Position numbers and translations under genes: made by a program. The notes below the pieces were generated by a model, which had not been told where the DNA came from, did no database searches, and was given only the letters and a program-made list of their open reading frames with translations. A DNA stretch of 64,000 bases from Desulfuromonadales bacterium (GTDB taxonomy: Bacteria; Desulfobacterota; Desulfuromonadia; Desulfuromonadales; SZUA-540): contig JAWSUS010000007.1 of the NCBI GenBank assembly GCA_033549025.1, positions 85,522 through 149,521 on the forward strand, in the 5' to 3' direction. Of the stretch, positions 1-64,000 are shown piece after piece (the first letter of the stretch is position 1; the number at the start of each line of letters is the position of its first letter).

Positions 1-1032
1 ATAACCGCGGCCGAAGCCCTGGCTCTGTTTGAAGCCAAAGATCTGCTGGAAATCGGCGACCTGGCCGCGCTGGCCAATGAGCAAAAAAACGGCAAGCGGG
101 TCTATTTCAACGTCAATCGTCATATCAATTACTCCAACGTCTGCGTCAACCAGTGTACTTTCTGCGCCTTCTGCAAAACAACGGAAGAAAAGGGCGGTTA
201 TACCCTGGCTCTGCAGGAGATTCTGGATAAGGCGAAAGAGGCCAGCGATGCCGGCGCCACTGAAATTCACGTCGTCGGCGGACTGCATCCCGAGTTGCCC
301 TATGAATTCTACCTTGAGATGCTTGAAAGCATCAAAAAAACCTGCCCGCAGGTTCATCTCAAGGCCTTTACCGCCGTGGAAATCGATTACTTCAGCAAGC
401 TCTCCGGTCGTTCGGTGGAGCAGGTTATTGAGGATTTGAAGGACGCCGGCTTGGGCTCGATGCCGGGGGGCGGGGCCGAAATATTCGCGCCAGCGGTGCG
501 TGAGAAGATCTGCCCCGAAAAGATCACGGGCGCCCGCTGGCTCGAAGTGGTGGAAAAGGTGCACCAGGCGGGACTTAAAACCAATGCCACCATGCTGTTC
601 GGCCATCTCGAATCCGACGCAGACCGGGTGGACCACTTGGATAAGCTGCGTGCCCTGCAGGATCGCACGGGCGGTTTTCAGGCCTTTATTCCCCTGGCTT
701 TTCAGCCTGACAACACGCGGGTTCCCGGCGCCAAAGGCGTCGGCGGCGTCGATGCCCTCAAAACCCTCGCCATCAGCCGCATCTATCTCGACAATTTTCT
801 GCACATCAAGGCTTACTGGGTCATGCTCGGCCTGAAAATCGCCCAGGTCGCCCTGGCCTTTGGCGTGAACGATCTGGATGGCACCGTGGTGGAAGAAAAA
901 ATCGGGCATGACGCCGGAGCCGAGTCGCCCCAGATTCTGGCCAAGGAACACCTGGTGGACATGATCCGCAAGGCAGGCAAGATACCCGTGGAGCGCGATA
1001 CCCTCTACCGGGAACTGGGAGAGGCGACATGA
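1..1032 (+). CDS. mqnE: Aminofutalosine synthase MqnE (radical SAM), 5' end outside the window
   Basis: Frame 1 is open from base 1 (ITAAEALALF...NRHINYSNVCVNQCTFCAF, CxxxCxxC) and continues into ORF 295..1032 with PGGGAEIF and HIKAYWVM motifs; adjacent to mqnC. Confidence 0.85.
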   Translation: MTAAEALALFEAKDLLEIGDLAALANEQKNGKRVYFNVNRHINYSNVCVNQCTFCAFCKTTEEKGGYTLALQEILDKAKEASDAGATEIHVVGGLHPELPYEFYLEMLESIKKTCPQVHLKAFTAVEIDYFSKLSGRSVEQVIEDLKDAGLGSMPGGGAEIFAPAVREKICPEKITGARWLEVVEKVHQAGLKTNATMLFGHLESDADRVDHLDKLRALQDRTGGFQAFIPLAFQPDNTRVPGAKGVGGVDALKTLAISRIYLDNFLHIKAYWVMLGLKIAQVALAFGVNDLDGTVVEEKIGHDAGAESPQILAKEHLVDMIRKAGKIPVERDTLYRELGEAT

Positions 1033-2102
1033 GCGCAGAACTGTCCCAGGTGGTGGAAAAGGTGCGTCAGGGCAAAGGCATCGACCGGGCCGAAGCCCTG
1101 ATCTTGCTTGAGCAGGCGGATCTGCTGACGCTGGGAAAGCTGGCCGATGTGTTGCGACGCCAGAAACATCCCCACGGCAGGGTGACTTTCGTGGTCGACC
1201 GCAACGTCAATTACACCAACGTCTGCCAGTCCCGCTGCCGCTTCTGCGCCTTCTACCGAAATGCGGAGGCCAAGGATGCCTATCTGCTTTCCCACGACAA
1301 GATTCTCGCCAAGGTGCAGGAGTTGGCGGACCATGGCGGCACCCAGCTTCTCATGCAGGGGGGGCTGCACCCTGATCTCAAGATTGACTGGTTTGAAACT
1401 CTCTTCCTTCGAATCAAGGCAGCTTTTCCCTCCATGCAGGTGCATTCTCTCTCTCCTGCCGAGGTTATCCATGTGGCCCGTCTTTCCGGCCTCAGTATGA
1501 AGGAATGCCTCTTGCGTCTGCAGGCCGCCGGTCTCGATTCGGTACCGGGGGGTGGCGCCGAGGTGCTCGTCGACGAGGTGCGCCAGCAGATCTCCCCCAA
1601 CAAGATCGGCTGGCAGCAATGGGCGCAGGTCATGAAGGCCGCTCACGGCCTCGGCATGCGCACGACGGCGACCATGATGTTCGGCTCCAGGGAAGGGGCG
1701 CGGGACATCGTCGAGCATCTCTTCCGCATTCGGGAAATCCAGCAGGAAACGGGTGGTTTTACCGCCTTCATACCCTGGACCTTTCAGCCGGATAATACGG
1801 AACTGGGGGGCCAGGTGGCGACGGGGGTCGAATACCTGAAGGTGCTGGCGCTATCGCGCCTGGTGCTGGACAACATCGACAACATCCAGGCCAGCTGGGT
1901 GACCCAGGGGGACAAGATGGCCCAGGTGGCCCTCTTTTTCGGGGCCAACGACCTGGGGGGAACCATGCTCGAAGAGAATGTTGTGGCCGCCGCCGGGGTG
2001 ACCTTCCGCCTGTCGCAGGACGAAATCATTGCGCTGGCGCGCGAGGCCGGCTTCATTCCAGCCAAACGCAACACCCTCTATCAGATATTGCAGGAATATT
2101 GA
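1029..2102 (+). CDS. mqnC: Cyclic dehypoxanthine futalosine synthase MqnC (radical SAM)
   Basis: [49 protein letters not shown] motifs; ATGA overlap with mqnE. Confidence 0.85.
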
Positions 2103-2124
2103 ACGGACAGAAAAGGACGACACC

Positions 2125-3177
2125 ATGAGTTGCCTGCGCCCCAATATCGCCCAAATGGCCGGCTATGTGCCGGGGTATCAGCCTCCGGACAGCGAGGCTT
2201 GGATCAAGCTCAACACCAATGAAAACCCCTATCCCCCCTCGCCGCAGGTGGTGGAAGCCATCCGCCGGGAGCTGGGGGAAAAGGGCGACTCCCTGCGCAT
2301 GTACCCGGATGCCGGCAGCCTTCGGGTTCGGCAGGAGGCGGCGGCGCTCTACGGTTTCGAGCCCACCTGCGTGATCACCGCCAACGGTTCCGACGAGCTG
2401 CTCAACAACCTCATCCGCGCCTTTGCGGGAGAGGGCGAAGAGGTCGCCTATATCCATCCCTCCTACTCCTACTACGCGACTCTGGCCCAAATCCAGGGGG
2501 CCAAAATCCGCACCTTCGGCCTGACGGCAGATTACCGCATCGCCGACTTTCCGGCGCGCTACGAAGGCAAGCTCTTTTTTCTCACCAGCCCCAACGCGCC
2601 CCTGGGCTTTGCCTTTCCCCTGGACTATATCGCCGATATCGCCTGCCGCTGCGCCGGCATGCTGGTCATCGACGAGGCCTACGTCGACTTCGCCGAGACC
2701 AATGCGTTGGAGTTGGTCAAGCAGTTCGACAATGTGGTGGTCACCCGGACCTTCTCCAAGAGCTATTCCCTGGCCGGCATGCGCCTCGGCCTCGCCGTGG
2801 CCCGGCCGGAGGTTATCCAGGCGCTGGACAAGATACGGGATCATTACCACCTGGATCGTCTCGCTCTCGCTGCGGCCGGTGCGGCCCTGCGCGACCAGGC
2901 CTATCTGGCCGAAACCGTGGGCCGGATACATGACACCAGGGAGTGGTTTTCGGCCCAACTGCGAGATCTCGGTTACACGCTGGTCGCTTCACAAACGAAC
3001 TTCATTTTTGCTTCTCCTCCCGACCGCAATGGCAAGAGGGTTTACGAGGGGCTCTACGCCCGCAAGATCCTGGTGCGCTATTTTACCGACCCGCTGCTGG
3101 CCCACGGGCTGCGCATTACCATAGGGAACCGGTCGGAGATGGAGCAGACCCTGGCGGTTCTCAAGGAACTGGGGTGA
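2125..3177 (+). CDS. hisC: Histidinol-phosphate aminotransferase
   Basis: [36 protein letters not shown] (PLP lysine); ATG 2125 follows AAGGA. Confidence 0.9.
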
Positions 3178-4322
3178 GAGGAGAACCTTCGCCAGTCAGG
3201 GATGCCAGGGTGGAGCCCGACGTCTTCGCCCGGGCTCTGCTGGCCTGGTACAACGATCAGGGCCGGGAGCTTCCGTGGCGGCAGACCCGCGATCCCTACC
3301 GAATCTGGCTCTCCGAGGTTATGCTGCAACAGACGGGGGTCGCCGCCGTCATCCCCTATTACCAGCGTTTTCTCGAACGCTATCCTGCCGTCGAGGCGTT
3401 GGCCGCGGCGCCGATTGAAGAGGTGGTCGACCTTTGGGCCGGCCTCGGCTACTATTCCAGAGCCAGAAACCTGCATGCCGCCGCCCGCCAGATCGTGGCG
3501 TGTTTCCACGGGCGTTTTCCCGCCACCGTGGCGGAACTTCAGTCCCTGCCCGGTGTGGGACGCTCCACGGCTGGGGCCATTGCCGCCCTCGCTTTTGAAA
3601 AGCCCGCTCCCATTCTTGACGGCAACGTCCGCCGCATTCTGTGCCGGCTTTTTGCCTGGCAGGAAGTCCCCACCACCGCCGGGGCTCAGCGGCAGCTGTG
3701 GGAGTGGGCCGAGGCACTCACGCCGGCGGTGAGAGTGCATGACTACACCCAGGCCATCATGGACCTGGGCGCTACCGTCTGCCTGCCCCGCAATCCCCGC
3801 TGTCCCGACTGCCCCGTCGCCTGCTTCTGCCTGGGGCACGCCCTGGGGCTGGAAAAGAGCCTTCCCCAGCGGCAACCCCCCAAAGCCGTGCCTACCGAAG
3901 TTCAGGTCGTTCTCGTCCTGGTCTGGGGAGGCCGCCTCCTCGTCCGCCGCCGACCCCTACAGGGTCTACTGGGAGGGCTGTGGGAGTTTCCCGGTCGTCA
4001 ACCTGTCAGCGGGCAAACCCCGGAGCAGGCTGCCGCGGAGGAGCTGCGGGAGAGGGGGCTGTCGGGGCGATTGCAGGCTGTCGGCACGATCCGGCATGCC
4101 TACAGTCATTTTCGTGTGCAGGTCGAGGTCTTTAAAGCCCAGATCCAGAAAATCGACGGCGTGGCCGAAGGGGGAGGTGGCGAACAGTGGCTGCCGGAAA
4201 AGGCGCTGTTGGATTTGCCCCTGCACGGCGCCCATAAAAAGGTACTGGGCCTGCTTCATGAGAAGCCGGCTCGTTCATCAGGCAAGGAGAAGACCATTGA
4301 AAGTCACAACCGACAGGATTGA
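3174..4322 (+). CDS. mutY: A/G-specific adenine glycosylase MutY
   Basis: [21 protein letters not shown], Hh[17 protein letters not shown], CxxxxxxCxxCxxxxxC Fe-S motif, C-terminal NUDIX-like GLWEFPG; start is GTG 3174 or 3210. Confidence 0.9.
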
Positions 4323-5436
4323 GATTATAACGACCGCTCCGGCCCTGGCCGCCTTCGCTCAAAAACTCGCCGGACAAAGCAGCATCGCCGTCGATCTTGA
4401 AGCGGATTCCATGCACTCCTACCGGGAAAAGGTCTGCCTGCTGCAATTCACCACGGAAGAGGAGACGGTCCTCGTCGATCCCCTGGCCGTAACCGACCTG
4501 GCACCCCTGGGCCCGGTGCTGGCGAACCCGGGAATCCGCAAGATCTTTCACGCGGCCGACTATGATATCCGCTGTCTCTACCGCGATTTTTCCCTGGAGA
4601 TCAACGGGCTTTTCGACACCATGATCGCCTGCCAATTTTTGGGGGAAGAGAAGGTCGGCCTGGCCGATGTCCTGCTCAAATATTTCGGTATCGAGCTGGA
4701 CAAGCAGTATCAGAGGGCCGACTGGTCCAAAAGGCCCCTTTCACCGGAGATGATTCGCTATGCCGCCGAGGACACGGCCCATCTGCACCGGCTGGTGATT
4801 ATTCTGGAAGAGGCGTTGCAGGAAAAAGGTCGTCTGACTTGGGTGCAGGAAGAATGGAGACTGTTGGAAAAGGTGCGCCATAGCGAGCCCGGGGGGCCAC
4901 TTTTTCTGCGCCTCAAGGGAGCCGGAGCGCTGCCCCGCCGGTCGCTGGCCGTACTGGAGGCCCTTCTGCAGTGGCGGGACAGGGAAGCGCAGCGACGGGA
5001 TTGCCCCCATTTCAAAGTGCTGGGCAATAAATCGCTCTTGCAGCTGGCGCGAACCATGCCCCATTCTCTGCAGGGGCTGGTGGGCATCGAGGGGATTTCT
5101 CCCCGGGTGGTGGATCGCTACGGCAAAAGTCTGCTGGCGGCGGTAGAGGTCGGCAAGGCCGTCCCCGAGGGGGAGCTGCCTTCTTTTCCCCGCACGGAGC
5201 GCCGTGTGCGCGACGAAAAGGTCGATCAGCGGCTGGCCCACCTGAAGGCTTGGCGGGCCGAAAAAGCCGCCGAGTTGCAGATGGATCCGGGCATTGTCAT
5301 CAACAATGCTCTCCTGGAGGAGATCGCCTGGCGCGAGCCACACAACGAAGAGGCTCTGCGCCAGATCCCCGGCCTCAAAAACTGGCAGGGGGAGGTATTG
5401 GCAGAGGGCCTCTTGCAGACACTGGCCGGGGCGTAA
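4297..5436 (+). CDS. rnd: Ribonuclease D (DEDDy exonuclease plus HRDC domains)
   Basis: VDLEADS, KIFHAADYD, FDTMIA, DWSKRPL, YAAED motifs and HRDC region; TTG 4297 follows AAGGAG. Confidence 0.8.
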   Translation: MKVTTDRIEIITTAPALAAFAQKLAGQSSIAVDLEADSMHSYREKVCLLQFTTEEETVLVDPLAVTDLAPLGPVLANPGIRKIFHAADYDIRCLYRDFSLEINGLFDTMIACQFLGEEKVGLADVLLKYFGIELDKQYQRADWSKRPLSPEMIRYAAEDTAHLHRLVIILEEALQEKGRLTWVQEEWRLLEKVRHSEPGGPLFLRLKGAGALPRRSLAVLEALLQWRDREAQRRDCPHFKVLGNKSLLQLARTMPHSLQGLVGIEGISPRVVDRYGKSLLAAVEVGKAVPEGELPSFPRTERRVRDEKVDQRLAHLKAWRAEKAAELQMDPGIVINNALLEEIAWREPHNEEALRQIPGLKNWQGEVLAEGLLQTLAGA

Positions 5437-5448
5437 GTTTTTCCCCCG

Positions 5449-6852
5449 TCAACCCTTTTTGCCGGGAATACCCGGGGCGGTCATCGGCTGCGGGTCGAGC
5501 AGGCGTTCTAATTCCGCCTCGTCCAGAACCTGCTCCTCCCGGGCTACTTCCCGTACGGTTCGGCCGCTTTCGTGGGCTTTTTTGGCGATCTGGGCGGCCC
5601 GGTCGTAGCCGATGACCGGAGCCAGCGACGTGACCATGGCCAGACTCTTTTCTACGGTGGCTTCGCAATGGGCCCGGTCGGCCTGCAGGTCTTGCACGCA
5701 GCGCCGCGTAAACTGGGTGACGCCGCTGGATAGCAGGGCGATAGATTCCAGCAGGTTGTGGGCGAGGAGGGGCATCATCACGTTGAGCTCGAAGTTGCCC
5801 GATAATCCCCCCAGGGTGATGGCGGCATCGTTGCCGACCACCTGGGCACAGACCTGCATGAGGCTTTCGGCCATGACGGGGTTGACCTTGCCCGGCATGA
5901 TCGAGCTGCCCGGCTGCACCGACGGCAGGATCAGCTCCCCCAACCCGCAGCGCGGCCCGCTGCCGAGGAAGCGGATGTCATTGCTGATCTTGAACAGGGC
6001 GCTGGCGCAGGTCTTGAGGGCACCGCTGGCGTAGACCACCGCATCCTTGCCGCCCTGGGCCTCGAAATGATTGGACGCTTCGCGAAAGGGGAGACCAGTC
6101 ACCTCAGCCAGCCCGGTGATGACCCTGCCGGCGAATTGCGGGTGGGTGTTGATGCCCGTCCCTACGGCTGTACCGCCGAGGGGGAGTTCCATGAGTCCTT
6201 CCAGGGCCGTTTCCAGGCGACGGTTGGCCAGCGCCACCTGCCGGGCGTAGCCGGAAAATACCTGGCCCAGCCGGATCGGGGTGGCGTCCTGCAGGTGCGT
6301 GCGGCCGATCTTGATGATATCGGCAAAGGCTTCGGCTTTTTCTCCCAACGCCTCCTGCAGGGCGAAGAGAGCGGGAATGAGGCTGTGGCGGATCTCCACG
6401 GCGGCGGCTATGTGGATGGCGGAGGGAATGACGTCGTTGCTCGACTGCCCCAGATTGACGTGATCATTGGGGTGGATCGTTCGGTCCCCCTCCCAGCCTT
6501 CCAGTTGGATGGCCCGGTTGGCAATGACCTCGTTGGCGTTCATGTTGGTGCTGGTGCCCGAGCCGGTCTGGAAAATATCAAGGACGAAATGGCGGTCGAG
6601 TTCGCCGCGGACGACCTCTTCGGCTGCCTCCATGACAGCCATGGCCCGTTCGCTGTCTAACAGGCCCAGTTCCATGTTTACCCGTGCGGCTCTCTCCTTG
6701 ATCATGCCCAAAGCGCGCAGGAAGGGGCGCGGGAAGCGGTATCCTGAAATGGGAAAGTTCTCCTGGGCTCTCGCCGTCTGGGCTCCGTAAAGGGCGTCGG
6801 CGGGTACGACCATTTCTCCCATGGAGTCTCTCTCGAGGCGTGTTTCGGACAT
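5449..6852 (-). CDS. fumC: Class II fumarate hydratase
   Basis: FQTGSGTSTNMN, HPNDHVN, GRTHLQDA, GSSIMPGKVNP signature. Confidence 0.92.
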   Translation of the reverse strand: MSETRLERDSMGEMVVPADALYGAQTARAQENFPISGYRFPRPFLRALGMIKERAARVNMELGLLDSERAMAVMEAAEEVVRGELDRHFVLDIFQTGSGTSTNMNANEVIANRAIQLEGWEGDRTIHPNDHVNLGQSSNDVIPSAIHIAAAVEIRHSLIPALFALQEALGEKAEAFADIIKIGRTHLQDATPIRLGQVFSGYARQVALANRRLETALEGLMELPLGGTAVGTGINTHPQFAGRVITGLAEVTGLPFREASNHFEAQGGKDAVVYASGALKTCASALFKISNDIRFLGSGPRCGLGELILPSVQPGSSIMPGKVNPVMAESLMQVCAQVVGNDAAITLGGLSGNFELNVMMPLLAHNLLESIALLSSGVTQFTRRCVQDLQADRAHCEATVEKSLAMVTSLAPVIGYDRAAQIAKKAHESGRTVREVAREEQVLDEAELERLLDPQPMTAPGIPGKKG

Positions 6853-7037
6853 GGCGTCTCTCCTTGTAAGTCGCGATAGGCTCTGAAAATTCTGTTCCGT
6901 GCCAGGGGTCTGACTTTTGAGAATAGCAATCTCCCCTTTCCTGTCAACGGGTTCTGTTGCCGGAAGCCTAAATTCTCCCTTTAACGGGACCTCTTATTGG
7001 CTTTGCCTGCCGCCGAGGCTTGGCGTATGATGTGCCC

Positions 7038-7910
7038 ATGAGCACCCTGGCCCTGCTTCTCATCCTGTTTTCCGCCTTCATGCACGCCTTGTGGAACCTG
7101 CTGGTCAAACGCAGCCGGGACAAGACGGTCTTTATCTGGTGGATGTTCGTGGCCTCGGCCGGTTGCCTGCAGGTGGTCCTGCCTTTTTGGGCCGAGCCCT
7201 TTCCTCCCCTGAACCCGGCGGTGCTTTTGCTGGGGGTGGCCGGTGCCGCCTGTTTTGTCCTCTATCACCTCTTCAACGGCCGTGCGTACCGCGATGGCGA
7301 CCTGTCCCTGACCTATCCTTTGGCCCAGACCTCCATGCTGTACGTCCCCCTTTGGGGGGTGTGGCTGCTGGGGGAGCGGATCTCGCTGCTGGGGCTGGCC
7401 GGCATTCTCTTGATCCTCTGTGGTGCTTGGGCAGTGCAGTTGCAGCGCTTTTCCCTGCGCGAAATTACCCGGCCCGTGCGCAACCTGCGGAACCCGTCAG
7501 TGCAGGCCGCTCTCGCCGCCGGGTTTATCTACTCCTTGGGGGCGGTGGTCGACAAGGCGGGGGTGAGTCTCTATCCCCCCTTTTATTTTACCTATCTGCT
7601 GGTCATGTTCATGCTGCTCTTGATGACCCTTAACCTGTTGCGCAGTCCTTATCGCGGTCGCATTCTGAGCGAGTGGCGTCAAAGCAGGAGCCTGGTGCTG
7701 CTGTCCGGGCCGGTTATGATGGGGTCGTTTCTCTCTTTTCGTTACGGGCTGAGCCTGGCCCCCATGAGCTATGCGGTGCCGGTGCGCCAGGTCAGTCTGC
7801 TGATCGGCGTCCTCATCGGGATCCTCTTTCTGGGGGAGACCTGCGGGCGCATCCGGTTTTCGGCCACTTTGCTCATTCTGGCCGGCGTGGTTCTGATCCG
7901 CCTCGGTTGA
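7038..7910 (+). CDS. EamA/DMT family transporter
   Basis: About 10 hydrophobic segments; SAFMHALWN and GDLSLTYPLA motifs. Confidence 0.8.
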   Translation: MSTLALLLILFSAFMHALWNLLVKRSRDKTVFIWWMFVASAGCLQVVLPFWAEPFPPLNPAVLLLGVAGAACFVLYHLFNGRAYRDGDLSLTYPLAQTSMLYVPLWGVWLLGERISLLGLAGILLILCGAWAVQLQRFSLREITRPVRNLRNPSVQAALAAGFIYSLGAVVDKAGVSLYPPFYFTYLLVMFMLLLMTLNLLRSPYRGRILSEWRQSRSLVLLSGPVMMGSFLSFRYGLSLAPMSYAVPVRQVSLLIGVLIGILFLGETCGRIRFSATLLILAGVVLIRLG

Positions 7911-7940
7911 GTCCGGGCGGTACTTGAAAGGACAAGCACA

Positions 7941-8513
7941 ATGAAAAATCTGGCGAATTTCTTTTTTGAGGTCGGCATGCTCAAGCGCACCCCCCGTACG
8001 GGTTTCCAGTTTCTGGGTTCCGGGGCCGAGTCAGTCGCCGAACATTCCTTCCGCACCGCCATCATCGGCTTTACTCTGGCCCATCTCGATGACGGGGTCG
8101 ATACGGGCAAGGTGGTGCAGATGTGCCTCTTTCACGATATCCCTGAGGCCCGCACCGGCGACCTCAATTACGTGAATAAAAAGTATGTCAAAGCCGACGA
8201 GGAAAAAGCCGTGGAAGACCTGGCCCGCACGCTGCCCTTTGGTGACGATTACCGGGCACTGCTGGAGGAGTTCGGTCGCAAGGAGAGCCGCGAGGCTCAA
8301 ATCGCCCATGATGCCGATCAGCTCGAGATGATATTGGCGCTTAAAGAGCACAAGGATCTCGGCAACCGCAATGCAGACGAATGGTATCCGTTTGCGGTGC
8401 GCCGACTCAGAACCGACGGGGCCCGCCGTCTCGCCGAAACCATCTGGACCACAGATTCCAGCCGCTGGTGGTTCGATGACGACGGCGATTGGTGGGTGAA
8501 CGGCAAGCGCTAA
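7941..8513 (+). CDS. HD-domain hydrolase (YfbR/HDDC2-like 5'-nucleotidase)
   Basis: LKRTPRTG, ESVAEHS, HD, DADQLE motifs. Confidence 0.8.
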   Translation: MKNLANFFFEVGMLKRTPRTGFQFLGSGAESVAEHSFRTAIIGFTLAHLDDGVDTGKVVQMCLFHDIPEARTGDLNYVNKKYVKADEEKAVEDLARTLPFGDDYRALLEEFGRKESREAQIAHDADQLEMILALKEHKDLGNRNADEWYPFAVRRLRTDGARRLAETIWTTDSSRWWFDDDGDWWVNGKR

Positions 8514-8598
8514 CACAGGGTGGAGGCAAGCGGCTTGACTGCCTGAGGCGAAGGTGCTAGAAATAAGGGCTTTTTACAGCCAACATGGGGGTGCGTTC

Positions 8599-9870
8599 AT
8601 GCTTGACATCAAATATCTGCGCGACAATCTGGACGAAGCCGAACGGCGTCTGGCCACCCGGGGCGGGGCTCTCGACCTTTCTGCCTTTCGGGGGCTCGAT
8701 CAGCGGCGGCGCGAGCTTTTGGGGGAATCCGAATCGCTCAAGGCCGAAAAAAACAAGGTCTCCGCCCTTATCGGGCAGACCAAAGATAAAAGTCAGGTTC
8801 AGACCGAGATCGCCCGCATGAAGGAGGTCTCCGCCCGCATCAAGACCCTCGATGACGAGCTCAAGGCCGTCGAGGAGCAGCTGCAGGGCCTGCTGATGAC
8901 CGTTCCCAATATCCCTCACGAGAAATGCCCGGTCGGCGCCTCGGAGGACGACAACCGCGAAGTGCGCGTCTGGGGCTCCCGTCCCCAATTCGACTTTGCT
9001 CCCAAGCCGCACTGGGAAATCGGTGAGCAGCTCCGTATTCTCGACTTCGAGTGTGCCGGCAAGCTGACTGGGGCCCGTTTTGCCCTCTACCGGGGAGCCG
9101 GTGCCCGCCTGGAAAGAGCCCTGATCAACTTTATGCTCGACCTGCATACAACCCGCCATAAATATATTGAAATTTTGCCGCCCTTTATGGTAAATAGGGT
9201 CTCCATGACGGGGACAGGACAGCTCCCCAAGTTTGAAGACGATCTTTTTCATTTAGAAGACCCGGATTTTTTCCTCATCCCGACGGCCGAGGTTCCTGTA
9301 ACCAATATCCATCGGGACGAGATTCTGGCGGCTGGTACGCTACCGGTCCTTTACACGGCTTATACGCCCTGCTTCCGCAAGGAAGCCGGATCCCATGGCA
9401 AGGATACGCGTGGCCTTATCCGCCAGCACCAGTTCAACAAAGTTGAGCTGGTCAAGTTTGTCCGGCCGGAGCAGTCCGACGCTGAACTGGAAAGCCTGCT
9501 GGATAACGCCGAGGAGGTGCTCCGGCAATTGGGGCTTCCCTACAGAGTCGTGGATCTCTGTACGGGGGACATCGGCTTCTCCGCCGCCCGCACCTTCGAC
9601 ATCGAAGTCTGGCTGCCCGGACAGGATGCCTACAGGGAAATATCCTCCTGCTCCAACTTCCGCGATTTTCAGGCTCGCCGGGCCGGTATTCGTTTCCGGC
9701 GGGAAGAAGGAGAGCGGCCCGAATTCGTTCATACGCTGAATGGATCCGGACTGGCGGTAGGACGCACCCTGGTGGCGATTCTCGAAAACTACCAGCAGGC
9801 CGACGGGTCGGTGCTGATCCCGGAAGTCCTCCGGCCCTACATGGGCGGCTTGGAGCGCATCGAAGCCTGA
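8599..9870 (+). CDS. serS: Serine--tRNA ligase
   Basis: MLDIKYLR start, coiled-coil arm, [44 protein letters not shown]. Confidence 0.97.
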
Positions 9871-9882
9871 TAAAGTGACTGC

Positions 9883-9948
9883 GGAGGAGTGGCCGAGTGG
9901 TTTAAGGCGGCGGTCTTGAAAACCGTTGTACGAAAGTACCGTGGGTTC
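9883..9948 (+). pseudogene. 5' portion of host tRNA-Ser(UGA), interrupted in the T-loop (left junction of the element)
   Basis: GGAGGAG acceptor strand, D arm, GCGGT-CTTGAAA-ACCGT anticodon arm, variable arm, GTGGGTTC, then unrelated TTATATCC; the matching 3' end is at 25619-25644. Confidence 0.9.
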
Positions 9949-9963
9949 TTATATCCGCCTCAG
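9949..9963 (+). repeat. Left imperfect terminal inverted repeat TTATATCCGCCTCAG
   Basis: 12/15 match to the reverse complement of 25604-25618 (TTATATAAGGCTCAG). Confidence 0.75.
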
Positions 9964-10012
9964 AACGCTGCACGTTTTAAAAACAATTGATAATTATTTT
10001 TATATAGAACTA

Positions 10013-10102
10013 GGTGGGCTGGCCGAGTGGTTGAAGGCGCTGGTCTTGAAAACCAGAAGCGATTAACGTCGCTCCGGGGTTCGAATCCCTGGCCCACCGC
10101 CA
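10013..10102 (+). tRNA. tRNA-Ser(UGA), element-encoded complete copy
   Basis: Acceptor GGTGGGC/GCCCACC, anticodon arm CTGGT-CTTGAAA-ACCAG, long variable arm, GGTTCGAATCC T arm, G discriminator, encoded CCA. Confidence 0.93.
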
Positions 10103-10112
10103 AAATAATAGT

Positions 10113-10153
10113 AAAAACGGGGACCTAGAGGATTCTGGGTCCCCGTTTTTTTT
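10113..10153 (+). terminator. Intrinsic terminator after the element tRNA
   Basis: AAAACGGGGACC...GGTCCCCGTTTT stem followed by a T tract. Confidence 0.7.
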
Positions 10154-10288
10154 GTCGTAACTCTCACATTCCCCTCTCCGCAAACCATAGTGCGCAGTAA
10201 AATAGCTGCGTCCTGTTGTGTTCCGCTAATCTTCCTATATACTGTCCCTCGAAAGTTACTGCGCTTTATTTCCTCGTCGGAGGGGTCT

Positions 10289-11746
10289 ATGAAAGCCGGC
10301 AGACGTTACAAGCACCTCGCACTGCTAAAAACGGCCAAGAACGGAAAACCAACGTTTGCGTTGCTGGCCGAAGATCAGGCCTTGTGTGACTTCTTCGATC
10401 ATTGGGCATACCTGCTCGCCAAAAATAACAGCCCTAACACCGTCCGTGCCTACTCCTACGCAGTTGCAGATTTTCTCAATTATATCGAAGAGATATCAAT
10501 TCGGTTCGGCCCCCTCACCCGGGCCTTGCTTCGTGAGGCAATTGACAGCTATGAGAGCTACCTTGTTTTTGGTGAAGACAGCGATGCTGAGATGGCGGCG
10601 GCGGCGGCCAAGGTGCTTGGCTCAAGAAGCTTGTCGGGAGGCTCCGTCGAGCAGCACTTTGCTGGTGTAAATCGATTTATCGAGCAAAGCGAGAATCTTC
10701 GACAAAGCCTGCAATCTCTCGTAGGTACAGGTTTTTTGTCCGGACCCGCCAGCGCAGCGACAGCGTTGGTGGAGTATGGTTACGCCGACACGCCCGCCAA
10801 GGTTCAGGCAGCGATAAAGGGGAACAGTTGGCTGGCTGGGTGTATCAGCGGTGGTTACAAGAAGTTGGCGAAGAGGGGGTTGGGGAAAAAGGCCAAGGCG
10901 TCAGGCGTGGCTCACACAAATGAACACGGTGGCGACGATAAGACTTTTCCTTATGATCTCGCCGTCGCCACGATTAAACAGGCCCCTTCTACTCGTGAAA
11001 TGCTCTTGTGGTCTCACCTCTGCGCTACTGGATGTAGGGTGCATGAGGCTTTAACAACTCTAATCGATGACATAATCATCGATATCAACGACCCAACCAA
11101 CAATAGTGTTCGTATAGTCGACCCAGAAAAAAGGCGTAATGTGCTCTCTAGGTATCTGACCGAGGAGCAGATCAACATGCTTCCCCATAAAGGTAGACAG
11201 ACAGAGACAACATATATGATTGAACCCTTTGCCTCAATGTTCTGGAAGTATCTCGATAAGTACATCCAAGAGGAGAGGGGTAAGGACAAAGGAAAAGGAA
11301 GGATTGTAACGCACAAGTTTCTTTATAGAAAACTAACCGACGGTGAGCCTTGCGTTAACTCCTACCAAACCCTTTGGGAGCGTTTCCATACTGTTTCCTT
11401 AAAGGTTACAGGGGAGTCTTACGGGTTTCACTCTTTAAGGCATATGTATGCCTACTATTTAGTGAACTTTGCCCCTAATCCAAGCGGTGGCTTTGGTTTC
11501 GATTTGAAGACCGTTGGTGATTTACTTGGTCAAAAAAGTTTAAGTGCAACAAAAAGGTACGCAAGGAAAGACGCGCAATTGCTTAGCATCGCCATAGGCG
11601 CTATGAATTACGAGAGGGATAGGAACCCCCACTTTTCTATTGCAAGCGCAAGACTATCTTTTCTTGAAAAGGAAGTGGAGAAGTTAAAGATGCAGATCGA
11701 GTACAATAATGCGGCCGGGGGGAAAGACATTGGTCAACTTAACTGA
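10289..11746 (+). CDS. Tyrosine recombinase/integrase 1
   Basis: N-terminal SPNTVRAYSYAV (SAM-like) region; catalytic TGCRVHEAL, HKGR, FHSLRHMY, LLGQ, TKRY; ATG 10289 follows GGAGGGG. Confidence 0.88.
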   Translation: MKAGRRYKHLALLKTAKNGKPTFALLAEDQALCDFFDHWAYLLAKNNSPNTVRAYSYAVADFLNYIEEISIRFGPLTRALLREAIDSYESYLVFGEDSDAEMAAAAAKVLGSRSLSGGSVEQHFAGVNRFIEQSENLRQSLQSLVGTGFLSGPASAATALVEYGYADTPAKVQAAIKGNSWLAGCISGGYKKLAKRGLGKKAKASGVAHTNEHGGDDKTFPYDLAVATIKQAPSTREMLLWSHLCATGCRVHEALTTLIDDIIIDINDPTNNSVRIVDPEKRRNVLSRYLTEEQINMLPHKGRQTETTYMIEPFASMFWKYLDKYIQEERGKDKGKGRIVTHKFLYRKLTDGEPCVNSYQTLWERFHTVSLKVTGESYGFHSLRHMYAYYLVNFAPNPSGGFGFDLKTVGDLLGQKSLSATKRYARKDAQLLSIAIGAMNYERDRNPHFSIASARLSFLEKEVEKLKMQIEYNNAAGGKDIGQLN

Positions 11747-14700
11747 TCGCCCGATATGGAATGTAGACGATTCCGAGGTCGGGGTCAAAATAAGAAGAGC
11801 TGTAACCGAGGTTCATCGAATATGTAGAAGCATTATTCCCGTTGGCACAACCGGCAAACAATCAGCTATGGTGCCAACCTTAAAGGTCCTTGAATCGAAA
11901 GACCTTAGAACTATTGACACTTGGTCCATTGACAAGGCGAACAAGTTCATAGATAGGGCCGCACACACCAAGGACGTATCCCCTCCAGGGGGGGTAGATG
12001 ATATTTTTGGCGGAATCGCCAAGTGGGGCGCCACCCGTGGGTTTGGTACCTTCGCAAAGTTGGTGGTGATCCAATTGTGGATTGACGAAGTATTGATCGC
12101 CCCGTTGAATTACGGTGCGCCGTCAAACACAGACCATATACTGGATGCTTTGATCGCCAATGGTGAAAACAGCATCCTCGTTGATGTTCGCTCGGTGAAT
12201 AAACTATCAAAGTTCGAGTATAGGGGGAGCGATAAGTTAGAGGATAGGAATAGGAGGGCCAATCATTGGTTTAGGCTGCTGCTGAATACCTCATTCTATA
12301 AGGTCGAGTCTTTAACCGAAGACGATATTAAAGTCCTTTTAAGGGCTGGTAGTGGCGTTAAAAGCTTGTTGCCGAGGTATTACGTCCCCGACTTCCTTTT
12401 ATCAATTACGGCCAAAAATGCAGAACTAAAGAAAACCGTCTCTGATCTGATTAGTGGCCATAAAGTGTCCGTTGCCGAAGCTTATAGTGCCGGTAGGGCG
12501 GAAAAGGCAACTCTGCCACCTCGGGTTAATAAAGGAGAATTAATTCCTAAGCTCTGTCTCGACTATTCAAGTGGATCGGACCCGGACATATCGCTGGAAG
12601 ATCTGGTTGGCGAGGTTGTTGGGACCATAAACCTTAGGAAGGTTTTCGGTGGCTCCCATGCGGATATGGGTCTGCCCATCTACAAAGGGCTTCCAGATAA
12701 GGTAAGGGATTTTTGTCAGTTAATAAACACGACGTTTTCAAGCTTCATTAGGACGGCAGGGCAAATAAAAGGCGACAATTATATCTTCGCCAAAAATATT
12801 ATGATGTTTTACATATCGGTATGCCTGCCGAGGTTCTATCTGGATAGAGATGGGAGACTAGAAGAGTATCCAACTACGCTTAATGAATTCTCCTGTCCCT
12901 ATTATGTTACAAGGGACTCCTTGTTGGACGATGTTCTCGATTATGACAAGAAGGCTCCAGACACGCTGATATCATTTGTGAACCTGTATTCAGACCTTCA
13001 TGATTGGGTAAACGATACTCTCTATGCTCGTGTGCTGATACTGGAAAAGTATTTTCAGTATATAGTTGACAACAGAACACTGATTCCGAACTCCGATAAA
13101 GTAACAAACACCTTTACTAAGGCCAATTATCCAAGAACAGCCAGGCGAACAGGAACGGCCAAGAAGCCAATACCAAGGAAATACTTCTCCACGTTCGTCG
13201 GATTATTATATACGCTTGAGTATTTGGTGACCCATCTAAACGCCATGGCCGATGGGCTTGCGCCCGGCTCAATTAACGGCAGTCTGCAATATGTGACCAG
13301 GGCCGAACTTGAAGAGCGGCATCTGTGGAGGGGGCTGTGGGGTAAGCCGGGGAGTATCGGCGGCCTGCTTGACCTGTCTTTATTGAACTACACGCCGATA
13401 TATTTACACGGAGGCAAATATAGGCCGCTAAAAAAGTGTCACAGGTTCTACAGTATTTCAGAGTACGAACAGAAAGACGGTGTTCCTATCTCTTACGCAA
13501 GCCCTCACGAGATAAGAGCAACCATCCTGATGTGTGAAACAGGTATAAGACAAAAGCACCTACTATGGTTGGACGTCGACCGGTATGACTGTTTTGTCGA
13601 TAGAAGCCACGACCATGTACTATGCCCGTTGCTTGTAAATACAGACAAGGCCCATGATGAATGGACTGCTATCGTCAGCGCCAGGGTCATTAAAGTATGT
13701 GATCGACAAAGAGATTTTTACTTAAACTGTGGTGACCCGAGCTTTGACGAAAATATGTGGTACAGCGAAAGTGAAGGAGCCAAGTTCGGCAAGTTCAAAC
13801 CGCTGTTCCGCCAGCCAAAGGCCGCAACCAGTTGGACGAACCATATAGCATTCCCCAAACTCCTCTGGACATTGCAGCACATCATTCACGAGGATCTGAA
13901 GGAGTATGATGCTCCTGACCTTGTCATGCTTGCGTCCACCACTGGAAAAGGAGAGCGAACCGAAGTCATCGAATATACAGAAAAATCCCTGTCCGGATAC
14001 AGGATTATCAGCAAGCACACCCCGCATGCGCTTCGGGCGGGCTTTGTGACAGAGGCCATCAGGTTTCTGCCCCCGTCGCTGATCGGTGAGTGTATGACCG
14101 GCCAAACGGAGTCCTTGGTCTGGTATTACACCGTCACCGACCCTAATGACTTCACGAGCCACCAGCAGTTGCTGGCCAACTACCTATCCAAAAACGCAGA
14201 GGCAATATCACGAGGAGACGCTCCAGAGCTGGCCGCAACCGTGGCGAAGGTAAACAAAAAGCTGATGTCCGCTATTGAGGCCGACCCGGCCGCCGCAGTA
14301 GAAAAATATAAGCTTATGAGCCTCACCGGGATCTCGGAAGACAAGACGGGTCTGAAGCTGGTCCTAGCCAAAAAGCACACGAAGCTGGCCTTTAACCCGT
14401 CTCATATATGCCCATTCGACAACAGGTGCCCCAAGGAGGTCTTCGAGGCGTACGGGCCGAATAGGCCGTGTGCTCTCTGTACGTATTCGATTCGAGGTGT
14501 CCCTCACTTGCCTGCGGTCAGCGCTTGCAAGAGCAAGAACTTTGAGCTGATGGGCGAATATCAACAAAAAATCATCGAATACATTAAGCGGCCGAAGTCG
14601 GCCCAAAATGCAAGTGAGCTAGAAAAGCTCAACGATGAACATGACAATGCTATGCGAGAAGCAACGGCGCTAGAAGCGATAGAACAGCAGCTCTATGCCC

Positions 14701-15086
14701 TGTCAGAGTCCGAAGACAGTAATGCCTACATTGTGCAAGAGAAGGATGCCCTAGTGGCACACTTTGAGAAGGTCGAACTTAACGAGGCAGAGCACCTTAT
14801 AAAAAGGCTTGTCGACGTGCAGAACTTTCCAGATCTTGACAGTCCCACCATCCAACGGAAATTCGCCTATCTAAGAAAGAAGCTCCTCATTAATGATGGT
14901 GACTTGGCCGGTCTTTTAAGTGACTTCGACGGAGAAACAGAGGTTAAATTATTGACATCACAGTTGAAGAGCATGATGGATGTGAAGAAACTTGGAGTAA
15001 AGGAGATATTTAAAATAGCCTCTTCAAATCCAAGGACTGAGCAAAACCTTTCATCCGGTTCTTCGATAAAGAATCTCTTGACCTAA
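11709..15086 (+). CDS. Large (~1120 aa) tyrosine recombinase 2 with long N-terminal region and Cys-rich C-terminus
   Basis: ETGIR, NTDKAH, TPHALRAGFVT, TGQ-x5-WYY catalytic set; C-terminal CPFxxxC...CxxC; overlaps integrase 1 (start may be TTG 11730). Confidence 0.8.
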   Translation: MRPGGKTLVNLTDRPIWNVDDSEVGVKIRRAVTEVHRICRSIIPVGTTGKQSAMVPTLKVLESKDLRTIDTWSIDKANKFIDRAAHTKDVSPPGGVDDIFGGIAKWGATRGFGTFAKLVVIQLWIDEVLIAPLNYGAPSNTDHILDALIANGENSILVDVRSVNKLSKFEYRGSDKLEDRNRRANHWFRLLLNTSFYKVESLTEDDIKVLLRAGSGVKSLLPRYYVPDFLLSITAKNAELKKTVSDLISGHKVSVAEAYSAGRAEKATLPPRVNKGELIPKLCLDYSSGSDPDISLEDLVGEVVGTINLRKVFGGSHADMGLPIYKGLPDKVRDFCQLINTTFSSFIRTAGQIKGDNYIFAKNIMMFYISVCLPRFYLDRDGRLEEYPTTLNEFSCPYYVTRDSLLDDVLDYDKKAPDTLISFVNLYSDLHDWVNDTLYARVLILEKYFQYIVDNRTLIPNSDKVTNTFTKANYPRTARRTGTAKKPIPRKYFSTFVGLLYTLEYLVTHLNAMADGLAPGSINGSLQYVTRAELEERHLWRGLWGKPGSIGGLLDLSLLNYTPIYLHGGKYRPLKKCHRFYSISEYEQKDGVPISYASPHEIRATILMCETGIRQKHLLWLDVDRYDCFVDRSHDHVLCPLLVNTDKAHDEWTAIVSARVIKVCDRQRDFYLNCGDPSFDENMWYSESEGAKFGKFKPLFRQPKAATSWTNHIAFPKLLWTLQHIIHEDLKEYDAPDLVMLASTTGKGERTEVIEYTEKSLSGYRIISKHTPHALRAGFVTEAIRFLPPSLIGECMTGQTESLVWYYTVTDPNDFTSHQQLLANYLSKNAEAISRGDAPELAATVAKVNKKLMSAIEADPAAAVEKYKLMSLTGISEDKTGLKLVLAKKHTKLAFNPSHICPFDNRCPKEVFEAYGPNRPCALCTYSIRGVPHLPAVSACKSKNFELMGEYQQKIIEYIKRPKSAQNASELEKLNDEHDNAMREATALEAIEQQLYALSESEDSNAYIVQEKDALVAHFEKVELNEAEHLIKRLVDVQNFPDLDSPTIQRKFAYLRKKLLINDGDLAGLLSDFDGETEVKLLTSQLKSMMDVKKLGVKEIFKIASSNPRTEQNLSSGSSIKNLLT

Positions 15087-15109
15087 AACAGCGTCTGGGG
15101 GGGTGTATT

Positions 15110-15754
15110 ATGGTGGCTAAGAAGAAGAGAACGTTTGATCCCTTTGAGGAGCATAGGGAAGGGAAGGTCAATAAAAGACTTCGCCACGTAAGGACTTCCC
15201 TTTCGATTTTGAAGAATAGCAAATACAATAGCATGACAAAGCTCGCCGAGGCTGTTGCGGCGCTTGTTACCGAGTTCGAGTTGAGGGATGCGGGGGTTAA
15301 TGAAAAGACCGATGAAATAAAGGGTTGCGACCCATCGGCGCTGATTCGGAGTGGCTCTAAGTATAGAGAGGCCATACAAGCAGGCTGGGAGATACGTCAG
15401 GGCGGTAGTGAAAAGGAAGGCGAGGGTGTTTCCGAGTTAGAGTCTCTAAAGATCAGGTGCGCAAACCTCGCCCACCATAACGATCTGCTAGAAAGAAGGC
15501 TTGAGCATAAGGGTCTGACTGCACTGCTCGAGCAGCCTAATGCTGCGCTAGAGGAAAAGGTCAAGGATATTAGGGCCTTGCTTGACATTATCAACGGGGT
15601 GTTTGGGCAAGTGGCAGACTTGTTCACGACGGTACTGGAGGGGGATGAAGACTCTGAGCACCCCGAGGCGGGTCTGTACGGGCCGCATGGCCTGGCTGTG
15701 GGAATTGAGGCGTTGAAGCGCCTTAAGGGGGCGCAAGATGGACAAAAAGATTAG
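15110..15754 (+). CDS. Hypothetical protein, third gene of the recombinase operon (coiled-coil; possible accessory factor)
   Basis: Co-directional 214-aa ORF that overlaps the next gene; function inferred from position only. Confidence 0.6.
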   Translation: MVAKKKRTFDPFEEHREGKVNKRLRHVRTSLSILKNSKYNSMTKLAEAVAALVTEFELRDAGVNEKTDEIKGCDPSALIRSGSKYREAIQAGWEIRQGGSEKEGEGVSELESLKIRCANLAHHNDLLERRLEHKGLTALLEQPNAALEEKVKDIRALLDIINGVFGQVADLFTTVLEGDEDSEHPEAGLYGPHGLAVGIEALKRLKGAQDGQKD

Positions 15755-16217
15755 TCCCCATGAGAAGGGCATCCTGAACGCCAAGAACTACGCCAAGTAC
15801 GTTAAGGGCCTGGAAGAAAACGGGAAGCAGTTTCCGGTTAATCAGTTTGGCGAGGTCAATAAGGAGGCTGTCGCTGCGGCCTGTGGCTTTAATCGTCAGG
15901 TCTTCAACCCAAAGAGTAACAAGAAGATGGCGGATCGCCTGGCGGCCGACGTAGATAGGATCGGGATTGAAGGTGAATATATACCGCCACAAGCCCCGGG
16001 AGAGTCAGAAGGTGCACTGGCCAGGAGGGCAAAGAAAAGTGCGGAGACCGTTAGCAAGCTCAGGAAGGATCTGGCCATAGAGAAAGAAAAGGTCACGTCT
16101 CTTGAGGTGCAAATAAAAAAGCTCGAATACGAGCTTGATACGCTTAAACAGTCATCTGCCGAGCAGAAGAACAGCTTTGACTTTATGGTTTCCACCGGCA
16201 GAAGGTTCACTCTATGA
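15738..16217 (+). CDS. Small HTH/coiled-coil accessory protein (resembles VPA1267 family)
   Basis: GEVNKEAVAAACGFNRQVF HTH-like segment, C-terminal coiled coil ending TGRRFTL; ATGA overlap with the helicase. Confidence 0.55.
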   Translation: MDKKISPHEKGILNAKNYAKYVKGLEENGKQFPVNQFGEVNKEAVAAACGFNRQVFNPKSNKKMADRLAADVDRIGIEGEYIPPQAPGESEGALARRAKKSAETVSKLRKDLAIEKEKVTSLEVQIKKLEYELDTLKQSSAEQKNSFDFMVSTGRRFTL

Positions 16218-18388
16218 GAATCTCCGAAATCGTCGAAGTCAGAAATGTATGGCCTTCCCCGTTTGGTGGCGCCATGTTTAAGTGCGTAAAAGCCGGAGGA
16301 AGTCGACTGTTCTTATGCAAGGCAGGATACAACGTTCTTGCCAGGATACCCAAGGAGTCTGAGTTCTGGAAAATAACCGGAGATATGACCTACACCCAAG
16401 AAAATGGTGTCGTTTGTAATGTTATTTCGGCTGTGGTCACCGGCCTGCCATCAGACAAATATGTCGGCGGCCTGTTGAAAACCCATGATGCCTTCAGGGG
16501 TTTCGATTTCGGTCTAAAGAAGATCGACCGGCTCCTCGATGCTACCGCCGACTCCGACCTCGTTGATATGCTCAACAGTGGGGATTGGCAGTCCATCTCA
16601 AACACCGGGTTGAGCGAGAAGATATCTAAGCGGGTGTGCGAAGAGTGGGGCAAGCTGAAGGAGGAGAGGGATCTAGCTACCTTCTTGCACGACCATCAGC
16701 TTGACAGTAGCTTGGCCTCCAAGGTCATCAAAATGTGCTCCCGCAACCCCATGGAGAGGCTAAAGAATAACCCCTTCTCCCTGCTCGCCTTGAGCAACGC
16801 TACAATCCGGAACCTGCAAGATATCGCAGGGATAGCCAGCAGGCTGGGCATTGACGAAAACGATGACCGGACTCTTGTTGGCCTCGTAGAGTTTGCCCTG
16901 TATGAGGCTCTGGAGGATGGGAGCACCATTGTCGAGGTCGACGCCCTGAGGGCCAGGATCTCCGAACTCAGCAAGCTGGTGGGCACTACCCTGCCACCAG
17001 ACGCCGCCATCTGTGCAGCATTGAAGATCAAGGCCGTCTGTGTGTTTACGGAGGACGGCAAATACTTTATTCAGTTGATCGGAGTTGCCTACATCGAACA
17101 AAGTGTCGAGAAAAAGCTTTCCTGGCTACAAAAACAGCCAATGCAGCTTCGACTGAAAGAGTTGTCTGGGGGCACCCTGACTGAAAAGGTGAGCGCCTAC
17201 AATAAGCGACTGCGTAACAGTGAGGGATATTCGCTTACAAACCAACAGTGTGATGCAGTTGAAATGGCTCTCTCTAACAGACTTTCCTTGCTGTCAGGTT
17301 TTGGTGGTACGGGTAAAACGACTGTTCTTAAAGCCATAGTTGAGCTTGCCGAAGAATTTGAAATACCAGTACATGTCTGTGCTTTAGCTGGAAAGGCGGC
17401 CGACAGAGCGCGGCAGTCAATCAACCGTGAAACCTTCACTATTCATGGGTTGATATACGAGATAATAAAATCCAACGGTAAGGTTAATAAGGGGTCAGAT
17501 CCGCTCATTATCATTGATGAGTCCTCCATGGTCGACATTTCACTTGTCAGGAAATTCCTTTCTTCATTCGGCGATAGCCCATTTAAGGTTCTGCTGGTCG
17601 GAGATACTGCACAGTTGGCTCCAATTGGGTTTGGCTTGTTCTGGCACGAGATGGTTAAGTCGGACGTGCCGAAGGTTCACTTGACCAAGGTCCATCGCCA
17701 GTTGGCAGGAAGCCCCCTGCATAATGCGGCAATGCATATCAGAGAGGGCCAAATTCACGCCCTGGAGAAGTATTCGGGCCAAGAGGAGGGTATCTACCTT
17801 CTCGGAAGCATCGGCGACCCCAGGGTGGCGATACGCGATCTCATGAGGGAGGTGGATGCGGTTACGCTTACTTCGTACTCCAGCGACCGAATCGCTGGCT
17901 CATCAAGCCAGCTAAACGCTTACCTGCAAGGCGAACTTAACTCCAAGAGAGGAGTAAGTATGGGGCTTGCCACTATAGCTTTAAAGACTGGCGATCCAGT
18001 TATTGCGACGATCAACAACCAGGCGCTGGGCATTTACAATGGTATGGCGGGCTTTGTTAAGTCCATCGTTATTGATGGCGACGGTACAATGGGCTGCAAT
18101 ATCAAGTTTGACGACAGATCAAGCGAGATATTACTTTCGAGGGACGAGTGTTTCGAGGTTGGTCTCGATCTGGGATATGCCATAACTATTCATAAATCCC
18201 AGGGCAGCGAATATGAAAGCTGTATTGTCTGCTTGAGTAAGAACCTTGAAAGAAGTGCTATATACACCGCTGTAACAAGGACAAAGAAACTCTGCATTAT
18301 TGTAGGCACTCAGCAGCAATATAATGATGCCGTCCGGGGGGAGCCGCGATACGAGCAGATCCAGTGTGGGTTTAGGTGCGCAGCCTAG
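16214..18388 (+). CDS. RecD2-like SF1B helicase
   Basis: Walker A GFGGTGKT, IIDESSMVD, VGDTAQLAPIG, HRQ, YAITIHKSQGSE, YTAVTR; NPF/HhH N-terminal region. Confidence 0.88.
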   Translation: MRISEIVEVRNVWPSPFGGAMFKCVKAGGSRLFLCKAGYNVLARIPKESEFWKITGDMTYTQENGVVCNVISAVVTGLPSDKYVGGLLKTHDAFRGFDFGLKKIDRLLDATADSDLVDMLNSGDWQSISNTGLSEKISKRVCEEWGKLKEERDLATFLHDHQLDSSLASKVIKMCSRNPMERLKNNPFSLLALSNATIRNLQDIAGIASRLGIDENDDRTLVGLVEFALYEALEDGSTIVEVDALRARISELSKLVGTTLPPDAAICAALKIKAVCVFTEDGKYFIQLIGVAYIEQSVEKKLSWLQKQPMQLRLKELSGGTLTEKVSAYNKRLRNSEGYSLTNQQCDAVEMALSNRLSLLSGFGGTGKTTVLKAIVELAEEFEIPVHVCALAGKAADRARQSINRETFTIHGLIYEIIKSNGKVNKGSDPLIIIDESSMVDISLVRKFLSSFGDSPFKVLLVGDTAQLAPIGFGLFWHEMVKSDVPKVHLTKVHRQLAGSPLHNAAMHIREGQIHALEKYSGQEEGIYLLGSIGDPRVAIRDLMREVDAVTLTSYSSDRIAGSSSQLNAYLQGELNSKRGVSMGLATIALKTGDPVIATINNQALGIYNGMAGFVKSIVIDGDGTMGCNIKFDDRSSEILLSRDECFEVGLDLGYAITIHKSQGSEYESCIVCLSKNLERSAIYTAVTRTKKLCIIVGTQQQYNDAVRGEPRYEQIQCGFRCAA

Positions 18389-18465
18389 GTCGCCCGGCAT
18401 CGCTGCCGCCGGCGGTGGCGGCTGGAAAACCAACATTGAGGCATTGACTCGGAAGAGGCACAGAG

Positions 18466-19125
18466 ATGTATCCAATCAAGTCGATCGTCTATTGGCTAGT
18501 TGTAGTTTTTGGCGTCTGTTTTTCTTTGAGTGGGTGCGCTGGTCTTATCCATACTGAAACAACACGTATAAAGGTTGAAGGTCTCATTGTTACTGACAGG
18601 GAGCATTTAACTGAGTGGTCGGAGTTTTTCAGTTCCCCAGATTCCAGGGTAAAAATTATTTCGGAAGAGGATAGCCTAGTACAAGCCTCGGACTTGGAAG
18701 TTGAGAATAAATTCTATCATGTCTCTTATTTGCCATACTACCAAGGGTTTTGCGAAGATTTCCGAAACGAAGGTCTTGTTGAAAAAGTTCAACGGGAATT
18801 TAAAAAGAAGAATGAAGGTATTATTGTCGAAAGCGCTAGTGTAGACGAAAAAACATTACAGAATTGCAAGGATGGACTTCAGAGCAGCGTAATTTGGTCG
18901 ACCAACAACGACTCACACGTAGCCGAATTGCCCTTGACTATATATATGACTCTGGACTCCCTAGTAGAGAGTAAATACAAATATGAGTGGGCTGGAACGC
19001 GATGTGCTGATGGATGGATATCCTCTTCGACCGGAAGAGGAGCCTGCTCCTGGCACGGAGGGGTAGCTGGATCTGTGTATAGGAAAAGATACCTAGTTGA
19101 TAAGAATAGCCCATTATTCCCCTAG
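18466..19125 (+). CDS. Lipoprotein with C-terminal DUF3761-like Cys/His motif
   Basis: Signal peptide with LSGC lipobox; CADGWISSSTGRGACSWHGGV. Confidence 0.65.
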   Translation: MYPIKSIVYWLVVVFGVCFSLSGCAGLIHTETTRIKVEGLIVTDREHLTEWSEFFSSPDSRVKIISEEDSLVQASDLEVENKFYHVSYLPYYQGFCEDFRNEGLVEKVQREFKKKNEGIIVESASVDEKTLQNCKDGLQSSVIWSTNNDSHVAELPLTIYMTLDSLVESKYKYEWAGTRCADGWISSSTGRGACSWHGGVAGSVYRKRYLVDKNSPLFP

Positions 19126-19148
19126 CCCTATCGACCGCGCGGTCTACG

Positions 19149-19372
19149 TTGAGGACATTCCTTCCCGTCTCCTCACGATACAACCCGTTCTATGGCCATA
19201 CCCTTAAAGGCGCACTGAAGCAAATCAAACGCCTACTTGGCTGGGAAGCCGAAAATGCCTACGTTGACAAGGGCAACCCGAAGCAACTGGGCAAGACCAA
19301 TGTTCATCTGAACATGGAACTTTATTCGATTGTGGCCTGAAGGCGAAATTTCGAGTTTTTCAGGGACGACTA
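19149..19372 (+). mobile_element. IS5-family (IS1478-like) remnant: transposase fragment plus right terminal IR
   Basis: Peptide NPFYGHTL...AYVDKG resembles the IS5 DDE segment; ends TTTTTCAGGGACGACTA (19356-19372). Confidence 0.6.
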
Positions 19373-19848
19373 TTGTAAAAGACGACGTCTAAATCGAGAT
19401 AAGAACAAAAAAGGAAAAAGGGGCTCCCGCTTATTCTCCAAGCGCGTGGACGCCATTGGTTAACATTGCCATACAAAACAAGCATTGACGGGTTGTCGAC
19501 GTAATTATCTGGAAACCTAGCTATATTTCTCAGGGCTTTTTTGTCTTTTCCGCTGAGGATTCCAGGCCCCGATGGGTGCGTATGCCAATCTCCCAAGTAA
19601 AAAATCTGCCCATCTTTTTCATCATAAATCCGCCCCATCTCTTCTCTCTGATAGTCTTCATCGGGGCTAAAAAAGCATTCCCCATGCACAGCATTAAGGC
19701 CTGGCCCGACCATGCCTGTGGCAACGATCTCTGTATTGTCTCTTGAGAAGTAACCGACTAAAAGCCCCCCTGTTTCCAGGGGGGCTTTATCGTTCGCCTC
19801 ATCAAGCATCTCTTGATAAACGTTATTATTTATCCAGATCCTTTTCAT
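19360..19848 (-). CDS. JAB/MPN+ (Prok-JAB) metallo-isopeptidase
   Basis: ETGG catalytic Glu and YLGDWHTHP-x6-S-x2-D JAMM motif; ATGA overlap with the upstream E2-E1 gene. Confidence 0.9.
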   Translation of the reverse strand: MKRIWINNNVYQEMLDEANDKAPLETGGLLVGYFSRDNTEIVATGMVGPGLNAVHGECFFSPDEDYQREEMGRIYDEKDGQIFYLGDWHTHPSGPGILSGKDKKALRNIARFPDNYVDNPSMLVLYGNVNQWRPRAWRISGSPFFLFCSYLDLDVVFYNSRP

Positions 19849-21623
19849 TTACCGCACCACGGGTTGCTACAATCAGGATGCTTTTCCAGCTCAAAAGACT
19901 CCCACTTTGGGAAGATTGCTTTACCATTTTCACGCAAATGCAGAATCCCAACATCATTATCCATTGCTGGATAGTCGCCAGAAGAACCATCGCACATTAT
20001 CGATATTGCCATGCGAACACCAGCCAGAGAAATTTCCTGAACATCAAAACTTGTTGCCTTGAATGTTAAATCTCCGCACCCTACCGGCTGAAGTTCATCT
20101 CCCTCTGGGTCGAAAGTAGGTTGAGATATTTTGCCTTCCTCTAGCGCCCTTAGGTAGCAGAGGAAGCATCCTTTACCAGACAAAATCCTAACAACACTCC
20201 CGCCCCATCCTCCAGGACGTGAAGATACAGCAACATACGGGATACTATACTTTTTTGCCATATCCGCGATGAGATGGTTTATTCCAAGCTCAGCCGTTGC
20301 GTCATAAATAAGATCTGCCCCATCTAGCAACCTTTTCAGGCCTTCAAACTGGTCATAATCTGGAGTAACCTGACCAAGAATTATTCTGAAATCATCATTA
20401 CCTGCATCCGGATAATGATCCGTTCCAATTCGTGTTAAAGGATAATTTTCACGAATCTTTTCAGACAGGAATTGGACCTTGCCCGATGTTATTGCTGACA
20501 TTCCTTCAGGCCATCGGCAAACTGTTCCGGAACTTACATAGTCTCCATCCCACAATCTCAGTTCAGCAACTCCTGCACGTGCGAACTCCAATGCGCTCGG
20601 AGCACCCACACAACCCAAGCCAATAACGGCGACAGTCTTTTCTCGTAATGGCCTTAACTCAGGGACCCGTTGAAAAAGATCATTTTCACCTATTGCTTCC
20701 GTTGTTATTACCCAAGTCGCTACCTCGATTTTTTTCTTCCCGCCCTCTTTGTACATTTTTGTCTGATACGCCAGAAACAACCAACCATCCCTGTATCCAC
20801 CACCGGGGGCTTCTTCCTTGAAACAGAAGCCATGAACTCCGCTTCTGCCCTTATTAATTTCATTATCAATCACACGATAGGCTACCGGGTTTATAGCCCT
20901 TATACTTTCACAAAACGTAACACCAGAGCTTAGCCTTGGCACCTTATCAATTCGTGACCACCTGATAGTATCCACACTATTTGTTTTAGCGGTTGCATAC
21001 GCTCCAATCGCAGGGTTTACGGAGCAGTCGCCTACCACGCTCTTGTCACTCTTCTGTATTGAGTGAACCCATGCTTTAAGCGGTTTATGAGGAGAGATTT
21101 TTCTTATGGGGTGGGTTGAAAATATTCTCAAAAGCCCCTCCCTGACTTTTTCAGGCAAGGACCAAGAGCTGTCCATCAAAAATATTTGGTTCTTGAATGG
21201 AGCAAAATAAGCACTTTGCGGCTCCGCTTGATGATCCTCTGTATCTAAACGCGAGTCATCAAAACCACGAACTGCCGCCCTCTCCCATTCCGGGAGCATT
21301 TCAACAATATGCTTAGCTGCCGTCCTGCAAGGTTGCCACTCTCCGGTACCTCTTTTCAGAAGGCATATTTCGCCGGTATGAGGGTTATAGTGCCGCAGAC
21401 CACCCCCCAGGCCCAAGCAATTTACTACCGGTCTGAAGTATGGATAAAGCTGAGGATACTCGATCCAGCCATTTTCACCCTGGCCGAATATTGTGAGTTT
21501 TATCCGAACAACAGCAAGGCCTCTAGCAAATGATTCATCGTCCTTAACTGGTTGCAAACCAGATTCTTGGAGTGCGGTGAGTTCTTCGTCTAAAACGGCA
21601 GGGTACTCATCCCACCACCGCAT
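19845..21623 (-). CDS. E2-E1 (ThiF) fusion ubiquitin-like transferase, Cap2-like architecture
   Basis: N-terminal E2 features (YPQLYPYFRP, HYNPHTGEICLL with Cys); C-terminal E1 (VIGLGCVG, WDGD, YDATA, CFLC and C-terminal Cys pair for Zn, PVGCGDLTF catalytic-type Cys). Confidence 0.85.
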   Translation of the reverse strand: MRWWDEYPAVLDEELTALQESGLQPVKDDESFARGLAVVRIKLTIFGQGENGWIEYPQLYPYFRPVVNCLGLGGGLRHYNPHTGEICLLKRGTGEWQPCRTAAKHIVEMLPEWERAAVRGFDDSRLDTEDHQAEPQSAYFAPFKNQIFLMDSSWSLPEKVREGLLRIFSTHPIRKISPHKPLKAWVHSIQKSDKSVVGDCSVNPAIGAYATAKTNSVDTIRWSRIDKVPRLSSGVTFCESIRAINPVAYRVIDNEINKGRSGVHGFCFKEEAPGGGYRDGWLFLAYQTKMYKEGGKKKIEVATWVITTEAIGENDLFQRVPELRPLREKTVAVIGLGCVGAPSALEFARAGVAELRLWDGDYVSSGTVCRWPEGMSAITSGKVQFLSEKIRENYPLTRIGTDHYPDAGNDDFRIILGQVTPDYDQFEGLKRLLDGADLIYDATAELGINHLIADMAKKYSIPYVAVSSRPGGWGGSVVRILSGKGCFLCYLRALEEGKISQPTFDPEGDELQPVGCGDLTFKATSFDVQEISLAGVRMAISIMCDGSSGDYPAMDNDVGILHLRENGKAIFPKWESFELEKHPDCSNPWCGK

Positions 21624-21775
21624 TAGCCTACCTGTCTTCCTCCACCAGGATTCGGACGATCGGCTGGACGATTCCCGGGATTTTCTGGAGGGGTAGCTGG
21701 AGTTGCAGGATTTCCTGGCCCATTAGGGTCTGCCGGTGTTGCAGGATTTCCTTGGCCTTTATCATTGTTTGCCAT
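21623..21775 (-). CDS. 50-aa low-complexity peptide ending in Gly; candidate modifier (not in ORF track)
   Basis: MANNDKGQGNPATPADPNGPGNPATPATPPENPGNRPADRPNPGGGRQVG*; GAGG RBS 7 nt upstream; TAATG stop/start overlap with the E2-E1 gene. Confidence 0.8.
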   Translation of the reverse strand: MANNDKGQGNPATPADPNGPGNPATPATPPENPGNRPADRPNPGGGRQVG

Positions 21776-21832
21776 AACCGAACCTCATCTTTTCGTTAGA
21801 GTACAACATATTAATCAAATCCAACAACACCC

Positions 21833-21861
21833 AAGTTATCACTCCAAAACGAGACCGTCAA
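21833..21861 (-). promoter_or_regulatory. Putative sigma70 promoter of the peptide-E2/E1-JAB operon
   Basis: Minus strand TTGACG-17 nt-TAACTT, about 58 nt upstream of the peptide ATG. Confidence 0.55.
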
Positions 21862-21899
21862 CCAAAAACACAATATAAAAGTATGAAGCGAAATCCAAA

Positions 21900-21915
21900 C
21901 CACTATATATTGTGG
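21900..21915. promoter_or_regulatory. NrdR-box-like palindrome
   Basis: cCACTATATATTGTGg matches aCACwATATATwGTGt; weaker partial copy CACAATATAAAAGT 32 bp away at 21869. Confidence 0.45.
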
Positions 21916-21931
21916 CATATATCGAATTAGG

Positions 21932-22815
21932 TGTTAGAAATCTGAGCGTTGTTTACACTTTTTCGCCATAGAAATGATCGAGTAGCTTTTCGTATGGCGT
22001 CATCCCGTCAATGCCTTTGTAGGGCTTGACCGTGTTGTAGAAGTTAGTGAAGCGCAGCAGGCTGATCTGGCGACTCTTTCGATCACCGAACGTTTCCTTC
22101 TGGTGCCACATCTCCATAAGCGTGAGGATCGCGCGTTCTGCTTTGCCATTGGTCTGAGGTCGATTGATCGAGTGAATTTTTGGCCAATACCGAGTTCAGC
22201 GCAGGTTTTTACAAAAGCGTGTTCGCTGACTCCTCTGAATTCTTTGCCGTTGTCTGAGTAGGTGTATTCGATGGTGTAAAGACTTTCATCGGCAACCTGG
22301 CGCAAAAAGAGTTCAGCACTGTATTGGGTCTTGTCCGGGAATATCCCAGCGTAAAGTTCCCGGGAAAAATCGTCAATGGCGACGAACAGATACTCTCTGG
22401 GAAGTGACTGATCCTCGCCTTTAATCAACGGGAGACGTTTGCTTTCAAAATGGACCAACTCTCCCGGATATGATTTGTTGTAACGCCTGGCTTCACGTTT
22501 GCGCTTTTCTTCAAGCTCGCGTTCAACCTTGGCTAGACGCTTTAGCCCATACTTGAGGCTGCGGAAACGATTATTGACGCTGCGTCTCGGAACGAATTCC
22601 TGCTTCCTGGCCCGGGCCAGTGTCTTGTAAATCGTTGGCCGTGAGACGCGATACATTTCTGCCAGGCGACTGACCTTGTATTCGCCTGTCTGCCATAACT
22701 GCCAAATCTTCTGGCGGTCATGGGGTGTTAACCGTATGTGTTTGTGCATGACCATGTTTGCAAAATCCTCCTTCACCAATATCGGATTCTGTAAACAATG
22801 CGTCAATTTCTTACA
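21932..22815 (-). mobile_element. IS481-family element with frameshifted transposase
   Basis: TGT...ACA ends with ~26-bp imperfect IRs; AATTAGG direct repeats at 21925-21931 and 22816-22822; AIDDFSR and SDNGKEF motifs; RPQTNGKAER lies in another frame after a shift near 22170. Confidence 0.88.
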
Positions 22816-23021
22816 AATTAGGTATTAAAATGATTTATGCTTAATTGCCCGTCTTAATGTTTACCCCAACACAATCCAATAGCTAGATTACTTATTTTGG
22901 CGTGTTTTTACGTTTTGGGTTGGGATAAGGGTTAAGTGTAACGGGTAAAACGAGAAAGTTATCATACAAAATTGAAGCTGTATGATATGTGTATCTATTG
23001 ATTGAATATCAAAAACTATTT

Positions 23022-23038
23022 TAGTCGTCCCTGAAAAA
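23022..23038 (+). repeat. IS5-family terminal IR TAGTCGTCCCTGAAAAA (start of a second, truncated IS copy)
   Basis: Perfect 17-bp reverse complement of 19356-19372; no transposase follows. Confidence 0.7.
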
Positions 23039-23270
23039 TGGTAAGAGACTGAAATTAAGTATATATTTCCTGTTTATTATTGATAAAATCACCAGAAAAC
23101 AGAGTTCATGCCTTCGCAGCTTTGTTCGTTGAGTTGGGGAATTGTTGAAATAATGGGCCGCTGTTTCTGCCAAGGCTCTGGTCAGCGCTTTTTATCCCTG
23201 GCGTTACCTCTGCTTTCAAGGAGAGCGATGTTCTGCCTTAGTCACGGTTGTGGTGTAAAAGGAGAGCTAA

Positions 23271-24425
23271 ATGGAAATGCTTAAATATTATCTGGGGGGA
23301 CGTGAGCAGGCGTTTATAAAACATGCCCTGCTTAAGGCATATTTGGAAAAACTGTTCATGATAATCGGGCAGCGACAGAGGTGCATTTGTTATGTGGATT
23401 GCTTCTCAGGACCCTGGGAGGAAAGCGCAGAGAACCTCATGGATACATCCATAGGTATCTCGCTTGATATAATGGCAAAGTGCCGTAAAGCCTTGGCTGC
23501 AATGAGAAACGAAGTGAAGTTCCGTGCGCTTTATATAGAAAAAACAAGGAAGTCATATGATAAACTTCAGGATTTCCTAAAACAAAGCAAGGAACTAGGG
23601 GTGGAGACTAGAGCCATAAGAGGAGAGTTCCACAATAATCTCAATGAAATTATTGACTGGTGCGGAAGCAAAGACTTTGTCTTCTTTTTTGTTGATCCAA
23701 AGGGCTATGCAAATGTAATTGAACCACAAACACTTGAGCCGCTTCTACATAGAAAAAACTCAGAGATACTAATAAACTTTATGTATGATCATATTAATCG
23801 ATTTGTCGAATCAAAATCAAATAGGAATTTAATTGTTGATATATTCGGAGAGGTACCTGTAGTTGGTGGCCTTGAACCAAAGAAGAGAGAAGAATACCTT
23901 CTTGAATTATATAGACGAAGGCTCAAGAGTGTTATGTCCGAAGTTGGCGGGGTGCCTCGATTCGCATATGTAAGCGTGGTAGACACAGAGAAGAGTAAAA
24001 CAAAGTACGAAATGGTGTACCTGACTAGGCATGCATTAGGCATATTGAAGTTTTTAGAGGTATCTGAACCTTTGGAGATAATACAAAAGCAAGTTAAACA
24101 GAAAGCCAAAGAGCATCGATCAAAGCAGCCGTCGTTGTTCTCCTTCGAGGAGATTCCCGAAGTGAACGAGGGGGTTAGCATTGAAGAAGTGAAACATTTT
24201 TGGCTGAGAAAATTGAGCACTGTCCCTGAGCCTTTTGGCTATGATAGGATGGCTGACATGCATGAAGAGACAGGCTGGTTGCTAGGTGATTTTCAGCGTG
24301 CCTTCTCGGAACTGCTCAAAGAAGGCAAAGTGCAAAATATTGACATGAGTAAGCCTCGTCGCTCAAGGCCTATCCACTTTGAGGAGAACCGAGGTGAAGG
24401 CGAGCGCTTGAGAAAGCTGGTATGA
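23271..24425 (+). CDS. tcmP: Three-Cys-motif partner protein TcmP (methyltransferase-like fold with C-terminal wHTH)
   Basis: KHALLKAYL, YVDCFSGP, FFFVDPKG, SEILINFM motifs; ATGA overlap with DUF5131. Confidence 0.8.
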   Translation: MEMLKYYLGGREQAFIKHALLKAYLEKLFMIIGQRQRCICYVDCFSGPWEESAENLMDTSIGISLDIMAKCRKALAAMRNEVKFRALYIEKTRKSYDKLQDFLKQSKELGVETRAIRGEFHNNLNEIIDWCGSKDFVFFFVDPKGYANVIEPQTLEPLLHRKNSEILINFMYDHINRFVESKSNRNLIVDIFGEVPVVGGLEPKKREEYLLELYRRRLKSVMSEVGGVPRFAYVSVVDTEKSKTKYEMVYLTRHALGILKFLEVSEPLEIIQKQVKQKAKEHRSKQPSLFSFEEIPEVNEGVSIEEVKHFWLRKLSTVPEPFGYDRMADMHEETGWLLGDFQRAFSELLKEGKVQNIDMSKPRRSRPIHFEENRGEGERLRKLV

Positions 24426-25162
24426 GTACAAAGTCAAAGATCGAATGGACCGAGCAGACATGGAACCCTGCGGTGGGTTGCAGCAAGGTTTCCCCCGGCT
24501 GCACAAACTGTTATGCCGAGGTGATGGCAAAACGCCTCCAGGCAATGAAGGTAAACGGCTATCAGAATGGATTCGAACTGACCACGTTGCCGAAACGGCT
24601 GGAGGAGCCGCTTATGCGCCAGCGTTCAACAGTTTTTTTTGTCAACTCGATGAGCGACCTGTTCCATGAGGAGATACCCTTCGACTATATTGATAGAGTT
24701 TTCGAAGTGATAGCGAAAACTCCGCGCCATACATACCAAGTCCTAACAAAGCGTGCCGAACGCATGGCCACCTATTTTGCAGAGCGTAAGACACCGCCGA
24801 ACGTTTGGCTTGGTGTGACCGTGGAAGACCGTAAGCATGGTCTTCCACGCATTGATCACTTACGGCAGATCCAAGCCTGCATACGGTTTCTCTCTATGGA
24901 GCCGCTACTGGAAGATCTTGGCCCGGTTGACCTGACTGACATCCAATGGGTTATCGTTGGAGGCGAGTCGGGACCGAAGGCAAGGCCAATGAGGCCCGAA
25001 TGGCCCAAGAGTATTCAGCGCCAGTGTCAAAAGCAAGGAGCTGCTTTTTTCTTCAAGCAGTGGGGTGGATGGGGTCCAGATGGTATTAAGCGGGCGAAGA
25101 AAAAAAATGGTCGCATTCTTGACGGCAGAACATGGGATGAAACTCCGGCAATGTTCGGATAG
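24422..25162 (+). CDS. DUF5131 / phage Gp37-Gp68 family radical-SAM-like protein
   Basis: SKIEWTEQTWNP, GCSKVSPGCTNCYA, FVNSMSDLFH, QVLTKR, WVIVGGESG, FFKQWGG. Confidence 0.88.
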   Translation: MSTKSKIEWTEQTWNPAVGCSKVSPGCTNCYAEVMAKRLQAMKVNGYQNGFELTTLPKRLEEPLMRQRSTVFFVNSMSDLFHEEIPFDYIDRVFEVIAKTPRHTYQVLTKRAERMATYFAERKTPPNVWLGVTVEDRKHGLPRIDHLRQIQACIRFLSMEPLLEDLGPVDLTDIQWVIVGGESGPKARPMRPEWPKSIQRQCQKQGAAFFFKQWGGWGPDGIKRAKKKNGRILDGRTWDETPAMFG

Positions 25163-25296
25163 CCCGCACTCTCTCCCTTCTGCCATGTGCCTTCCCTTAG
25201 CTCTTCCCGCTCCAGCGGCCGAGTCTCACTTGCCCAAGGAGTCGAGGCGCGCCCGAGAAGAGTGAGCACAAAGAAAACCAGCCAAATAGAGCCGAT

Positions 25297-25340
25297 ACAA
25301 AAGCCCCTTGGAGCTGAGGTTGTTCCAAGGGGGCTTTTGT
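25297..25340. terminator. Stem-loop, likely bidirectional terminator
   Basis: ACAAAAGCCCCTTGGA...TCCAAGGGGGCTTTTGT. Confidence 0.6.
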
Positions 25341-25478
25341 GTCGGGCCCGCCCCTACGTGGCGAGGCGAGTATCTTTGCGAAGCTCAACTAGGTTCGATA
25401 GCAGAGCCTTTTTACAATGCGCAGTTAAGTGCGCATTGTAGGGGCCGCACTCCGCCCCATTGCCACCTTAAAAACGGA

Positions 25479-25508
25479 TTGACATTAGCAGTGCATTTCA
25501 ATTAGTAT
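25479..25508 (+). promoter_or_regulatory. Putative outward-facing sigma70 promoter near the right end of the element
   Basis: TTGACA-18 nt-TAGTAT. Confidence 0.45.
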
Positions 25509-25603
25509 TGCCACCGTCCACGGAACATCGTGGACGCTCTAGTAGGCGAGCCGTTTCTCTAGGCGTCAGGCTTACTTACATACGGTTGGGAAGTGGGATC
25601 ACC

Positions 25604-25618
25604 CTGAGCCTTATATAA
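25604..25618 (-). repeat. Right imperfect terminal inverted repeat
   Basis: CTGAGCCTTATATAA directly before the GGGTTC core. Confidence 0.75.
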
Positions 25619-25644
25619 GGGTTCGAATCCTACCTCCTCCGCCA
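25619..25644 (+). pseudogene. Displaced 3' end of host tRNA-Ser(UGA) (right junction)
   Basis: GGGTTCGAATCCTACCTCCTCCGCCA; CTCCTCC pairs with GGAGGAG at 9883 and not with the element tRNA. Confidence 0.9.
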
Positions 25645-25695
25645 AATTTAAAGCATAAGCGCACGTTTTACATATCCATAGTAAGTATCCGCAAC

Positions 25696-25791
<96 letters not shown>

Positions 25792-25860
25792 TTTAAATCG
25801 ATACAATTCTCTTCTTTCCTTTCGAGCATTATCCTTCAAGCATTGCATCAAGAGGTGTCC

Positions 25861-26361
25861 ATGTTTTTGGTCCCCCGCTGTGCCGCACTTCTTCTCGTTC
25901 TGCTGGCGACAGGGCTTTCAGGCTGCGATTCAAGACCTACAGCCAAGGAGACGATGACCAGTGAGGTTGAAAAGACCACCGGTACAGTCAAAGTCGTCGT
26001 GCCACCCGAGGTTGAAGGTCAGTGGAGAGCCGTCACAATAGCGGTTCAAGATAAACAGAACAACACCGAGAAGACCTACACCGTCGACATCGGTTCTTCT
26101 TTCAATCTCGATGACGGCGGCATATCCGTCCACACCAAGGCATTTTTGCCGGCCTTCATCATGGATGGAGTAGTGATGACCTCCGCTTCCAACGAAACGG
26201 AAAACCCTGGCGTACAGGTCTCCATTTTTGAAGGAAGACAGGAAATTTTTCACGGCTGGCTTTTCAGTCATTACCCCGGCGCCCACGCCTTCAAGCATCC
26301 GCGATTCACCTTCACCTTGGTTGATTATCTGCGAGCAGAAAAAAGGGTTGACAATCCGTAA
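25861..26361 (+). CDS. Lipoprotein, DUF2155-like
   Basis: LSGC lipobox; IFHGWLFS and HPRFTFTL motifs. Confidence 0.6.
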   Translation: MFLVPRCAALLLVLLATGLSGCDSRPTAKETMTSEVEKTTGTVKVVVPPEVEGQWRAVTIAVQDKQNNTEKTYTVDIGSSFNLDDGGISVHTKAFLPAFIMDGVVMTSASNETENPGVQVSIFEGRQEIFHGWLFSHYPGAHAFKHPRFTFTLVDYLRAEKRVDNP

Positions 26362-26391
26362 AAAATAAGCGATAAACCTTCTTCTTGATAC

Positions 26392-26468
<77 letters not shown>

Positions 26469-26476
26469 CTAACAAT

Positions 26477-26510
26477 AAAGCCCCAGCATTGAAAAGTGCT
26501 GGGGCTTTTT
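26477..26510 (+). terminator. Intrinsic terminator after tRNA-Arg
   Basis: AAAGCCCCAGCA...TGCTGGGGCTTTTT. Confidence 0.7.
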
Positions 26511-26524
26511 GCATCGGGCAAGTC

Positions 26525-27019
26525 ATGGAAAGCGTGGACGAATTCTTCATGCGGCAGGCAATGGGCGAAGCGTTGGCCGCCGAAACGATCGGCGAAGTGC
26601 CCGTAGGCGCTGTCCTAGTCAGGGACGGCCACGTCATCGGTCGCGGCTACAACCGGCGCGAAACCAGCAACGACCCCACCACCCATGCCGAGATGATCGC
26701 CATTCGCCAAGCGGCCGCGCATATCGGGCACTGGCGCCTCCTTGACTGTACCCTCTATGTTACCCTCGAGCCCTGCGTCATGTGCATGGGGGCCATTATC
26801 CTCGCCCGCATTCCGCGCCTCGTCTTCGGCTGCCGTGACCCGCGCGTCGGGGCCGTGGGTTCCATTTACGATTTCTCCCAAGATCCTCGCTTCAACCACC
26901 GCGTTGAGGTGACCGAAGGAATCCTCGCCGAAGAATGCAGCAACCAACTCAGCGCTTTTTTCCAGAAACTGCGGGCTCAAAAGAAGGCCGAAAAAGTCAA
27001 AGATTCCTCATCCCAGTAA
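26525..27019 (+). CDS. tadA: tRNA adenosine(34) deaminase TadA
   Basis: GEVPVGAV, HAE, TLEPCVMCMGA, FNH motifs. Confidence 0.92.
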   Translation: MESVDEFFMRQAMGEALAAETIGEVPVGAVLVRDGHVIGRGYNRRETSNDPTTHAEMIAIRQAAAHIGHWRLLDCTLYVTLEPCVMCMGAIILARIPRLVFGCRDPRVGAVGSIYDFSQDPRFNHRVEVTEGILAEECSNQLSAFFQKLRAQKKAEKVKDSSSQ

Positions 27020-27094
27020 AGTGGGCAACAAAACGCACTTGGCAAAAGGTCTCGTAATAAGGTAGGATGTCGCCCAATTCGTCGACACGCTTCC

Positions 27095-27182
27095 GGAGGG
27101 GTGTCCGAGAGGTCGAAGGTGACAGACTCGAAATCTGTTGTACCGCAAGGTACCGTGGGTTCGAATCCCACCCCCTCCGCCA
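27095..27182 (+). tRNA. tRNA-Ser(CGA)
   Basis: GGAGGGG/CCCCTCC acceptor, ACAGA-CTCGAAA-TCTGT anticodon arm, variable arm, CCA. Confidence 0.95.
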
Positions 27183-27187
27183 GTAAA

Positions 27188-27223
27188 AACAAGGGCTTAG
27201 CCATTTTGGCTAGGCCCTTTGTT
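27188..27223. terminator. Stem-loop between tRNA-Ser(CGA) and the convergent T6SS operon
   Basis: AACAAGGGCTTAGCCA-TTT-TGGCTAGGCCCTTTGTT. Confidence 0.6.
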
Positions 27224-27240
27224 GTACGGACAATGTAGAA

Positions 27241-28029
27241 TCAAACCCACTCCACCGTGCCATCGGGATGACGCACGCCTTCCACACGATAGCCGTTTTT
27301 CTTCTTTTCATGCTCCAGCCACTCGAAATACTCCCTGTCGCGCTCGTCAAAGGGCCAGTCCCGGTCCATATAGCGCACCAGCGCGTACCAGAAGCGCAGG
27401 GCCTCTTCGGGCGTGGGCAGAAAAAAGCCGGCGAAGGATTCGAGTTCTCCCGTTTCCGGATCGGGCAGGTCGATGTTGAGCCGTGAACTCGAAGCCAGCC
27501 CGGAAGTGGTGATCCCGGTGGTGGAGAAATGCAGGTCGTAGAAATTGACGACCCGGTGCGGCTCATTGCAGCGGTAGAGATACACCTTGCCCGTTGCGCG
27601 CTCAAAGATGTGGCAGGCGTCGCGGTCGGCGGTGCGTGCCATGTGGCGGGCGTAGAGGCATACCAAGGCAAGCAAACCAGAGAATAGCCAGTATATGGGC
27701 ATAAAGCTTTGATGGTAAAGATGAGCAAACCCAAGACACGCTAACACAAATGCCCCCCCCCCTGCCATAATCATGACAAAGCCCCAGACCCGTGATTTGC
27801 TGATGATCGTTTTGCCGTAATAGCGGTTAGGGGTTGTTATTGCACAATGATATGCTAGTTCAACCACGTCCCCTCCACCAAGAGCATCTTCCGGCACCTC
27901 AAATGGCATGGGCGGGGAATAGGTGCGCTTCCTGCCGGCTTCGGACTGCTCGAAGAGCTCCAGGGTGTGCTGGTAGCGGGCGGTGATCTCAAGGGTCATG
28001 CGGCTGCTGGTTTTTTCCGGTTCGATCAT
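27241..28029 (-). CDS. Two-TM membrane protein, probable immunity to the pore-forming effector (DUF6708-like)
   Basis: Two TM helices followed by IFERATGKVY and WYALVRYMD; ATGA overlap with the effector. Confidence 0.6.
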   Translation of the reverse strand: MIEPEKTSSRMTLEITARYQHTLELFEQSEAGRKRTYSPPMPFEVPEDALGGGDVVELAYHCAITTPNRYYGKTIISKSRVWGFVMIMAGGGAFVLACLGFAHLYHQSFMPIYWLFSGLLALVCLYARHMARTADRDACHIFERATGKVYLYRCNEPHRVVNFYDLHFSTTGITTSGLASSSRLNIDLPDPETGELESFAGFFLPTPEEALRFWYALVRYMDRDWPFDERDREYFEWLEHEKKKNGYRVEGVRHPDGTVEWV

Positions 28030-31000
28030 GACAATACGGCCTCGGGAAACTGCACCACCGTCGGTATGGGACCGGCGAGGGCGGTGTGTTCAATTTTAAT
28101 GGGAAGGACCCGACTGCCGTCGCCGTATAGATCGACCAGGGCCTGGGCTTCATAGGTAGCAAAATCTCTGATCGCTTCGAAATCGTAGGCGAGGGTCAGG
28201 GTATAGGAGCCGTCCTGATTCGATATCAATTCCCCCTCACTTCGTGGAGAAATCACTTTTTTTTCGGCGGGCTTGCCGAAGCGCAGGGGTGGTAGACCGA
28301 AGAGGGTATAGTCGATTCGGGTTTTCCCTTCGAAAATAAGAGGCAGGTGGATTTTGAGAACGATTACATGCTGTCGGAAGCTCTGACACAGAATATGGGG
28401 GGCCAGGCGGGGACTGAAGAGAATATTGAAAAGCGTTGCCTCGGCGATGGCGTCATCCCGCCAACATTCAAATTCCCTGGAGCCTGTATAGCGATTTTCC
28501 TTGTCCCGGCCGAAGGGACCGCGGGCAAGAAAATGCTCCAGAGGGGTTCTGGAGAAAAAGAACATGAGCGCACCACCCACCAGCATGATGGCGAGACCCG
28601 CAGCGGTGCCCGACCGGACGCGACTTGCCTGAAGGCTGCGGCCCAGGGAAACCTTCGTCTTGCCGAACCGGGCGGCTCGAGTCGCTTGCGCCCCCCTGAA
28701 ACCGCTGGCACCGAGGGTGTTCATCTCGACCACCCCTCCCAGTGTCGTGGCGGCAGCCAGAATGGTGGTCCCGAGGGCGGAAACACCAGCGGCGACTGCA
28801 CCACTGATATGTCCCTTCTTGGACTCGGCCCAGGCATCGTTCCAGGCCTGGGCTACGACGATCACATTGCCGATGAAACCGAAGCCGTGGGCGCCCCCTG
28901 CGACGGAGATTCTCTTCCTTTTTAGAGAATGCTGCTGCCACCGCGGCAACTCTTTGTTATCCCACCCGGCGCCGATCTGCTTGATATCCTTCAGGTAGGT
29001 GAAGCCGAGGCTGATCAAAGTAGTAAGTGCCGCAGCAAACTTTGCATCGGCTTTTCCGAACTTGCTTTTTTTTACTCCCGCAACCGCCTTCCCCAGATTC
29101 ATCACCTCCAGCACGGCGAAGAAGCGCACGGCATTGAGTTTTATCAGCGGCTGGTTCTTTTGCAGCCACTCCACCGAGCGGCCCATGGTCAGATCCATCT
29201 GGCGGGACATGCCCTTCTTGATCACCACCCACTGGGCCGCGTCAAAGCGCCCCCGCAGCACGGTGGTAAAACTGTTGCTCAGATAACCTCCCTTTGCGGT
29301 AGTCGCAGCGCTTCCCGCCAGTACCGGCGCCAAGTTGAAGTTGCCGTGCTCGAGGATGTATTCGCCATCGGAGATCTGTTCGACGATTTTGGCGAAGAGC
29401 TCGAACACCTTCTTTTCCAACTCAGGATCTATTTGGGCCGCAGCCGCCATGTTTTCAAAGAACTCGGCCGCCTTATCGACATTCTTGCCGAGGGCTTCGA
29501 TTTTCCTGGAGCAGGGGCTGAGGGCACTGACCAGAAAATGATCTGGCTGCTTGAGGCTTGTACTGAGATATTGCCTTCCCTCGCCATAGATGAGGTGTCC
29601 GACCAGTTCACTGGAGAGGAGGTGGCCCTGAAACAAACGTTCGACATGGGGGTGTTCATCGTAGTCCTTCATGACGGTATGAATGTCGGGACATCCTTCA
29701 ACCGGTGCACTGGTAATGAATTGACCCAAAACCACGGCCGCATCTTCCAGCGCATGAAGGTGGGCAATCTGCCGGTCCCACTGGACGATCGCCCTCAGTT
29801 CGTCCATGTCGACGAGAGCGGCTGCCTTTGGGGAGTCCAGGCCCATCTGAAAGACAATCTCCGCCATGGCGTTCTTGGTTCCGGCTTCTTCGGCGGCTTG
29901 GTTTCTTCCTTCCAAGTAGTTCTGCTTGCAGATGAAGACCTCCGTCGCCAAATCCTTGGCAATGCCGATGGGATCATGCAGATAAACAACCGGAACCTTG
30001 CTCTGCCGGAACGCCGCCAGATCATAGCGCAGCGGTATCTCGAACTGGTTCGCCGGGCCGATCACTCCTTCATCCTGGTCGAAATCGGGATAGCTAAAAA
30101 GATCGATCTTCTGCAAACGCCTGCTGCGCAGCTTGGTGGCCTCTTCCGAATCCACCCCCGGGGGAATCGCTCCACCTTGCTCCTGCCGGGGATCATCCTC
30201 AGCCATTCCGCCCATGGCGTCGATGCGGGCCCAGCTCCATTGCACCTCGGAGTAGGCCATCTCCAGCGCGACCGCTTTTCCCTGAATGGTGTAGGGTACC
30301 ACCACGCGGCTGTCGCTGGTTTGCACGGTGGCGGGCCGCACATCCTGCCCCTTTTCGTAGGTCAGATTGACGTCGCGGAAAAAGCCTTCCCGTTCGACTT
30401 TGAGCTCACGCCAGAGTTGGCCATTGACAAAGACATAGAGCCAGCCCAGATCCTGGCTGCAGCGTGGGTATTGGGCTTTGGTACGGTCGGCGTCGGCCGT
30501 TGTGTAACAGCGGGGCAACAGGGGAACCAGGGCCGTTTGCCACCTTGGTGAGGACTCCTCGCTGGAACAGGTGGAGAAGCCCTGCACCAGGGGGATCTGG
30601 TAGGCACCGTGCTTTTCATCCGGCTGGTAAAGAAAAAGGTCATACTCACCTTCGGCGAGGTTTTCAAAAATCAGTTCGCGGCGATGGTCGTCGGTGCGGG
30701 CCGTGGAACCCAGGGGAACTTCATGGGTGCTGTCTCCGCTTCTGGCAATCAAGGTGCCCTTCATGTTCAGGCTTTGGGTGCCGGCAATCTCCAAGGCGAG
30801 CTTAAAGGGTGTACCCGGTTTGTCCAGAGCGTCGACCAAGGCGAGGGCCTTGGCGGGTGCGGGCGAGGCCTTCGGTTGCACCAAGGGCATGGGGGCGGTG
30901 TTGCGGTTGTTGGAGACCATAAGATCGCCATTGCGCACGGCCGCTATCCCTTCAATGTACACATTGGGGGAGGCGGTTATAAAATCGGCCTTGCCCATGA

Positions 31001-32030
31001 TGGTGCCGGAGTGAAGTCCCTGGCGATTGCCGGCTTCATCGCCGATGCTTTTGGCGAAGCATGAGTTTTTGGTACAGACGGGATGGCCGTTGATAAAAAC
31101 CGTGGCAGCGGTATTGGCGGCGTCGCTGGATTTGGCGATATTGGTGTAGGGAATATTGACGACAGCGGGACCGATCTGCGTGCGACAGACATCTACCGTG
31201 GTCAGGGTAGCGCAGCTGCCGGCATGCACGGCAGTGCGGCCGTTGATAAGGACGTTGCCGGAGTGTGAAACAGAATTTTTATGCGAGACCTTAGCAGTTT
31301 GTATCTTGGTCTGATTTTCGGACATTGGTGAAGTCTTTAGTCTGGATAAATCCTGATCTATTTTTTGAAGCTGAGCCGATGTTATTTTCTCCAATGTTTT
31401 TTCATTCCCCGCAACTTGCAAAGGTTCAAGGTCCGAAATTGACGGTTCATACTCCTGTGTCCCCTGTACTTTTTGTAAATAACGCCTGTACCGTGGGATG
31501 AGAGGTATAACTGCTCGGTCAGCTATTTGCAAACCACCATATTCTTCTTCCGGCCCATCGTGATGAAATTTATAAACCCATCTGTGAAGTTCAGAATCGG
31601 AAATGCCCCTACTCCGTGCCAGTGTGATGTTTTCTGAAGTGAAATCAACCAGCGCTCTCGCTTGAGCATCCATGTTCCACCGATTGTCATCCGAAAGACC
31701 GTAGGCGGAACCGGTTCGATTGATGAACTGTCCTAAACCACTTGCGCTGGTAGGTCCTGCCGCCGCATCCGGGTTAAACCCAGATTCGTGTCGTGCGATG
31801 GCAAGGGTCATAGCAATTAGGTCATCAGACATCCCTTTTGCGCGGCCAGCCGCTACAATGGCGTCAATAGCTTGTTGTTGTACATCAAGAGAGGCATCCC
31901 CGTGTCGGCGACTGAAACCTGAAGGGCGGCCTGGAGTGGAATCGATAGGAGAATGGTAGTGTGACCATTCAGCTACTTGACTTGAGGTGTAGGCTGCACC
32001 CCGCGACGAAAATATGTCATCAGTGTTCAT
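28026..32030 (-). CDS. T6SS spike effector: lysozyme-like N-domain, DUF4150 PAAR-like, MIX, and VasX-like hydrophobic C-terminus
   Basis: IARHESGFNPDA..SASGLGQF; DVCRT..IPYTNIA..SxGDEAG..S.NVYIEG; GWLYVFVNGQLWRE and YSEVQWSW; YLHDPIG; Gly/Ala-rich hydrophobic helices. Confidence 0.75.
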   Translation of the reverse strand: MNTDDIFSSRGAAYTSSQVAEWSHYHSPIDSTPGRPSGFSRRHGDASLDVQQQAIDAIVAAGRAKGMSDDLIAMTLAIARHESGFNPDAAAGPTSASGLGQFINRTGSAYGLSDDNRWNMDAQARALVDFTSENITLARSRGISDSELHRWVYKFHHDGPEEEYGGLQIADRAVIPLIPRYRRYLQKVQGTQEYEPSISDLEPLQVAGNEKTLEKITSAQLQKIDQDLSRLKTSPMSENQTKIQTAKVSHKNSVSHSGNVLINGRTAVHAGSCATLTTVDVCRTQIGPAVVNIPYTNIAKSSDAANTAATVFINGHPVCTKNSCFAKSIGDEAGNRQGLHSGTIMGKADFITASPNVYIEGIAAVRNGDLMVSNNRNTAPMPLVQPKASPAPAKALALVDALDKPGTPFKLALEIAGTQSLNMKGTLIARSGDSTHEVPLGSTARTDDHRRELIFENLAEGEYDLFLYQPDEKHGAYQIPLVQGFSTCSSEESSPRWQTALVPLLPRCYTTADADRTKAQYPRCSQDLGWLYVFVNGQLWRELKVEREGFFRDVNLTYEKGQDVRPATVQTSDSRVVVPYTIQGKAVALEMAYSEVQWSWARIDAMGGMAEDDPRQEQGGAIPPGVDSEEATKLRSRRLQKIDLFSYPDFDQDEGVIGPANQFEIPLRYDLAAFRQSKVPVVYLHDPIGIAKDLATEVFICKQNYLEGRNQAAEEAGTKNAMAEIVFQMGLDSPKAAALVDMDELRAIVQWDRQIAHLHALEDAAVVLGQFITSAPVEGCPDIHTVMKDYDEHPHVERLFQGHLLSSELVGHLIYGEGRQYLSTSLKQPDHFLVSALSPCSRKIEALGKNVDKAAEFFENMAAAAQIDPELEKKVFELFAKIVEQISDGEYILEHGNFNLAPVLAGSAATTAKGGYLSNSFTTVLRGRFDAAQWVVIKKGMSRQMDLTMGRSVEWLQKNQPLIKLNAVRFFAVLEVMNLGKAVAGVKKSKFGKADAKFAAALTTLISLGFTYLKDIKQIGAGWDNKELPRWQQHSLKRKRISVAGGAHGFGFIGNVIVVAQAWNDAWAESKKGHISGAVAAGVSALGTTILAAATTLGGVVEMNTLGASGFRGAQATRAARFGKTKVSLGRSLQASRVRSGTAAGLAIMLVGGALMFFFSRTPLEHFLARGPFGRDKENRYTGSREFECWRDDAIAEATLFNILFSPRLAPHILCQSFRQHVIVLKIHLPLIFEGKTRIDYTLFGLPPLRFGKPAEKKVISPRSEGELISNQDGSYTLTLAYDFEAIRDFATYEAQALVDLYGDGSRVLPIKIEHTALAGPIPTVVQFPEAVLS

Positions 32031-32098
32031 TGAACGGCTCCAGGTGAGTCAATGGATTCCTGAGGAAAATAAGAAAAGAAAAAGTCTAATAATCTGCG

Positions 32099-32698
32099 CT
32101 ATTCATTGGCGGTAATTTCATCGACTAGGCATTCAATCTTTGACTTCCATGACATGGGTTCATCACGACTTATCGGATATATCTTGGCCGCCAGGAGGCA
32201 ATTTTCCTCATCGGTACGGTACAGTGGAGAAGCGACTGAAGTGAACCCACGCTTGATAAGTTGTGGTTCATCCAGACGGAATAGCAAAATCTCCCAACAA
32301 CAACGTGCGCCACCACTAAAAACCGATAAGGCAAAATACTCAACCCCTTGATGGCTCAGTAAAAACCATGGTTTTTCCTGCTCGGGATCAAGAACATAAT
32401 TGGAGGATTCCCAGAGGAGTAATTCAAGCGCCTTATCGCCACTCCACGTGACGCAAAGCTTGCTATTTTCTTCTGAGGTCTCTGAACTCAAGACAATATG
32501 TCCCCCACTTAAGGGTGTAGGAATGTGAACGGCTTGAAGGCTGTTTACTTCACAAGAAGCGCTCATTTTTTGTGAAAGAGGATTTGTTAGAGAGTTTGCG
32601 GTTGAGGCACACCCAGAGAAAACTAATAAAGCAGAAAGGTACGAGAGAACTCGGGTACAGGCAATGCGGCGATAGGACTGAGCCACGGTATGAATCAT
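32099..32698 (-). CDS. Low-GC lipoprotein, candidate periplasmic immunity protein
   Basis: VFSGC lipobox; FSGGARCC motif; directly upstream of the effector. Confidence 0.55.
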   Translation of the reverse strand: MIHTVAQSYRRIACTRVLSYLSALLVFSGCASTANSLTNPLSQKMSASCEVNSLQAVHIPTPLSGGHIVLSSETSEENSKLCVTWSGDKALELLLWESSNYVLDPEQEKPWFLLSHQGVEYFALSVFSGGARCCWEILLFRLDEPQLIKRGFTSVASPLYRTDEENCLLAAKIYPISRDEPMSWKSKIECLVDEITANE

Positions 32699-32857
32699 GA
32701 TGATCTCCCTTGATGTAATCTGCCAAAATGTGTAAATGGATTTCGATCTCTATAGTAGGGAAGTAATTCAAAAACTTTAAAGTTTTATAACGTTGTGGCC
32801 TGATTGACCATTGAAATTTCAAATTAAATTTTATGGGAAGGGGATTCTTCCCTGTCT

Positions 32858-34006
32858 TCACAGCGGAGTAGTCAATATTTTGGATGATTTTCTGGACGTC
32901 GCCTCTTCGGGATACGGTGGTTTATGTAGCCACAGCGCCCCACGGGGCGGGGTGTCGCCTGCTTCGCAGACCAATAGGCTGGTGATCGCTGTATAGGTGA
33001 AGTCTAGACGGGCACAGCCCAAGGCCACTGACAGCGGCAGGGTCGCTGCACCGATGTCGCCGAGAAAATGGCAGGGGTAAAGTTCTTCTATGGGCTGCTG
33101 GGTGCTTGGCCATAGGTTCTGGCGCACTTGATGCCATTCGAGAGTTTGGCAGGCGCTGGCGTCCAAGGGGAGGATGACGGCGGCCGGTTCGGGTGTGTTT
33201 TGGTCATCCTGTGTGCTTTTTCTGATGGCCTCGGCGAGTCCCGTCATGCTCTTTTCATCTGCCTGACCGGGAAAGGGTTCCACGGTGGCGGCGAGACTGG
33301 TGATGTGGGCAAGGCCTGATGCAGTTGTGGTTTTTTGCAGGAACAGAAAGACGGCGGCTTCGCCGGGAAAGATCCCGCTGCTGCCTGCCGTCAGCAGGGC
33401 ACGACTTTGCATCACCTCCAAACAGGTGGCGGTATCGACGAGGGTGTCGGCGCCACCGAAGAGGACGGCATCCCACATCCCTTTTTTGAGTTGCTCACAG
33501 GCCTCAAGCAGAGCGGACACGGACCCATCCGCCGGGGTCAGGAGGCGGATTTCAACCTGTTCGGCTTCTGGCAAGGTGCTCCGAAGGAAGGCCTGTATTT
33601 GCTGGTGATCGACCTGACTGCCTCTTATGGTGTCGATGGGAGGCAAAAGCAGCAGAACCAGCAGGGAGCGGCCGACAGGCAGGGAAGGCTGTTTTTCCAG
33701 AAGGTTGTATAGGGCCTCTTCCAGAAGGGTGAGAAGACGATCCTGGGGTGACGTCAAGTCGTCAAACTCCGGTAGGGCGCCAGTGTGGATGGGCTGGAGC
33801 TGGTCGGGATTGTTTTCTGCCGGCAGCATCAGGCCGGGATGCGGTCTTGCCGTGGACATATTGGTAGCCACGCCGCCAAAAAGAGCGGCCGTTTCGCTGC
33901 CAAAACGGCAGCAAAGACCGATATCCATTATTTGGACGACGGTCTGGGGTTTGGCCACCTCAGGTCGTGAAGGATAGCTGGCGAGGGACGTTTTGCTTGG
34001 GCACAT
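32858..34006 (-). CDS. Thiolase/ketoacyl-synthase-like T6SS accessory protein (PRK06147-like)
   Basis: GGADTLVD, PGEAAVFL, LGDIGAAT; usual position between DUF2169 and DUF4150. Confidence 0.7.
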   Translation of the reverse strand: MCPSKTSLASYPSRPEVAKPQTVVQIMDIGLCCRFGSETAALFGGVATNMSTARPHPGLMLPAENNPDQLQPIHTGALPEFDDLTSPQDRLLTLLEEALYNLLEKQPSLPVGRSLLVLLLLPPIDTIRGSQVDHQQIQAFLRSTLPEAEQVEIRLLTPADGSVSALLEACEQLKKGMWDAVLFGGADTLVDTATCLEVMQSRALLTAGSSGIFPGEAAVFLFLQKTTTASGLAHITSLAATVEPFPGQADEKSMTGLAEAIRKSTQDDQNTPEPAAVILPLDASACQTLEWHQVRQNLWPSTQQPIEELYPCHFLGDIGAATLPLSVALGCARLDFTYTAITSLLVCEAGDTPPRGALWLHKPPYPEEATSRKSSKILTTPL

Positions 34007-35058
34007 CAGGTTAACGCCTCGGCGACGACTGGATTTTTTTCTGACAAAAGATTGCGCAGAATGAGTAAGCCGAATTCTCTTTCGTGCAGATCGAGGACGA
34101 TCCCGCAACGAAAGATCTGGTGAATTTCCTGACGATCCGTATCGATAACGAGAGTGTCACATACCGGGTCAAGGCGGCTGAGTTGTTCACCTGCGTGGCG
34201 AAAAACGGCGGGTTTCAATTCGGGCAGGCGGATGAGAACCTCGTGAGAAGCTTCCGCGAGCAGCCCGGTAACCCTAAGGACCATCTCCCCTTCAAAAGGG
34301 GCATCGAAGCGTTGATCCTGGGGGGCGACGTTGTGCATTGTTGCCGGGAGCGGCACCGCCCAGGGGCAAAGGCCCTGGGCGACGGATTCGGCATCGATTT
34401 CCCCGACTTCCCGCCAGCGGGGATCCCAGAATGGCGGCAGGGGACCGAACCCCGCGGGCTTCACGCGGCTGGCCGGACTGCTGATAAAGTTGGGTCCAAT
34501 TTCGATAGCGGGCAGGCCAGGGTTCTTGGTTCGCAGGCCGCGAAAGCTGTAGCCGACGCCAGCCGGGTTGGCGAGGCAGACTTGTTCAGGATGGGCAGGG
34601 TCGCTGCCGCCAAAGGCATTTTCGTAAATCAGCGGCACAGGGGCGGTGATGGAGGCAGGTTTCCCCGGCAAAGGAGTCAACATCCTGCGCTGCCAACTGC
34701 GGTTTCCGAAGACACGCAGCTCTTTGTGCCAGTAGCGGTTATTGTCCTGGCACAGGCTCAGAGCTACCTGGATGACCGGGCTGCCGCACGGGTCAGGCTG
34801 CGCGCTGCCGAACAGGTAGAGTTCGGCCCCCTGTTTAAACGGAACCACTTCACTGCTGGCCACTAGGCTTGAGCACGTTGGTTCGCCCCGGTACTGGTCG
34901 GCTTCCACGAGAGGGACTTGAGGCAAATCGGTCAGGTTACCCTGACCGTCAAATTGATAACTGGCCTTAAAGACCAGCGTCCATTGTCGGTAGCCTTGGC
35001 GGCTCCAACCGGGATAAAGACCGGCCGCCCAATCCGTCTGGTTCTCAAGCTGCATCAA
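34006..35058 (-). CDS. DUF2169 T6SS adaptor
   Basis: LENQT, KASY, LRVFGNRSW, PLIYENAFGG, NPAGVG, PAGFGPLPPFWDPR, DTLVIDTD. Confidence 0.88.
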   Translation of the reverse strand: MMQLENQTDWAAGLYPGWSRQGYRQWTLVFKASYQFDGQGNLTDLPQVPLVEADQYRGEPTCSSLVASSEVVPFKQGAELYLFGSAQPDPCGSPVIQVALSLCQDNNRYWHKELRVFGNRSWQRRMLTPLPGKPASITAPVPLIYENAFGGSDPAHPEQVCLANPAGVGYSFRGLRTKNPGLPAIEIGPNFISSPASRVKPAGFGPLPPFWDPRWREVGEIDAESVAQGLCPWAVPLPATMHNVAPQDQRFDAPFEGEMVLRVTGLLAEASHEVLIRLPELKPAVFRHAGEQLSRLDPVCDTLVIDTDRQEIHQIFRCGIVLDLHEREFGLLILRNLLSEKNPVVAEALT

Positions 35059-36272
35059 CGGGCCTCCTGTCGGACTCTTTGCGGCGCTTCTTGGGCCAGA
35101 TGATGCTGACGTTTCACCTGCAGGGCGTTGGCACTGACACCGACCGGGGCCCCCTGCAGGTAGGCAAGCAGGTCAAGCAGGTGATGACTGAAACGCCCGG
35201 CCCAATTTAGACACAGCTGCCTGACCCAGGGAATATCCAACGGTCGGCCCATAAGGAGGCGTTGACCGACGGCAAGCTGATCGCGATGCTTGTTCCACCA
35301 GCCTGTCGGGCCGTTTTGTCGATCCACGCCCGTCTGCTCGGTTACCAGCTGCAGATGGGGAGAGACTTGGAGGTCTGTGCCGCTCACCCAGCGCCAGATC
35401 TGAGCCGAGAGGGCGGGGTCCTTCAGCTGCGGGGTCAGGCTCAGTAGGGCATCGATGGCCTCCCGAGTGCCATGAAGAGCCAGCAGTTCAGCCGCGCGTT
35501 CGGGGTGCTTGGCGCCATAGTGACGAATGACTTCGACGAGCTTCGGCTCGGCTGCCAGCGCGCCCAGGCGCAACAGCTGATAGAAGGCTTCGGCCTCACT
35601 TTCCGTCTCAATGCAGCGCCACAGATGTTTAGTCGCCTTATCCCCATGCAGCGCGGTTCCCCAGAGGGCTGCCGCCAAGATGAGGCCCGAGGTATTGGGG
35701 GGGCGACTGCCGCCCTGCCAACCCTGGAGGTAGGGGGCAAAGAGGTCAAGGCCGCTGCCCGCCTGTCGGCTGGCGTAGTGTAAAGCCGCTACCTGCAGGT
35801 GCGAATCAAGACCGCGCAGTTCGGCCGCCGAGGTCAGCGCCGCAGGAACGGCGTAGGGCTGTTCCTGCCAGAGCTGAAAAAGCAAAGCGCGAAGATGGGG
35901 GGTCTCCCGGTAGAGTTCGAGCAATTGCTGGCCCTCGGCGGGAATGGAAACCAGGGCCAGGGCCTGAAAGGCCCCCTGCTGAACCTCGCCACCTTCGGCC
36001 AGGCAGGTCACAGCCTGTTCATATCCTGCCAGCCGGCGCTGCCTGTCACTGGACAGCAGTTGGCTGGCGAGGCAGACAAAGGTTTCCCCCTCATCGGTCG
36101 GATTTGCCGGCGTCTGGGGGCGGTAAGCCAGGACATGCAGATGGATGAAAAGGCGCTGCTCCAGGCCTGCCAGCATGGAGGCATCGACCAGAGGCTGCAG
36201 TTGCAGGAAGCACCTTTGAACATAGAGGGCTTGGGCCGATTCCTCATGGGAAGCCAAAAAAGGGATGGTCAT
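35055..36272 (-). CDS. TIGR02270-like helical-repeat T6SS accessory protein
   Basis: LEQRLFIHLHVL N-terminus, Leu/Ala-rich helical repeats, RLLMGRP; position in the vgrG-DUF2169 operon. Confidence 0.55.
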   Translation of the reverse strand: MTIPFLASHEESAQALYVQRCFLQLQPLVDASMLAGLEQRLFIHLHVLAYRPQTPANPTDEGETFVCLASQLLSSDRQRRLAGYEQAVTCLAEGGEVQQGAFQALALVSIPAEGQQLLELYRETPHLRALLFQLWQEQPYAVPAALTSAAELRGLDSHLQVAALHYASRQAGSGLDLFAPYLQGWQGGSRPPNTSGLILAAALWGTALHGDKATKHLWRCIETESEAEAFYQLLRLGALAAEPKLVEVIRHYGAKHPERAAELLALHGTREAIDALLSLTPQLKDPALSAQIWRWVSGTDLQVSPHLQLVTEQTGVDRQNGPTGWWNKHRDQLAVGQRLLMGRPLDIPWVRQLCLNWAGRFSHHLLDLLAYLQGAPVGVSANALQVKRQHHLAQEAPQRVRQEAR

Positions 36273-36276
36273 GGGG

Positions 36277-36699
36277 TCAATTGATCTCGATGGTCGTGCC
36301 CTGCAGCCGCATGCGGCCATGGGCGATACTGGTAATCTGCCGTCCGTTCAGGCGGATTGAGCCGTCTTTGTGGATTTCCAGCCAACTGTCTCCCACCTGC
36401 AGGCGGATACCGGTGGCCGCTTCCAGGTTCAATTGACCGTTGTCTGTCTGTAGACGCGGGGCGGGTTCTTCTCCCTTGGCCCTGAGGCGGCCGCAGACAA
36501 TCAGGCCGACCTCTGTCGCCATCGTCATGACGGCATCCCCTTCTTTGAGATATTCGGTCTGATGCAGGTGTCCGGCCACGCGATATTTTTCACCGCCCTG
36601 TTCCACCAGCAACGCTTCTCCCTCACGAACGGTGAGAACTGTGGCGAGATGTAACGGGAGGTGGCTCGTTGGATGGAGGGCTTTCAGGTTGCTGTGCAT
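36277..36699 (-). CDS. DUF6484-like gp5-related small protein
   Basis: LQVGDSWLEIHKDGSIRLNG...RLQGTTIEIN; follows vgrG. Confidence 0.65.
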   Translation of the reverse strand: MHSNLKALHPTSHLPLHLATVLTVREGEALLVEQGGEKYRVAGHLHQTEYLKEGDAVMTMATEVGLIVCGRLRAKGEEPAPRLQTDNGQLNLEAATGIRLQVGDSWLEIHKDGSIRLNGRQITSIAHGRMRLQGTTIEIN

Positions 36700-36742
36700 G
36701 TTTTTCCTTTCCTTATGGCCTCGGCGGGAATCGCTAGGGGGC

Positions 36743-38803
36743 TCAGTTTCCGCTGATCTGGTTGCCTTTAAGATGAATGCTCTGACCGTTGATGGTGACC
36801 TTGCCGGCGCTGATGGTCAGGTCACCTGACGGGGATATCTGAATGGTGCCGTTGCCCTGCCTGATGGTAATGGGGCCGCCACCCTGTCCGAGGAGACTGA
36901 TGCCCTTGGCCGCCTGAATGCTCAGACCGCCCCTTGCAATGGCAAGTTCCATCTTGTCGTTGCGCACCTGCATAGACAGAGCTTGGCCGACATCGAGGAT
37001 CAGGTTCTCGCCAGCGCTCAAGGCGATGTCATGCTTTTCGGCCTCGAATTGAATATTCTGGTCGGCCTTGAATTGGATATCGGTGGCGGCCTGCAGGGAA
37101 ATATCCTTATTGCGGGTCATCAACTGCTGGGAGTTTTCCACCGTGACGATATGGTCACCACCGCTTTCGACGAACTGACTCTCTCCCGACTCCATCAGCA
37201 GAGTCTTGCCGGCGTGGATTTCCATGTCGCCTTCGCGGGTTTCCAGCCGCACCTTGTGGGAGCCGGCCTGGGCATCGAGGGTCAGGATATTTTTCCGTTC
37301 GGCGGTGAACAGGTCGATGCGTTCCTTCTGGCGGCGGTCGTCCATGCAGAGCTCGTTGCCGCTGACGGTACGGATGATGTTCTGGCTGACATTTTCGGCG
37401 GTGACCACATTGGGGGTCTGGGGATTGGACAGGGCACCGAGCATAACGGGGCGGTCGAGGTCGCCGTTGAGGCAGGCGAGTACCACCTCCGTTCCCCCCT
37501 GCAAGGGAAAGTGCATGCCATGCTGCTCACCACCATACGGTTGCATCAGCCGCACGGGATGGCTGGCCTGGGCCAGGGGGGCCTCGCCGCGATCAAAGTC
37601 GGTACGGATACGATAGCGTCCCTGTTCATCGAGACAGGCATATTCCGTTCCGTCGCTTTCAACCCGGGCGGTAAACAGACCGAGCACTTGCCGATGTTCC
37701 GGGACGGGCGACCGAAAAGGAATCTGTGCCTTGATGAGCTGAAGACGGTTGACATAGGTGGGGCCTTTTCCCTCTTCGCCCCGGGCCAGGGCCGCTTCCT
37801 GGTGGCCGCTCTGTTCCATGCTGACCACCAGATAGTCGCCATTGAAACTTTCTTCAGGGTGGTCGCTTATTTTAAGCCGGAAGCCGGGAACGATGCCCCG
37901 ACAGTCCGTCTCCGCCTCAAAGGTCTCCCTGCGGGCATCCAGGGCCTGTCGACGGATTTGCGCCATGTGCTCGCCCTCTTCCGCCGTTTTGAAATGATCG
38001 CCGTGGATCGCCTGTTCCCCAACGGCATTATCCGAGGTTGCATTGAGCCTGACATCCAGAGGGGTATCGGGGGTGCGATAATTGTAGTCCGTCAGACGAA
38101 TGCCTCCCGGCAGCCACTGCGCCTGGGGAGAAAGTGCAAAGACCGTTTCGGCCGTGCGAACCGAACCGGTCTGGGGTCTGTATTTCAGCTGCTCAATGCC
38201 CGGCAGCATCGGCCGACGGGTGCTGTCGTCACAGAAAACGACGCGGCATCCCTGCGCCCGGTTGTCGAAAGTGAAGAAGATCCCGTGGCGAGCCAGTTGG
38301 CGGTGGAGAAAGTCGAAATCGGATTCAGCGTACTGAACCACGAACTCCCGTTGAGGATAGTTTCCTGTTAATTCGAGACGGAATTCGTCTTTGCCATATC
38401 CAGCCCCGATCAGTACCTCTTCGATAAGCTGACCGATGTCGCGGCCCAGAAAGACCCGATTGCTGGTGTTCAGGGTCAGGGGGAAGAGGGGGGAGCTGAG
38501 AACGGCCCGGTAGGAGACGCCGTCTGGGGTGTTGCCGGTGCGCTCAAAGCGGGAGATGACCCCGTGCAGATAGACGGGTTGAGGGCCCCAGCTCAGCTCC
38601 AGGGTGGCGCTGCGGCCGATGATGGTGCGTGGCAGCAGTTCGGCGTCCGAATGCAGACAAATCTCAAAGCGAAAGTCTTCCGACAGACCCTGAGCGGAGC
38701 CGCTAAAACGGGTCAGGGTGAAGGTGTCGTCCGGTACCGTCCGAATGCGCAGGAAAAACTGGCTGCAATTGGCGGCCGGAAAATGAGCGGCGGGAAAATT
38801 CAT
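36743..38803 (-). CDS. vgrG: T6SS spike VgrG
   Basis: REFVVQYAESDFDF, DYNYRTP, LDEQGRYR, GMHFPL, GDLDRP, beta-helix C-terminus. Confidence 0.93.
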   Translation of the reverse strand: MNFPAAHFPAANCSQFFLRIRTVPDDTFTLTRFSGSAQGLSEDFRFEICLHSDAELLPRTIIGRSATLELSWGPQPVYLHGVISRFERTGNTPDGVSYRAVLSSPLFPLTLNTSNRVFLGRDIGQLIEEVLIGAGYGKDEFRLELTGNYPQREFVVQYAESDFDFLHRQLARHGIFFTFDNRAQGCRVVFCDDSTRRPMLPGIEQLKYRPQTGSVRTAETVFALSPQAQWLPGGIRLTDYNYRTPDTPLDVRLNATSDNAVGEQAIHGDHFKTAEEGEHMAQIRRQALDARRETFEAETDCRGIVPGFRLKISDHPEESFNGDYLVVSMEQSGHQEAALARGEEGKGPTYVNRLQLIKAQIPFRSPVPEHRQVLGLFTARVESDGTEYACLDEQGRYRIRTDFDRGEAPLAQASHPVRLMQPYGGEQHGMHFPLQGGTEVVLACLNGDLDRPVMLGALSNPQTPNVVTAENVSQNIIRTVSGNELCMDDRRQKERIDLFTAERKNILTLDAQAGSHKVRLETREGDMEIHAGKTLLMESGESQFVESGGDHIVTVENSQQLMTRNKDISLQAATDIQFKADQNIQFEAEKHDIALSAGENLILDVGQALSMQVRNDKMELAIARGGLSIQAAKGISLLGQGGGPITIRQGNGTIQISPSGDLTISAGKVTINGQSIHLKGNQISGN

Positions 38804-38818
38804 GAACCGTTCTCCTTG

Positions 38819-41497
38819 CTAACTGGCTGCGGCGAGGGCAGAGGAATCCGCGGCGTCTTCGACCAAATCACTGAACAGGCAGGAAAGGTCTCCCTGCTCA
38901 TCCAGCTGCAGGGTCATGATCTGCGGCATATCGTCTGCCACCATGAACTGCAGCAGGCTGCGTGCTACCCCGGTCATCACCTGCTGATCGATAAGGGTAT
39001 TGAGGGAGCGGGCGCCGAATTCAGGGGACTGACACCTGGCCGTCAGGTAATCGATGATCTCCGGGGAACAGCGCAAGGTGATGCCATGACTGTCGCCCAG
39101 CCGGCAGGCTATCTTGTCCAGCTTGAGGGCAGCGATCTGCTGCAGGGCCTGTTGGTCGAGGGGGCGCATGGGAACGACCTGCATCCGCGCCAGCAGGGCG
39201 GCGGGAAAGTGCCGGGCCAGATCCGGCTGGACGGCTTCGTGCAGTTCGGAGTACCCCGGCGTTTGGTCGGAGGTTTCCTTCTGCTCCAGGACCGACTCGT
39301 TCAGCGCGATGATGGCTTCGGTTCCCAGATTGCTGGTCATGATGAGGACCGTATTTTTGAAATCCACTTCACGCCCTTCGCCGTCGCGCATGAAGCCGCG
39401 GTCGAAAACCTGGTAGAACATGTTGAGCACATCGGGATGGGCTTTTTCCACTTCGTCGAGCAGAATGACGGAATAGGGCCGCTGACGCACGGCCTCGGTC
39501 AGGACACCTCCTTCGCCGTACCCCACATAGCCGGGAGGCGAGCCCTTGAGCTGCGATACCGAGTGGGCTTCCTGGTATTCGCTCATGTTGATCGTGACCA
39601 TGAAGCGTTCGCCGCCGTAAAGGACGTCGGCAATAGCGCGCGCCGTTTCCGTTTTGCCCACACCGCTGGGTCCTGTGAGCAGAAAGACGCCGATAGGCGC
39701 GTCTGCTTCGCCCAGACCAACCCGGTTGCTGCGCAGGGCTTGTCCGATGGCGTGAATGGCCTCGGTCTGCCCAACGATGCGCTGACCGAGCAGCGTTTCG
39801 AAGTCGAGCAGGCTGGCAAGGTCGCTCTTGACCATGCGGCCGACGGGAATGCCGGTCCAGTCGGCCACGACCTGAGCGATGGTTTCGGCGTTGACCTCCG
39901 GCTGCACCAGGGTCGATTCCTGCTGAATCTCCTGCAGATGCTGCTGCAGTTCTTCCACCTTGGCACTGTCACAGGGCTGTCGGCGCATCGCCTGAATCTG
40001 ACGGACCAGCTCCAGTTCCGCCTGCCAGCGTCCCTGCAGGGTTTTGACCTGTGTGGCGGTCTCCTCGTGTTGCTGGCGCAAGCGGTTCTGCACGGCTTCA
40101 TCCACCGGCAGTCCCAGATCGGTCTCCTCTTGCAGGTGGCGCAGACGACGTTCAACAAAGGCGAGCTGCTCCTGGGCACTGTCAAGCTCGGCTGGCGTGG
40201 CTGCCTGGCCCATGCAGACGCGTGCCGCGGCGGTGTCGAGCAGATCAATGGCTTTGTCGGGAAGAAAGCGGCCATTGATGTAGCGGCTGGAGAGGCGAAC
40301 GGCCGCCTCCACAGCCTGATCCGTAATCAGCGCCTTGTGGTGTTCCTGATAGTGGGATTTGAGGCCGTTGAGCATGACGATGGCTGTTTCTTCCGAGGGT
40401 TCGTCAATTTTGACCATCTGGAAACGGCGCTCCAGGGCGGCGTCCCGCTCGAAGTACTTCTTGTACTCAGACCAGGTGGTGGCGGCCAGAGTGCGCAGTT
40501 CACCTCGCGCCAAGGCCGGCTTGAGCAGGTTGGCGGCATCCCCCATACCTGCATCGCCGCCGGCGCCAATCAGGGTGTGGGCCTCATCGATAAAGAGAAT
40601 AATGGGGACATCACTGGCGCGGATCTCTTCGATAACGGACTTGAGGCGCTTCTCGAACTCCCCCTTGACTCCCGCGCCCGCCTGCAAGAGGCCCAGATCG
40701 AGACAGACCAGCCGCACATTTTTCAGACTATCGGGGACGCTCCCGGCGACAATGCGCAAAGCCAGTCCTTCCACCACGGCCGATTTCCCCACACCGGGCT
40801 CGCCCACGAGAATGGGGTTGTTCTTGCGGCGCCGGGTAAGAATGTCGATCATTTGACGGATTTCGTCGTTGCGGCCGAGAACCGGATCGATCTCCCCCGT
40901 TCTGGCCTTGGCGGTAAAGTCGGTGGTATAGGCGTCGAGATGCGGCGTGGGGCCCGTCACCTGACCGGGAGACGCGGTATTAGCTGAAGGGGGCGCAGTC
41001 GGGGCTGGTTCCAGGGAGGGCTGACCTTCCAAGGAGATAGCCAGAATCTGGGCCGCCTCCGCCTCGATCATTTCTCGGGAAAGGCCGTCCAGCAGCAGCC
41101 AGGCCTGCCCGGGGAGCAAGGGGGCGATTTCCAGCAAGGCTTCAAGCAGAGCCCGTGACCGGATTTGAGCCTGTGGGTCGTGCAGGGAGGTGAACGTCCA
41201 GGCCCGCTCCAACCATTCCAACAAATGATGGGAAAAGGCGGGCTTGTGATGATTGCCGCAGCGCCAGCGGGCCAGGTCGTCAAGCAGCTTTTGCCAGAGC
41301 TGGTCGAGGTTGATGCCGTAGTGGTGCAGCAGCAGGTCAAAATCCCCCTCGCCTCGTTCCAACAATTTGATAACGACATGCTCAAGCCCAATTTCGTAGT
41401 GGCCGCGCATGGCGGCAAAACTGGCGGCTGATTCGAGAGCATTAAGACAGTGCGGGTTCAGCTTTTCAAGCAGCCTTTTGATGTGAGTCGATCTCAT
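38819..41497 (-). CDS. tssH: T6SS ATPase TssH/ClpV
   Basis: RRRKNNPILVGEPGVGKS, GPSGVGKTE, LKGSPPGYVGYGEGG; T6SS context. Confidence 0.93.
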   Translation of the reverse strand: MRSTHIKRLLEKLNPHCLNALESAASFAAMRGHYEIGLEHVVIKLLERGEGDFDLLLHHYGINLDQLWQKLLDDLARWRCGNHHKPAFSHHLLEWLERAWTFTSLHDPQAQIRSRALLEALLEIAPLLPGQAWLLLDGLSREMIEAEAAQILAISLEGQPSLEPAPTAPPSANTASPGQVTGPTPHLDAYTTDFTAKARTGEIDPVLGRNDEIRQMIDILTRRRKNNPILVGEPGVGKSAVVEGLALRIVAGSVPDSLKNVRLVCLDLGLLQAGAGVKGEFEKRLKSVIEEIRASDVPIILFIDEAHTLIGAGGDAGMGDAANLLKPALARGELRTLAATTWSEYKKYFERDAALERRFQMVKIDEPSEETAIVMLNGLKSHYQEHHKALITDQAVEAAVRLSSRYINGRFLPDKAIDLLDTAAARVCMGQAATPAELDSAQEQLAFVERRLRHLQEETDLGLPVDEAVQNRLRQQHEETATQVKTLQGRWQAELELVRQIQAMRRQPCDSAKVEELQQHLQEIQQESTLVQPEVNAETIAQVVADWTGIPVGRMVKSDLASLLDFETLLGQRIVGQTEAIHAIGQALRSNRVGLGEADAPIGVFLLTGPSGVGKTETARAIADVLYGGERFMVTINMSEYQEAHSVSQLKGSPPGYVGYGEGGVLTEAVRQRPYSVILLDEVEKAHPDVLNMFYQVFDRGFMRDGEGREVDFKNTVLIMTSNLGTEAIIALNESVLEQKETSDQTPGYSELHEAVQPDLARHFPAALLARMQVVPMRPLDQQALQQIAALKLDKIACRLGDSHGITLRCSPEIIDYLTARCQSPEFGARSLNTLIDQQVMTGVARSLLQFMVADDMPQIMTLQLDEQGDLSCLFSDLVEDAADSSALAAAS

Positions 41498-41529
41498 GAT
41501 TCCCCCGAAGAGTACGGATTAAAAAATGA

Positions 41530-42525
41530 TCAAGCTGCCAGGTGAAGGCGACCTGGCCCTGATGCTGTGGTGGTTTGACGGCAGGCGGCCAGGCTGGCGG
41601 AAGACAGGAGCACGCGCTGGCCTTGAGGTGCCGCCGTGCCCAGCCAGCAGCCCCAGCCCAGAATGAGGTGAGGGTTGCCGAGGCAAGCGGCCTGACCCGT
41701 CGCCGGCTGGATGTTCAGCTCCAAATCGTAGTCGAGTCCCGGTTCCAGATAGCCCCCCAGCAGGCTGGCGACGGCCCGGGCCAGAGGCTCTCCCGGACGT
41801 AAAGCCAGCGCTTTTTCAAAAGACAGCGGGCCGGCGAGAATGCGGACATGGCTGTTCACATCCAAAAGGCGGTCGCCCAACAGGGCGTTGCTCCCCAGGA
41901 GGCACTCTTCACCCAATTTGGCGGGTTCATCTATGCCGATCCAGCGGGGAACGTTCTGCCGCAGACGAACAGGGGCGTCGAGAAAGTCGGCCAGCATGCC
42001 GCACAGGGCCTGGCTGCTTCGGATGCGGGTACCAAATACACCGGCGTAGTCGATTCGCCCCGTAGCGGCCGACATGCCGGAGAAGGCGGTCAGATACCGG
42101 CTGTAGAGACTTTTTGTGCCGCCGTGGTGGTTCAGTTTTTTCCAGGCCATGAACAGCAGGGTATACAGGCGCTGGCTGAACAGGTTTAAAAAGGCGCTCA
42201 GCTCGTCGCTGCCGTCCTTGTCCCGGGCCGTGATGTCGTTGAAATACTGGGGCAGCGGGGAGTCGACGCCGTAGAGCCCCATGAAGTTCAGTTCGAGACG
42301 ATAGCGCTGATCCCGGTCGCGAAAGCAGCGGCGTATCTCACCGGCGGGATAGGAGAGCTCCCGGGCAGGAGTCAGGACGATGAAGCGATGCAGCTCCTGG
42401 TCCCCATCCCCTCCACGACAGCTCATTTCCAGCAGATGAAGCGCCTGAAAAGCGGTGTAGGCTGACGGTCGGGCAAGCAGGTCTTCGATCAGATGAGAAA
42501 GTTTTCCCCGAGCAAAGGTTCCCAT
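41530..42525 (-). CDS. tssG: T6SS baseplate TssG
   Basis: FQALHLLE, FMGLYGVDSPLP, FLNLFSQRL, LGWGCWLG. Confidence 0.88.
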   Translation of the reverse strand: MGTFARGKLSHLIEDLLARPSAYTAFQALHLLEMSCRGGDGDQELHRFIVLTPARELSYPAGEIRRCFRDRDQRYRLELNFMGLYGVDSPLPQYFNDITARDKDGSDELSAFLNLFSQRLYTLLFMAWKKLNHHGGTKSLYSRYLTAFSGMSAATGRIDYAGVFGTRIRSSQALCGMLADFLDAPVRLRQNVPRWIGIDEPAKLGEECLLGSNALLGDRLLDVNSHVRILAGPLSFEKALALRPGEPLARAVASLLGGYLEPGLDYDLELNIQPATGQAACLGNPHLILGWGCWLGTAAPQGQRVLLSSASLAACRQTTTASGPGRLHLAA

Positions 42526-44246
42526 ATCAATTCACTTTTAGACGGGCTCAGCTGTGAGCCAGTTTGCACAAAGGCGTTGACGGTGACATACATGGTGAAA
42601 AAATGGTGCAAAATGGTGCCAAAGAGATAGGCATCCGCCGGGGACAGGTAATCCCTTTCAGCCATCTCCAGCTGAATATCCACGCCGCGCAGCAGGGCCC
42701 CCCGGTGGACGCGGTGCAGAGGTTTCAGCTGGATTTCGGTGATGCCTCGAATGCGTCGCCGGTTCTGAGGCTGATCGCTCCAGTTATAGAGCATGAGGAG
42801 TTGCCGAAGGTTGTCCCGGCTGACCAGGCTGTTGTAGCCGACGCTCAGATGGGTCACCAGAGCCATGCGGTAGTCGGCGCGCTGGGGCGGCAGCCGCATG
42901 GGGGTGGGGCGCGTGATGTTACAGGCCGTGACATTGGTCGGAAAACCCTGCCCCGGCGCCCGGATGTCGCCCGTCTGCAAATGGTCCCTGGGGACGTTTC
43001 CGTTAAAGACGGTGATGTCGCAGGAGAGAGTCTCGGGCTCTTCGCTCAAGGCGCCCCCGATCGCGAGGTAGGTCTGGGGGCGCAGACCTTCGCGGTGGCG
43101 ATGGCCGACCTGAAAATAAGATTCATGGTGGCCGCCGTGATCGAACTGGGGCAGGGGAGCATAGTTTTTTCGCAGCCCCGTCCGCGGTTGGGCGCCGGTC
43201 ACGCCGTTGACGCTGTAGACCTGCAGGCTGGCCGAATTGTTGTTGTTGGCGATAACCGGGTATTCCCATTGGCGGTGATGGCGCTGGATCGGTTCGCTAC
43301 TGCTTTCAAACAGATTGATGGCCGGGGCGCAATGCAGGCGAAAGTTGTCTTTGCTCAGGCGCAGATCGTCGCCGAGAGGCTCCCGCAGGTGGCAAAGGAT
43401 CTCGAATTCACAGCAGTCGTCCGGCCAGGTCAGGCGATCCAGGTGATGTACGGCGACGAAGAGATACTTCTCCGGAAAGCAGAAGTATTCGTGCAGGAGG
43501 TGAAAACCGGGAAAATCGCGGCCGGATGAAGGAATCATGACCTGGTCGGGATCAAGATGGCAGGGCTTTACGGTTTCTTGCCCTCCCAGCCGGAACGGCG
43601 GATTTGGGTGGCCCGGATAGGCGATTTCGACCTGAGCGATCTGTGCGGTGAAGCTGTGGTAGAGTTCCATGGCGGTGGAATGGTCGCCATGGAGATAGAT
43701 TTTCAGACTTTTCAGATCGAGTTCGTCAGGGGAAACGTCGTGGTCCAACTGGAAGTGCAGGCGGGCCGTCTGGCGGCCGTGCACCGGGGTGTCGAGCTGA
43801 AAGTTTGCCAGCCGCAGGGGCTGCAGCTCCACCTCGCTGGTCGTCCGGAAGCGGCAGTGAACCCGTTCGTCCAGGGCTCCTGGCCCTTGTCCCGGCACGT
43901 TGATGCTGCCGCTGGAGAGCTGGGTTCCCCGGGGCAGGATCAGGGTCTGCGGCAGCTGTCCCGGCCGGGGTGTGAACTGCATGATGCAGCAGGAGGGAAA
44001 GGGCCGTAGAAAGCAAGGGCGCACATGGCTGAGCAGGGCTTCGGACAGCTCGGGGATGTCATTGTCGATGCGCTGCTTGACCTCGGCCGTCAGAAAAGCC
44101 ATCCCCTCCAGCAGGCGTTCCACATAAGGGTCGCGATCCTTGACATCCAGCAGATTCAGCAGGCGCGCCTTTTCGGGAAAGGCCCGGGCGAACTCCTGGG
44201 CCGTTTCCTGCAAAAGGCGCATTTCGGCATCGAAGTAACTACCCAT
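42489..44246 (-). CDS. tssF: T6SS baseplate TssF
   Basis: DPYVERLLEGMAFL, LLHEYFCFPEKYLF, LHCAPAINLF. Confidence 0.92.
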   Translation of the reverse strand: MGSYFDAEMRLLQETAQEFARAFPEKARLLNLLDVKDRDPYVERLLEGMAFLTAEVKQRIDNDIPELSEALLSHVRPCFLRPFPSCCIMQFTPRPGQLPQTLILPRGTQLSSGSINVPGQGPGALDERVHCRFRTTSEVELQPLRLANFQLDTPVHGRQTARLHFQLDHDVSPDELDLKSLKIYLHGDHSTAMELYHSFTAQIAQVEIAYPGHPNPPFRLGGQETVKPCHLDPDQVMIPSSGRDFPGFHLLHEYFCFPEKYLFVAVHHLDRLTWPDDCCEFEILCHLREPLGDDLRLSKDNFRLHCAPAINLFESSSEPIQRHHRQWEYPVIANNNNSASLQVYSVNGVTGAQPRTGLRKNYAPLPQFDHGGHHESYFQVGHRHREGLRPQTYLAIGGALSEEPETLSCDITVFNGNVPRDHLQTGDIRAPGQGFPTNVTACNITRPTPMRLPPQRADYRMALVTHLSVGYNSLVSRDNLRQLLMLYNWSDQPQNRRRIRGITEIQLKPLHRVHRGALLRGVDIQLEMAERDYLSPADAYLFGTILHHFFTMYVTVNAFVQTGSQLSPSKSELIWEPLLGENFLI

Positions 44247-44661
44247 GGTAATAATCTCCTCCGGTCGAAACGGCAATGTGGCCGCTGCGAAAGAGGGTCA
44301 CCAGGTAGCGGACCCGCTGATGCCCCGGCAGAGCCCCGCAGAGTTCGAAGGCAGTCCCCCCTTGGTTGCCCTCCAGAGCCAGGGCGCGCACTTGCGGATG
44401 CTGCAGCCGGGGCTCGTAGAGGGAGACGCTTTGACGCAGGCAGGCCATGATCTGGTCCCGGGAATAGGGGAGGGCCAGGTAGAGCGCCGCGATGTCCGGC
44501 ATCCCGTAATCGGGGAGGTGGACTAGAGAGCCCCTGCGCGAATTGAACAGGCGCTGCAGATGGTCTCTGACGCTCTGGCAGGCGGCGTCTCGGCCGCTGG
44601 TGCGTGAGTTCAACGGCGCGGCGTCAGGGCGCGTGAGTATGTCGAGAATGGTCTGGGTCAT
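44239..44661 (-). CDS. tssE: T6SS baseplate TssE (gp25-like)
   Basis: LFNSRRG, PDYGMPD, YEPRL. Confidence 0.88.
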   Translation of the reverse strand: MTQTILDILTRPDAAPLNSRTSGRDAACQSVRDHLQRLFNSRRGSLVHLPDYGMPDIAALYLALPYSRDQIMACLRQSVSLYEPRLQHPQVRALALEGNQGGTAFELCGALPGHQRVRYLVTLFRSGHIAVSTGGDYYHG

Positions 44662-44683
44662 AAAATTCGAAGGCCATCAATAA

Positions 44684-44712
44684 GCCGTACAGGGATTGGC
44701 TCCCTGTACGGC
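44684..44712 (-). terminator. Stem-loop downstream of hcp
   Basis: GCCGTACAGGGA-TTGGC-TCCCTGTACGGC perfect 12-bp stem. Confidence 0.6.
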
Positions 44713-44720
44713 GTGGTGGT

Positions 44721-45206
44721 TTAGCGTCCTTCCGTCCAGGAGTCGGAGAAGGAGATATTGCCGTCCGTGTAGGCCCAGGTGATCTTGGCATAGCGACAAG
44801 CGACCTGCTCCAGGTGGGGATACCGTTCCTTGTCCAGATCCTTGACGTTGTGCATCGTCGGTTTGACCGAGGTGATCTTGACGTTCTCCAGGGTGTGGGA
44901 GAAATATTCCTCCTCGGTGCCGGTGTCGTTGATGCGATACCATTTCAATTCGATCTTTTTCAGGGTCTGCCCGTTGCTGCAGGCCTTGTACAGATAAGGG
45001 GTGGCGTTGTCGAAGGCTTTCAGAAAAATGAAAGGTTCGTGCTTGCGGGTGCCGGTCAGGCTGCCGGTATCGCTGTCGGTCGGGATGCGCAGCTCATGGT
45101 CGAAACCGAGAATTTCGATAGTCCCTTCGCGACCGGAAACCTTGACCGGACCCTCTACCTTGGACCCCTGGTCGTCAAGAATGGTCATGTAGCCTGGAAT
45201 TGCCAT
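44721..45206 (-). CDS. hcp: T6SS tube protein Hcp/TssD
   Basis: MAIPGYM, GREGTIE, TGTRKH, TPYLYKA, HLEQV..Y.KITW; GAGGAGG RBS. Confidence 0.93.
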   Translation of the reverse strand: MAIPGYMTILDDQGSKVEGPVKVSGREGTIEILGFDHELRIPTDSDTGSLTGTRKHEPFIFLKAFDNATPYLYKACSNGQTLKKIELKWYRINDTGTEEEYFSHTLENVKITSVKPTMHNVKDLDKERYPHLEQVACRYAKITWAYTDGNISFSDSWTEGR

Positions 45207-45280
45207 ACTTTTCCTCCTCTTGGACATTAGTGGCGGTGCTCTACGCACCGGTTATAAGTTGGATGCCCTGTGGCTGGTAA

Positions 45281-46822
45281 TCAGTTGTTATCGCGGGGCA
45301 TCTGCGCGACAAGCTTGAGCTGTACATCCACCCCTTCGATCTGGAAGTGGGGCTGAACAAAGAGATCAACGCTGAAATAGCCCGGGTTCTCCGGGATTTC
45401 CTTGACCGTAACCTTGCCGTCGCGCAGGGGGTGCGTGGCGATGAGTTCGGGTTCCGGGTCTTTCATTTTGGTGACCAGGGTTTGCAGCCAGCCGTTCAAT
45501 TCGTTTTCCAGAACCTGGCGGCTCTTGGATGAACCAATATTCTCCCGCTGCAGCACTTTGAGGTAGTGGGCCAGCCTGGAGACCAGAAAGATATAGGGCA
45601 GCCGCGAATTGATCATGCTGTTGGCATTGGCGCTGGCATCGGCATATTCCGCCGGTCTCTGTACCGAATTCGCCGAGAAAAAACAGGCGAAGTCGCTGTT
45701 CTTGTAGTAGCTCAGGGGGATAAAGCCGAGGTTGGCCATTTCCAGTTCGCGCGTTTCGGAGATAAGCATCTCCGTCGGCATTTTCATCTGCATGCCCTTG
45801 CCCGTGTCGTGCATGTGGACCGGCAGGTTGGCGACCTTGCCGCCCGCTTCCGGACCACGGATGTTGACGGCCCAACCGTGCTGAGCGAAGCTCTGGGCGA
45901 TGTTGCCGGCAAAGGCGAAGACCGGGTTGCCGAACAGGTAATTGTGGTGATCCTGGCCACTGACGTCTTCTTCGTAGTTGAAGGTTCGCACGGGTGTGCT
46001 GTCCTGGCCGTAGGGAAGGCGAAGCAGGAAGCGGGGCGTCAGCAGGCCGATATAGCGGGCGTCTTCGGTGGCCCGGAAACTTTTCCAGCGGGTATATTCG
46101 GCTTTTTCCATGTAATTGGTGAGATCGTTGATCTTGGCGATTTCGTCGACACTTTCCTTGCCGAAGAAGCGGGCACCCACCGAAGCCAGAAATGGACAGT
46201 GCGCACTGGCGGACACCTTGGAAATGTCACGCAAAAGGGCGGTGTCCTGGGCCGAATTGTCGAATTCATAGTTGCCGATGATGGATGAAAAGGGCTCGCC
46301 ACCGGGGGTGTCGTATTCATTGACGTAGACGTGACGATAGAGGCCGGTCTGAATAATTTCCGGGGCTTCCTCGAAGTCCTCCCGCAGATCCTCCTTGGTG
46401 CAATCCAGAATTTCGACCTTGGTGTTGCGGCGGAAGTCACAGCGATCCACCAGAAACTGGAGTCCCCGCCAGGAACTCTCGATCTGCTGGAAGCTGGGAT
46501 GATGCAGAATGGCGTCGAGTTGCCCGCTGATGGTTTGATCAATCTGGGCGATATAGCGATCCAGCAGCACCTTGTCGATGCGCTCGATCTGGGCGCTGTT
46601 GCGGGCGGTCAGGTCAAGAAACACCTGGATGCCGGCGGTGAGGCGTTGCTGCAGAGAGATGTCCGCCATCTGCGAGGCATCGGCGAAGCGGGTCAATTGA
46701 ATGGATTCCCGCAGCGGATCGATATCGACCAGTTTGCACAGGCGTTCATAGGCGTTCTCGGCGTCGAGAACACGTTCTTCCGGGCTTGCGTTTAACTTGG
46801 CGACGGCTTGCTGTGTGCTCAT
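45281..46822 (-). CDS. tssC: T6SS sheath large subunit TssC
   Basis: ILHHPSFQQIESSWRGL, EYDTPGGEP, PRFLLRLPYG, FFSANS, RLAHYLKV. Confidence 0.95.
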   Translation of the reverse strand: MSTQQAVAKLNASPEERVLDAENAYERLCKLVDIDPLRESIQLTRFADASQMADISLQQRLTAGIQVFLDLTARNSAQIERIDKVLLDRYIAQIDQTISGQLDAILHHPSFQQIESSWRGLQFLVDRCDFRRNTKVEILDCTKEDLREDFEEAPEIIQTGLYRHVYVNEYDTPGGEPFSSIIGNYEFDNSAQDTALLRDISKVSASAHCPFLASVGARFFGKESVDEIAKINDLTNYMEKAEYTRWKSFRATEDARYIGLLTPRFLLRLPYGQDSTPVRTFNYEEDVSGQDHHNYLFGNPVFAFAGNIAQSFAQHGWAVNIRGPEAGGKVANLPVHMHDTGKGMQMKMPTEMLISETRELEMANLGFIPLSYYKNSDFACFFSANSVQRPAEYADASANANSMINSRLPYIFLVSRLAHYLKVLQRENIGSSKSRQVLENELNGWLQTLVTKMKDPEPELIATHPLRDGKVTVKEIPENPGYFSVDLFVQPHFQIEGVDVQLKLVAQMPRDNN

Positions 46823-46842
46823 AGATATTTTCTCCCAGGGGA

Positions 46843-47370
46843 TTAAATGCTGCGAATGTCCACGGCGGCGGTCTGTTCGGCCTGAACGAGCCACTTTTCC
46901 AGTTCTTTTTTAAGGCCTTCCAGCTGCGGTTGATTGCCGACGATCTTTTCCAGCTCCTTGCGGAACTTGGCGTTGTCCAGCAGGTTGGATTTGAGATCTT
47001 TCAGCAGATTGCGCATGGCCATAAGACTGTGCAGTTCGGGAATCTGCTGGGCGACATGGTCGGGGCGAAAATCCTTCATCGACTTGAAGGAGAGACCAAC
47101 TGAAATTTCACTGCCATCGTTGGCCAGCAGATTGGGCACGTCCACCCGGGCCGAGGGAGCCAGATCGGCCATGACGGATTCAAAGTTGTCTTTGTTAATG
47201 GTGATCCTTTCCCGGTCCGCCACTTTGCCCTTGGTCTGGCCGTTACTGAAATCTCCCATAACCAGCATTTTCAGGGGGAGTTCCATCTTCTTTTTGTGGC
47301 CGCCGGATTCCACGTCCAGGGACAGGTTGATGCGGGCCTTGGGTATCTCTTTTTGATAACTGTCACTCAT
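46843..47370 (-). CDS. tssB: T6SS sheath small subunit TssB
   Basis: RINL, ELPLKMLVMGDF, FKSMKDFRPD, IPEL..MRNLL.DLK. Confidence 0.93.
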   Translation of the reverse strand: MSDSYQKEIPKARINLSLDVESGGHKKKMELPLKMLVMGDFSNGQTKGKVADRERITINKDNFESVMADLAPSARVDVPNLLANDGSEISVGLSFKSMKDFRPDHVAQQIPELHSLMAMRNLLKDLKSNLLDNAKFRKELEKIVGNQPQLEGLKKELEKWLVQAEQTAAVDIRSI

Positions 47371-47428
47371 CCTTCGTCTCCTTCACTGCCGGGGGGTCCG
47401 GCGGGTTGTTTAATAAGCAAAACGGATT

Positions 47429-48952
47429 TCAGACAAAGCTGGCCGCCGCCCCGACATCGATGCGGCAGGCCAGTTTCTGCAGATGTTCGATCTGTTCCGT
47501 CAGCCGGCTTTTGAGCTCCTTCTCGGCGCCCTTGAGCATGCCCTGTAACAAAGCCGTGTGCTGGCGTAGTACTTCGACGGTTAGTTCAGGCTCCCAGGTC
47601 GACAGCGGCTCCTCAAGCAGGCGCGATTCCATCTCTTCGAACAGAACCTGGGCAATGGTCGCCTTGCCGGCGGCGAGGCAGAGTTGCGCTTCGGTCATCT
47701 TCTTGTGCAGACGCTGTTTTTCGGTCCCCATGGGAAGGGATCGCAGGCATTGAAGAGCCTCGGCGAGCTTTTTGTTGCGGGCCAGGGGCAGGGCTTCAGC
47801 CAGAACTTCATTCCGGATGGCCTCTTCGGTGTCGCTTTCAGCGCAAGTGTGGGCCCTCGCCGGGACTTCCTGCCAGGTCTGCATCCACGTCTGGCAAGCG
47901 GTTCCGGTAAAGGGTGTGCCGTCGGCAAAGCTCAGCTCGGTCAACTGCGGATGACGCTCCAGCAGATCCCGCAGGCTGTTACGGATGAAGAGAGATATAT
48001 CCGCGCGGCCCATCTGGTCCGCCGCGCTGGCGGCCTGCCACTGGAGGTCGAAGTAAAGGTGAAATCCGGGCTCGAAAAAGAGTTTTTCGCAGCAGCACAG
48101 GGCCTCGATACCCGAGTCGGCTGTCAGCTTCTGCTGCAGCTCGGCCCAGCCGCTGGGTCTGGGCGGCGGGATGCGGGTCAGGCCGTTTTCGTCAGGGGGG
48201 ACACCCAGGTTGCCCCAGCGCAGGGCCCGTGAAAAACCAAGGGCCCGCAGCCATTCCCCGCCCTCCAGCAGTCGGGTGTGCAGCTGGCGTGTCACCGTGG
48301 TCAGGTCGTGCTCAGAGGCCAAGGACAGCGTCGCCGTGGTCGGCACGGAAGCCGGCCCTCCCGAGGGCTCTTCCGAGGCGGCGGGACGCGAAACGGAGGC
48401 CGCGGCCGGTGCTTCAGGTGGCCGCTGTTTGAGGCGTTTATCGAGCCAGCCAGCCAGGGAGCTCAGGCGAGGAACTTCGTCGCCCAAGTGTTCCGTCAAC
48501 AGGTGGTTGATCGCGGCGGTTTCCTCCTGAAGGTTCTGCAACAGAGCCGTTTCGGCCTTTTCTTCGTGCAACTCGACAAAAGAGACCAGCCGGGGATTGT
48601 TCAGCAGGCCCAGGGCCGCCACGCGGGCATTTTCATGGCGGGGAAAACAGTCCGCCCACAGATTTTCGAGCAACCCTCGGTAACAGCGCAGGGCGTCCAG
48701 AAGGCCGGCCGGACCATCGACATAAGTCGTTGACAGCAGATGGTAGCCAGCCAGGCGCAGATCTTTACTGGTCGCGCTGAGAAGCTTGCGGCAGAGTTTG
48801 GTCACTTCCGGATAGTCGGTGCCCTGGAGTTTGTCGAGCTCTTCCTTGATGAACAGGAATTCGTCCAGATAGCGGGGATCGGTGCCGGCCGGCGAGTCGC
48901 TTGTCAGTGGACGGCATATATCGGCTACCCAGGGTTCAGGTGAATAGGTCAT
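47429..48952 (-). CDS. tssA: T6SS TssA (ImpA N-domain with VasJ-like C-terminus)
   Basis: PAGTDPRY, SKDLRL, FPR, FDLQ, LSFADGTPF, WEP. Confidence 0.85.
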   Translation of the reverse strand: MTYSPEPWVADICRPLTSDSPAGTDPRYLDEFLFIKEELDKLQGTDYPEVTKLCRKLLSATSKDLRLAGYHLLSTTYVDGPAGLLDALRCYRGLLENLWADCFPRHENARVAALGLLNNPRLVSFVELHEEKAETALLQNLQEETAAINHLLTEHLGDEVPRLSSLAGWLDKRLKQRPPEAPAAASVSRPAASEEPSGGPASVPTTATLSLASEHDLTTVTRQLHTRLLEGGEWLRALGFSRALRWGNLGVPPDENGLTRIPPPRPSGWAELQQKLTADSGIEALCCCEKLFFEPGFHLYFDLQWQAASAADQMGRADISLFIRNSLRDLLERHPQLTELSFADGTPFTGTACQTWMQTWQEVPARAHTCAESDTEEAIRNEVLAEALPLARNKKLAEALQCLRSLPMGTEKQRLHKKMTEAQLCLAAGKATIAQVLFEEMESRLLEEPLSTWEPELTVEVLRQHTALLQGMLKGAEKELKSRLTEQIEHLQKLACRIDVGAAASFV

Positions 48953-49965
48953 CCCAGCATCTCCCGGCGGCCGGTACGGTAAAGCACGTCCAGCATGCTG
49001 GCGTCATCCTTGTCCAGCAAATTCCTGAGGTCGACGCGGCTGGAAAAAGAAGACAGCTTTGGCCATTCCCGACCCAGATCGAAAACCGCGTTGTCGTCTA
49101 GTTCGTGATTGAGCAGCGGCAGCAGGTAGGATGGGAGCAGTGGCCGGAAAAAGAGCGTCAGACTGGGCTCGCTCTCTACTGTTCCTTCACTCCAGAAGTA
49201 GTGAGCCCGCCAGAAGCGATCCTCGAGGATTGATTCGACCATTTGGACCCAAAAGACAACCGAAGCTGTTTGTTCCTGCGCGGGTAAGGGCAGGCGTATG
49301 CCCCAGTGGGTCCGGCTGGCCCCGCGCTGCAGGACGGTTTTCAAGACGTTGTAGAAAGTCTGCCAGAACTGTTCGCGATTCTCCTTGGCAATAGGTTGCC
49401 GCAGCCCGTTCCAGTAGTGTTCCATCGTCAGCTTGTCAAAGCCGCGTATCTGGCTTTCGAGCAGCTCGCGTTGTGTCAGGGCCGGGTTTTCAAAGTTTTT
49501 CTGGTCCAATTCGCCTAACAGTCTGGCCAGCGTGACATTCTCACGCTGCAGGTGCACCGGATGGTCGCCGTAGTCGAAGCAATGGTCGAAGACAAAAGGC
49601 GCTGTAGCCCGATGTCCGTGCAGTAGCGGCGCGGGGGCCACCCATAGCAGGGCAAAGGGATAGATACGTCCGCTCTTGTCCTGGCTGGCGCGCAGCGTAC
49701 CAATCAGGTTGTGCTCCTGTTCGCCCCCGGTCAGGACAAAATGAAGCCGGGCAAATTGACGGTATGCGGGCGGCCAGCCTTTTGGATGCAGGCGCGTGAT
49801 GGTGCCCACCCCTTCTTGCAGCCACTTTTCGAACGCGGTGGTCTCGCGGCAGCAGAGGTTGTGGCGAATGAAATCGCCGTGAAGGGGCAATTTGCCGAAG
49901 CAGGCCGTACGCAGCCGGGACGACGGGTTGATGTTTGCCCTCGTCTTTTCAAACAGTCCAAACAT
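48949..49965 (-). CDS. tagF: T6SS-associated TagF
   Basis: FGKLPLHGDFI, WLQEG, SQDKSGRIYPF. Confidence 0.85.
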   Translation of the reverse strand: MFGLFEKTRANINPSSRLRTACFGKLPLHGDFIRHNLCCRETTAFEKWLQEGVGTITRLHPKGWPPAYRQFARLHFVLTGGEQEHNLIGTLRASQDKSGRIYPFALLWVAPAPLLHGHRATAPFVFDHCFDYGDHPVHLQRENVTLARLLGELDQKNFENPALTQRELLESQIRGFDKLTMEHYWNGLRQPIAKENREQFWQTFYNVLKTVLQRGASRTHWGIRLPLPAQEQTASVVFWVQMVESILEDRFWRAHYFWSEGTVESEPSLTLFFRPLLPSYLLPLLNHELDDNAVFDLGREWPKLSSFSSRVDLRNLLDKDDASMLDVLYRTGRREMLG

Positions 49966-49977
49966 GGAGGAGCCCTG

Positions 49978-52900
49978 TCAAAAAATAGTGGCCGGCAGCC
50001 GGAAGTCTGAGAACAGGCCGCTGACGAAGATATTGCTGTCACGATCGGGGCGAAGTTTGAGCTGAACGGTCAGGGTGTGGCCCGGAGCCGATTCCAGATC
50101 CCAGGCCAGCATGTAGCCATCGGGGTCGTTGGTGATTCGCGCCTGTTTGAGCAGATGAAAGAGGCTCCAGTCGCCGGCGAAGTCGAGCTTGCCGAGCGCG
50201 CGATTGCCACTGGTTGTCCCGCCGACGACAGCAAGGGGCATCTGCTCATCGCCGGGCCACTTGAAGTGCCGCCATTCCTGAGGCTCGTTTTGGTAAATCA
50301 TCTGCTGTCCGCTGGCTTCAAAGCGCACCATGCGCAAGCCGCGGCTAGGAATGGGGTAGATGGAAAAATGTACGTCCGGATGGTTTTGCCCCTGCCGGAA
50401 GAGACCGGAACTGATCTGCGATGCCTGGGTCAGCGAGCGCAACAGAGAGGGGTTGAGTTTGACGCCGATCCCAAGCCAGGACTTTTCTTCCCACTGATGA
50501 CGTTTTTTCCGCAGAAAGGGTTTGAGCTGTTCGTCGGTGAAGCTCCAGATAATGCCGTTGTCTGGACGAAAGAAGTCGGAAACGTCGTTAAGTGAGGCGT
50601 CAGAGCCAGTGAGGCTGAAGGGAAACCGGTCGACAATCTTGCGTTTGTAATGAAGGAAAACCGTGCTGTTCCATTGGTTCTGCAGATAGTTCCGGGTTTG
50701 CTCAATGGTCATCAGCCAGGCCTGCTGAATCGGATTGGTAAGAACCTGCTCGGCCACCTTGCGGGTGCGGGCTTCAATGCCGTTGAGAAGACTTTTGGTG
50801 GAAAGCCAGCATTTGTACAACTCCGAATCGTTGGCGCCGCTGCCGCCCAGAATGCCGGCCGCATAGTGAAAACAGTCCTGCTGAACATCAATGGTGGCGG
50901 CCAACTGCTCAATTTCCGCTTGGGCCGAGGTCAGAGCCAGCAGGTATTGATTGATCAGCAGACTGGTGTTCATTTTATCGCCGGCATCTGCGAGTTTGCG
51001 CAGGTCATGCAGGGGCGCCTCCAGTTCCGGCACCAGGCTGCTTTCCCGGGAACCTGAGAAAGCCTGACTCTCTTTGCCTTCCGAAAGGTTGATATTCCTG
51101 GACACAACTTGCATGAGCTCGGCGATGGGCCCATCGTTGCGCGCAAGGAGCAGCATCTTCTTGCTGGCATCGTCCAGGGAACGGAAAGGATCCAGCCGGG
51201 TTCCTTCCAGCATTCTGAACCAATGTTCCGCATACTCAGTGAAATAGAGGCCTCGGATTTCCTGCTCTAGCTGGCGGGAAAGTTCTTCATTCACAAGGTT
51301 TGAATCGGTGCTGTCATCCGCTGTCTGCAGGTAGCCGGTCACCCAGTCGCCACGGCTCGCCAGGGCGACGAGATCCTGTATTTCTGCTCGAGTGAATTCG
51401 TGCCACCCCTTGGCGGTATACATAAAGGGGACCGCATGGGTGCTGCTGAGAAGACCACGCCCAGGCCCTTTAATCATCTCCTGCAGGCCGAGATCACGGG
51501 CCTGCAGTCTGCCCTTGTTGCGGATCTGCGCATACAGCCGTTTGGGATCCGGCAGGGCTTTCAGGTGGTTCTGAGCCTCGACCACCAGGGCCTGATCCAC
51601 CTGACGTGGCTCCACAAAGTCCGGATGATCCTGGGGAACCTGCATGTGTGAGAGGTAAGTTCGCAGCAGGACTTCGAGATCTCGATTGTTTTTTTCTTTA
51701 ACGGGTTCGTCGGCGCTGGATTCCGGCAGCGTTTTTTCCAGGCGCGACAGGAGGATTCTTGTCGCTTCATCAAGGTCAAGGCGGTCCGGACGGTTGAGCA
51801 TCAGGTAGGCTTTGAGTCCATCATAGTAATCGTCGCGAATGGCGTCCTGACGTTTGGCCGACGAGGCGAGCCACTGCTTGCCGTAGGTGGCCAGTTCGAT
51901 CTCGAGGTCGTCCAGGGCCGGCTGAAAGAACAGGCGTTCGAAGGACCCAAGCAAGAGGGAGCGGATTGCCGGAAGTTGCCTGTCCCCTTCATAGACGCCC
52001 ATTGTCAGAGAGAGGGGGAGTTTTTCCTCGTACGCCTTGAGTTTCTGATAGTGTCGCAACACCTCGGTCAGGGCAGAAAAACGCTCCGAGGGGGCAGACT
52101 GTTTCGCTTCGACCACATCGGCAAGACGTTTGGCGGCCTCGTCCCCTTTTTTCAGCAGCAGAGTGTTGGCGGTCAGGGTGGTGCTCAGCAACATGACACT
52201 GCCGGCAATCAGGCCGAGACAGCCGACGATACTGGCTGTTTTCAGGGTGCGGTGTATGATTCCCGATTTTTTGGTGCGGCTGACATCCTGGGCATTGGGA
52301 AAGACGACGGACTGAAAGAAGTTTTTGACAAAGAAGCTGGTGGGTTCGGCAAGTTCCGTGGCTTCTCTGTCTTCGACAAAGCCGAAAGCCTGGCGCATTT
52401 TTCCCAGGATTTTTTGAATGGGTGTTCCCTCCTGGGTGGCACTCGTCAGATAGATGCCGCAGAAGTTGGGCGTATCCTGGTAGGGATTTTCCTTGGTCAG
52501 ACGGGTGATGAAATCGACCAGCCGGTTTTGGGCGGCCTCGAATTGACCGGGAAAATCGAAGAGCTCGTTTTTGGCTTGAATTTTCCGCACGAGAGACAGC
52601 TTGTACAGGCGCATTTCGGTCAAGCGGCGGTGCAATTCCCCCATTTTGGTGCGGAAGAGGTCGCCAATGTTCTGGGGTGCCTCGTGGCCCAGCCAACAGC
52701 CCCAGACCTGGTCCCGCTCTTTGTCATCGAGATCGGCGAAATAGGAGGTGAAGCCATGCAGGAGGTCGCATTTGGTAAATACGACATAAATGGGAAAAAC
52801 GCAGCCAAGGCGGGAGGTCAGTTCATCAATGCGATCCCGGATGATTTTGACATGCCGCTCGATTTCCTGGTCGTCGGCAGTGAGCAAATCGGCCAGACTG

Positions 52901-53550
52901 ATCGCCACAATGGCGCCGTTAAGCGGTTGGCGGCGACGGTGCTTGCGCAGCAGCGCCAAAAAGGCCAGCCATTCCGGGCGATCGTCCTGCTCGGTGGTGT
53001 AGCGTCCCGCCGTATCCAGCAGGACGGCGTCGTTGGAAAACCACCAGTCGCAGTTGCGTGTGCCCCCGAAACCGCGAATATCGATATCGTTGTCGTGAGC
53101 ATAAGGGAAGTGGAGCCCCGAGTTACGAAGCAGCGAGGTTTTACCAGCGGCTGCCGGGCCGATGATCATAAACCAGGGCAGAGCGTACAGCGCGGCGTTG
53201 CCGCGGTGTTGTGAACCCAGTTCTGACGATTTGAGAGAGGCGATGGCCTGGTTCATCTTGCCGCGCAGCTCTTCTATCTCGGCCTGTCGGGACTGGTCCT
53301 GTTCGATGTGCGCATCGAGGTCTTTGCGAAACAGGTTGGAGCGATTCTTCACGACCATGCGACGGATCAGCCAGACGCCGACGAAAAAGACCAGAACACC
53401 AATGATCAGGTAGGCTCGGAGGGTCGTCTCCGTCAGGCCGACATAGGGGCCGGCCCACCATATCAGTGAGAGAATCAGCATGAGACCCAGGATGCGGGAG
53501 CCGAGGCGGCCGAAAAGATACGCCTGAATGATGAGCAATATGTTTTGCAT
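49978..53550 (-). CDS. tssM: T6SS membrane subunit TssM
   Basis: LPWFMIIGPAAAGKTSLL, CDWWFS, DTAGRY, TKCDLL.GF, FPF, DFF. Confidence 0.93.
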   Translation of the reverse strand: MQNILLIIQAYLFGRLGSRILGLMLILSLIWWAGPYVGLTETTLRAYLIIGVLVFFVGVWLIRRMVVKNRSNLFRKDLDAHIEQDQSRQAEIEELRGKMNQAIASLKSSELGSQHRGNAALYALPWFMIIGPAAAGKTSLLRNSGLHFPYAHDNDIDIRGFGGTRNCDWWFSNDAVLLDTAGRYTTEQDDRPEWLAFLALLRKHRRRQPLNGAIVAISLADLLTADDQEIERHVKIIRDRIDELTSRLGCVFPIYVVFTKCDLLHGFTSYFADLDDKERDQVWGCWLGHEAPQNIGDLFRTKMGELHRRLTEMRLYKLSLVRKIQAKNELFDFPGQFEAAQNRLVDFITRLTKENPYQDTPNFCGIYLTSATQEGTPIQKILGKMRQAFGFVEDREATELAEPTSFFVKNFFQSVVFPNAQDVSRTKKSGIIHRTLKTASIVGCLGLIAGSVMLLSTTLTANTLLLKKGDEAAKRLADVVEAKQSAPSERFSALTEVLRHYQKLKAYEEKLPLSLTMGVYEGDRQLPAIRSLLLGSFERLFFQPALDDLEIELATYGKQWLASSAKRQDAIRDDYYDGLKAYLMLNRPDRLDLDEATRILLSRLEKTLPESSADEPVKEKNNRDLEVLLRTYLSHMQVPQDHPDFVEPRQVDQALVVEAQNHLKALPDPKRLYAQIRNKGRLQARDLGLQEMIKGPGRGLLSSTHAVPFMYTAKGWHEFTRAEIQDLVALASRGDWVTGYLQTADDSTDSNLVNEELSRQLEQEIRGLYFTEYAEHWFRMLEGTRLDPFRSLDDASKKMLLLARNDGPIAELMQVVSRNINLSEGKESQAFSGSRESSLVPELEAPLHDLRKLADAGDKMNTSLLINQYLLALTSAQAEIEQLAATIDVQQDCFHYAAGILGGSGANDSELYKCWLSTKSLLNGIEARTRKVAEQVLTNPIQQAWLMTIEQTRNYLQNQWNSTVFLHYKRKIVDRFPFSLTGSDASLNDVSDFFRPDNGIIWSFTDEQLKPFLRKKRHQWEEKSWLGIGVKLNPSLLRSLTQASQISSGLFRQGQNHPDVHFSIYPIPSRGLRMVRFEASGQQMIYQNEPQEWRHFKWPGDEQMPLAVVGGTTSGNRALGKLDFAGDWSLFHLLKQARITNDPDGYMLAWDLESAPGHTLTVQLKLRPDRDSNIFVSGLFSDFRLPATIF

Positions 53551-53579
53551 GGAATTGTCCTGAAATGTTGATGAAGGGG

Positions 53580-54305
53580 CTAATAGAGGGCGGAAGAGCG
53601 TTTAAAAACGGATTTCTGCTGTTGTTGGATATGGTCGACGCTGGCCTGGGCCATGTTGCCGGATACCAGGGAGTAGCCGATGTAAGTAAAAAAAATGACG
53701 GAAATGGTCACTACAGCGATAACCCAGTAAGGAACCTGTCTTCGCATCCTGTTGATCAGGGCGTGTCCGGGAAGGCCGACCGGAGCCAGCTGGCGTGGCG
53801 GCTGACCCCGGTACCCATCGATCTGGCTGCGCAGGTCCACCTGTAGGGCCATCAGCTTCTCAAGGCCTTTGACTTTATAGGCGCCTTCGAAGCCAAGCTG
53901 CAGACAGTAGTAATAAAGTTCCAGCAGATGAAGATTCTCCTCCCCGCCCTGACGCAGGTTGCTCAGGCGCGTAAAGAACCCTTCGCCTGCCGTATGTTCC
54001 CCAAAAAAATCGAGCTGAAGAGGTTTGGCCATCCACTCCAGACGGCCCGGCCAGGTTGAGCTCAAGACCATTTCATCGATGAAAGCGGCCATGGCGTAAC
54101 GGGCATCTTTCTGCTCCACCATGCCGATCTGCAGGTCAAAGGCCTTTTTCTCCAGGGCGGTAAACTCCGCCAGAATGCGTTCACGAAAGCTGTCATCCAG
54201 AGTGGCGGCTTTCTGGTCATTTTTCAGGGGCGCCACCAGGGAAAACAGGATTTCACAGCATTGAAGAAGGGGGTTGTGGGGCGCGGTTCGGGATTGCGTT
54301 TGCAT
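53580..54305 (-). CDS. tssL: T6SS TssL/DotU
   Basis: YAMAAFIDE, PLQL, AGEGFF, CLQLGFEG, C-terminal TM. Confidence 0.9.
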   Translation of the reverse strand: MQTQSRTAPHNPLLQCCEILFSLVAPLKNDQKAATLDDSFRERILAEFTALEKKAFDLQIGMVEQKDARYAMAAFIDEMVLSSTWPGRLEWMAKPLQLDFFGEHTAGEGFFTRLSNLRQGGEENLHLLELYYYCLQLGFEGAYKVKGLEKLMALQVDLRSQIDGYRGQPPRQLAPVGLPGHALINRMRRQVPYWVIAVVTISVIFFTYIGYSLVSGNMAQASVDHIQQQQKSVFKRSSALY

Positions 54306-54310
54306 GTCAG

Positions 54311-55639
54311 TTATTCCTCAACCGTTACGAGTTTGACATCTGCCGTGCTGAACAGGTGGGGCAGATAGATCGCCAGGGTGCCCTCGGCTTTAATCTGGGC
54401 CCAAAAGTCACCCCGGGCTTCGAGCCGAAAATATTCATAGCCGCTGCGGGTGGACAGCTTTGCCGGCGGCCGCTGGGTGTGAATGAGTCGTACCCCGGGC
54501 AGGGCCGTGGCCACCACGGTTTCGATGACGCTGCGAGGCGTCACCTTGACCTGGCGGGCGAAGTCGGTAATCCAATTGGGGTCATCCGACTCGAAGAGCG
54601 CCTCCAGAAAGAAGGTGTGCTGACTGAAGACCGCTTCGGGAATTTCACGGCAACACAGAAGGCTGCTGCTTTCCCTTTCAAGGTCGAGCGACGACGGTTT
54701 GCTGGTGTTTTTGATCTCCAGCAGACTCGTGAGAATACCCTCAAGTCGTTGGAATATTTGAGTCAGTTCTTCCTGGTTGTAAGGCGGGATGAAGTCGATG
54801 GTCAGTTCGCTGTGCTGGGTGCAAAACGCCCCGAGGCTCTGGCACAGAACCCGGTACAGCTGTTCTGGGTGCAGGTCGGGGTTTTGGTGCAGATGTCGCA
54901 GCTGCGGGATCGCCATGTTGAGGTTGCGCAGCAGATTGTCGCTGCCGGGGTCGGCTTTGGCGAATTGGGCCGAGCCGCCGTCGCAGCCCGCCCGAGTCTG
55001 CTCAATCTGTTTCCGTTTGGCGTTCAGGGTGTCAACCATGCGGCCAAGGCGCTGCAGCAGTACCGGCGAGGCGGCTATCCGGCAGACGGGGGGAATGAAC
55101 CCTTCCGTCAGTCGGTAGTGATGGTCGCCGTCGTGGATGACTTCGGCGATTTTAAGGCGCAGAAAGGGCAGCGTGGCCTGTTCGCCGGATAGCAGATGCA
55201 GATTGGGTTTGGCCAGCAGAATCTCCCGCTTGCGGCTGGCATCGAAACTGTCCTCCAGGTCGCGATAGTCCGCCAGCCAGCCACTGGCCTGGTTGCGTTG
55301 TGGATAGCCGGAGATTCCGGCGACGTGCTGGTTGGAGGGAACCGCCAGATAAATGGCCAGAGGTTCGCCGGCCGGCGCTTTCAGCTCACAGGAGAGCGGC
55401 TCATCCACCGAAGAGTGATATTCGGCCAGCCGTCCATCCTGAAAAAGTATTCTGGCCTCAAGCAGTTGAAAACGCCTCAGGCTCAATGCTTCCTGGTCCG
55501 TCGCCAGGGAGATGAGCCCCCAGCAGAAGGGGTTCAAAAGGGACTGCAGCATATGTTGCGCCCGTTCCCGCTGGCTATCCCATGCCTGAAAGTGCTGTTG
55601 GCTTAAAAAGAGGCCTTCGGCCCAAACGACTTTATTCAT
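54311..55639 (-). CDS. tssK: T6SS TssK
   Basis: KVVWAEGLFLSQQHFQ, FIPP, HPEQLY, ALPGV. Confidence 0.92.
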   Translation of the reverse strand: MNKVVWAEGLFLSQQHFQAWDSQRERAQHMLQSLLNPFCWGLISLATDQEALSLRRFQLLEARILFQDGRLAEYHSSVDEPLSCELKAPAGEPLAIYLAVPSNQHVAGISGYPQRNQASGWLADYRDLEDSFDASRKREILLAKPNLHLLSGEQATLPFLRLKIAEVIHDGDHHYRLTEGFIPPVCRIAASPVLLQRLGRMVDTLNAKRKQIEQTRAGCDGGSAQFAKADPGSDNLLRNLNMAIPQLRHLHQNPDLHPEQLYRVLCQSLGAFCTQHSELTIDFIPPYNQEELTQIFQRLEGILTSLLEIKNTSKPSSLDLERESSSLLCCREIPEAVFSQHTFFLEALFESDDPNWITDFARQVKVTPRSVIETVVATALPGVRLIHTQRPPAKLSTRSGYEYFRLEARGDFWAQIKAEGTLAIYLPHLFSTADVKLVTVEE

Positions 55640-55702
55640 ACAGCGCTTCCATGGCCGGCCCGGCTTTGTCTTTTGAAATCATCTTCCGTTGCATGGGTGC
55701 CC

Positions 55703-56170
55703 TCAGTTCACAAGGCGAAGACTGTTGTCTTGTAGCAAGGCTTCAAGATTGGTGGAAAGATCGATCCACAGAAAAGAACGGTCGGCCCGTTTGATGGCCC
55801 GCCAATTATTGTCCGCCTGATTGTGAAAGGCGGCCATGACGCCGACGAATTGGGCCTCGTCATGGCGTTCAATTTCCAGTTTCTGTTGGGAGGCCGGATC
55901 CAGGGTCATGATTTCTTTACGCAGCAGTTGGTTGCCCAAAACAGAAGTTTCCGATTTCCACAACTCGTCAAACGTGGCGCTTTCAAACGCTTTGTTATCG
56001 CGAAGCTGGTAGATGCGTACCACGACCGGCAACGCCTCTTTGTGCTCGTTCATGTTGAGGGTAGCCGTGGAGGACAGGCTGACTTTCACCTTGGGGGCGG
56101 AACAGCCGCCCAGCAAGCAGGCGGTCAGTACAGCGAGAAGAAAGATGATCATGGAATGATTTTTGTTCAT
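55703..56170 (-). CDS. tssJ: T6SS lipoprotein TssJ
   Basis: LGGC lipobox, PVVVRIYQL, FVGVMAAF. Confidence 0.88.
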   Translation of the reverse strand: MNKNHSMIIFLLAVLTACLLGGCSAPKVKVSLSSTATLNMNEHKEALPVVVRIYQLRDNKAFESATFDELWKSETSVLGNQLLRKEIMTLDPASQQKLEIERHDEAQFVGVMAAFHNQADNNWRAIKRADRSFLWIDLSTNLEALLQDNSLRLVN

Positions 56171-56193
56171 GGCGGCTCCTTGAAGGCAGATAG

Positions 56194-56733
56194 CTATTGG
56201 ACCGGAAGAGGGTTGGCGAGTCGATTCCGGTACGCGATGTATTCTTTAACGAAACCACTGACGATCAGTTCCTGGTGGCGAAGATAGTCGTTTTCGCGGT
56301 AGTTGCGGTGCAGGCGGCGGTAGCTCAACCAGGCGAAGGGGCGCCAGCCGAAGAGACTGAAGGTGCGGGAACGGATGCTGGCGGGAGACAGCTTCTCAAG
56401 CGATTCCTTTGCTACGCCGTCGAGGGCCCCATGCAGCGCCAGCTGATGGGCAATCAGGTCGTGCAGGACCCCTGAGAGATTCTTTTGCCCTTCCTCCTTG
56501 TCGGTCAGCCAGCCCAGCAGTATCTGCTCAAATTCAGCTTGCCCAAGAGAGGCGGCCTCATGGCTGAAGACGCGGCTGTGAGGCAGGCCGAATTCGACGG
56601 AGAAGCGCCGCTGTCCTTCGATTAATCTGGCCAGTCCGCCACAGACCGTCAGAAGGGCGCTTTCAGCCGATGACTTCACCTCGACGGGCCGATTTGAGGT
56701 TTTATGGCGACCAGAAATGGCACGGTTCAACAT
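56194..56733 (-). CDS. TagH C-terminal-like protein lacking an FHA domain
   Basis: DLIAHQLAL..AL...L..LSP and W..Y.....F...Y pattern; only 179 aa. Confidence 0.55.
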   Translation of the reverse strand: MLNRAISGRHKTSNRPVEVKSSAESALLTVCGGLARLIEGQRRFSVEFGLPHSRVFSHEAASLGQAEFEQILLGWLTDKEEGQKNLSGVLHDLIAHQLALHGALDGVAKESLEKLSPASIRSRTFSLFGWRPFAWLSYRRLHRNYRENDYLRHQELIVSGFVKEYIAYRNRLANPLPVQ

Positions 56734-57053
56734 GGCAGTTCGTCCTTAATGTTGGCCGAGTATTTTGCCTCGACCACTGCTGGCTTGCAGTGTTGTCTCT
56801 TAATATTAAAATACCTAAATTTGCGAGCTTTTTTATTACATCATGAAGCGACGGATAAAAACCTTGTGATTACAATTGGTTGCCATGGCTTAAAAATTAG
56901 AGAAAGCTTAAATACCTTCTTTCGAATATTGTGTCAAGCATATAAAATAAAAATTGATTAATTTAATAGAATGAATTATAAGACGCCTTTAAATTTTATT
57001 GCCCTGCCAAGGCCCGGCTTTAGCCGCACCAGGGAGGCAGGAAGGAGGGGTTC

Positions 57054-59744
57054 ATGGAGGCGATGGCACACCAGTCGCGATTGCTGGTCCGGGTTGGCTC
57101 GAAGATGTTCCCGGTAGTGGCGCTGGTCGGAAAAGAGACGTTCAGCGAACCTTTCATGTTTCGCCTGACCGTTGTGTTTGCGCAAGAAGAGCGTCTGGCG
57201 TCCCTGTTGGGTGATTCGGCGGAGCTGATGATGAAATCGACAGACGGGTATGAGCGCCGCGTCAATGGGGTGGTCAGCGCCGCCAAACAGACAGCGGCTT
57301 CAGAAGACGGGCAGAGTATAGGTGAATTGACGCTTGCGTCCCGATTGGCGAGTCTGCAACGGCGCACCGATTGCCGCTTGATTGTGGACCTCACCCTGCC
57401 GGAGATTGTCGAGCAGACCCTGTGCCGACATGGAATCCCTCAAAGCAGTCTCCACACCCATTGGAGTCGAAACTATCCTGTCCGTTCCGCCACCTTGCAG
57501 GCGCAAGAGAGTGATTTCGACTTTTTAACCCGCCTTTGCAGTCAGCAGGGGATCTTTTTCTGGAGTGAGTCCGTCGAAAGCGATGAGTTGATTCACCTGG
57601 CAGACCATGACCAGGATTTCAGCTTCCTTTCCCGTCCTCCCCTGCGTTACCGGCAGACGGCGACCCCGGTGACTGATGGTCACGCGGCGCCCAGCGATGC
57701 CATTGTCTCCCTGAGCCTCAGCGCCAGTCTGACGCCGGAGCGCTTTATCGTTCATGATGTCTGCGAGAATCAGCCGGGTGAGTCCCTGGAAGGGCAGAGC
57801 CTGGCGCAAGTGGCCGAGCGAACGGGCCAAAAAACAGTGGATGTCCGTTTCGGGGTTGGAGCCCTTCATGTGGAGGAGGCGGAGCATGCTGCGCTGGTGC
57901 GGTCTCAGCAAGCGGCTCGGCAGGCGATAGAGCTGCGATTAAGCAGTCATGCCGCCGATCTGCAAATCGGTTGTCTGGTGCATATCGAGGCCGATGAATA
58001 CGGGGCTGGTATCAGCGGCGACTACCTCATCACCGCCATCGAACATCAGGCCAGTCAGGCCGCCGGGCTGGGGCTTGGCGGTGAAAAGGACTGTCCCTAC
58101 ACCAACACCGTAACACTTATTCCGCGGGGAACGCCTTGGCGAAGTGCCTGGCACGGTCACTGTCGCCTGCCCATGACCTTTTCCGCCCGCATCGAAAGCC
58201 GCCAGGAAACACCCCTGCTCGATGAATCCGGACGCTATCGTTATCGCCAGGTGGCCAGCAGCGAAGTAGGGTCCCCTGGTGAACACTCCGCCTTTGTGCG
58301 GCGCCTGCAGCCCTATGTCAGCGGAGGAAGAAATGAGGCAGCCGGCTGGCACACGCCTCTGCATGACCAGGCTGAAGTATTGGTGAGTTGCCTCAACAAT
58401 GATCCAGACCGCCCCATGATTGTGGGTAGCTTGCCCAATCCGGATACCCCCTCCTTGGTCAACGGCGAAGAGCCATGGCTCAATCGACTGGTGACTGCCG
58501 CAGACAACGAACTCTGCTTCAGCGATCGCCGTGACGCCAGTGCCATTACCCTGCGCACCTTCGCGGGCCAAAATATCCTCCATCTCGATGCCGCTCTGGC
58601 CGAACACCGCCTCCGCCTGGCCAGTGAACAAGGGTTGGTTACGTTCTATGCCAATAAAACCCAACACATCCACAGTGGGGACACTTTCACAGAGAAGGTC
58701 GGACAAGACCGCGTACAGACCGCAGAAAGTAGTCATGCGACCAGAACGAAAAACGGCAAGATTCATTATCAGTCGGCCCGGGATGCACACTTGCAGGCAG
58801 CCGCCGGCATCCAGCTGCAGGCAGGCAGCCATATAGAAGCCCGCTGCCGGGAAGATCTGTGTCTCGACATTGAGCAAAGCACTCACGTAAACGTCCAGCA
58901 CGGCAACGCCGTCATCCGCGTGGACAGCGGCACTCTCACCATACAGGCCGGTCAGGCCATCGACATCAAAGGCGACGGCGGCGGCCCCATCACCATCGGC
59001 CAGAACGGCGGTGGGTTTGAAATGGCCCCCAACGGCGATGTCACCCTGTTTGGCAAGGCGGTGACTTTTGCCTGTCTGGGCGGCGTCCGGCTCAACGGTA
59101 GCATTCATATGGATGTGGCCAGCCCGCCAACCCTAGTGTTGCCCACGGCAAGAAAGCCAGGAAATGTCCGAGAAATTCAGCGATTACTTGCCTTGGAGAG
59201 TGCAAAAATTTTCAATCTGGCATGGAGTCAGGCTCGGGTTACCGTGGGGGAGGAGGTAGGGGCCTGTTTCGCTGTGAGGAATTTCGAAGGCGGTGAAAAA
59301 ATCGAGGTAACTGTATTCGAAGCAAAACCTGGGGGTGAGTGGCAGGAGGTTGACCGTCTGTTTGGGACGCTGCCTGATGGCTCAGGACATTGCCAGCTTC
59401 TTTGGCAACGTGAGGAAAAAGAGGTGGCGCAGGATCTCATCATGGACGAAGTGGCGGGTGATCAGCGTCCCCTGATATACGCATTTAAGGTAGCTATTAA
59501 CGACGTCATGTCAGAGATGTCACCGCAATTGAATCTGTGTGCAGATATCCAGTTTTCAGTCGAGGATGAAAGTGGCCATTCTCTGGAAGACGGTGCCGAA
59601 GTCCGCCTTACGGATGCTGAAGGCCAACAGCACTTTTCACAGGTAAAAAAGGGAATAGCTCTGTTTGAACGCGTTCTTCTTGGTCCTTGGCAGGTTCATC
59701 TGGACACCGACAACCTGATCATCGCACGAGGAGGTCAGCCATGA
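57054..59744 (+). CDS. vgrG: Second, divergent VgrG with C-terminal extension
   Basis: QESDFDFLTRL, LDESGRYR, GWHTPL, DPDRP, beta-helix, then ~200 aa beta-rich extension. Confidence 0.88.
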   Translation: MEAMAHQSRLLVRVGSKMFPVVALVGKETFSEPFMFRLTVVFAQEERLASLLGDSAELMMKSTDGYERRVNGVVSAAKQTAASEDGQSIGELTLASRLASLQRRTDCRLIVDLTLPEIVEQTLCRHGIPQSSLHTHWSRNYPVRSATLQAQESDFDFLTRLCSQQGIFFWSESVESDELIHLADHDQDFSFLSRPPLRYRQTATPVTDGHAAPSDAIVSLSLSASLTPERFIVHDVCENQPGESLEGQSLAQVAERTGQKTVDVRFGVGALHVEEAEHAALVRSQQAARQAIELRLSSHAADLQIGCLVHIEADEYGAGISGDYLITAIEHQASQAAGLGLGGEKDCPYTNTVTLIPRGTPWRSAWHGHCRLPMTFSARIESRQETPLLDESGRYRYRQVASSEVGSPGEHSAFVRRLQPYVSGGRNEAAGWHTPLHDQAEVLVSCLNNDPDRPMIVGSLPNPDTPSLVNGEEPWLNRLVTAADNELCFSDRRDASAITLRTFAGQNILHLDAALAEHRLRLASEQGLVTFYANKTQHIHSGDTFTEKVGQDRVQTAESSHATRTKNGKIHYQSARDAHLQAAAGIQLQAGSHIEARCREDLCLDIEQSTHVNVQHGNAVIRVDSGTLTIQAGQAIDIKGDGGGPITIGQNGGGFEMAPNGDVTLFGKAVTFACLGGVRLNGSIHMDVASPPTLVLPTARKPGNVREIQRLLALESAKIFNLAWSQARVTVGEEVGACFAVRNFEGGEKIEVTVFEAKPGGEWQEVDRLFGTLPDGSGHCQLLWQREEKEVAQDLIMDEVAGDQRPLIYAFKVAINDVMSEMSPQLNLCADIQFSVEDESGHSLEDGAEVRLTDAEGQQHFSQVKKGIALFERVLLGPWQVHLDTDNLIIARGGQP

Positions 59745-61255
59745 ACGCAAATGCCTTTGTTCCCACCGCCAGTCCCGTCTTTCGACCGGGCTGTTTCAAG
59801 AAAAGATATCAGTTTAAAGTCAGGCATTTGTTTCCTCCGGTGATTGTCAATCTGCGAGAGGATGCAAATCCTGTACTTGATTCTAACGCCCGCGACCACC
59901 TCAGGCCGGAGGAAATCCGCTATTTTAAAGAGAATGGCAATAATGCCGTCATTTTTATTCACGGATTCAATGTTGAATACGGACAATATTCACATCATGT
60001 CGAGCTGTCCCAGTGGGGCTTTGATACAATTCGCAATCGCCCCATGGAGCCGAAGATAATTTATTCTTCGAGGCCCGCTAACACTTACCGTGATTTAGGA
60101 GTTCTCAAAAATCAATATGCCCATTGGCAGGTTGAGAATCCAAACCTATTTAACGATATTGCCATGGCGGATCTTAATGGCACAGGCGCCCATGCCTGGT
60201 ATCTTCATATGGAAGACAACCTCAATCGCGCTACTGGCCAATTTGACCGGACCAACTATCAAAAATACTCTCGCATGATCCATCTGTCTTGGTCCGGCGA
60301 TGTTTTTGCCCTCGACTACATGGCTGCTGAAACCACTGCCAATAAAGCGGGATTCGGATTGGTGCATCTGGTCGATCAGCTAGTCTCAGAGGGCATTTCT
60401 GTTAACATCATCGCACACAGCCTCGGCAATCGTGTGCTGCTAGTAGCCATGAATATACTGGGGCAGATGCCCGGACGTCATGAGAGTATTGCCCACGCTT
60501 TTATGTGGCAGCCTGCCGTGCCTGATACGGCCCTGTCCAATGATCCTGAAAAGGATACGAGTGTGCTACGCAACTGGAATTTCGTACACGCCCATCGCGC
60601 CGCCAAGAAAATCGTGGTGCTTTATTCCAGCCAAGACAACATTCTTGGGCCCTACAAAGACAAGGATTCTCGCCGTGAAGACTGGGAGGCCGGCCAACAC
60701 GGTGAGGCCAGAAGTGGACAAATCGGCGGTATTTATCGTATTGCAACCAGCGCGGGGGTTCCAGGAACACAACTGTTTTATGCACCTTGGAGTGTCTCAG
60801 CGCTTTATGCACGAAATCTGTTGAAGGATAATCTGCCCAAAATCGAGCAAGCTCTTTATGAAGAAATCGCCAAAGATACCAATGGGCTTTTTAACGAAAG
60901 TCATATCCCCATTTGGCCGCCTAAAGTCTTACCGGCTTTGGGGGCGTTGATTTATTTGTTCCACATGAGCCGGGAAATGGCAGATGACGCTATGAAAACC
61001 TTTCGGGCACTGGCTAAGGCAGATTATGAAGTCAAACAACCGCGTCCGGCTATGGGGTATGGAGGGCCGGAGATGGATAGTGATTTGTTCATTCAAAGAC
61101 TTGTTCGTGAGGAGAAAATCCTCCCGGTGGATCAAAGTCTCTGGTTGTTCGATCATTCGGGGATGAAGATTCCAAGTGATTTGCTGTTTGAGAAGGTTTA
61201 CAAGGAAGAAATTGTTGAAAGAATGAAACGTTCAACAGGTTTCGGGAGCTTTTGA
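59741..61255 (+). CDS. Alpha/beta-hydrolase T6SS effector (Tle-like lipase; DUF900-like)
   Basis: IFIHGFN, SW.G, IAHSLGNR nucleophile elbow, DNIL, DHS; ATGA overlap with vgrG. Confidence 0.75.
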   Translation: MNANAFVPTASPVFRPGCFKKRYQFKVRHLFPPVIVNLREDANPVLDSNARDHLRPEEIRYFKENGNNAVIFIHGFNVEYGQYSHHVELSQWGFDTIRNRPMEPKIIYSSRPANTYRDLGVLKNQYAHWQVENPNLFNDIAMADLNGTGAHAWYLHMEDNLNRATGQFDRTNYQKYSRMIHLSWSGDVFALDYMAAETTANKAGFGLVHLVDQLVSEGISVNIIAHSLGNRVLLVAMNILGQMPGRHESIAHAFMWQPAVPDTALSNDPEKDTSVLRNWNFVHAHRAAKKIVVLYSSQDNILGPYKDKDSRREDWEAGQHGEARSGQIGGIYRIATSAGVPGTQLFYAPWSVSALYARNLLKDNLPKIEQALYEEIAKDTNGLFNESHIPIWPPKVLPALGALIYLFHMSREMADDAMKTFRALAKADYEVKQPRPAMGYGGPEMDSDLFIQRLVREEKILPVDQSLWLFDHSGMKIPSDLLFEKVYKEEIVERMKRSTGFGSF

Positions 61256-62436
61256 TGAGCAGGCGGTTATTTTTCTGGCTTTTTGTTTTATTAGCTTTCT
61301 CGGCATGCAAACCCCATTCTCAAGAGGCTGCGGCGCAGAGCGGCGGGCCCGCCGTGGTCGTAAGTGTATCCAGTGATGGTCGCTTCGCTCTGAGTTCCCA
61401 CCTGAACAATCGCATTGTGCTTTGGAATCTGGAGCGCAAAGAAAAATTTCTCGTGTCAGACAATGCCAATATCTACAGCGCTTATTTCGTCCGTGGAGCC
61501 GAACTATTTCTTTGGCAGGGTCTCGACGATGTAGTTCATGTCCAGGGGGTGAATAAAGAGGAGTTCGACTCATTTCCTCATTTTCAAACCTATGGGCACG
61601 TGTTGAGCTCCGATCTGAAGCATTATGTGAGTTGTGATGCGGACTGGAATCTTTTTTATGATTCAGGGGATGCCATGAAACACGTGAAGCAAGATGGGGG
61701 CTCCCCAAGTTTTTTAGGACAAGGAAAGTTGCTTAATCTTACACTTGCCGATGAGGGGAATTTGCTTCTTTCGGCAGGGAGAGGCTTTGATATCCCCGAT
61801 AATCTTCCGATTACTGCTGAAGGAGCCATTCGCCCCGAGCAGATGTATTCAGATTATGCAGGTGTTGTTCTGTGGGACCTTTCATCAGGAACGCCGCTGT
61901 TTAAATTCCCTGGAAACTCTGCAAAAACAAACGCTACCTTGAGCCCCGATGGGCAATATGTTGTCAGTGGATGTGAAAACGGCATGTCTTTTGTTTGGAA
62001 AACAAAAACCGGCGAACTTTATCATGAGCCTGCAAGTCTTTATCATGGGTTGTTGAACACGAATAATAGTGAAAAATCAGAAAACTGGACCTATGACAAA
62101 ACAGGCCTTATCTCACCCCCTAAGGATTTAGGAGGCAGAGGTGGCGCCACTCTCGCCATCAAATTCATCGACCCGCAACACTATCTTCGCTTCCTCACCT
62201 ATTCCCCCTACGCCGTTCTTTTTCACATCGACAACCCCCTGCCGCTGAAATACCTCTACCTGGGCCGCGATCCATTGCCCGCCGTGCGTGACTACCATCG
62301 CAACGCTGCCATGGACACCGCGCCCGAAGCGGGCATCCTGGTCATGGGCCAGCAGTACGGTGGCGGTATTATTGTCTATAAGTACGATTCCGAAACACAG
62401 GAACTCAACAAAGTGTGGGAGGCGGATCGGCAGTAA
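61252..62436 (+). CDS. WD40-like beta-propeller lipoprotein, probable immunity protein
   Basis: FSAC lipobox; SSDGRFALS..IVLWNL, VLWDL, SPDGQYVVSG repeats; overlaps the effector stop. Confidence 0.7.
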   Translation: MMSRRLFFWLFVLLAFSACKPHSQEAAAQSGGPAVVVSVSSDGRFALSSHLNNRIVLWNLERKEKFLVSDNANIYSAYFVRGAELFLWQGLDDVVHVQGVNKEEFDSFPHFQTYGHVLSSDLKHYVSCDADWNLFYDSGDAMKHVKQDGGSPSFLGQGKLLNLTLADEGNLLLSAGRGFDIPDNLPITAEGAIRPEQMYSDYAGVVLWDLSSGTPLFKFPGNSAKTNATLSPDGQYVVSGCENGMSFVWKTKTGELYHEPASLYHGLLNTNNSEKSENWTYDKTGLISPPKDLGGRGGATLAIKFIDPQHYLRFLTYSPYAVLFHIDNPLPLKYLYLGRDPLPAVRDYHRNAAMDTAPEAGILVMGQQYGGGIIVYKYDSETQELNKVWEADRQ

Positions 62437-62537
62437 AGGCAAACTTTTTTACCTGGATACAACCGGTCAATCTACTTGATGGCCTTTTTTTAACTGACCT
62501 GAAGCATGGGAAGCTGTCGAAATTTTACGGAGAGTTT

Positions 62538-63070
62538 ATGTTTTTTGATTTTATTCCAAGAGCTTATCGCATGGTATTGATTGTTTCAGCATTGGCACTG
62601 CTCGGTTTCTCAGCCATGAGCACTATTGGCAATCTGGCCCTTTTCGCAATGGTGATGGGAGAACCCTTGTCTGTTCTGTTGCATGCAACGGCCAACGCAT
62701 TCGGGGGGGGTCTTGCTCAGTCTTGTTTCCTGTGTCTTTTTGGCTAAAAAAGCTACAAAGTTCCAGCAGTTTAAGTGCCACCGCTTTGATTGCGCAGGTG
62801 ATGAGCATTACTGGTTTTTTCCTCGCCATTCCTTGGCTGTATCACGCCATGACAGCTTCATATTCATGGCGGCAGCATACGCGTTATGGTCTTGATGCCC
62901 CTTTTGCCTTCTGGGTATACCTGCTGGCAGCGGGGATCATTCTTCACGAAATCTCGCAAATGCAGCCCTTCAAGGTCGAAATGGAAAGGATGCCAAAATC
63001 GAATAAGCCAGAAATAATAAGTCCCAATAGCCCGCAAGTAGGCGGCGACAAAGGCATCCTCTTTCCGTAA
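62538..63070 (+). pseudogene. Frameshifted multi-TM membrane protein
   Basis: Two consecutive hydrophobic ORFs (62538-62747 and 62723-63070) join in frame if one base is added at or near the G8 run 62703-62710. Confidence 0.45.
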
Positions 63071-63162
63071 CGGCACGCAAAGCGGGGACAGACTGGTTTT
63101 TTTCAGGGAAAAGCAGCCGGTCACCGTTTTTGTCCTTGACCGAATTTGACGATCTATTTCAA

Positions 63163-63915
63163 CTACTTAACCTCACCTGTTATTTCCATTGAATTAGCTA
63201 TAAATTTAGCAAATTTGCTAATATCTCCATGAGAGCTTGCCGCTTCCAATGCCTCCATGTATTCCTCTCTGGTCTCCAGGCGGATAACTGTCCATGGATA
63301 GCCGCCCGAAGCGAGCATGGTGTTCATTAGGAAGCGGCCAAGCCTCCCGTTGCCATCAAAGTATGGATGGATGTAAACAAACATAAAGTGCCCCAGTACC
63401 GCACGTACTGCCGCATGCGTTTCCTTTTCTAGAAGATCGCATAACTCGGGCATCATATCGCGAACTGCCTCAGGCGAAGGTGGGACATGCAACGCGTTCC
63501 GAATAAATACTTGACCGGAGCGGTAGCCGGCAAGGTCCTGAAGTCTGAGGAAGCCCGCATCAACGTTGGGGGCAAAAAGACTTCTATACCATGTCCCGTG
63601 GGCCACACTGAATGCTTCGCCAGGGTTCGCGCCGTTTAAGATAGTTCTTATTGTGGCTTTAACGTCATTGTGCGCGAGCCAATAACCATGAGCAGCCATT
63701 GCATCCTTTGTTTGTCTATCTGAATCGTTGTCACCAGGGCTCCAGTTGCCCGTCGCCACCTTTCTGATAATCTCATCTGTAACCCGATACCCTTCTATTG
63801 ACAGGGAATGATATGCATCCGTTTGATACCTCTCTTCAATGTCGGCCATGAAGCGCTCAACATCTTGAGGTAGGCCAGGTTCTTTTGGGAACTTACTGAT
63901 GACACTCTCTCTCAT
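63163..63915 (-). CDS. Fic-domain protein
   Basis: DAYHSLSIEG and HPYFDGNGRLGR canonical Fic motif; in-frame TAG 20 codons upstream, so it may be N-terminally truncated. Confidence 0.85.
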   Translation of the reverse strand: MRESVISKFPKEPGLPQDVERFMADIEERYQTDAYHSLSIEGYRVTDEIIRKVATGNWSPGDNDSDRQTKDAMAAHGYWLAHNDVKATIRTILNGANPGEAFSVAHGTWYRSLFAPNVDAGFLRLQDLAGYRSGQVFIRNALHVPPSPEAVRDMMPELCDLLEKETHAAVRAVLGHFMFVYIHPYFDGNGRLGRFLMNTMLASGGYPWTVIRLETREEYMEALEAASSHGDISKFAKFIANSMEITGEVK

Positions 63916-64000
63916 GTCTTTCCAAGAGCCGGCTCCAGAAATTTGAACAGCGGTATAAGTGGATAAGCCTTCCTACTTCAGGCATAGTGATGCCAGAAAA

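What the first reader, a model, noticed from the sequence alone, without database searches (positions are those of the whole stretch)
9883..10102. Element destroys the host tRNA-Ser(UGA) and supplies its own full-length, divergent replacement
Most tRNA-targeting islands restore the gene by duplicating its 3' end. Here the host gene is left broken: 9883-9948 plus 25625-25644 rebuild a normal 86-nt tRNA. A complete same-anticodon tRNA with different acceptor, anticodon-stem and variable-arm sequences sits 64 nt inside the element. Inference: this complements a probably essential isoacceptor, makes imprecise loss of the element costly, and changes the tRNA body, which might affect re-targeting or tRNA-nuclease sensitivity.
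Basis: partly seen in the sequence, partly recalled or inferred. Interest (0 to 1): 0.8.

Follow-up and report, generated by a model that had tools for sequence, protein, structure and literature searches.

The report
Island breaks and replaces serine tRNA
A 15.7-kb mobile DNA island has cut this bacterium's only gene for one serine transfer RNA in two and carries its own different copy, and related islands in other bacteria do the same to many other transfer RNA genes.

Summary
Confirmed. A 15.7-kb island splits the host tRNA-Ser(UGA) in its T-loop. Two congeners carry the intact gene. The island's 90-nt copy, 64 nt inside, is the only intact Ser(UGA) found in the genome.

The island encodes two tyrosine recombinases plus a small helical protein, remotely like GMT/SE/Tn554 elements but far below family cut-offs.

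This is a family rule. Of 73 T-loop junctions (12 anticodons), 69 have a same-anticodon tRNA just inside and none a mismatch. The other four have a decayed or distant copy. Target and carried tRNA switch together on the recombinase tree. In 7 of 19 elements the right 6-mer is foreign, an SE/Tn554-type footprint.

In Pseudomonas the element-type tRNA is the resident gene in several lineages lacking the recombinase, with decaying intermediates, which points to permanent replacement of a core tRNA.

The principle is published (phage tRNA-dependent lysogeny; GMT islands carrying homologues of disrupted genes), and this scan noted it earlier in other island families. Eight paper searches found no account of this family. 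Expression and mobility are untested. New variant of a known kind.

The parts
8554..9870 (+). Host serS (seryl-tRNA synthetase); ends 12 nt before the broken tRNA, probable source of read-through transcription (inferred)
   Evidence: TIGR00414 560 bits; ORF
9883..9948 (+). 5' part of host tRNA-Ser(UGA), cut after C56 of the T-loop; the last 6 bp (9943-9948, GGGTTC) are the host crossover core
9949..9964 (+). Left terminal imperfect inverted repeat of the island (begins TTAT)
   Evidence: 12 of 16 identical to the right end; TTAT start shared by most relatives
10013..10102 (+). Island-borne complete tRNA-Ser(UGA), 90 nt, CCA encoded
   Evidence: ARAGORN; Rfam 58.4 bits
10113..10150 (+). Intrinsic terminator-like hairpin (17 pairs) after the island tRNA
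10289..11746 (+). Tyrosine recombinase 'Y', 485 aa from ATG 10289 (518 aa from GTG 10190); remote GmtY-like
   Evidence: PF00589; GmtY 21.6 bits vs cut-off 340; invariant R250, K301, H381, R384, Y424 in 66 homologues
11709..15086 (+). Large recombinase 'Z', 1125 aa; tyrosine-recombinase core, variable N-terminal half, C-terminal Cys cluster; remote GmtZ-like
   Evidence: invariant R607, K640, H766, R769, Y800 (numbered on the 1118-aa form); fold hits to Tn1549 Int and XerA with weak E; Atlas neighbours carry PF13009
15110..15754 (+). Third core gene 'X', 214 aa, helical; positional counterpart of GmtX/TnpC/Srap (inferred)
   Evidence: an ORF of similar size follows Z in 46 relatives; no family hit
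15738..16217 (+). Fourth gene, 159 aa, present in part of the family; weak VPA1267-family hit
   Evidence: 19 loci by tblastn; 18.5 bits vs cut-off 90
16214..18388 (+). Cargo: RecD2-like helicase
19356..23038 (.). Cargo: nested 3.7-kb segment with 17-bp perfect inverted repeats; holds JAB (19360-19848, minus), E1-E2-like (19845-21623, minus) and an IS481 transposase (22000-22806, minus)
23271..25162 (+). Cargo: TcmP (23271-24425) and DUF5131 (24422-25162), similar to PADLOC PDC-M30 A/B candidate defence pair
25479..25508 (+). Outward-facing sigma70-like promoter inside the right end; could drive the cut-off host tRNA-Ser(GCT) (inferred)
   Evidence: 10 of 12 consensus; a similar site in only 1 of 16 other elements' right ends by the test (plus weak hits in L109)
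25603..25618 (-). Right terminal imperfect inverted repeat
25619..25624 (+). 6-bp GGGTTC at the right junction; read as the footprint of the previous target, here identical to the host core
   Evidence: differs from the left core in 7 of 19 elements
25625..25644 (+). 3' remnant of host tRNA-Ser(UGA): rest of T-loop, T-stem, acceptor strand, CCA
25696..25789 (+). Host tRNA-Ser(GCT), about 50 nt behind Ser(UGA) at the empty site, now 15.7 kb from serS

Best explanation
The island belongs to an apparently undescribed family of tyrosine-recombinase trio elements that break a tRNA gene and replace it. Y, Z and X insert the element after the conserved GTTC of the T-loop of one particular tRNA gene. 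Only a 6-bp core is exchanged, so the gene is not rebuilt. The element carries a complete tRNA with the same anticodon, usually 44-76 nt inside its left end, where the host gene's own transcription can read into it; a terminator then insulates the recombinase genes. Insertion into an essential single-copy tRNA is lethal without the matching copy, so target and cargo stay coupled. Movement most likely follows the SE/Tn554 route through a circle that carries the previous target's 6 bp to the new right junction. When the element decays the tRNA has to stay and can become the host's resident gene. SHOWN in sequence: split gene, empty sites, sole intact copy, anticodon matching, foreign right 6-mers, decay series. 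INFERRED: transcription by read-through, charging, essentiality, circular intermediate, roles of the three proteins, protein-based target choice, direction of transfer in the largest Pseudomonas clade.
For: Empty sites in congeners. Sole intact Ser(TGA) in G000. In G436, G437, G438-G441 and G443 there are exactly two Ser(TGA) arms, the broken and the island copy. Junction-first survey of 136 loci: 73 junctions, 69 with a same-anticodon tRNA within 260 nt, 0 mismatched; 54 of 54 after dereplication against a permutation mean of 12.8, maximum 24. The four without an adjacent copy: L051 and L052 have an intron-bearing Ser(TGA) near the right end behind a promoter-like site; L050 has a Leu(TAG) about 9.7 kb in, the only other Leu(TAG) arm in that genome; L049 has a decayed Gly copy. 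Recombinase tree: 14 target anticodons need 14 changes (minimum 13, shuffled 36.5). Island tRNAs are no closer to their own host gene than to other hosts' (0.77 vs 0.76, n=47) but often 0.95-1.0 identical to other islands' tRNAs, so they travel with the element. 7 of 19 right 6-mers differ from the left, and the left one is the one that pairs with the remnant T-stem, as described for SE/Tn554. Decay and domestication series in Pseudomonas.
Against: No expression, charging or mobility data; RNA runs held only relatives' empty sites. No promoter-like site in 9800-10400, so read-through is assumed. L137 (Thr TGT) shows no replacement in the 2.5 kb of contig after its junction. The right end of L050 was not found, so its Leu copy is not proven to lie inside. 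Targets that wobble rules (recalled) make dispensable (Gly CCC, Ser CGA, Arg CCT, Leu CAA) are matched too, which lethality alone does not explain. G659 has an intact native Ser(TGA) as well as the island copy. For seven tree rows the link between trio and junction rests on being in the same genome more than 10 kb apart or on another contig. Five of the 19 end pairs lie on different contigs (L021, L044, L047, L052) or have two candidate ends (L109). 12 of 19 identical 6-mers also fit a plain target duplication.
Confidence: 0.85

Rival explanations
1. The island tRNA is ordinary cargo or a local duplication of the host gene, and its position is incidental; the host copes without it.
For: A few relatives carry a near copy of their own host gene (3 of 51 at 0.95 or more: L021, L037, L039; L067 rounds to 0.95). 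One copy has decayed (L049). One genome has a native copy too (G659). Island ORFs use TCA more than flanking host genes (17% vs 8% of Ser codons).
Against: 0 mismatches in 73 junctions over 12 anticodons; co-switching on the tree; the window copy differs from its host gene and is closest to other islands' tRNAs; no other UCA reader found in G000.
Confidence: 0.05
2. The carried tRNA (gene or transcript) itself selects the target, as a guide, which would explain why target and cargo switch together without error.
For: L103 (CTA) and L109 (Pro TGG) have Y proteins 86-93% identical by window and Z C-terminal windows 93-98% identical, yet use different tRNAs, each matched. Presumably dispensable targets are matched too.
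Against: Island tRNAs are not closer to their own target than to other hosts' same-anticodon genes (0.77 vs 0.76), they often differ in the 6-bp core, and L111 shares only 0.48 with its target. The N-terminal half of Z is highly variable (30-60%) and could carry specificity, though it also varies between same-target pairs. The copy can sit at the far end or carry an intron.
Confidence: 0.07
3. The main benefit is defence or addiction: the new tRNA body resists host or phage tRNA nucleases, or makes the host dependent on the whole island.
For: Cargo includes defence-like genes. The phage paper raises nuclease evasion as a possibility. The tRNA body does differ.
Against: The anticodon loop is unchanged. 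Trio and cargo appear to be lost while the tRNA stays, so the island as a whole is not protected. No nuclease gene was identified in this island.
Confidence: 0.1

Closest known systems
tRNA-dependent lysogeny of actinobacteriophages (Guerrero-Bustamante & Hatfull 2024, PMC10865867; read: abstract, introduction, start of results, passages, discussion)
   Same: A tyrosine recombinase inserts into a tRNA gene with a short core, the gene is not rebuilt, and the element supplies a same-isotype tRNA; shown there to be needed for viable lysogens.
   Different: Here: no phage genes found, no lambda-type arm-domain integrase but a Y-Z-X trio; the cut is in the T-loop, whereas that paper says mycobacteriophage att cores commonly lie at the anticodon loop; one family spans 14 target anticodons; the copy usually sits right behind the host gene's promoter; foreign 6-bp footprint.
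Gamma-Mobile-Trio (GMT) islands (Mahata et al., bioRxiv 10.1101/2023.03.28.534373; read: passages; extended data and supplements not visible; journal version not held)
   Same: Three-gene core (recombinase, large integrase, small protein) at the 5' end, site-specific insertion, defence cargo; the paper notes that intragenic GMT islands often carry a homologue of the disrupted gene. GmtY is hit weakly by 65 of 66 Y homologues; GmtZ weakly by distant Z relatives; PF13009 on Atlas neighbours.
   Different: Scores are far below cut-offs (21.6 vs 340 bits for Y; window Z no hit, relatives up to 35 vs 600; X no GmtX hit). 'tRNA' does not occur in the main text. Z is about 1100 aa against a 784-position GmtZ model. 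Their loose PSSM search may have caught some members in datasets I could not see.
SE elements and Tn554 (Idola et al. 2023, PMC10214605; read: passages, background part 1, discussion)
   Same: [quoted passage not shown]
   Different: SEs have four core genes including Tfp; no separate Tfp here. Tn554 is described from Firmicutes. 'tRNA' does not occur in the main text. Sequence homology to SE or Tn554 proteins was not tested.
GInts (Bardaji et al. 2017, PMC5385486; read: passages)
   Same: Multi-recombinase genomic islands with site-specific insertion and variant junction sequences.
   Different: Four genes; targets such as ssb ends; 'tRNA' does not occur in the main text; damage is limited by inserting at gene ends or by outward promoters, not by a replacement gene.
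Classical tRNA-targeting islands and prophages that duplicate the 3' end (described; P4-type clusters in PMC8138268, passages)
   Same: Use of a tRNA gene as landing site.
   Different: No 30-45-bp shared core here; only 6 bp, and the host gene stays broken.

Membership tests
tRNA-dependent lysogeny | Tyrosine recombinase inserts within a host tRNA gene with a short core; tRNA not rebuilt | tested here: met
   6-bp core, split gene, empty sites
tRNA-dependent lysogeny | Element encodes a same-isotype tRNA | tested here: met
   69 of 73 junctions adjacent
tRNA-dependent lysogeny | Element is a temperate phage with a lambda-like arm-domain integrase | tested here: not met
   No phage genes among the island ORFs scanned; no match in 50,697 phage records; 4 strong hits in IMG/VR contigs not examined for phage genes
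tRNA-dependent lysogeny | Element tRNA required for survival after insertion | not testable with these tools
   Inferred from sole-copy status
GMT islands | GmtY homologue above family cut-off | tested here: not met
   21.6 bits vs 340; best relative E 2.6e-15
GMT islands | GmtZ (Phage_Integr_2) homologue | tested here: inconclusive
   Window Z no NCBIfam or Pfam hit; distant relatives up to 35 bits vs 600; Atlas neighbours with PF13009 at 21-100% of members
GMT islands | GmtX homologue (StbA-like DNA-binding N-terminus) | tested here: not met
   No GmtX model among hits for 36 X proteins (first 25 of 32 families shown); PDB profile search gave mostly coiled-coil hits, no StbA in the 60 shown; single-sequence model unusable
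GMT islands | Trio at the 5' border; site-specific insertion; homologue of disrupted gene carried | tested here: met
   trio inverted or over 10 kb away in part of the Pseudomonas members
GMT islands | Circular intermediate, replicative transfer needing all three genes | not testable with these tools
   No reads spanning both ends (one search covered the left end only)
SE / Tn554-type elements | [quoted passage not shown] | tested here: met
SE / Tn554-type elements | 13-19-bp imperfect terminal inverted repeats | tested here: met
   12 of 16 bp in the window; similar ends in relatives
SE / Tn554-type elements | Host 6 bp at left, donor 6-bp footprint at right | tested here: met
   7 of 19 pairs differ, host core at left each time; the window itself is uninformative (identical 6-mers)
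SE / GInt elements | Separate Tfp/GinC gene between the recombinases | tested here: not met
   Y and Z overlap directly; fusion into the Z N-terminus not tested
SE / GInt / Tn554 elements | Sequence homology to IntA/IntB, GinA/GinB or TnpA/TnpB | not tested

The most novel reading that the evidence does not exclude
The carried tRNA is part of the targeting machinery, not only a spare: the trio uses it to choose which host tRNA gene to attack, so capturing a new tRNA retargets the element in one step. This would be a tRNA-programmed tyrosine-recombinase transposon that also turns over core tRNA genes. The milder half of this, permanent replacement of the resident tRNA-Ser(UGA) in several Pseudomonas lineages by an element-borne copy, I put at about 0.7; the probability given is for guidance.
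Probability: 0.07. Interest if true: 0.95.

Novelty: new variant of a known kind. Interest (0 to 1): 0.63.

Why it matters
It extends break-and-replace targeting of tRNA genes from phages to a widespread non-phage element family that hits the most conserved spot of the tRNA gene and has re-paired target and cargo about 13 times. Island finders that look for a duplicated tRNA 3' end will miss these elements, and annotation shows one normal tRNA. The Pseudomonas series gives a concrete route by which an essential single-copy tRNA gene is swapped for a foreign one, so tRNA gene history need not follow the genome. How specificity and cargo switch together is now directly testable with near-identical pairs such as L103 and L109. 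A recombinase set with many natural tRNA targets could also be useful for site-specific integration.

Tried and rejected
Assembly artefact or chance: rejected by intact empty sites and the same anatomy in unrelated bacteria.

A second host Ser(UGA): none by ARAGORN or blastn in G000.

Plain target-site duplication: disfavoured by 7 of 19 unequal 6-mers.

Single-protein scan of genome contigs found nothing; the alignment scan worked. The recombinase was found in 0 of 400 other genomes of the host's phylum, so the element is rare there. No match in plasmids for Y or Z or in phages for Y.

A permissive graft test for right ends gave many false positives and was replaced by strict T-stem and acceptor pairing. 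A frame slip made uninformative (redone), and one search failed (redone).

Sequencing runs held at most 15% of the words. Contigs from two RNA and two DNA-like runs showed relatives' empty sites and no evidence on expression.

Single-sequence folding of X failed (pLDDT 44.5). Foldseek for Z gave no hit at E<=0.001. An outward promoter at the right end is not general. The right end of L050 was not found.

Paper searches returned no description of this family; subscription papers and bioRxiv supplements are outside the library.

Full report
OBSERVATION. The window holds the 5' 66 nt of a tRNA-Ser(UGA) gene at 9883-9948, 12 nt behind serS, and its last 20 nt at 25625-25644. Together they fold as a normal 86-nt tRNA; the 5' part alone is not called. 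Congeners G001 and G002 have this gene intact, followed by tRNA-Ser(GCT); 18 of 19 relative loci read are intact and one ends at a contig edge. The insert is 15,676 bp counting one 6-mer, is lower in GC than its flanks, has GGGTTC at both junctions and 16-bp imperfect inverted ends. A 90-nt tRNA-Ser(UGA) at 10013-10102 is the only intact Ser(UGA) among 55 tRNAs called in G000 (9,464 bases withheld). It differs from the host gene in acceptor stem, anticodon stem and variable arm and had no listed match in 40 relatives. A strong terminator-like hairpin follows, and no promoter-like site lies in 9800-10400. By wobble rules (recalled), UCA codons need this tRNA.

THE ELEMENT. Behind the tRNA come Y (485 aa), Z (1125 aa) and X (214 aa). 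Y is a tyrosine recombinase with invariant R, K, HxxR and Y. Z has no Pfam or NCBIfam hit, but its alignment shows the same catalytic set, its model (pLDDT 83.5) is nearest to Tn1549 integrase and XerA at weak E-values, and Atlas neighbours carry PF13009. All scores against GMT models are far below cut-off. Cargo is a RecD2-like helicase, JAB and E1-E2-like genes, an IS481 transposase and a TcmP/DUF5131 pair. A sigma70-like promoter faces out of the right end toward the cut-off Ser(GCT) gene.

THE FAMILY RULE. An alignment of 66 of 118 Y homologues fetched 43 genome, 80 metagenome (best 80 of 105) and 5 viral-collection loci. I searched 136 loci for broken tRNAs first and for replacements second: L021-L144, four viral loci, and eight Ser loci from genomes whose trio lay over 10 kb from any junction. 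About ten of these are weak unrelated hits and many have little upstream sequence. Result: 73 junctions, all after the T-loop GTTC, in 12 anticodons. In 69 the first tRNA within 260 nt has the same anticodon, in none a different one; the median gap is 62 nt. After dereplication it is 54 of 54 against a permutation mean of 12.8; kin share targets, so the tree is the fairer test. On a quick tree of 62 Y proteins (two short ORFs left out; seven labels taken from a distant junction in the same genome), 14 target anticodons need 14 changes, against 13 at least and 36.5 shuffled.

THE EXCEPTIONS. Two Methyloversatilis elements carry an intron-bearing Ser(UGA) near the right end. Geomonas has a Leu(UAG) 9.7 kb in, not proven to be inside. 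Herbaspirillum has a decayed Gly copy. The strict detector missed seven junction-type loci seen otherwise. L065, L099, L103, L107 and L235 are matched; L140 has an intron-bearing CAT copy with its junction cut off; L137 (Thr) shows no copy in 2.5 kb. Of nine Pseudomonas genomes with a close trio homologue but no nearby junction, eight have junction plus replacement elsewhere and one MAG shows no Ser(UGA) arm; a tenth genome with a distant homologue has an intact gene.

ORIGIN OF THE COPY. Island tRNAs are on average 0.77 identical to their own host gene and 0.76 to other hosts' same-anticodon genes (n=47), but often 0.95-1.0 to other islands' copies. They travel with the element and are not local duplications, except in a few cases.

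MECHANISM. For 19 elements both ends were found (four across contigs, one with two candidate ends). In 7 the right 6-mer differs from the left, and it is always the left one that pairs with the remnant T-stem. All foreign 6-mers end in GTTC, so earlier targets were T-loops too. This matches the footprint described for SE and Tn554 elements. I infer copy-out through a circle, with target choice most likely in the proteins. The N-terminal half of Z is far more variable than the rest, also between same-target pairs, so this is not shown. L103 and L109 have near-identical Y and Z cores but different matched targets, which keeps guidance by the tRNA open at low odds; the identity test argues against it.

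AFTERLIFE. One element-type Ser(UGA) occurs in 45 of 201 Pseudomonas genomes. Of the 30 loci read, 3 have an intact junction, 3 a decaying host remnant in front, and 24 have it directly behind the host promoter. In 27 of these 30 it is the only Ser(UGA) arm matched. None of the 30 had a Ser-clade recombinase at E<=1e-30; the three hits were CAT-clade elements elsewhere. On a one-gene tree of the neighbouring gene (49 rows; native-type rows are biased to island carriers), the resident element-type state needs 4 changes, 2 forced by strong branches, with four different leader lengths. This supports repeated permanent replacement. For the largest clade no element trace remains, so that clade could instead be the donor. 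Such resident copies are broken again by the family (L021, L037, L185), so the new body does not give lasting immunity.

WHAT IS KNOWN. Break-and-complement was shown for actinobacteriophages and noted for a Lactobacillus prophage (PMC10865867). GMT islands often carry a homologue of a disrupted gene. 'tRNA' does not occur in the main texts of the GMT, SE or GInt papers; GMT supplements and extended data were not visible and might list tRNA sites. Eight searches gave no account of this family. This scan has unchecked notes of the same strategy in other island families, several cutting at the anticodon loop, and none by sequence or by words for this one.

VERDICT. Real, and a new variant of a known strategy. 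It works like tRNA-dependent lysogeny with an SE/Tn554-like trio, but fails the membership tests for GMT and for phage. Expression, essentiality and mobility remain inferred. Interest 0.63.

Noticed in passing
L124:164-480, L135:1970-2285, L136:9421-9736, L140:32-346; L227:9779-10081 (minus), L270:1524-1830: Replacement tRNAs (CAT clade and Methyloversatilis Ser UGA) carry 213-239-nt introns in the anticodon loop; Rfam group I intron 92 bits in L140, 31-36 bits in L124 and L227.
   Followed up: partly
L103, L107 (27-29% GC), L111: Target and replacement both have anticodon CTA (amber-reading); in L111 the target is long-armed and the replacement short-armed. Possibly phage tRNA arrays or recoded hosts; not determined.
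   Followed up: partly
L109:127-470 and about 11,400-11,600: Three Pro-like tRNAs (two TGG, one AGG) sit between left end and recombinase, and two candidate right ends occur.
   Followed up: no
window 19356-23038: 17-bp perfect inverted repeats bracket JAB, E1-E2-like and IS481 genes: a nested mobile segment. No nucleotidyltransferase was identified beside the CBASS-like pair.
   Followed up: no
L235 and L245 (G659): The broken 5' part lacks its first half and an intact native Ser(UGA) exists on another contig; possibly a classical island entered the remnant's anticodon loop and rebuilt the host gene.
   Followed up: no
L034, L036, L079 (also L032, L033, L041 by coordinates): In one Pseudomonas subgroup the trio is inverted and 6-45 kb away from the tRNA junction.
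   Followed up: partly
L021, L037, L064, L083, L084, L185: These island tRNAs lack an encoded CCA end; most sit where the target is itself element-type.
   Followed up: no
L044 and L128: Elements about 90% identical in the same tRNA-Gly target carry different right 6-mers.
   Followed up: partly
L002 and L003 about 2120-2280: Both congeners have about 130 extra bases after tRNA-Ser(GCT) ending in a duplicated tRNA 3' end, absent from the window: a possible scar of another island.
   Followed up: no
G000:C3 about 186116-186146: A second copy of the tRNA-Sec 3' end lies about 3.5 kb from the tRNA-Sec gene, suggesting a small classical island.
   Followed up: no
L117, L122: A Ser(CGA)-targeting member sits at the end of a dense array of about 15 tRNA genes.
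   Followed up: no
L103 upstream of 470: The element repeats about 65 nt of the host leader in front of its own tRNA.
   Followed up: no

Follow-up and report, generated by a model that had tools for sequence, protein, structure and literature searches.

The window, a stretch of 64,000 nt, contains three minus-strand genes for a 50-aa peptide, a Cap2-like E2-linker-E1 fusion enzyme and a Cap3-like JAB peptidase (Table 1). Successive genes overlap, as read directly in the sequence (TAATG at 21623, ATGA at 19845-19848), and the positions, lengths and overlaps of the three coupled genes agreed fully with those claimed in an earlier, sequence-only reading of this DNA. That reading had also placed the operon behind a promoter and a ribosome-binding site (RBS). 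The RBS was found, but the promoter was not: a consensus promoter scan gave no site upstream of the peptide gene (1 site in this region; shuffled versions gave 4.6), and a weak match was seen by eye.

Table 1. Features of the peptide operon and its surroundings in the window.
Feature	Position	Strand	Evidence
Peptide gene, 50 aa, ends PNPGGGRQVG	21623-21775	-	ORF call, purifying selection, family conservation
Cap2-like E2-linker-E1 fusion gene, 592 aa	19845-21623	-	Pfam ThiF, AlphaFold2, Foldseek, conservation
JAB/JAMM peptidase gene, Cap3-like, 162 aa	19360-19848	-	Pfam Prok-JAB, JAMM conservation
Shine-Dalgarno-like GAGGT, 6 nt 5' of peptide ATG	21782..21786	-	Direct sequence reading
Weak promoter-like site, TTGACG-17-TAACTT with TG	21833..21861	-	By eye; under scan threshold
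Recognition tail, last 16 codons of peptide	21626..21673	-	Position counts over 90 distinct tails
Terminal Gly50 codon	21626-21628	-	3' end of peptide gene
Low-GC island, 15.7 kb, integrated in tRNA-Ser(TGA)	9949..25624		Empty site in congener G001
IS5-family right-end remnant, downstream border of cassette	19181..19376		Match to intact copy
IS5-family left-end remnant (same element), upstream border of cassette	23022..23112		Match to intact copy
IS481-like insertion, transposase frame interrupted	21927..22823	-	NF033577, under curated cut-off

The 592-aa protein matched ThiF (PF00899, E 9e-14), and its two catalytic-type cysteines, already noticed in the sequence, proved near-invariant: C87 was kept in 99/99 aligned homologues and C516 in 98/99. 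Judging from invariance and position, C87 is the putative E2 cysteine and C516 the putative E1 crossover-loop cysteine; they would correspond to C109 and C548 of Cap2. Other residues were putatively assigned to Zn binding (C486/C489/C585/C590) and to the ATP site (G335/G337/G340/D361/R370/K382/D441). The JAB, which had been called intact, matched Prok-JAB (PF14464, E 3e-12) over the cut-off, and its JAMM residues E25, H89, H91, S99 and D102 were each at least 98% conserved among 81 JABs.

The AlphaFold2 model of the enzyme (pLDDT 94) found Cap2 as its best Foldseek match (7TO3_A, E 1e-22, TM 0.58/0.60, 608 columns). In a sequence search of solved structures, only the E1 part matched (ThiF, MoeB, Cap2 and UBA5). 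With VIA-align, E1 domains filled the best 50 rows, among which Cap2 was absent, and MccB, ThiF and MoeB showed Z of 23-25. PaaA (by Foldseek) and Atg7 entries were also among the fold matches. We further examined a predicted complex of the enzyme with the peptide, a check that the sequence-only reading had proposed. The score was 0.56, against 0.01 for the best control, and this mark was reached by 116/157 solved pairs and 2/215 mismatched pairs. The runs shared at least 25% of contacts, with partner pLDDT of at least 36. The prediction stands above its controls, yet it falls in a range (scores of 0.60 or less) that holds 18/157 solved pairs and both mismatches. Its score may reflect likeness to solved Cap2-tail structures, and it supports the pairing weakly.

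The peptide contains 12 Pro, 9 Gly and 8 Asn among its 50 residues (58% Pro/Gly/Asn) and showed pLDDT of 37-40 in the complex prediction runs, suggesting that it is disordered. Comparison with 11 close homologues gave pS 0.68 and pN 0.19, and by this substitution pattern the ORF is a real gene under purifying selection. It had no Pfam, PADLOC or NCBIfam match. The ESM Atlas gave no usable match for it, and a 116-aa carrier protein led to unnamed clusters only. The N-terminal two thirds are of low complexity and free to vary, and conservation is confined to about 16 C-terminal residues, which keep a constant distance to the closing Gly. The family consensus of this tail is P-G-P-x-x-P-P-x-P-P-x-x-R-x-V-G, and the tail here ends R-Q-V-G. 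Among 90 distinct tails, Pro occupies -13 in 86, -9 in 89 and -7 in 85; the last residue is Gly in 89 and Ala in one, where the search pattern demanded one of the two. Because R, V and G belonged to the upstream search pattern, their conservation is circular, whereas the Pro positions and the location of the tail are not.

The sequence-only reading had suggested looking upstream of E2-E1 homologues for conserved short Pro-rich ORFs ending in Gly, and such ORFs were found. Among 104 related loci with at least 120 nt of upstream DNA, 100 carried a Pro-rich ORF ending R-x-V-G, sometimes with 1-4 further residues (20/100 tails), directly 5' of the E2-E1 gene, against a chance expectation of 0.008 per window of upstream DNA. 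Loci L087 and L124 had no tail ORF. The pattern that would have refuted that reading, homologous loci regularly preceded by a CD-NTase or ubiquitin-like protein (Ubl) in place of a small peptide, did not appear: 74 of the 90 distinct tailed loci hold only a bare peptide of 31-93 aa (median 50), 65 of these 74 with their own start and a comparable RBS. A CD-NTase-like gene was found near the stand-alone peptide in one of the 74 loci, in a second operon downstream in the flanking DNA examined. The JAB gene lies directly 3' of the E2-E1 gene in 81/82 loci, and the single miss has a JAB on inspection. The three genes travel together in a coupled operon, which occurs in at least 11 phyla. The enzyme family counts 518 representatives at 50% identity (E up to 1e-30), and in the stand-alone form the enzymes keep their catalytic residues down to about 25% identity. 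Fusions of peptide and enzyme were not seen, as no intact tail occurred in the 15/257 homologues with N-terminal extensions.

In the remaining 16/90 loci, the tail ends a larger protein of 114-339 aa, namely a CD-NTase, a Thoeris TIR protein, DUF3892, DUF1508 or an unknown domain. The tail of these carriers is placed where a Cap2 substrate tail would belong. CD-NTases and TIR proteins, whose tails have been described in the literature as conjugated by Cap2 or of Cap2 type, account for 4 loci: the tail ends SMODS CD-NTases adjoining patatin or SAVED genes in L027 and L029, and ThsB TIRs in L019 and L034. The latter two have the same layout as Thoeris with Cap2/Cap3, in which TIR proteins carry a C-terminal Gly tail (bioRxiv 10.64898/2025.12.03.692087). 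The available part of that preprint mentions the TIR carriers and not a stand-alone peptide.

On the one hand, the operon resembles type II CBASS (Enterobacter cloacae Cap2-CdnD, PDB 7TO3) in the E2-linker-E1 architecture, in the gene order substrate-E2E1-JAB and in that the putative substrate, encoded directly upstream of a Cap2-type gene, is a disordered tail that ends in Gly and lacks a beta-grasp fold. On the other hand, it has neither CD-NTase nor effector, and its enzyme is 14% identical to Cap2. The enzyme family formed a separate clade in a tree with three canonical Cap2 proteins, and the JAB falls under the NCBIfam Cap3 equivalog cut-off with its JAMM motif intact. The tails also differ, being a fixed 16-residue poly-proline R-x-V-G sequence here and Pro-poor with Ala in three canonical upstream genes. 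The cassette had been described as lacking a cyclase, an effector and a beta-grasp protein, and searches of the island, genome and operon likewise found none. Neither tblastn with five cyclase sequences nor an SMODS search revealed a CD-NTase in the island or genome; PF21654 gave no match in the genome, where its control was also silent. Neither the island nor the genome matched patatin or SAVED queries, and no effector family was seen among the scanned island ORFs. For the beta-grasp Ubl, the peptide has no domain match and the operon no further ORF.

The operon family shares with Bil (type I/II) and Bub (PMC10557695, PMC11601596, PMC11601603) a dedicated candidate modifier gene without enzymatic cargo, a JAB peptidase, short extensions that can be removed after the Gly, as in BilA pre-proteins, and CapH/CapP and WYL regulators. 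Some Bil/Bub Ubls have an N-terminal domain that is disordered or of DUF1508 type, a parallel to the DUF1508-tail fusions of the peptide family. However, Bil has separate canonical-type E1 and E2, whereas here a Cap2-type fused enzyme with cysteines accompanies a fold-less modifier. Bub uses Tyr/Ser oxyesters and DUF6527 (BubE), whereas our operon keeps the invariant cysteines and has no fourth gene. In 6A-MBL, E2, E1 and JAB form one chain, but here the JAB is a separate gene; NF058523 scored 40 against a cut-off of 320, and no metallo-beta-lactamase was found among the flanking ORFs scanned. The peptide had also been called Pup-like, which is apt in that Pup and UBact are likewise small intrinsically disordered protein modifiers, but not for the chemistry. 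Pup is ligated through glutamate by PafA-type enzymes and is tied to the proteasome, which is not E1/E2 chemistry. In 84 loci, the first two ORFs upstream included neither PafA-type ligase nor proteasome genes.

Considering these results, we regard a three-gene ubiquitination-like system with a short unfolded peptide as its modifier as the most likely reading. The peptide had been suggested as the modifier from the sequence, and the survey of loci, the presence of the tail on CD-NTases and TIR proteins and the extensions past Gly support it as a candidate. From Cap2/Cap3 biochemistry, we infer as likely that the E1/E2 enzyme conjugates the terminal glycine, probably to protein lysines, and that the JAB matures and removes the peptide. 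In this mechanism, the dimeric E1 would bind the poly-proline tail and adenylate Gly50 with ATP, a thioester would form on Cys516 and be passed to Cys87 of the E2 domain, and the peptide would then be joined to an amine, most likely of protein lysines. The JAB would trim extensions past Gly where variants have them and would also cleave the conjugates. With less confidence, we suggest that the system may serve in defence: it would be induced via CapH/CapP-like or WYL regulators and would attach a rigid low-complexity tag to phage or host proteins, much as Bil attaches its Ubl. We put forward only tentatively, as a rather doubtful extension, that the entire "ubiquitin" is a fold-less poly-proline R-x-V-G tag of 16 residues, whose conjugation to phage or host proteins is itself the defence, and that the stand-alone form is original in the enzyme clade. 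On at least four separate later occasions, this tag would have been added to CD-NTases/TIRs, DUF3892, DUF1508 and a further small domain for conjugation control.

It is unlikely that the activated peptide is instead moved to an amine outside proteins (on a lipid head group, the cell wall or a nucleotide), as happens to Atg8 in the Atg7/Atg3 pathway. The available parts of the sources liken Cap2 to Atg7/Atg3/Atg10, in keeping with the Atg7 entries among our fold matches, and Jenson et al., in the part available, leave non-protein Cap2 targets possible; the operon also has no E3 or target gene. However, characterised Cap2 enzymes make lysine isopeptides, the enzyme model has no predicted membrane anchor, and no lipid or membrane neighbour is conserved.

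Slightly less probable is a regulatory peptide, acting as an E1 pseudo-substrate, as a decoy that phage anti-CBASS proteins would bind, or as a poly-proline leader through which ribosome stalling would control translation of the enzyme, with the substrate encoded elsewhere. Poly-proline runs can stall ribosomes, and the peptide has such runs, a freely varying N-terminal part and tight translational coupling. But a leader role leaves the tail on the larger proteins unexplained, a terminal Gly that cleavable extensions may follow is typical of a substrate, and no SMODS cyclase or other convincing tailed ORF was found in the genome (100% complete, 78 contigs).

A RiPP-like or sulfur-carrier route seems very unlikely; in it, adenylation of the peptide end by the E1 would give either a modified peptide of the MccB/PaaA type or a thiocarboxylate of the ThiS/MoaD type, and the JAB might free a toxic proline-rich peptide. 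Although the E1 domain structurally matches MccB, PaaA, ThiF and MoeB, and some tails of the family may resemble proline-rich antimicrobial peptides, the enzyme family has an E2 domain, fused or in a neighbouring gene, whose Cys is invariant. In addition, the first two upstream ORFs hold no recurrent transporter, tailoring enzyme, rhodanese or sulfur-using enzyme, and the tail of our peptide has no repeated Pro-Arg pattern.

Least probable is that the peptide is the leftover tail of a CD-NTase deleted from a decaying type II CBASS: versions with a CD-NTase tail occur in the same enzyme clade and IS remnants bracket the cassette, but this idea is largely refuted by the upstream survey (stand-alone majority with own start and RBS), the purifying selection and the conservation of catalytic residues over many phyla. 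A tree that places the cyclase/TIR carriers with canonical Cap2 was not rejected by an AU test (p 0.0995), so the peptide may descend from an ancestor that had a cyclase; even then it has been maintained.

The island cargo comprises tyrosine recombinases, a RecD2 helicase, the peptide operon and a TcmP/DUF5131 pair (PADLOC candidate PDC-M30/M41). An intact copy of the bordering element, at G000:C36, encodes an IS5 transposase, and the last few codons and stop of the JAB gene come from the IS5 end; the resulting C-terminus agrees in length with those of homologues. The IS481-like insertion lies directly 5' of the operon, a position often held by a regulator in homologous loci. Therefore, with no regulator adjacent, this copy of the operon may be deregulated. 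M78-peptidase regulators occur in 14/84 loci and WYL regulators in 8/84, as raw counts. No conserved effector gene appeared among 95 downstream ORFs, and the six that match PADLOC at 1e-15 are all different, indicating a modest defence-island signal. Among viral contigs, 193 pattern matches yielded one distant locus and no tailed member of the peptide-E2-E1-JAB family. Based on the island location and the defence-type regulators, we lean slightly towards an antiphage or anti-element function.

In the literature reviewed, every E1/E2 modifier either has a beta-grasp fold or forms an enzyme's tail. We found no description of the stand-alone peptide in the literature searched, and earlier papers or supplements may mention it. 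The family is present on pNGR234a and an Arthrobacter plasmid, and pNGR234a and an Arthrobacter also appear in the row for operon family 6b in Iyer et al. 2006 (PMC1779556). As these two are common to both by name, family 6b may already include these enzymes. If it is a modifier, the bare peptide would be a tag free of any cargo, and the effect of Cap2-type conjugation itself and its natural targets could then be tested. Together, the portable 16-residue tail, the single-chain ligase and the dedicated protease would also make a very compact system for labelling proteins. The peptide is easily missed, being present in one of nine plasmid gene tables, which are incomplete. Several plasmid copies are set among metal-resistance or metabolic genes.

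Sequence comparison shows that the operon is a coupled three-gene unit in which the peptide is under selection, its tail (the conserved C-terminal, Pro-rich stretch of about 16 residues) is fixed and also portable, and the enzymatic active sites are intact. We conclude that it represents a genuine form of the Cap2/Cap3 module, which is widespread and has largely been overlooked. We fetched 128 homologous loci (42 from genomes, 80 from metagenomes, the best 80 of 141, and 6 from plasmids), and 104 remained after 24 with less than 120 nt upstream were dropped. For an ORF with the kind of ending that the sequence-only reading had anticipated, we required Pro richness, the terminus R-x-[VA]-[GA] with at most 6 more residues, and a stop between -250 and +90 nt relative to the start of the enzyme gene. 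Such an ORF precedes the E2-E1 gene in 100 of the 104 loci; the remaining 1.99 Mb of DNA in those loci has 46 occurrences of the pattern, or 0.008 per search interval. Four loci were missed, one having Lys for Arg in the tail (L007), one a tail in a frame that reads on (L035) and two no visible tail (L087 and L124). Three more plasmid loci (L133, L134 and L138) and one genome (G032) also have the tail.

Removing ten duplicates left 90 distinct tails. Aligned on Gly, these carry Pro at -13 in 86, at -10 in 81, at -9 in 89, at -7 in 85 and at -6 in 77, all positions left free by the search pattern. The window's tail retains P-13, P-9 and P-7, and GGG precedes its RQVG, as is usual in the subclade to which it belongs. 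The rest of the peptide, N-terminal to the tail, is freely variable, with PATP repeats in the window and HPE, His or DK repeats elsewhere. Against 11 close homologues, the peptide codons showed a mean pS of 0.68 and pN of 0.19, and variation of 0.49 at third positions versus 0.14 and 0.09 at the other two. A stand-alone gene for a bare peptide of 31-93 aa is present in 74 of the 90 loci, with a clear ribosome-binding site in 65, and those from genomes cover 11 named phyla. Of 82 loci whose DNA reaches far enough downstream, 81 have JAB as the next gene, and inspection shows one in the miss (L088).

The window's sequence bears out the three ORFs with their two overlaps and the ribosome-binding site; the promoter also read there was not confirmed by a promoter scan. 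ThiF was found at residues 322-493 of the 592-aa protein, which PADLOC E1-E2 models also match, and the 162-aa protein was assigned to Prok-JAB; the 50-aa peptide had no match in Pfam, PADLOC or NCBIfam. The AlphaFold2 model of the enzyme was confident (pLDDT 94.3, pTM 0.91, 99-sequence alignment). Its top Foldseek match was E. cloacae Cap2 (7TO3_A; E 1.2e-22, TM 0.58/0.60, 14% identity), over 608 columns, which makes the E2-linker-E1 layout as a whole Cap2-like. The 50 matches listed by VIA-align were mostly single E1 domains, and Cap2 was not among them. In the 99 enzyme sequences, H78, C87, C486, C489, C585 and the residues of the nucleotide site never vary, and C516 is kept in 98; from invariance and position, C87 is the putative E2 and C516 the putative E1 catalytic cysteine. 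The JAB peptidase, described earlier as intact, indeed has E25, H89, H91, S99 and D102, each conserved in at least 98% of 81 JABs.

The enzyme family is a large one, with 518 representatives (E up to 1e-30) and 247 matches out of 7999 candidates scored, and its distribution is patchy: it occurs in 2 of 61 related genomes including the window's own. In 15 of the 19 short-frame loci inspected (L030, L032, L033, L037, L043, L081, L083, L084, L091, L097, L103, L108, L119, L122 and L131), separate E2-linker and E1 genes abut or overlap, split at about the same place and often with Lys/Arg-rich ends; the other four break elsewhere. A basic, disordered, Lys/Arg-rich N-terminal extension of 48-61 aa is present in enzymes P0081, P0092, P0118, P0158, P0172, P0187, P0216 and P0257.

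The tail terminates a larger protein in 16 of the 90 loci. These carriers are a SMODS CD-NTase (L027, behind a patatin gene, and L029, behind a SAVED gene), a ThsB TIR protein (L019 and L034), DUF3892 (L025, L045, L047, L113, L120 and L121), DUF1508 (two loci) and an unnamed domain of about 85 aa (L018, L024, L107 and L115). The unnamed domain also occurs alone in proteins of 83-85 aa (TM 0.86-0.92 between predicted models, normalised to the shorter protein); it is found in Bacteroidota and has a CC motif, and the upstream DNA of L018 holds a WYL gene and one HNH-like ORF. The DUF3892 carriers have a CxxC insert, all six run 3-4 residues past Gly, and several have a divergent HTH gene. The CD-NTase and TIR carriers hold the tail where Cap2 substrates do; of the indirect evidence for the bare peptide being the substrate, this is the strongest. 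In 20 of 100 tails, 1-4 residues lie beyond Gly, as in BilA (PMC10557695), which suggests a maturation role for JAB. Tails of three canonical CBASS control loci are Pro-poor and end in Ala, whereas the tail here is Pro-rich and ends R-x-V-G.

We consider it very likely that the peptide is the E1 substrate. By analogy with Cap2/Cap3 work (10.1101/2022.03.31.486616, PMC10097602, PMC11153139), E1 would adenylate Gly50, a thioester would form on C516 and then on C87, the peptide would be transferred to form an amide, and JAB would reverse the conjugation. The predicted complex of the peptide with the E1 dimer (residues 300-592) scored 0.56, versus 0.01 for the best control. Of 157 solved pairs, 116 reached this mark, as did 2 of 215 mismatched ones, but those that did so with a score no higher than 0.60 comprised only 18 of the 157 solved pairs and both mismatches; runs had at least 25% of contacts in common and a partner pLDDT of at least 36. 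The prediction weakly suggests peptide-E1 binding, and the score may stem from resemblance to solved Cap2-tail complexes. On the same analogy, the peptide is probably conjugated to protein. Transfer to a non-protein acceptor is unlikely, a regulatory or decoy peptide somewhat more so, and a RiPP or sulfur-carrier product is improbable.

Least probable of all is a decayed CBASS, and the sequences indicate that the operon is not one. Ten cyclase, TIR and effector queries (tblastn, which would miss very distant cyclases) matched in 1 of 74 stand-alone loci (L088); of the 74, 55 have at least 2 kb upstream. The match in L088 is part of another operon, which lies downstream and includes separate E1 and JAB-like genes, so that this locus has two conjugation systems in tandem. 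Neither SMODS nor the tblastn queries matched in the window's genome. The operon probably works as conjugation in type II CBASS does, but with neither cyclase nor effector it is not a member; nor does it belong to Bil/Bub, which require a beta-grasp protein that is absent here. Our literature search brought up no paper describing a Pro-rich peptide that stands alone beside Cap2/Cap3-like enzymes, and supplementary operon tables or alignments could include such loci.

Trees were built with FastTree on 77 rows, which exclude duplicates and 20 loci whose enzymes are truncated, frameshifted or split, and with IQ-TREE on 41 hand-picked rows of the 77. Support of 100 separates the family from the canonical Cap2 proteins, of which three were included, and the fused carriers form four groups amid stand-alone rows. 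The stand-alone label changes 5 times, at least 4 of them forced by starred branches, which supports repeated switching between bare and fused tails. Grouping the cyclase/TIR carriers with canonical Cap2 was not rejected by the AU test (p 0.0995), with long outgroup branches.

An antiphage role is slightly favoured. The upstream scan (142 of 147 ORFs, 84 loci, E 1e-7, raw counts) found an IrrE/ImmA-type M78 peptidase (CapP-like) in 14 of 84 loci, mostly divergent and with HTH, a WYL regulator in 8 and DUF2188 in 9. CapH and CapP occur in 31% and WYL in 8% of Bub operons in the account of Ye et al. (PMC11601596), and CapH/CapP, DUF2188 and DUF3892 are linked to defence in that of Lau et al. (10.1101/2022.04.27.489752). 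Speaking against a strong defence claim, PADLOC matched only 6 of the 95 ORFs scanned downstream (121 called), none repeatedly. In L010, L014, L036, L038, L052, L053, L056, L064 and L082, a stand-alone, co-directional DUF2188 gene lies just before the peptide; close relatives of the window's operon are among them, and the window's operon has none.

Coordinates of the features
Feature	Sequence	Position	Strand	Remarks
Peptide	window	21623-21775	-	50 aa
E2-E1 enzyme	window	19845-21623	-	592 aa
JAB	window	19360-19848	-	162 aa; stop codon within IS5 end
IS5 right- and left-end remnants	window	19181-19376, 23022-23112		outward-facing; bracket operon like a decayed composite transposon
tRNA-Ser(TGA), host gene and island's own	window	9883-9948, 10013-10102, 25619-25644		host gene split in T-loop (core GGGTTC); island's own gene complete
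Island core	window	10190-18388		tyrosine recombinase, two small coiled-coil proteins, RecD2-like helicase, 1125-aa protein without Pfam match
TcmP-partner and DUF5131 genes	window	23271-25162		same island; match PADLOC candidates PDC-M30/PDC-M41
1334-aa ORF	window	28026-32030	-	outside island; by eye like lytic-transglycosylase and PAAR-type secreted protein
Unnamed-domain carrier	L018	4634-4981
93-aa peptide	L039	395-673		apparently two tandem tail copies (internal RPVG, terminal REVG-R), like a poly-ubiquitin precursor
Tandem operons	L088	7311-11690		peptide-E2E1-JAB, then two CD-NTase-like genes, small ORF, E1, JAB-like ORF

The window's operon has no regulator gene next to it and an IS481-like insertion upstream instead, and it is flanked by remnants of both ends of an IS5 element. 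The island in which it lies is 15.7 kb long and has split the tRNA-Ser(TGA) of the host, a gene that is intact in the congener G001. The island carries a complete, different tRNA-Ser(TGA) just inside its left end as a replacement, and it is bounded by imperfect inverted repeats that begin with CTTATAT.
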